In this document: piece after piece, positions 1 through 20,000 of the stretch
Layout of the letters: every line of letters starts with the position of its first letter
How positions within the stretch are numbered: the stretch's first letter is position 1
Virus record (IMG/VR): IMGVR_UViG_3300020207_000018
Coordinates: 58,375-78,374 of that record
Origin: an uncultured virus (IMG/VR IMGVR_UViG_3300020207_000018)
Lineage: Duplodnaviria; Heunggongvirae; Uroviricota; Caudoviricetes
Reading direction: 5' to 3' (one strand)
Length of the DNA: 20,000 nucleotides
Made by a program: the position numbers and the translations under genes
The notes under the pieces: model-generated
Databases searched by the model: none
What the model was told of the DNA's origin: nothing
The model's input: only the letters and a program-made list of their open reading frames with translations

Positions 1-3000
1 TGGTACAATTGTGACACTAACAATTCTATCGTTACGTGTTTCAACTAACTCTTCTACAACCGATGTTCTAACACCTGTTCTGATCTGAGACTCAGGTGTT
101 TCTGTTACATTTCTTGTAACAGTAGTATTAGGTGTATATTCACCACCTTGTGAAGGATCACCGTTCCAAGCTGCTGGAACACTTGATAATGTCTCTGTCT
201 CTACAACTGTAGGTTCACCTACCCATGTAGTCTGCCATGCGTTCCAAACAGTGCCTAATGCGTTTTCGTTCTCTGCTAATACTGCATCGAAGTTGCCTTC
301 TCTGTTAACTCTTACTTCTGGTAATTGTTCTGTGTCTTGCCAGATGTCTGTCTCTGGACTTAGTTTAACGTGACCAATAAATGCAAACACAGCGTATGGG
401 TTAACATTTAATGACCTAGATGCCTTATTTTGATTAACAAATGATCTTTCTGTATATGGTAATGTGATAATATCACCAGACTTCTTATAGTTACGTGACA
501 ATGCTGAGTTAGCAATGATATCAAAGAACTGAGTATGGTGTTTAGGTCTTAATTGACCTAGTTTTGTATCGATAGCACATTCATAGTCTGGATGTGAAAC
601 ATCACCAATCTTATGACCTCTAAAGTTATCTACTAAGAAGCCTGATTTATATCTGTCAAATCCGTCTGCATCTAAAATTTGTTTTGATTGTGTATCTTTT
701 TCTAATAAAGATAGTGCTGTAATTCTTTCAATGTTTGTAAGTCTTTGGTTTATTCTACCAATATCTTTCATCGTATATCTACGATGATCAAATTGTTTTA
801 AATTGATTTCTTTTAAGTTTGATGTGTAAGCAGGTATGAACAATTCGAACATTTCAATTGCATCATCTAACTGATTTGGTTTTTGAGGACTAATATCAGG
901 ATAACCAATAGAAACTTCAAACTTACCATTTCTAGTTAAGAATACTTTATCAATTCTAGGTACATAGAAATCTATATCTGCTGTCACTGAAGATGTAGGC
1001 ATTGGACATGAAATTGTTCCATTGTCGACATCGTTAAACACCCTTGATGTGTATACAAATGGTGCAGCTGTTACTTTTGTATTATCTGATAAGTTTAATG
1101 GATCGTTCTGATCATAAGCATTTGTATCATCATCTTGGAAATTAGTGCCAGGTAAAAAGTCTGTTGATGGTCTAAAGTCTACTGCATCTGATAATTCGAA
1201 CTTACCGTCTGGTTCAAAACCACCTAAGTCTACTTTATTTGGTGAGTAATTTGGTATATCTTTGTACTCAACATCAGCACTGTTATAAGAATTTACTGAG
1301 TAGTAATCTCCTGTACCACCTCTACTAAACATGTCAAAGATAACAGTCACAGGATTGTTAGGTGCTGATCTACCTTGTTTTAAAACTAGTTTTGAGAAGT
1401 CATAATAACCATCTCTTTGGCCATTGTCTAAGAAATAGTTGTTCTTAATGTTTGGTGAACCTGCACTTAAGTTTGATAGTACAGCGATACCTGAACTTGT
1501 TTGGCCAACAATTGTCTCACCGTCAATGAAAGGTATATCATTTAAGTATACAAAGTATGATGTGTTTGTATCACCACCCCAATTGATCAATAATGCTCTT
1601 GCTGTTGATGATTGACCTACAATCTCTTCTTTTAATGCAAAAGAACCTGAACTTATTGTTACAGTTGCGTTTGGTGGTGTTGCCTGACTATTTGAACCTG
1701 AAGTTGTGCCTGGAACTGCCTCTAAAACTGCATGTATTTTATAGACATCTGGTACACATAGATTCAATTCTTTGTGATCGTATGCAAGACCATAGAAAGG
1801 TTTATCACTATTAGATGATCTAAATGAAACTGATCTGAATTTTTCTAAAGCTTTTGACTTTACAGCAGGTGCTGTTCTCTTAACAGTATAAGTTGCTAAT
1901 ATTTGAGCACCTGATCCTGAATCACTGAATGTAACATCTAATGAAGTACCTGGTGTACCAAAAGTTACATCGTCTGCGACTAACACGTCACCTAATGCTA
2001 CGACATCACCAGTTCCGTTTAGTGATAATTTAGTAAATTGATATTTGTCATCACCAAAGTCTGAGAATGTTTCGTCTGACTCTTTTGTCAAAGTGATTGT
2101 ACCATTTGACATTGAGAACAGTCCTTGTTTTCTGACTTCTACTGTTCCTGTTGGTGTTACATCTGAAACGTAATCTCTAGGCCATGCAAATATATTTGAT
2201 GTCTGATCTTGGTCTGCAAGTTTTGCTCTTTTTCTGATAACTGCTACTTGTGTTGCCGCTGAAGGTGTCACTGCACCACCAGCTGTTGTAACTACATTTA
2301 ACGATGTATCGTTAGTAACAACTGAAACTCTATGTTCTGTACCATTAACAACGATATGATCACCAACTTTTACTTCTTTAGTAAACTGTGAACCAACACC
2401 TTGTAATTCATTTGTTGAGCCATTAAATGTACCTAAACCAGATATTACTGATATATCATCTAATACTACATCGGCACTAAAGTCTAGTCCTACGCTAGCA
2501 GGTGAAACTTGACCGACTGAGTGAGATTGACTTACATTAAAGACCTGAACACTAGTTGATGCTACTGCTGATGCAGTTCCCTTACCTCTAACTGATACAT
2601 TATTACCTGATACAAATTGTCCTACTACATCATGTAGATAAATGTTATTACTATCGACATATGCAACAATACCTGTTGCGCCTGTAATATCGTCTGTTAG
2701 TTTATCACCGTTAGCATATAATGTTGAGGTTGCTGTTGTAACTCCAACTTTAGTAAACATTTTAATATCAAATAGATATAATTGATATTCATCTGTAGCT
2801 GACTCATCAAAATGTCTAACTCTTGCAAAACCAATATTCTCTGCACTACCACTTAATGCTGATGCAGAAGATTTAGGTAGACTGTAAAGTTTGATTGGTT
2901 CGAAAGCATTTGTTGAAGCTGAATCACCAATTTCTGGCATTCCATAAATGTTGTTGATTTTTAATTTATTACCTATTCTAACTGGTGTTGATGCGTTAGA

Positions 3001-4155
3001 TAGTTCTGCTGTTGTTCTTGCTTTATTAATTGTTAGGTTTGATGTACCTGCTTTTTCAATTTCGTATCCTCTAACATAAGCTTTACCAGCAGATATCTGC
3101 ATGATAAACTTCTCTTCTTGTCCGCCTTCTGCTATTGGATAAAACCCTTTGTTATCTGAAGTTTTTAAATGTTCTCTGAAATTACTAGTAAATGGTCTTA
3201 CAACAAAATCGCCATTGGCATCAAAGGTTCTTCGTGCCATAGTATTTTCTATTTCAGAATAGATTGGTCTATTGATTGATAGTTCAATGATACCATTGTT
3301 AACTCTTGCTAATTCAATGAAGTTAACACTTGTAGTATCTGTTAGTGCTACTTTAGATAATGTAAGATCAAATTTTAATCTATCGGCACCAGGCGCATTA
3401 TCGTTTGATGAGCCTTGTGCATTGTCTAAGAGACTATTATCTTCTGTTGATGATATGATAGTTTCATTGATAGAAAGACCAACTCTATATGAAGGATTAC
3501 CTGCATATTTTTCTAATACGATAAGTTGTTTGTCTACCTTTACAAAGAAACCTCTTGTAAAAACTACACCTTCTGAAATTTCTGCAATTGAAGCACGACC
3601 AGTTGGTGTTGATGATTGTGATAATGTTTTAAAGTAGTTGTTGTTTGTTGCTACAGCAGAAGTTGATCCAAAACCGTCAGCTGAGAATTCTACTTCTCTT
3701 ATTTCTTCTGAACCTTTGAATATAAAAGAACCATCGCTGTCTGTACCTTGTGATAATGCTTTTACAAATAGTGTTATAGAATCATCTTCAGTTTCAGCAG
3801 TTGATGAAATAACTTTTGCTACTACACCTGTTGTTAAACCTTGAATGAGTTTGCCGTGAAAACTAGTTCTATAAGATTCTACGTTTAGATCGCCGTTTGC
3901 ATTTGGATTTGAATTTTGTACTTTGACAAAATAGATGTCCATGTCAATGTTTGACTGAGCACCTGAAACAATAGAACCTTCTTTAAAGAAATGATCACCA
4001 AATTTCTCTACCTGATCTTGTAGAATAGATTGAGTTTGAGTTAACTCTCTCGCTTGAATTGGTCGACCAGCACGATACAGAACTTTATGAAATTTCTTGT
4101 CTGCATCGTAATCATCGTAATATGGTGTAATATTTAGATCCGTTTTCTCTGACAT
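1..4155 (-). CDS. Large virion structural protein, DUF4815/VrlC-like (baseplate/tail-associated); 3' end truncated by the window edge, >=1385 aa
   Basis: Not in the ORF track because it is open-ended. Manual translation from ATG at 4155 gives MSEKTDLNITPYYDDYDADKKFHKVLYRAGRPIQARELTQTQSILQDQVEKFGDHFFKEGS. In-frame internal motifs include NYFLDNGQRDGYYD (~1400-1440) and HRRYTMKDIGRINQRLTNIERITALSLLE...DGFDRYKSGFLVDNF (~620-790). The same frame is open at position 1 (...NDRIVSVTIVP); I translated sampled blocks, not every codon. These motifs and the position after gp8 match the VrlC-like protein of marine T4-like phages. Confidence 0.88.
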   Translation of the reverse strand, partial: MSEKTDLNITPYYDDYDADKKFHKVLYRAGRPIQARELTQTQSILQDQVEKFGDHFFKEGSIVSGAQSNIDMDIYFVKVQNSNPNANGDLNVESYRTSFHGKLIQGLTTGVVAKVISSTAETEDDSITLFVKALSQGTDSDGSFIFKGSEEIREVEFSADGFGSTSAVATNNNYFKTLSQSSTPTGRASIAEISEGVVFTRGFFVKVDKQLIVLEKYAGNPSYRVGLSINETIISSTEDNSLLDNAQGSSNDNAPGADRLKFDLTLSKVALTDTTSVNFIELARVNNGIIELSINRPIYSEIENTMARRTFDANGDFVVRPFTSNFREHLKTSDNKGFYPIAEGGQEEKFIMQISAGKAYVRGYEIEKAGTSNLTINKARTTAELSNASTPVRIGNKLKINNIYGMPEIGDSASTNAFEPIKLYSLPKSSASALSGSAENIGFARVRHFDESATDEYQLYLFDIKMFTKVGVTTATSTLYANGDKLTDDITGATGIVAYVDSNNIYLHDVVGQFVSGNNVSVRGKGTASAVASTSVQVFNVSQSHSVGQVSPASVGLDFSADVVLDDISVISGLGTFNGSTNELQGVGSQFTKEVKVGDHIVVNGTEHRVSVVTNDTSLNVVTTAGGAVTPSAATQVAVIRKRAKLADQDQTSNIFAWPRDYVSDVTPTGTVEVRKQGLFSMSNGTITLTKESDETFSDFGDDKYQFTKLSLNGTGDVVALGDVLVADDVTFGTPGTSLDVTFSDSGSGAQILATYTVKRTAPAVKSKALEKFRSVSFRSSNSDKPFYGLAYDHKELNLCVPDVYKIHAVLEAVPGTTSGSNSQATPPNATVTISSGSFALKEEIVGQSSTARALLINWGGDTNTSYFVYLNDIPFIDGETIVGQTSSGIAVLSNLSAGSPNIKNNYFLDNGQRDGYYDFSKLVLKQGRSAPNNPVTVIFDMFSRGGTGDYYSVNSYNSADVEYKDIPNYSPNKVDLGGFEPDGKFELSDAVDFRPSTDFLPGTNFQDDDTNAYDQNDPLNLSDNTKVTAAPFVYTSRVFNDVDNGTISCPMPTSSVTADIDFYVPRIDKVFLTRNGKFEVSIGYPDISPQKPNQLDDAIEMFELFIPAYTSNLKEINLKQFDHRRYTMKDIGRINQRLTNIERITALSLLEKDTQSKQILDADGFDRYKSGFLVDNFRGHKIGDVSHPDYECAIDTKLGQLRPKHHTQFFDIIANSALSRNYKKSGDIITLPYTERSFVNQNKASRSLNVNPYAVFAFIGHVKLSPETDIWQDTEQLPEVRVNREGNFDAVLAENENALGTVWNAWQTTWVGEPTVVETETLSSVPAAWNGDPSQGGEYTPNTTVTRNVTETPESQIRTGVRTSVVEELVETRNDRIVSVTIVP

Positions 4156-4167
4156 AGTTTTAAATTT

Positions 4168-4190
4168 TATTTAATGTTGTTTAAAACAAC
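4168..4190 (-). promoter_or_regulatory. Intergenic inverted repeat plus a degenerate late-promoter-like box upstream of the DUF4815 gene
   Basis: GTTGTTT-A-AAACAAC at 4176-4190 is a perfect 7-bp inverted repeat. The minus strand reads ATTAAATA at 4175-4168 (TAAATA core), 12 nt before the ATG. No Shine-Dalgarno is visible. Confidence 0.35.
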
Positions 4191-4193
4191 TAA

Positions 4194-5717
4194 TTACATT
4201 TCAATGATCAGTTTGATATCTTCAATCTGATCGGCTGCCCTTGACACAGGACCTCTATTCTCAACATAGAGAATATCACCAGTAAATCTTCTCATCTCTG
4301 GATGATCTGCATCTACACCAGCGGCATTCACTGAAGTTACAATTGAACCAGAAGCATTGATGTAAATATCATCATTGTTTTGGAACAATATAAACTCACC
4401 ACCGCCATTTGCTATCGGTTGATAACTTATAATATTACCTGACTTAGATACAACTCTACCAACTGCTGTTGATGCGTTGTTTGTTGTACTATCTGTTATA
4501 ATATCATCTACTGATATACCTGAAGCACTACCAACTGTAATTCTATTTGTTACAGTCATTGTTGATAGTGTTGAAATAGCACCGTCTGAGTCTTGTAAAG
4601 GATTTTTAATTAGACCAATTTGTCTAAAATCGTTGTCTGTTGGGAAATCACCTGAGCCTTCGCCAAACTCTAATCTTGAGTTTACTACTACGAAGTTACC
4701 GCCTAGTTCGTCAACTGGATTTGCACCATGACCACCAATTGGTGACATTACAACGTGAACTTCTGCACCTGAACCTGATGCTATAGGTGTAGCAGCTGAG
4801 TCATCTACGATGTTTGCATCGATAGTATCTAATGATGCACGTCTGTAACCTGAACCGTATGATGATGAATCTTTAAAATATGCATCTACTAATTCACCTG
4901 AGTCAAATGATAATGTTACAACAGCACCTGAACCGTCACCTTGGACTGGAATGTCACATGTGAATGTACTTGAACCTCCACTTGTCGCAGTATAACCTGA
5001 ACCAGCAGATTTAACAATATATCTAAACACTGCACCGTCAACCGCATCGTTTTCTACATCCCATTGAGCAGAACCGTCATCGGTTGCTGATGAACCGAAT
5101 CCACCGTTTGTACCGATACCAGCAATTCCTGATTTAGCACCGAGAGTCTTTACAGGAATAAAATCGTTAGTTACAAATTTAATAACATCTGAGGCAGTAA
5201 TTTGATACATAAATTTCCACATATATCCGTCTGAGGTAGTTTCAGGATCAGTGGTACTAACTGAAGTTGGTTGGTCTGTTGAATTAACGGGATTTACACC
5301 GCTATAAGGTGTTTTTAAACACTTATAGACTTTATATTCGTCTGTAATTATATAACCCTTACCATCAAACCAGTTCACTATTGAACCGTCTGAACTTGAA
5401 GGTACTGCTGTACCTACACCGTAATCGTCTCTATACTCGTCATATACTGTACCTGATGTCCAGTCATATCTTACAAGTCCGTGTGATACATCACCTGAAG
5501 AAACTTGTTTAAGAGCAATCATATTTGATTGTGCTCCTAATATTTCCTCTACTGAATTGTTTGGACTTGGTGGGTTATTATCGTCAATTGATGAATCATC
5601 AGCATCTACCCATGCGTGTGATCTACCAATGAATATGTAATTTTTAGAATCGCTGAAATCTGCAACAAATTCTTTTGCATTGTGCGTTCTAAAATTCTCT
5701 AAAATTATTGCTGCCAT
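4194..5717 (-). CDS. gp8: Baseplate wedge subunit gp8-like
   Basis: N-terminal MAAIILENFRTHNAKEF..YIFIGRSHAW, RYDWTSGTVYDEY, YKVYKCL, DGYMWKFMY, DFIPV; C-terminal NDFRQIGLIKNP and GDILYVENRGPVSRAADQIEDIKLIIEM. Lies after gp7. SD GAGGAG at 5733-5728. Confidence 0.92.
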   Translation of the reverse strand: MAAIILENFRTHNAKEFVADFSDSKNYIFIGRSHAWVDADDSSIDDNNPPSPNNSVEEILGAQSNMIALKQVSSGDVSHGLVRYDWTSGTVYDEYRDDYGVGTAVPSSSDGSIVNWFDGKGYIITDEYKVYKCLKTPYSGVNPVNSTDQPTSVSTTDPETTSDGYMWKFMYQITASDVIKFVTNDFIPVKTLGAKSGIAGIGTNGGFGSSATDDGSAQWDVENDAVDGAVFRYIVKSAGSGYTATSGGSSTFTCDIPVQGDGSGAVVTLSFDSGELVDAYFKDSSSYGSGYRRASLDTIDANIVDDSAATPIASGSGAEVHVVMSPIGGHGANPVDELGGNFVVVNSRLEFGEGSGDFPTDNDFRQIGLIKNPLQDSDGAISTLSTMTVTNRITVGSASGISVDDIITDSTTNNASTAVGRVVSKSGNIISYQPIANGGGEFILFQNNDDIYINASGSIVTSVNAAGVDADHPEMRRFTGDILYVENRGPVSRAADQIEDIKLIIEM

Positions 5718-5736
5718 TTTTTTGTAACTCCTCGGT

Positions 5737-5755
5737 TATTTATAAACTATTTATA
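5737..5755 (-). promoter_or_regulatory. Two tandem T4-type late promoters (TATAAATA) upstream of gp8
   Basis: The plus strand has TATTTATA at 5737-5744 and 5748-5755, i.e. two perfect TATAAATA boxes on the minus strand. The distal one overlaps the gp7 stop codon. Confidence 0.85.
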
Positions 5756-8700
5756 ATGCTGCTAGGGTTGAATTGGTAACTTTTGATGAAGAAACATAGG
5801 TAGAATGAGCTATATTAGTTCGTCTGTTCGCATATAGAGGTAATTCTGCTATATACATTAACCCTAATAGGTTATCTAACTGACTAATTCTTAGTCCTTC
5901 ACTCTCGCTAGTTTCATCCAACATGAAACCTCCGCCACTTTCTAAAAGTATTCTATCACCAAAGTCTGGTTCTGTATTGATATTGTTTACAATATTTGAT
6001 GCGTTGCCAGATTCTTGGTGGATATGATATGCTATCTTATAAGTTTGTTGATACGCAATCTTATTTAGTGATCTAAATGTAGACCCTATAGGAGCAAAAC
6101 TATGTAAGTTACTACCTGAACCTAATCTTTCGTCTGTTATTGGATTGCCATCTTCAAAAATCATTCTATCACCATTTTCCATATAGAAGTATGGTTCGTA
6201 CATTTCTGCCGATCTTTCAGTTACGAAATACTCTGGCATTTCTGGTACAGTTTCATCTTCTAATTCAACTACTAAACCACTTATGTCTTCATAACCACTT
6301 GTTGCTGGGTTGTATGAATCAGGATCATTAGGGTCACTTAATTCGTAAATCTTTGCATGATCTTCAAATACGATTCTTGGACCAACCTCATCTCTGTTTT
6401 GTGGTTCATGGTTTAGATAGTTTCTTGGTTCTTCACTTCTAAAGAGATTGCCGTCTTCTAATGCTATTCTTTCATCTAAGAACTCTGCAAATTGGAACAC
6501 TGTACCTTGATCTGAAGGTCTAGCACCAATTGGTGACACCGCATCTTCTTTAGTCATAATCAGATAGTCTCTATCAGTGTTGTATAAGTTCAATACTGAT
6601 ACTACGCCATCTAATCTTGGTGATCTTTGATTTGATATTGTTATTTCTTCTGCAACTGGATCATGTGATATATTTTGATATTGTTTCTGTGATACAGGAT
6701 CAATTGCTGAAATACCACTGTACCTCGATCTAAGTTTAGACTTAAGTACAGCACTAATTAATGTTCTTACTGAGTTTATATTTAAATGTCTGTTTCTATG
6801 TGACGAATCTCCATACTCAGTTAATGGTTCTGTGATTGCGCCGTCTGTTCTTGGGTCTGTACCTGTTGTAGGTATGCCCGCTTCATCTAAGTTGATTTGC
6901 ATTGCTAAATCTTCTAACTCAGATGCTGTAGTATGGAATAATACTAATGTTTCTTTCTTAGTAGATGCTTTAGCCTCGAATGCCTGTTCATTTTCAATAT
7001 AGTAACCATCTTCTGTTAATATTTTGAACTTTCTTTGTTTTACATTGATAAGATTAGGGTCTTGACCTGTATCTAAGTAACCTAGTGTTGCATCATCTGG
7101 ATCTGCATCTTCTAATAATAAATGTTCTGAAGCATAAGTTGTAAGTAGTATAGTTGGTACGAATGTTGTATTCTGAATACCAAGTGTGTTTTTAGGATCG
7201 ACTGTAAATCTTCCGTCTCTATCGTCTTGTACGATGTATCTATCAAGTGCAACTTCACCAAAGAAAATGTGGCCAGATGGATGGACTAAATCTTTAACTG
7301 CCGATCTATACGCATTGATTGATTCACCAACTTTAATCACATATGAATGTGATTGATAGAATAGACCATCGTGTATGTTAGTTGTATCGCTAGATACATA
7401 ACCTTTATTGCCGAAGAAGTTATCGTTTATTACACCTTCACCAGCATATTCACCTCTTGCTTCGTATGGGTCATATCTCAATACTTCAAAGTATTGTCCG
7501 TTTGCATAATCAATAAATTCGTTTTCAGCAAATGTACCACTTACATTTGTAAACTTAAGTAAATTTCTTTGTTCATCAAATGATATTACCTCACCTGTTG
7601 CACCAGATTTTCTGCCAGTAAACGTTACACCTTTTGTTAAATCAGCTACAGCAGTTGGATTACCAATCAACATATTGTAATATGAATCACCGCCTAAAAC
7701 TGCATGTTCATCAAAGTTATAACCTTGTGATGTGATTCTGATCTTGCCAACACCACCGACCTTAGATGACCAAGCAAATAGACTTGCACCTTCACCTGCT
7801 GTGACTGTTGATTGTTTAATTGTGCCTTCTGTACCAGAAGAAGAACCTGTTATGATATCTGAAGTTACAAAGTGACCTATATTAGATTCAGTCTTTTTAA
7901 TTACAAGTCTTTTGTTCTTTGAATCAATACGTGATATAACACCGTTTGCAGTAGCAGCCTGATTGGTTACAGTTTCACCAACTGTAAAACTATCGTAGTT
8001 ATCTACATAAATGTAACCACCTGGAAATACTCTAGGTAGTGTTTGATATCCTGTACCACCTGAAGTAATTGCTATTCTTCTAATTCTCTGATCATTATCT
8101 GGATTATTACCATCTTCGATCATGACAACTGAACCATTGACGCCAGTTGTTGTTTGTTCTAAAGTAACTCTAGTAAACTCTGATATTAATTCAACTCTTT
8201 CACCACCAGCAGGTGTTGGTGATGTGTCAAATACCACTCTATCTAAAAAAATTGTATAGTTTTGTCTGCTCTGTTCTATACCATCTACAAACACTTTAAC
8301 TTGTAGACCATTCAGTGCGATAGGTTTATTATTTAAATCTCTTGCACCTAAACCACCAAATGTAGTTTGACCAGCAGTTGCAGTAAATTCGTACTGATCA
8401 AATGCTGTAGCGTTTTCTAAAATAAGTTCGTCACCAGTAGCAGCTATTATCGCTTCTGCACCAGCACCCTCTGTACCTGCTTCTTCAAATACAATAATAT
8501 CGTTTGCTGAATAACCTGTACCTGCATTTTCAATGTATATGTGTTCTATTGGACCTCTAGTCAATTCTGATACAGTTGCTACTGCATCTATTTCACTAGC
8601 ATCTACTTTTGAACCTGTGAATCTAATTTGATCGTTTAGATCATACATTGATCCAACTCTTGCACGTTCAAATAATAACCCACCGCCCATCTCTGATTCG

Positions 8701-9836
8701 GTATTTGGGTTACTTTCTGTATAACCAGAAGAGGCATTTCCTGATTCGTATCTTAAACTACCTGAATTGTCTTCTAATTGAAAATAAGTGCCTGAGTCAT
8801 CTTTTTTGACTTGAGATATGATACCTGTTAAAGTACCTGTATAAATTGTGACACCATCTCTATCTACAAGTTTAACTTGTTTGTTTGGTTGAAATGTGCC
8901 TCTGTGTGTTCTGGAAATTGTAAGTTGATACTGTCTGTCTATTTCAGATATAATACCAACCTTTTCAACGATTGCTTCAGCAACTACTAAAGTTGCATCA
9001 TCATCGCTGTATTGTAATATTTTGTCAGTCTCTTTTGGCACTTGGCCAACTGACATGATGACATTACATTGTCTTTCTTCTTCGTACTCTGACTCTGAAG
9101 CAAAGAATGTTTCTTCTATAGGATATCTAACAGAAGAAGATTCACCATATAGAATTCTCATTAAGAATTGTATGGACTTTTCAGTACCTTTCTCTTTGTA
9201 TAAAGTACCTATGTTCTTTAATGTAAGTCTAGGATTTTGTGTGTCTCTCAGATTAAGAGACGGTATAAAATCTTTTTGAAAGTATTTTAAAAATGTTTCT
9301 AATGTTCTATCAATATCAGAATAGTCTAGTAATCTATTTGATGCGACAATACTATTTTCTTTGTATGTTTTAACAACACCTGTTTGATTGCCTGATCTAC
9401 CAACAATAGTTTCACCTACTGTGAAACCATTTCCTGATATTGTATCAACTAAAAATGTTTTATCATTTATAACTCTAATCTTAGCGATTGAACCACTAGA
9501 TTGACCATAAATGTATTCATCTTTAGTAAAAGGGTCTGATTGAATATCAGACAATGATGAGGCGTTGAGAAGTATCTTTGATGAGTCTGCTTCTGGATTG
9601 CCTGCAAAAGTATTCTTTTCAAAAAGGATGGCACCCCTTTCTTTCTGAGTGCCGTCCTCTAATCGAATGCCGTCTAGTGCTTGAATACTATCAAGCACTA
9701 GAATTTCGGACTCTAAGTACTCAAAATACGCCTCTAAAAAACTTTCAAATACAGGTGCATCTTCTCTTAAATGATCTGGTAAGAGAGATGGTAACCTCGT
9801 TGATAGTCTGTCATAGACGTGATTTTGATGAGACAT
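5751..9836 (-). CDS. gp7: Baseplate wedge initiator gp7-like, with inserted modules and a long acidic C-terminal extension
   Basis: N-terminal LPDHLREDAPVFESFLEAYFEYLE, LKNIGTLYKEKGTEKSIQFLMRILYGE, and IHDGLFYQSHSYVIKVGESINAYRSAVKDLVHPSGHIFFGEV (HPxG motif, ~aa 852). Lies between gp6 and gp8. Confidence 0.85.
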   Translation of the reverse strand: MSHQNHVYDRLSTRLPSLLPDHLREDAPVFESFLEAYFEYLESEILVLDSIQALDGIRLEDGTQKERGAILFEKNTFAGNPEADSSKILLNASSLSDIQSDPFTKDEYIYGQSSGSIAKIRVINDKTFLVDTISGNGFTVGETIVGRSGNQTGVVKTYKENSIVASNRLLDYSDIDRTLETFLKYFQKDFIPSLNLRDTQNPRLTLKNIGTLYKEKGTEKSIQFLMRILYGESSSVRYPIEETFFASESEYEEERQCNVIMSVGQVPKETDKILQYSDDDATLVVAEAIVEKVGIISEIDRQYQLTISRTHRGTFQPNKQVKLVDRDGVTIYTGTLTGIISQVKKDDSGTYFQLEDNSGSLRYESGNASSGYTESNPNTESEMGGGLLFERARVGSMYDLNDQIRFTGSKVDASEIDAVATVSELTRGPIEHIYIENAGTGYSANDIIVFEEAGTEGAGAEAIIAATGDELILENATAFDQYEFTATAGQTTFGGLGARDLNNKPIALNGLQVKVFVDGIEQSRQNYTIFLDRVVFDTSPTPAGGERVELISEFTRVTLEQTTTGVNGSVVMIEDGNNPDNDQRIRRIAITSGGTGYQTLPRVFPGGYIYVDNYDSFTVGETVTNQAATANGVISRIDSKNKRLVIKKTESNIGHFVTSDIITGSSSGTEGTIKQSTVTAGEGASLFAWSSKVGGVGKIRITSQGYNFDEHAVLGGDSYYNMLIGNPTAVADLTKGVTFTGRKSGATGEVISFDEQRNLLKFTNVSGTFAENEFIDYANGQYFEVLRYDPYEARGEYAGEGVINDNFFGNKGYVSSDTTNIHDGLFYQSHSYVIKVGESINAYRSAVKDLVHPSGHIFFGEVALDRYIVQDDRDGRFTVDPKNTLGIQNTTFVPTILLTTYASEHLLLEDADPDDATLGYLDTGQDPNLINVKQRKFKILTEDGYYIENEQAFEAKASTKKETLVLFHTTASELEDLAMQINLDEAGIPTTGTDPRTDGAITEPLTEYGDSSHRNRHLNINSVRTLISAVLKSKLRSRYSGISAIDPVSQKQYQNISHDPVAEEITISNQRSPRLDGVVSVLNLYNTDRDYLIMTKEDAVSPIGARPSDQGTVFQFAEFLDERIALEDGNLFRSEEPRNYLNHEPQNRDEVGPRIVFEDHAKIYELSDPNDPDSYNPATSGYEDISGLVVELEDETVPEMPEYFVTERSAEMYEPYFYMENGDRMIFEDGNPITDERLGSGSNLHSFAPIGSTFRSLNKIAYQQTYKIAYHIHQESGNASNIVNNINTEPDFGDRILLESGGGFMLDETSESEGLRISQLDNLLGLMYIAELPLYANRRTNIAHSTYVSSSKVTNSTLAAL

Positions 9837-9838
9837 AA

Positions 9839-10321
9839 TTAGCTAACTGTTACTGTGCCTCTACCGCCAGATGCTAGATGGTACCATAACGAACCAATAC
9901 CAATTAAAACAACTGAAGTATCAGATTCTAATGAAACTGAATCAGTAGTTGTACCAGTATTCCAACCTGTTGCGTTAACGTTTAAGTCTTGAGCAACGTT
10001 GTCATCTTTTCTGACAATAATTTTAAGTTGACCTTCATGTGAAGGAGCATCTAAAGTCATAGAAACTGCTGTACCACCACCGTAACCAGTGAAGTCAACA
10101 ATTGATACTGCTTCTGATGCTTCAATCTCTGTTGAAGATTCATCCAATGTTTCAACATCGTTAAATGCTAAAAATGATGGAACATTATTGAATAACCTTT
10201 TTAAGGTCATGTTCTTGTTTATAGGTGTTCCTGAAGGATCGTCAACGATGTGAAGTAAATCACCTTCGTTAATTTGTGCTTCACCTATTAAACTAAGCGC
10301 TGTTATTTTTTTATCTGCCAT
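9839..10321 (-). CDS. Hypothetical small virion protein (MADKKITAL-type N-terminus, beta-rich C-terminal domain)
   Basis: 160-aa ORF with a strong SD (AGGAGGA, 10335-10329) and a stop 2 nt before the gp7 ATG. The N-terminus MADKKITALSL...DLLHIVDDPSGTPINKNMT resembles, from recall, N-termini of phage fibre/decoration proteins. Confidence 0.8.
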   Translation of the reverse strand: MADKKITALSLIGEAQINEGDLLHIVDDPSGTPINKNMTLKRLFNNVPSFLAFNDVETLDESSTEIEASEAVSIVDFTGYGGGTAVSMTLDAPSHEGQLKIIVRKDDNVAQDLNVNATGWNTGTTTDSVSLESDTSVVLIGIGSLWYHLASGGRGTVTVS

Positions 10322-10360
10322 TCTCTTTTCCTCCTATAATCCAATTGAATGGGAAACTAC

Positions 10361-10378
10361 TCACGGTAAATTCCGTGA
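10361..10378 (-). promoter_or_regulatory. Stem-loop in the gp6 / 160-aa ORF intergenic region
   Basis: TCACGG-TAAATT-CCGTGA gives a 6-bp GC-rich stem in an AT-rich background. It has no adjacent U-tract on the minus strand, so it is not a canonical terminator. Confidence 0.5.
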
Positions 10379-10392
10379 CCACTTTATGCATA

Positions 10393-12264
10393 TTAATAAT
10401 TTGTGTTGGATGTAGAAGTGTATCCTACACCAGCACTACTCTCACCACTTGCGATGGTGTCTACTTCGCCGTCTACGTTTATATCATCGACACTGATATC
10501 AATTAGAGAACCTCTAACTGCAACAACATCGTTGCTAGAAGGTAGAACTGTGAAGTCGATTGAGGTATCACTATTGGTTGTACCAGTGATAGTGATGGCA
10601 TCAATCGTAATCTTTCCTGTACCATAATCTATGGTACCTGCCTCGTAATCTTTTATAGTTCTAACACCAGAAGCTAAAACATATCTTCTGATCTTACCTG
10701 ATCCGTCATCATCAAAGAAATGATCGTTGACTGAATCGCCTTGTACTTTGAAACCAGATGATACTAAAATACCACCACCTGCTTTATTGTGTCCGTCATG
10801 AGGATGGTAGAAACCATTTCCAAATTTGATTTCTAATCCTTTTTGTTTGTTTAATTCTACCTTTTGAGATTTTCTCAATCTAATGTTTGTTGAGTTAGAT
10901 AGAATCGATCCCTCTGATTCATCAATTGCTTTGACTAATTTTGAATGTCTAAAGATTGAATCAAAGTTACTTAAATTTGTATTGTCGAAATTTACGATAG
11001 CAGCTCTAACTACTGATTTCATTTCTCCAATTGAGAGTTGAGTAGCACGTGAATCGTATTTAAATACAGTTGTTACCAGAATCTTAACAATGTCTGCATC
11101 AACAATTACTGGTTTAACTGTAACCATGTTTAATGCATTTAGTTTTTTGATAACATCTGCTTTTTCAAACTCAGACAAATAATCTGAGTTTTGTGGTTTA
11201 AGTGACAAGAAGACTTTACCATAATCAGGTGGATCGTTATCTTCACCACCCCAAACTGCAACTGCATCGGCGTTTGGATAGTATTCACTTACTTTTGCTT
11301 TATAGTCGTTCAATGTGACCAATCTGTTTTGTGATGTGTAGAATTTTGTTGCTTTAAATTTAATAGAATCTATTGATTCTTTTTCAGCACCACCTGTTGC
11401 TTCAGTTACAGTTGTAACAGTAGCACTTATAAAACCATTGATTGGTTGTGTAAGTGTAAATCTTTTGGCACCCTCAGCATGTTCTAAATCAACTACTACA
11501 TAAACTGCATTGATGATATCACCATCTAATAGTTGATTACCAAGAACACCATCACCAAAATAAAACTCTACAAATCCTTCTTCGTTTTCTTGTGTATAAA
11601 AAACTTTAGATGATGAAGATATCGTAGAAATACTTTTAGCATCTACATACGTTTCTTCAACACCGTTTGAAATAACAGTGACTACTAATTTACTTTTATC
11701 AACTCTTTCATTTGATAAAACAAACTTTGAGTTTTTAATTTGTGAATCAAAAACAAATTGATCTGTTACGTATTGACCTTGAACAAGTTCTATATTATTC
11801 CAATTGAAACTTTTATTTGATCTTGTAGGAGTGATTGATGATGTGCAAACAAAATTGTATGCTACATTGTCATAGATAGTTGTGAATTGTTGACCTCTTG
11901 ATAATGTCATATCGCTTGGTGTAGGGATTGTACCATCTGCGTTAACAACATTATCCATTTGCATATTGACATAAGCAGCTGATGCCTTCTCAGATGCAGG
12001 TACAAAACCTAAATCTTTAGCACGTGATACAACGTTCTTTCTCAGTTGTGCTGAATCTAAGAACATTTCTGAAGCTGCTATGTTTGTATTGATTGCACCG
12101 ATGTGAGATGCATATGCTAACATGTCAATAAGAACTGACATGGTCGAACCTTCGAAGTTATAGTCTTTGAATAACTCTTGTCCTTTTAAATATGATTTAA
12201 TATTACTTACGATATCATCAAAATCTTGATCTGTTGTATTAATTTGTGAACTCTTTACTGCCAT
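10393..12264 (-). CDS. gp6: Baseplate wedge subunit gp6
   Basis: DFDDIVSNIKSYLKGQELFKDYNFEGSTMSVLIDMLAY, EMFLDSAQLRKNVVSRAKDLGFVP, FYFGDGVLG, GGAEKESIDSIK...SQNRLVTLNDY, WGGEDNDPPDYGKVFLSLKP and GTIDYGTG are canonical gp6/baseplate-J motifs; 623 aa. Confidence 0.96.
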   Translation of the reverse strand: MAVKSSQINTTDQDFDDIVSNIKSYLKGQELFKDYNFEGSTMSVLIDMLAYASHIGAINTNIAASEMFLDSAQLRKNVVSRAKDLGFVPASEKASAAYVNMQMDNVVNADGTIPTPSDMTLSRGQQFTTIYDNVAYNFVCTSSITPTRSNKSFNWNNIELVQGQYVTDQFVFDSQIKNSKFVLSNERVDKSKLVVTVISNGVEETYVDAKSISTISSSSKVFYTQENEEGFVEFYFGDGVLGNQLLDGDIINAVYVVVDLEHAEGAKRFTLTQPINGFISATVTTVTEATGGAEKESIDSIKFKATKFYTSQNRLVTLNDYKAKVSEYYPNADAVAVWGGEDNDPPDYGKVFLSLKPQNSDYLSEFEKADVIKKLNALNMVTVKPVIVDADIVKILVTTVFKYDSRATQLSIGEMKSVVRAAIVNFDNTNLSNFDSIFRHSKLVKAIDESEGSILSNSTNIRLRKSQKVELNKQKGLEIKFGNGFYHPHDGHNKAGGGILVSSGFKVQGDSVNDHFFDDDGSGKIRRYVLASGVRTIKDYEAGTIDYGTGKITIDAITITGTTNSDTSIDFTVLPSSNDVVAVRGSLIDISVDDINVDGEVDTIASGESSAGVGYTSTSNTNY

Positions 12265-12683
12265 TACCTTACCCTACTTACGGTTAATTCTATGTTTTGT
12301 GCTCTTGATGCATTTCTGATTGTATAAAAAATTCTAACATTCATCTCATTAGTATCTTCATCATTCAATCCAATTTTAACGTTGTAGACTCTTGGTTCGT
12401 ACAACTCAATCATTTCTGCTAATCTTTTAGCAAATTTTTCTTTTGATCTCTCAGTACGCAACTCAAATAGTTGATCTCTAAGAGAGGCACCAAAGTTTGG
12501 TTTAAAAGGTCTTTCAAATTTATTTGTTAAGACTATGTTACGGACCGATCTTTTAATTGCATCTGTATCTTTTTTAGTCATTATATCACCAGTAATTGGG
12601 TGAGCAACAAAAAGAGCATCAAGATCAGAATATGATTCTTTTACTGCATTAACTTTGGCATTTGGTTTTAGATACTCGGTCAT
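12264..12683 (-). CDS. gp25: Baseplate wedge subunit gp25 (sheath initiator)
   Basis: YSDLD...HPITGDI...DAIKRSVRNIVLTNKFERPFKPNFGASLRDQLFE...IELYEPRV is the gp25/GPW family pattern; TAATG overlap with gp6. Confidence 0.95.
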   Translation of the reverse strand: MTEYLKPNAKVNAVKESYSDLDALFVAHPITGDIMTKKDTDAIKRSVRNIVLTNKFERPFKPNFGASLRDQLFELRTERSKEKFAKRLAEMIELYEPRVYNVKIGLNDEDTNEMNVRIFYTIRNASRAQNIELTVSRVR

Positions 12684-12688
12684 CTAAC

Positions 12689-12696
12689 TATTTATA
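12689..12696 (-). promoter_or_regulatory. T4-type late promoter upstream of gp25
   Basis: Perfect TATAAATA on the minus strand (plus strand TATTTATA, 12689-12696), 5 nt before the gp25 ATG. Confidence 0.85.
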
Positions 12697-12711
12697 CATT
12701 TCCTTTAGTGA

Positions 12712-14274
12712 TTATGTTGATACGATTGAAATTAATCCTCTATTTGGTGCTGTGTCGAAAATCACCAGTCTCAAAAGTGCATTTATTGAGTAATCTTCTG
12801 GTTCAACTATCTTGCCACTCACATATACTGAGAGATCGTTTACACTTACATCACTAGGTATACTAAATTCTGTTTGTCCTGAAGATGCAAATTCCTTATT
12901 AGTTGCTACTGCGTATACAGTCTTGCCTTCTCCAGCAGGACTATCAAGTGTGATAGATCCATCTTCATTTTCAGTAAAGTTTGATGTTCTCTGACCATCA
13001 ACTAAAACGTATTTGTTTCCACCTGTGCCTTCTGGTGTAAACGTAGTCTGCGACCCATTTGATTTTAACAATCCACCAGTCAATGCTAAAAGACTAGCAT
13101 CTTTGATTGTTTCTGGATGAATAGGTTTTGGTAAAGTCGCATTACTTATGTTAATTGCAAAAGGGAATCCTATTAGATTGAGTAAATCACAAAATGTAAA
13201 TGTTAAGAATTCAAAGATTTTTCCTAGACCGATTGCATCAAAGAACTTCTTCACAATCTTTACCCATTCCATTAATAACTTCTTCTGCCAATTTTGTTTG
13301 AAGTCTTCTAATGCTAGTTTGAACTCCATAATTTTCTCTTCTAAAGATGCAACATTCTCATCAATAAACCCACCAATAATACTTCTAACATTAAAACCGA
13401 AAAGACTAATATCTTCGATAGCACTTAATATGTCTGCATTAATTCTTGCTAACTCTTCTTCGAGTTTTTCTCTTGCTTCGCCTACTGCATTTTGGACTTT
13501 CTCTACTAACTTGTCTCTTTTTTCTCTTAGTTTTGCAATTGCTTTTTCAATCTCAGCACCCACATCTAAAGTAAACAATGCAATTAGATTAGGCAGTCCA
13601 AGTAAATCCCATATTTCATCGAACATGTCAATCAACTTACCAAAGATACTATGTAAACCGTTTGTTAGTAGTTCTTGTATTTTAGTTTTGATATACTGCC
13701 ATGTCATCTTTGCTTTCCACTCATTACATAATACACCAAAGTCTGCTTTGAATCCTTGAAACTCTTCGGCAACCTGTGCAAAGAACTTATCAACATCTTC
13801 TGCAATTTGAGTCTTGATTCTGAGTTGTTCTTCTTTAGTAAATATCTTTAGAAGATTGATTTCGATGCCAAGAACAGTTATATTAAAATCAAAAGGAATA
13901 AGTTTTGAGATAATTTCCATTATCTTCGTTGGAACATAGAGATGTAATTCCTGTAAGAGTTCAGTGATGGCATCTTTTGCTTCTTTTTGCCAATTACGAA
14001 TAGTGCCTTTTTGCCAATACGGAGATAGTATGTCTGCTATCTTTTCCATGAACTCAGAGATTTCATCTGATATTTTTTGTAATTCTTTTGCTACGTCTTC
14101 TGTTATCTCATCTTTCTTTTCCACTAAAAAAGATTTAATTTCACTTGGTATTTGTGCAATCTTATTGATTGCATTGAGTAACTCTTCTTTTGTAGGAAGA
14201 TTAAAGATATCACCTGGTGGGCATGGAAATGCCGAGGGGATTTGTGGTACATCATATGTTGGTGCTGTAGTCAT
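12712..14274 (-). CDS. Hypothetical protein: ~380-aa alpha-helical/amphipathic region plus two C-terminal 'G(S)QTxF' beta-modules
   Basis: 520-aa ORF translationally coupled to gp5 (TAATG at 14274). The N-terminal three quarters are L/I/K/E/F-rich and helical. The C-terminus has two ~60-aa repeats resembling a module in gp7. Confidence 0.85.
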   Translation of the reverse strand: MTTAPTYDVPQIPSAFPCPPGDIFNLPTKEELLNAINKIAQIPSEIKSFLVEKKDEITEDVAKELQKISDEISEFMEKIADILSPYWQKGTIRNWQKEAKDAITELLQELHLYVPTKIMEIISKLIPFDFNITVLGIEINLLKIFTKEEQLRIKTQIAEDVDKFFAQVAEEFQGFKADFGVLCNEWKAKMTWQYIKTKIQELLTNGLHSIFGKLIDMFDEIWDLLGLPNLIALFTLDVGAEIEKAIAKLREKRDKLVEKVQNAVGEAREKLEEELARINADILSAIEDISLFGFNVRSIIGGFIDENVASLEEKIMEFKLALEDFKQNWQKKLLMEWVKIVKKFFDAIGLGKIFEFLTFTFCDLLNLIGFPFAINISNATLPKPIHPETIKDASLLALTGGLLKSNGSQTTFTPEGTGGNKYVLVDGQRTSNFTENEDGSITLDSPAGEGKTVYAVATNKEFASSGQTEFSIPSDVSVNDLSVYVSGKIVEPEDYSINALLRLVIFDTAPNRGLISIVST

Positions 14275-15320
14275 TATGAATTAAGTTTAACAGTCTTACC
14301 ATTTATGTCAACGAGAGGTGCGGTGATAGTCGTTGATATACTTGATGAGATTTTCATTGCTTTATCTGAATGTATGTCTGCTTTTCCATCAATATCAATT
14401 TTAGCATCACCACCGATATCGATGGTAGCATCTCCTAAAATTTTAACATTACATTTACCGCCAATGTATACATTATCGTCTTTACATATGACCGTATAAT
14501 TATCGTTGACAACTCTATGTACTTCTGTTCCGTCTTTGTGTATCTCGTAGAAAGTACCTGATCTATGTGAGACTGCTAATCTCTCACCACCCACTGAGTC
14601 ATCCATTTCTATCATGTGACCTGATTCTGTGTGATGAACTTTATTAAAAGGATACAATGTCTTTGAACGATCTGGTTTAAAATCACCTAAATTTGGTAGA
14701 TCATCAAATTGAGTATAGATTGCACCGCCCTTAGCAAATCTGTTAAGATCGGATTCATTTTCATAATCTTTGAGAGGATAATATGGTCTTGTACCATCAA
14801 ACAATTCGCTATCAGATGATTCTTCTATTTTACTTCCTTTACCTTTGTAATCTATCTCTAATGCTTTTGGTAATCTTGGAGAATGTTCGATCTTTAATGT
14901 TAGTTCGTTGCCTCTTGACGGCAATTCTGGTGGGTTTAGACCGTCTAATGTACCAGAGTAATCTGTTCTTCTAGGATCATTGAAGCCTTTGTCGACTGAT
15001 CTATCTAACAATTCACCTGTGATAGTTTCTTTATAACCAGTCTGGTTAATACCCATGTTAACACCCATGACTACGAAGTCTTGCATGTCATCATCTCTAA
15101 ACATACCAAACACGGTAGAACCTTCGACTAATGAATGACCGTGACCAAAACCTGAAAATCCTATAGCAGTCGTTGGTAGAATAACTGTAGACCAAGGCAG
15201 ATCGGCAGAAGCTAATTGAGTTTTGTTATCCGTATGTACACTATGTACACGAACTCTAACACGACCTATCTGTAATGGGTCGTTTCTATCTTCAACTATG
15301 CCGTAAAAAAATCTAATCAT
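14274..15320 (-). CDS. gp5: Baseplate central spike gp5 (OB-fold plus short beta-helix; lysozyme domain absent)
   Basis: FFYGIVEDRNDPLQIGRVRVRVHSVHT...DLPWS...VEGSTVFGMFRD (gp5 OB fold), GFNDP, YPFNKVHHTESGHMIEMDDSVGGERLAVSHRSGTFYEIHKDG, then 8-residue repeats ending GKTVKLNS. Confidence 0.93.
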   Translation of the reverse strand: MIRFFYGIVEDRNDPLQIGRVRVRVHSVHTDNKTQLASADLPWSTVILPTTAIGFSGFGHGHSLVEGSTVFGMFRDDDMQDFVVMGVNMGINQTGYKETITGELLDRSVDKGFNDPRRTDYSGTLDGLNPPELPSRGNELTLKIEHSPRLPKALEIDYKGKGSKIEESSDSELFDGTRPYYPLKDYENESDLNRFAKGGAIYTQFDDLPNLGDFKPDRSKTLYPFNKVHHTESGHMIEMDDSVGGERLAVSHRSGTFYEIHKDGTEVHRVVNDNYTVICKDDNVYIGGKCNVKILGDATIDIGGDAKIDIDGKADIHSDKAMKISSSISTTITAPLVDINGKTVKLNS

Positions 15321-16797
15321 CGTTTATTGGTCCTTCATAGTTATCAAGTGCTTGGATATCTTCTATTTTGTTTTTGTAACTTTCAGGAACTACCATTAGA
15401 TTCATCATACCTCTATGTTGAGATGGTGTTACATTATGTACTATTTTAGTAATTAGATATCTGTTGTCATTTAAAATATTCTTATCGCCAGACACTTTAT
15501 GTTTAGGTAGAATTAGTGTTACAATCTGTCCTGCCATTATATCAGTTCTCATAGGTATAGTTACTGAAATGGCAAATTGAGATAAAAGATTCAACATAGC
15601 ATTTCTTTCTAAAATTGCATTGTCTCTGAATTCATTTCCAACTGGTTGTGTCTTTGCTGAATTTGTAGTATCGTCAATTAACTTAGCCTCGTCTGAGTAT
15701 GCATTTGTAGGATTTACTCTATACTCGATGTGACCACCTGACAAATATGTTTGATGTAATGGATAGTCAACAAAGATTTCTTGCGCTTCAGCTGTATCAC
15801 GTGAAACATCTGTACCTTCATGTGTTACTTCAAAATCGCCTGTACGTATCATTGCAAATCCTGAAAGATGAGAGTCTTTGTTTTTTTCAAAATTTTCTTT
15901 TAGATCAAAATAGTATTCAGCATCAAGTTTTCTGACAGGATCGTATGTTATTAATTTTGAAGAATATGCGCCGTCCTCTAAACCTCGAAATGTATTTCCG
16001 CTCTCTTGTGTATAAAAACTTAATATCTGAGTCGATAATCCTTCCGGACTTTCTGGTGCGTATTTTTCTTGGTCTATATCTGCGTTTCTAGGATAAAAAG
16101 TAAATGGTATCTCTTGTTCAAACTGACCATTTAACATCGAACCTAATGACATGAATTTAAAACCGCCATTTAGAGAACTGTATAAGAAACAACTATTTTT
16201 GTAAGGTCCTTTTATTTCAGGATCGGCATTGTCTACACAATAATTTATTGTTTTCATAATAGACCAATTTGTTGGAACTATTTGTTGTACACCTTTTGTT
16301 TTTTCCCACCATTCTATTTGATATTGTCTTGGTAGTTTTTCAAATTGAGCATCTTTGTTTAAAACCTTCAAAAGTATTTCAGACATTGAACCCCTCAACA
16401 CTCTATTGATTCTAACTTTTCTACACGTAAATAATTTTGGATCGACAAAATTTAATACATAAGTTTTAAGTTTTAAATCTACATCGTCTACATCTGATAC
16501 GCTGAAAACTCTAAAAGTTCTGTAGATAGAGTTCTCTTCTGTTGTGAATCCATCATCTGATACAACCGTTTTAACACGGTATTTGATAGTTAAACTTTCT
16601 TGACCTGTAATTTTATAATCTTCTAAAATTCCTAAACCATCTGCAACTGAAACACGACCAGAGAGAAAAGGACTATCGATAGATTCAAAGATGGTAATAT
16701 CAGTAACTAAATTTCTGATATCTACTGATTCTTGTTCTTGGTTGGTTAACATGACCATTTCGACAGTTAACTCACCTGGTAGGAAGTTTTGGCTCAT
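15313..16797 (-). CDS. Baseplate hub protein, gp27/gpD-like
   Basis: N-terminal ITIFESIDSPFLSGRVSVADGLGILEDYKITGQESLTIKY and C-terminal ISVTIPMRTDIMAGQIVTLILP...RYLITKIVHNVT (hub/VgrG-N-like ending). Lies between gp53 and gp5 and overlaps both. Confidence 0.7.
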   Translation of the reverse strand: MSQNFLPGELTVEMVMLTNQEQESVDIRNLVTDITIFESIDSPFLSGRVSVADGLGILEDYKITGQESLTIKYRVKTVVSDDGFTTEENSIYRTFRVFSVSDVDDVDLKLKTYVLNFVDPKLFTCRKVRINRVLRGSMSEILLKVLNKDAQFEKLPRQYQIEWWEKTKGVQQIVPTNWSIMKTINYCVDNADPEIKGPYKNSCFLYSSLNGGFKFMSLGSMLNGQFEQEIPFTFYPRNADIDQEKYAPESPEGLSTQILSFYTQESGNTFRGLEDGAYSSKLITYDPVRKLDAEYYFDLKENFEKNKDSHLSGFAMIRTGDFEVTHEGTDVSRDTAEAQEIFVDYPLHQTYLSGGHIEYRVNPTNAYSDEAKLIDDTTNSAKTQPVGNEFRDNAILERNAMLNLLSQFAISVTIPMRTDIMAGQIVTLILPKHKVSGDKNILNDNRYLITKIVHNVTPSQHRGMMNLMVVPESYKNKIEDIQALDNYEGPINDD

Positions 16798-17522
16798 GAT
16801 GACATTACTTGTTCAAATTTTTTGACTATTCCATTTATTAAACTTGGTTTTATAATTTTAATTGTTCTTTTTTCTTCGTTATGCTCATACTCGTGATCAT
16901 AGTTACTTACAGCAACGTAATCAGTTGTTGGTACATTTGTTCTTGTACCATCAGCTTTTTTATAATAGCTTGGAGCATCTCTATGATCAATTACACTCTT
17001 TGGTGTAAAACTAGCACCAGATATTTTACCTGTTAGCGTTTCAGTTGTAGTGAATCCTTTTCCATCCACTACGATTTGTTTTTTCTCAGGCATTAAATGT
17101 ATAATATTGCCTTTACCAGAAATACTGGTGACATCTTCACCTAGTAAAAACTTGGTGACTGCGCCAGTAGCTGCATTACGTGATACTATATCTGTAGAAC
17201 TATTGGCTGTTATAACTAGACCATTGTATTTTGTGTTTATATACTTTTCAAAAGTGGCGTTGTCTTTATGCCAGTCGTAATAGTTCTCAAAGTCATTGAC
17301 CAAGAAAAATGTCCAATGCAAGTCGCCACTGCCATACAGTTTAGTAGCTAAAATATCTGGTCTCTCACCATCAACTATTTCATATTTTGTATATTCAACA
17401 ATTGCGTTGACTGCTTCTTGTTCTATTTTACTTTTTCTAAAAAAGTCTTTTATACGAACAACCTTACCTGAGTCTAAGGTTACTTTGATTTCGGGAAAAT
17501 TTTTAAAGAATTGTTTTGCCAT
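16794..17522 (-). CDS. gp53: Baseplate wedge subunit gp53
   Basis: FFKNFPEI...KDFFRK...YEIVDGERPDILATKLYGSGDLHWTFFLVN (LysM-like gp53 core) and C-terminal VSNYDHEYEHNEEKRTIKIIKP. Confidence 0.93.
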   Translation of the reverse strand: MAKQFFKNFPEIKVTLDSGKVVRIKDFFRKSKIEQEAVNAIVEYTKYEIVDGERPDILATKLYGSGDLHWTFFLVNDFENYYDWHKDNATFEKYINTKYNGLVITANSSTDIVSRNAATGAVTKFLLGEDVTSISGKGNIIHLMPEKKQIVVDGKGFTTTETLTGKISGASFTPKSVIDHRDAPSYYKKADGTRTNVPTTDYVAVSNYDHEYEHNEEKRTIKIIKPSLINGIVKKFEQVMSS

Positions 17523-17527
17523 AATTA

Positions 17528-18652
17528 TTATCCGTTAGGGTCTGGTGCAAGGTCTGTCTCTGTATCTCTTATAGAATCTTTTAGTAGTCGGCCGCCACCG
17601 CCTGCTCTAACTACATTGTAATTCTGTTGATGTAAAATTCTAATTTCTTGAAACTGAAGTGTTAAAGTGGTTTTGATTGGCATACCGTCTTCATATGCAG
17701 AAAACTTTTGACCGCCAGTATGATCTACCTGTGCGTTTGTACAAACTGATGGTAAAAATCCGTCAATTTGATCGCCAAGAGGACCACTAAAACTTATATC
17801 AAACACATTAGGATAATTAAAGAAATTTCCTTCTTCATCAACATTTAGACCTGCTTTTTTTGCATCTTCCTGTTCTTTATCACCAGCAAAGAGTTTTCCT
17901 GTTGTTACAGCTGGTAACATTGCATATCTAAACGTTGTAATAATTTCTTTTACTTGACTTGCTTCTTCTTCTGATCTTGGTAAGAAGTCAAATGTAAAAT
18001 CCCATGTTCTAAAACCTAGACCTTGTAGTAACAATTCTTTTTGAGGATTTGATGCTCGACCTTGTTTTAAATTTGTAAGTCCACCTGACAACTCATTCAA
18101 CATATTGATGGCAAACTCTTTACCTACTTTCATACCTTGATCTTTCATAGTACCTAAAAGGTCGCCTGAACCAAAGGCGTCTGCTATTTTAGAAATTGCT
18201 CTTTGAAATGTTCCTATGCCTTCTTCTGAGTACTGTACAGCTGCTTGTGAAATTAAAGTATCTGGTATATACAAAGCAATTTCATCTGGCATTGTAAACT
18301 TAGTTTCTTCATCACCAATATTAACTCTTGTATCGGCACCATCTTGTCTTGGTCTAATATCAAAGACTAAGTAGTTAGCTAACTCATCATGATAAGGATA
18401 GACCAAACCTTTCTCCGCCATTTTAGGTGCTTGTTTAGCGTCTGTATTGGCTAATGCAACTCCAGACAAAGATTTTTCAAGACTTGTTCTTCTTTTATTG
18501 ATTCTGTTTTCTGCTTCTTCAACTTGATCTGCTAATTGATCAATAGCAGTGTTATAGTTGATAGCTTGTATTTTAGCTGCTACCCCTTTTAAAGAGTTTA
18601 TTGAACCTTGAATCTTATTGAATTTTTTGATGAGTTTATCGATATATGCCAT
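17528..18652 (-). CDS. gp48: Baseplate tail-tube cap gp48-like
   Basis: IALYIP, NPQKELLLQGLGFRTWDFTFDFLPRSEEEASQVKEIITTFR, YPNVFDISF, CTNAQVDHT, DGMPIKTTLTLQFQEIRIL (gp19/gp48/gp54 fold). Lies directly upstream of gp53. gp54 cannot be fully excluded. Confidence 0.82.
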   Translation of the reverse strand: MAYIDKLIKKFNKIQGSINSLKGVAAKIQAINYNTAIDQLADQVEEAENRINKRRTSLEKSLSGVALANTDAKQAPKMAEKGLVYPYHDELANYLVFDIRPRQDGADTRVNIGDEETKFTMPDEIALYIPDTLISQAAVQYSEEGIGTFQRAISKIADAFGSGDLLGTMKDQGMKVGKEFAINMLNELSGGLTNLKQGRASNPQKELLLQGLGFRTWDFTFDFLPRSEEEASQVKEIITTFRYAMLPAVTTGKLFAGDKEQEDAKKAGLNVDEEGNFFNYPNVFDISFSGPLGDQIDGFLPSVCTNAQVDHTGGQKFSAYEDGMPIKTTLTLQFQEIRILHQQNYNVVRAGGGGRLLKDSIRDTETDLAPDPNG

Positions 18653-18656
18653 GTGT

Positions 18657-18664
18657 TATAAATA
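18657..18664 (+). promoter_or_regulatory. T4-type late promoter for gp4-HAD-kdsB
   Basis: Perfect TATAAATA on the plus strand, 23 nt upstream of the gp4 ATG. Confidence 0.85.
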
Positions 18665-18682
18665 CCTTGAAAGTCTTTTAGT

Positions 18683-18690
18683 TATTTATG
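18683..18690 (-). promoter_or_regulatory. Probable late promoter (CATAAATA) for the gp48 operon
   Basis: Plus-strand TATTTATG reads CATAAATA on the minus strand (7/8 match). It overlaps the gp4 start codon and lies 30 nt upstream of the gp48 ATG. Confidence 0.65.
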
Positions 18691-19140
18691 TCAAAAAAAC
18701 CATATAGTGGAAGGTTTAAACCCAAGAACTATAAAAAATATAAGGGTGATCCAACAAGGATATTTTATCGATCTCTATTAGAGAGACGATTCATGGTCTA
18801 TTGTGATAACAATGAAAGTATCATTGAATGGGGTAGTGAAGAACTTATCATACCTTATAGATCACCTTTAGACAAAAGAGTACATAGATATTTTCCAGAC
18901 TTTTATATTAAGTATGTGAATAAACATGGTCAAGTGATAAGAGAAATCATAGAAGTTAAACCGCACAAACAATTGTTTCCACCAAAAGAACCTACTAGAC
19001 GTACTAAACGATATTTAACAGAAGTAAACACATACATAATAAATCAGGCGAAATTTAAAGCAGCTCAAGAATACTGCGATGACAGAAAGTTGAATTTCAG
19101 AATACTAACAGAAAGGGAGATTTTACCTAAAAACAAATGA
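18688..19140 (+). CDS. gp4: Head completion nuclease gp4 (TnsA-N-like PD-(D/E)xK fold)
   Basis: YSGRFKPKNYKKYKGDPTRIFYRS...EWGSEELIIPYRSPLDKRVHRYFPDFYIK...IIEVKP...NQAKFKAAQEYC...FRILTE matches T4 gp4. Divergent from the baseplate genes, as in T4-like phages. Confidence 0.94.
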   Translation: MSKKPYSGRFKPKNYKKYKGDPTRIFYRSLLERRFMVYCDNNESIIEWGSEELIIPYRSPLDKRVHRYFPDFYIKYVNKHGQVIREIIEVKPHKQLFPPKEPTRRTKRYLTEVNTYIINQAKFKAAQEYCDDRKLNFRILTEREILPKNK

Positions 19141-19739
19141 AGAAGCTTTACGTTTTTGATTTAGACGGCGTCTTAATCGATTCTCTACCAAATATGAAAC
19201 TATCGTGGGGTATTGTACAATTAAACCACAGAATAGAAATTCAATTCGAAGAATATGCCAAACATATTGGTAAACCATTTAATGATATACTAGAAGAAAT
19301 TGGTATACACCATGATCACGTTAGTATTAAAAAGACTTACGATGAAATGTCTAACACTATGTTAGATAAAATAGAAATATATCCAAAAACATTCGAAGTA
19401 TTAGAAGAACTAAAAAACAGAGGTTGTAAGATTGCAATCTGCACATCTAAAGATGGCGTTAGAGCAAAAACAGTATTAGAGTCATTAGGATTTCCTGAGT
19501 TTGACTTTATCTGTTCACCTAAAAAAGGCCTCAGAGGAAAACCTTCTCCTGATCAACTACTAAATACTATTGCATTTTGTAATATCGATCCCAAAGATAC
19601 AGTTTACATCGGCGATATGCAAAGTGATTGCGAATGTGCTCAGAGAGCAGGCGTAGATTTTATACATGCAAATTATGGATATGGACAAGTGAAATGCGAA
19701 GTCTCAGTGAACCAAATAGAACAACTCCTCTCACTGTAG
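19137..19739 (+). CDS. HAD-superfamily phosphatase (C1-cap, Gph/phosphoglycolate-phosphatase-like)
   Basis: Motif I FDLDGVLIDS, motif II ICTSK, motif III GKPSPD, motif IV YIGDMQSD; ATGA overlap with gp4. Confidence 0.9.
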   Translation: MKKLYVFDLDGVLIDSLPNMKLSWGIVQLNHRIEIQFEEYAKHIGKPFNDILEEIGIHHDHVSIKKTYDEMSNTMLDKIEIYPKTFEVLEELKNRGCKIAICTSKDGVRAKTVLESLGFPEFDFICSPKKGLRGKPSPDQLLNTIAFCNIDPKDTVYIGDMQSDCECAQRAGVDFIHANYGYGQVKCEVSVNQIEQLLSL

Positions 19740-20000
19740 GGTTTATACCTGCAAGGTGGCACTCGACTCGTTTTGAGGGTAAACCTCTAGCACTCATCAA
19801 TGGCGTACCAATGATTCAAAGAGTCTTTGATCGGGCTTGCATGTCAAAAAGACTTGACACTATTGTTGTACTAACAGACGATGAACGTATTAGTCAATAC
19901 TGTTCAATCAAAGGTATTCGTTGTATCGTTGTTAATGAAGAATGCAAGACTGGTACAGACAGGTGTTCAAAAGTCTTAGAGTTAGTAGACGGTACACATT
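19694..20000 (+). CDS. kdsB: 3-deoxy-manno-octulosonate cytidylyltransferase (CMP-Kdo synthetase)-like, 3' truncated
   Basis: Not in the ORF track. Manual translation from ATG 19694 gives MRSLSEPNRTTPLTVGFIPARWHSTRFEGKPLALINGVPMIQRVFDRACMSKRLDTIVVLTDDERISQYCSIKGIRCIVVNEECKTGTDRCSKVLELVDGTH. It carries the KdsB motifs IPARxxSTRxxGKPL, PMIQRV, TDDERI and GTDR. It overlaps the HAD gene by 46 nt, so the exact start is uncertain. Confidence 0.85.
   Translation, partial: MRSLSEPNRTTPLTVGFIPARWHSTRFEGKPLALINGVPMIQRVFDRACMSKRLDTIVVLTDDERISQYCSIKGIRCIVVNEECKTGTDRCSKVLELVDGTH

Follow-up and report, generated by a model that had tools for sequence, protein, structure and literature searches.

The gp7-like baseplate wedge protein of an uncultured T4-like myophage carries many short strands in which two to three hydrophobic residues run into a glutamate, in most cases with Asp/Asn/Ser-Gly behind it in a tight turn, and these strands are grouped in threes, a feature that was not part of the original prediction. 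The motif is enriched and conserved, lies outside the confident folds of the protein, and is linked to the gene for a 160-aa accessory protein, p160. We lean, if only modestly, towards reading these strands as docking strands whose triplet units plug into homotrimeric accessory proteins, with one unit, C5, predicted to receive p160.

The protein (P0001, 1361 aa) is encoded on the minus strand at positions 5751–9836 of the window, the 20,000-nucleotide stretch of DNA analyzed here, as read from the open reading frame and its translation; the gene had been described as ending at 9700 and actually extends to 9836. It has no solved relative by sequence. The model of a homologue, P0118, matches T4 gp7 (5iv5_BJ, Foldseek probability 0.99) as well as Klebsiella phage KP1 9f4a_A0 (Foldseek probability 0.98). 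VIA gives a Z of 9.2 over 79 residues, and Pfam family PF23786 matches residues 816–860 weakly (20.5 bits, cut-off 27) and residues 199–242 a second time. The gene order in the window is gp25-gp6-p160-gp7-gp8, and from this order and the Foldseek match to 5iv5 gp7 the reading frame is assigned as a gp7 baseplate wedge protein divergent from that of T4. Its neighbors, all on the minus strand, include the wedge subunits gp6 (10393–12264; PF21379, E 2.7e-16; phrog_219, E 7e-164) and gp8 (4194–5717; PF09215, E 4.3e-18; phrog_438) and a DUF4815 protein (1–4155; PF16075, E 3.2e-69), of which the window holds the N-terminal 1385 of the 2255 residues found at full length in the 78-kb contig. In HTVC008M, an annotated VrlC gene comes after gp8, the position of the DUF4815 protein here. 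This protein is a further candidate partner for gp7, and after its giant gene the contig continues with a run of fibre-like proteins (PHROG tail-fibre or structural matches on reading frames of 246, 275, 522, and 765 aa), so that candidate partners are plentiful. The source phage is kin to the pelagimyophage HTVC008M and the Melnitz phages and, as judged from these relatives, is marine.

All 15 peptide strings quoted in the original prediction occur in the translation of 5751–9836, once each, from residues 56–63 through 1295–1308, but a figure of about 15 motifs is too low, as 27 conserved acid-terminated strands are counted. The enrichment stands up to the proposed comparison with composition-matched shuffles of gp7: the strict motif (hydrophobic-x-hydrophobic-E-[DN]-G) occurs 5 times (shuffle mean 0.12), a relaxed form ending in E-[DNS]-[GNA] 11 times (0.46), and a broad form ending in E-[DNSKR] 16 times (3.16), counts that are each reached in 0 of 2000 shuffles. 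The strict and relaxed motifs have no matches in the 12 other proteins of the window, and 11 of the 16 relaxed matches in the 78-kb contig (78 mechanical open reading frames of at least 100 aa) belong to gp7. Across 151 distinct full-length homologues, hydrophobic-x-hydrophobic-E is found 19.6 times per protein versus 10.3 in shuffles, and motif pairs spaced 8–9 residues apart are found 2.58 times versus 0.16, a 16-fold excess. The motif glutamate varies little or not at all in 33 homologues and likewise in a set of 77 (40–58% identity), in which the acid at the strand end is kept in at least 69 for 25 of the 27 strands; at most sites, Glu itself is retained in 74–77 of the 77 while the flanking residues vary. 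The residue after the glutamate is mostly Asp. Purifying selection appears to act on the terminal acid of the strands.

About half of the quoted strings were said to lie in an acidic, low-structure extension, and 8 of the 15 indeed fall beyond the HPSG motif (residue 852). This C-terminal extension of about 500 aa past the conserved gp7 core (residues 862–1361; 5754–7253, minus strand) has no match in Pfam at E values up to 10 and is acidic, if only somewhat more so than the rest of the protein (D+E 16.6% versus 14.1% elsewhere, pI 4.5 versus 4.7). A search with residues 801–1361 against 1.84 billion representatives returns 501 proteins at E ≤ 0.001 and only 35 at E ≤ 1e-10; among the matches listed, most of those weaker than 1e-10 cover only query residues ∼1–70, which belong to the conserved core. 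The extension is restricted to one clade, within which whole units are gained or lost. Modeled with AlphaFold2 from a 42-row alignment, residues 800–1361 have a mean pLDDT of 43.5 and a pTM of 0.20, low values that, for alignments as shallow as those used here (42–77 rows), may mean that the method failed and not that the chain is truly flexible.

The AlphaFold2 model of P0118 has a mean pLDDT of 61, with domains between residues 250 and 780 at 85–93. Its segments below pLDDT 50, which total 136 of 822 residues, take in six of the 12 N-part strands; four of the 12 are in confident folds (two of unit N3 and the first of N1 and of N4), and in the C part 11 of the 14 strands that were mapped score below 50 as well. 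The motifs thus lie mostly in low-confidence loops between folded modules and in the extension, as had been suggested, except for residues 433–451, which form two ordinary folded strands. No self-contained fold holding the motifs is seen in the AlphaFold2 models, where the β domains are folded confidently and most motif strands and the extension are below pLDDT 50–60. The strand-turn pattern does occur, with Asp in place of Glu, inside folded barrels (P0118 residues 608 and 722, pLDDT 91–92), so the motif is not far from what any hairpin might show.

The strands can be arranged in units of three, N1–N4 and C1–C5 (all on the minus strand), a grouping drawn up after the data had been seen and with ambiguous borders among C2, C3, and C4 (residues 1127 to 1236). 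Unit N1 (residues 44–75; 9612–9707) has strands ending at residues 49, 60 (IRLEDG), and 73 (ILFEKN); an acid is present in 76 of 77 homologues at E60 and at E73 and in only 41 at position 49, and the second and third strands map to a segment of the P0118 model below pLDDT 50 (residues 53–87). In N2 (residues 351–392; 8661–8786), the terminal residues E355, E364, and E390 are acidic in 69, 77, and 77 of the 77, and the block has a pLDDT of 52–61 between domains at 85–91. N3 (residues 433–477; 8406–8540) ends its strands at E436, E451, and E474 (acidic in 75, 76, and 77); the first two are inside a confidently folded domain (block pLDDT 84–85) and only E474 is in a low segment, and N3 is probably not a dock. 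N4 (residues 546–577; 8106–8201) ends in E549, E560, and E574 (77, 77, and 37), the last two mapping to a P0118 segment below pLDDT 50 (residues 531–544). In the extension, C1 (residues 905–950; 6987–7124) ends in E909, E942, and E948 (72, 72, and 70), and C3 (residues 1154–1208; 6213–6377) ends in E1158, E1193, and E1207 (77, 74, and 77). All three positions are acidic in 77 of 77 homologues both in C2 (residues 1123–1145; 6402–6470; E1127, E1135, and E1144) and in C4 (residues 1216–1236; 6129–6191; E1220, E1228, and E1236, a spacing of 8 + 8), and in 76 of 77 in C5 (residues 1270–1308; 5913–6029; E1275, E1299, and E1308), which is predicted to be the plug for p160 as a trimer. Further strands, mostly three at once, come with insertions specific to certain lineages (L061, L075, and L051) in the extension, so that the triplet looks like an evolutionary unit; a segment of L051 contains four strands.

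The p160 protein (P0122; 9839–10321, minus strand) consists of an invariant N-terminal anchor and a variable β-sandwich head. Its 40 homologues share 26 invariant columns, 21 of them within residues 1–52, the predicted dock-binding part (10166–10321, minus strand). The copy in the window matches no Pfam or PHROG family, while PF25692 (Phage_depo_C) is matched by 22 of the 40 homologues (best E 5.5e-05). By sequence, p160 has no solved relative, and profile comparison with T4 gp9 and gp10 detects no similarity (hhalign probability below 1%). In 75 of 75 related viral loci, gp7 has a p160 homologue encoded directly upstream, and the module is found in only 6 of 50,697 phage records, those of HTVC008M and Melnitz, the named phages with the closest gp7. 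In each of five relatives (45–83% complete), only one p160-type anchor is found per record, and no extra p160 paralogue is found in the lineages with extra units.

A complex of gp7 residues 1100–1361 with three copies of p160 was predicted from our own alignments in three runs, with three controls. The runs scored 0.67, 0.71, and 0.77 and the best control 0.00, and the pairing of the motif region with a trimer of the 160-aa protein, as proposed in the original prediction, thus gave a positive result (0.71 versus 0.00). In the calibration, 116 of 157 solved complexes reach this mark, as do 2 of 215 mismatched pairs, counts that hold only roughly for a three-copy, own-alignment job unlike the calibration set, and passing it supports binding without showing it. 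A solved complex already familiar to the predictor is unlikely to explain the score, since neither protein has a solved relative by sequence. The runs share at least 81% of their contacts, and the pLDDT is at least 89 for the partner and only 50–54 overall for gp7.

In the predicted interface, gp7 residues 1269–1312 (470–513 in the A3 alignment) meet residues 1–8, 24, 26, and 29–35 of all three p160 copies, and among the contacts with the lowest error are those of E1275, E1299, and E1308 with residues 4–7, 24, 26, and 33–35 of the three copies. E1275 contacts residues 26, 33, and 35 of copy 2 and residues 5–7 of copy 3; E1308 contacts residues 26 and 35 of copy 1 and residues 5–7 of copy 2; and E1299 contacts residues 26 and 35 of copy 3, so that the modeled contacts form a pseudo-threefold pattern. 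Each of the three strands occupies a single groove in the model, flanked by invariant N-termini of p160 copies, the glutamates face Lys and Asn of p160 rather than one another, and the predicted contacts coincide with the invariant columns K4, K5, I6, H24, V26, P29, G31, P33, and N35. C5 was picked in all three runs although the fragment also offered C2, C3, and C4; p160 therefore seems to have one preferred site on gp7, and the other units may not be p160 binders.

In the docking mechanism that we propose, the strands would be flexible in free gp7, and the three strands of one unit would enter the three equivalent grooves that lie between a homotrimer's N-terminal segments. The hydrophobic residues would fill each groove, and the terminal Glu would lie beside the invariant Lys and Asn of the partner, whereby one monomeric gp7 chain would satisfy a three-fold symmetric partner. 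C5 would hold a trimer of the protein encoded directly upstream, and the other seven or so units, we infer, would likewise serve as docks, either for additional p160 or for different trimeric fibre proteins of the phage. One motif is not one socket, as three strands serve one trimer in the prediction, with gp7 giving the plug and the trimer the grooves. The 15 sites per gp7 become about eight candidate docks, one of which (C5) is predicted in silico. The predicted docking of p160 at C5 suggests a readable code for the attachment of tail accessories.

A possible but doubtful alternative is that the strands fold on baseplate assembly, pairing with domains of gp7 itself, with gp6, with gp8, or with the next wedge, and are not accessory docks, p160 being at most a special case. 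T4 gp7 is described as a hub touching gp6, gp8, gp9, and gp10 (PMC3004832), and such pairing would suit the four N-part strands already within confident domains, the ordinary hairpins that the Asp version makes in folded barrels, the single p160-type gene per record, and the lack of contacts to C2, C3, and C4 in the complex runs. However, the interface predicted for C5 and an accessory trimer is confident and clean against its controls, gain and loss of whole units in a one-clade extension would be unusual for a core fastener, and units of three are left unexplained by T4 gp6 and gp8, which are dimers in the account cited (PMC3004832).

That the Glu and Asp of the strand ends and of the turns take up Ca2+ or Mg2+ from sea water, stiffening or cross-linking flexible loops, is improbable. 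Asp follows the invariant Glu in most units, the extension is acidic, and the phage is taken to be marine; yet the canonical DxDxDG loop occurs 0 times (0.13 expected), which tells against the Ca2+-binding hairpin offered earlier, and Pfam finds no EF-hand, dockerin, or other Ca-binding family. The predicted glutamates also face Lys and Asn of p160, an arrangement with which interface cations remain compatible. A by-product of composition, or of hairpin propensity in a β-rich protein, is very unlikely and already disfavored: two hydrophobics, an acid, and a turn do make a common hairpin pattern, seen also in the folded domains of gp7, but no shuffle reaches the observed count, the other β-rich virion proteins of the window have no motif, Glu is specifically chosen and retained while its neighbors vary, and the 8–9 spacing is enriched. 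Proteolytic processing is scarcely credible. The sites of the T4 prohead protease are of the form Leu/Ile-x-Glu, in keeping with a Glu that ends the motif after hydrophobics, but the site pattern [LI]-x-E-[AGS] occurs 2 times versus 3.6 expected, and the residue following Glu is mostly Asp. The T4 protease, moreover, works inside the prohead, where baseplate proteins are not found.

A cellulosome scaffoldin is a long chain with many docking sites and flexible linkers between them, and its cohesins are folded domains, each pairing with a single Ca-dependent dockerin domain. The comparison of gp7 with such a scaffold holds as a functional analogy only, that of a single chain with many docking sites on flexible linkers; gp7 would use a short strand triplet and a trimeric partner, and Pfam finds no cohesin or dockerin family. 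T4 gp7 shares with the window protein its family and gene position and has the trimeric partners gp9 and gp10 in the account cited (PMC3004832), but it is 1032 rather than 1361 aa long and the motif is not enriched in it (1 versus 0.28 expected). In the Anabaena myophage A-1(L), the gp7-like subunit gp32 has a C-terminal loop, Val129–Glu151, that helps to keep the long tail fibre, a trimer, in place by its shoulder (PMC10966104), a likeness to our reading of gp7; as described there, it is a single short loop with neither a repeated motif nor a long extension.

Parallels in geometry are found in Pam3 and in the type VI secretion system. Pam3 gp23, a monomeric gp7-like wedge protein, is reported to have two “triangular platforms” for the trimeric fibre gp24, each offering three cysteines to the trimer's three Cys28 residues (PMC9942802). 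Similar to the docking proposed for gp7, one monomer presents three equivalent elements per fibre trimer; in Pam3, disulfide bonds join it to an α-helical fibre N-terminus, whereas gp7 would bind non-covalently, through a hydrophobic strand ending in Glu, to a p160 N-terminus predicted to be strand-like. In the (TssF)2-TssG wedge of the type VI secretion baseplate, TssG is the counterpart of gp7, and two extended loops of TssG each put three hydrophobic residues into a cavity built from the N-terminal 15 residues of the TssK trimer (PMC6300606). As described in that source, TssG has two loops with no recognizable repeated motif and lacks a 500-aa extension, whereas gp7 has about eight candidate units, most of them in the extension, that share one motif with an invariant terminal Glu. 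In the searches run, p160 is unrelated to TssK, and the gp7–p160 complex is known through prediction. The likeness lies in how the partner is gripped: three hydrophobic strands of gp7 are predicted to touch residues 1–8 of three p160 copies, much as the TssG loops enter the TssK trimer.

The window holds the baseplate module of a T4-like myophage, with the baseplate genes all on the minus strand: gp48 (17528-18652), gp53 (16794-17522), a 494-residue tail protein (15313-16797), gp5 (14274-15320), a 520-residue coiled-coil protein located between gp5 and gp25 (12712-14274), gp25 (12264-12683), gp6 (10393-12264), a 160-residue protein without family, termed p160 (9839-10321), a 1361-residue ORF (5751-9836), gp8 (4194-5717), and the start of a 2255-residue DUF4815 protein (1-4155). 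The 520-residue protein displays weak matches to tape-measure PHROGs and apolipoprotein-like repeats. Divergent from the baseplate genes is a 150-residue protein (18688-19140, plus strand) that matches both phrog_218, the T4 gp4 head-closure family (E 2e-56), and PF08722, the TnsA-like endonuclease N-terminal domain (E 4.8e-23). The giant DUF4815 gene is followed by a run of fibre-like genes outside the window (contig G000, locus L088, minus strand), among them a 591-residue fibre-region protein with a C-terminal Hint/intein-like domain (1180-2955; PF14890, E 5e-08, below cut-off) and a 376-residue ORF with N-terminal tandem short repeats rich in proline and phenylalanine (38-1168).

The 1361-residue ORF between gp6 and gp8 is a relative of gp7, as judged from a fold search together with synteny. 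A sequence search for solved relatives returned none. Foldseek was run with the AlphaFold2 model of P0118, a homologue of 1179 residues that is 46% identical to the window protein, and retrieved T4 gp7 (5iv5_BJ, probability 0.99), the Klebsiella phage KP1 counterpart (9f4a_A0, E 5.3e-04, probability 0.98), and 5hx2_A (probability 0.89); comparison by VIA gave Z values of 9.4 and 9.2 over short aligned stretches (148 and 79 residues). The gene order gp25, gp6, p160, gp7, gp8 is found in the window and in every related locus whose flank is present. The closest named phages, at approximately 28% identity, are Pelagibacter phage HTVC008M and the Methylophilales Melnitz phages, and more than 120 full-length metagenomic homologues are 39-54% identical. 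In HTVC008M, the order is gp25, gp6, the gp7 counterpart, gp8, and the counterpart is annotated as a "putative structural protein". The window ORF and this counterpart (locus L002, 8983-12033) correct the statement, made in a 2020 pelagimyophage survey, that VrlC takes the place of a missing T4 gp7 (PMC7029224).

The Pfam family PF23786 (Baseplate_wedge) matches window gp7 in two pieces, with profile positions 177-220 aligned to residues 199-242 (window 9111-9242, minus strand) and positions 231-279 aligned to residues 816-860 (window 7257-7391, minus strand). Both matches are weak, scoring 16.7 bits for the N-terminal piece and 20.5 bits for the second against a Pfam cut-off of 27, and a precomputed match to PF23786.2 is carried by many of the listed homologues. 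Because the matches are separated, the conserved core appears from sequence to be split by approximately 570 residues of inserted β domains and to be followed by a 500-residue extension. An N-terminal helical bundle joins subunits of the T4 gp7 type into the (gp6)2-gp7 heterotrimer, and N-terminal helices are predicted at residues 3-42. At residues ~475-555 (window ~8172-8414, minus strand), gp7 contains a small β domain similar to the N-terminal domain by which podophage tail fibres (T7 gp17, P-SCSP1u, LME-1, and HRP29) attach to the virion, to the N-terminal domains of CBA120 TSP4, and to a domain of a 607-residue Klebsiella phage KP1 baseplate chain (9f4b_FA), with VIA Z values of 7-8.6 in the P0118 model.

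The original prediction described gp7 as a candidate multi-socket scaffold with about 15 copies of a candidate docking motif, hydrophobic-x-hydrophobic-E followed by [DN]-G, and the motifs are real: all 15 of the strings on which it was based are found in gp7, each once, and all three forms of the motif are enriched. The strict form occurs five times (shuffle mean 0.12), a relaxed form ending in E-[DNS]-[GNA] 11 times (mean 0.46), and a broad form ending in E-[DNSKR] 16 times (mean 3.2), counts that were equaled in 0 of 2000 shuffles. Neither the strict nor the relaxed form occurs in the 12 remaining window proteins, and across the 78 ORFs of the 78-kb contig, gp7 accounts for 11 of 16 relaxed matches. 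Enrichment is absent from T4 gp7, and the copies in HTVC008M gp7 are few and degenerate (two relaxed matches versus 0.26 expected, P 0.026). In alignments of 33 and 77 rows, the Glu of the motif is invariant or nearly so and its neighbors are variable. Among 151 distinct homologues, successive hydrophobic-x-hydrophobic-E sites lie 8-9 residues apart 2.58 times per protein, compared to 0.16 in shuffles. At the DNA level, four stretches that encode G-x-R-I-x-x-E-D-G (window 5934-5961, 6147-6174, 6360-6384, and 6450-6477) are 68-82% alike over 25-28 nt, and three of them are spaced by 210-213 nt, a likeness that we take to reflect one peptide encoded with a common codon usage.

Conserved strands that end in an acid number 27 in gp7 and fall into nine groups of three, four in the N-terminal part and five in the extension (residues 862-1361). 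Their strand ends are residues 49, 60, and 73 (N1); 355, 364, and 390 (N2); 436, 451, and 474 (N3); 549, 560, and 574 (N4); 909, 942, and 948 (C1); 1127, 1135, and 1144 (C2); 1158, 1193, and 1207 (C3); 1220, 1228, and 1236 (C4); and 1275, 1299, and 1308 (C5). The grouping by threes is post hoc, with arbitrary unit borders between residues 1127 and 1236. At 25 of the 27 strand ends, 69 or more of the 77 sequences keep the acid; residues 49 (41 of 77) and 574 (37 of 77) are less conserved. The E-D-G turn is usually placed on the middle strand of a unit, with the third strand 8-9 residues further on. Complete copies of gp7 range from 1145 to 1509 residues, and lineage-specific insertions in the extension, as in the relatives at loci L061 (8833-10464), L075 (8097-9545), and L051 (3110-4648), add hydrophobic-Glu strands mostly by threes, with one L051 segment adding four. 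A BLASTP search of gp7 against itself yields the self match alone; the units therefore did not arise by recent duplication of a long domain.

The strands map largely outside the modeled core. The P0118 model, built from a 77-row alignment, has a mean pLDDT of 61, with confident β domains within residues 250-780 and pLDDT values below 50 at residues 53-87, 348-353, 445-451, and 531-544 and nearly everywhere beyond 823. When the strands of the N-terminal part are mapped onto this model by alignment, six of 12 fall in segments with pLDDT below 50, which span 136 of 822 residues; two more are in blocks with pLDDT of 52-61, and four (two from N3, plus the opening strands of N1 and N4) are in blocks of at least 71. 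For the C-terminal part, 11 of 14 mapped strands lie below 50. AlphaFold2 prediction of residues 800-1361 alone, from a 42-row alignment, gave no fold (mean pLDDT 43.5, pTM 0.20). Within the limits set by shallow alignments, this mapping argues against most of the motifs being buried strands of one self-contained fold. The strands map mainly to low-confidence loops and to the unmodeled extension, outside the folded core, and low confidence does not in itself prove an exposed loop. The extension is, by sequence, restricted to a clade: a search with residues 801-1361 against 1.84 billion representatives returned 501 proteins at E ≤ 0.001 and 35 at E ≤ 1e-10, and among the matches listed, most of those weaker than 1e-10 cover only the conserved core with which the query begins. 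Neither the extension nor window p160 matches a family in Pfam, PHROG, or NCBIfam.

All 75 of the 75 related viral loci have the p160 gene immediately upstream of gp7, and this constant presence makes the co-occurrence of p160 with motif count uninformative. Residues 1-52 are almost invariant in 40 homologues, and the remainder is variable. An HMM of residues 1-56 finds one p160-type anchor per record in five related records, and none in the 78-kb contig besides p160 itself. Among 50,697 phage records, the anchor occurs once each in HTVC008M and Melnitz, far from the baseplate genes, and in none of the remaining records. These two homologues (223 residues in HTVC008M and 150 in Melnitz) are both annotated as hypothetical. 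For 22 of the 40 homologues, the head of p160 shows a likeness (E up to 10, best 5.5e-05) to PF25692, a phage depolymerase C-terminal β-sandwich; the window copy has no such match. The only solved structure matched by p160 in a sequence search was a ketoacyl synthase, at chance level (E 0.0017). A lead toward T4 gp9 or gp10 came from a single ESM Atlas structure row (TM 0.63) in a cluster that carries PF07880, the gp9/gp10 N-terminal domain, in 14% of its members. This relationship is rejected at the sequence level, with hhalign probabilities of 0.1% for gp9 and 0.5% for gp10 and no PF07880 match among 40 p160 members.

Complex prediction places p160 on one of these units. Runs that combined gp7 residues 1100-1361 (C2-C5) with three copies of p160 scored 0.67, 0.71, and 0.77, compared to 0.00 for the best of three controls; in the calibration of the method, the score mark is reached by 116 of 157 solved complexes and two of 215 mismatched pairs, counts that apply only roughly here. 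At least 81% of contacts are common to the runs, with a partner pLDDT of 89 or more. The predicted interface involves gp7 residues 1269-1312, corresponding to C5, and, in each of the three p160 copies, residues 1-8, 24, 26, and 29-35; the p160 residues in contact are the invariant ones. E1275 is predicted to lie between residues 26/33/35 of copy 2 and residues 5-7 of copy 3, E1308 between residues 26/35 of copy 1 and residues 5-7 of copy 2, and E1299 against residues 26/35 of copy 3. By these contacts, each C5 strand is predicted to fill one inter-subunit groove, such that C5 would form a pseudo-threefold plug. The prediction supports, rather than demonstrates, binding of C5 to p160. Every run picked C5 over C2-C4, which makes it less likely that the units are interchangeable sites for p160. 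The docking role originally proposed for gp7 is partly upheld, in silico and for one unit, in altered form: the site comprises three strands rather than one, and gp7 provides the plug.

On balance, we lean toward the reading in which each motif supplies a third of a docking site for a homotrimer. C5 would hold the p160 trimer, and the remaining units would carry other trimers, perhaps of the fibre-like proteins whose genes follow the giant gene, a region termed the host recognition cluster in the published survey (PMC7029224). An extended version of this reading, which we regard as unlikely, is that gp7 acts as a modular "power strip" with approximately eight independent, sequence-readable trimer docks per chain (~48 per baseplate) for differing fibre or decoration trimers of the adjacent host-recognition cluster, and that lineages alter the valency and make-up of the adsorption apparatus through the gain or loss of whole extension units. 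If so, the accessory load of an uncultured phage baseplate could be predicted from its gp7 sequence.

Among the alternatives to docking, the strands may be internal fasteners that fold on assembly, which we consider rather doubtful. That they are cation-binding hairpins is improbable: gp7 contains no DxDxDG loops (0.13 expected), and no Pfam family of the EF-hand or dockerin type is matched by whole gp7 at E up to 0.01 or by the extension at E up to 10. A generic hairpin pattern would be a very poor explanation of the motif, and protease sites would be a poorer one still; the protease-site and Ca-binding-loop readings are both without support in the motif counts.

Under the homotrimer-dock reading, these abundant uncultured marine myophages, whose clade is related to SAR11 and OM43 phages, seem to solve the problem of joining a wedge to a trimer with a short, repeated, sequence-readable motif. 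If correct, this would provide a first assignment for the conserved 160-residue protein, would make fibre docks countable and locatable from metagenomic sequence alone, and would define point mutants and fragments to test.

It is already known that a monomeric wedge protein can hold fibres with three-fold symmetry, and the way in which it does so has been worked out one system at a time, for TssG-TssK, Pam3, A-1(L), and T4. In TssG-TssK, an extended loop of the wedge subunit lies outside the folded core, as the gp7 strands are also modeled to do. Three hydrophobic elements of that loop dock against the N termini of a trimer, and gp7 residues 1269-1312 are likewise predicted to meet residues 1-8 of p160 copies 1-3; the likeness is one of working, not of kinship. 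The Pam3 platform protein gp23 uses three cysteines that form disulfides to the fibre protein gp24, whereas the conserved residue of the gp7 strands is Glu. The A-1(L) gp32 loop with its long fibre and T4 gp7 carrying gp9 and gp10 are further instances of the same principle. In the literature searched, which did not extend to the 2016 T4 baseplate structure papers, the motif and the p160 family are undescribed, and no baseplate structure from the HTVC008M/Melnitz-related clade was found. What differs here from these systems is a strand motif with an invariant Glu that can be recognized in sequence, its multiplication to approximately eight units per chain, its concentration in a clade-specific extension, and a p160 partner family that is unannotated even in cultured relatives.
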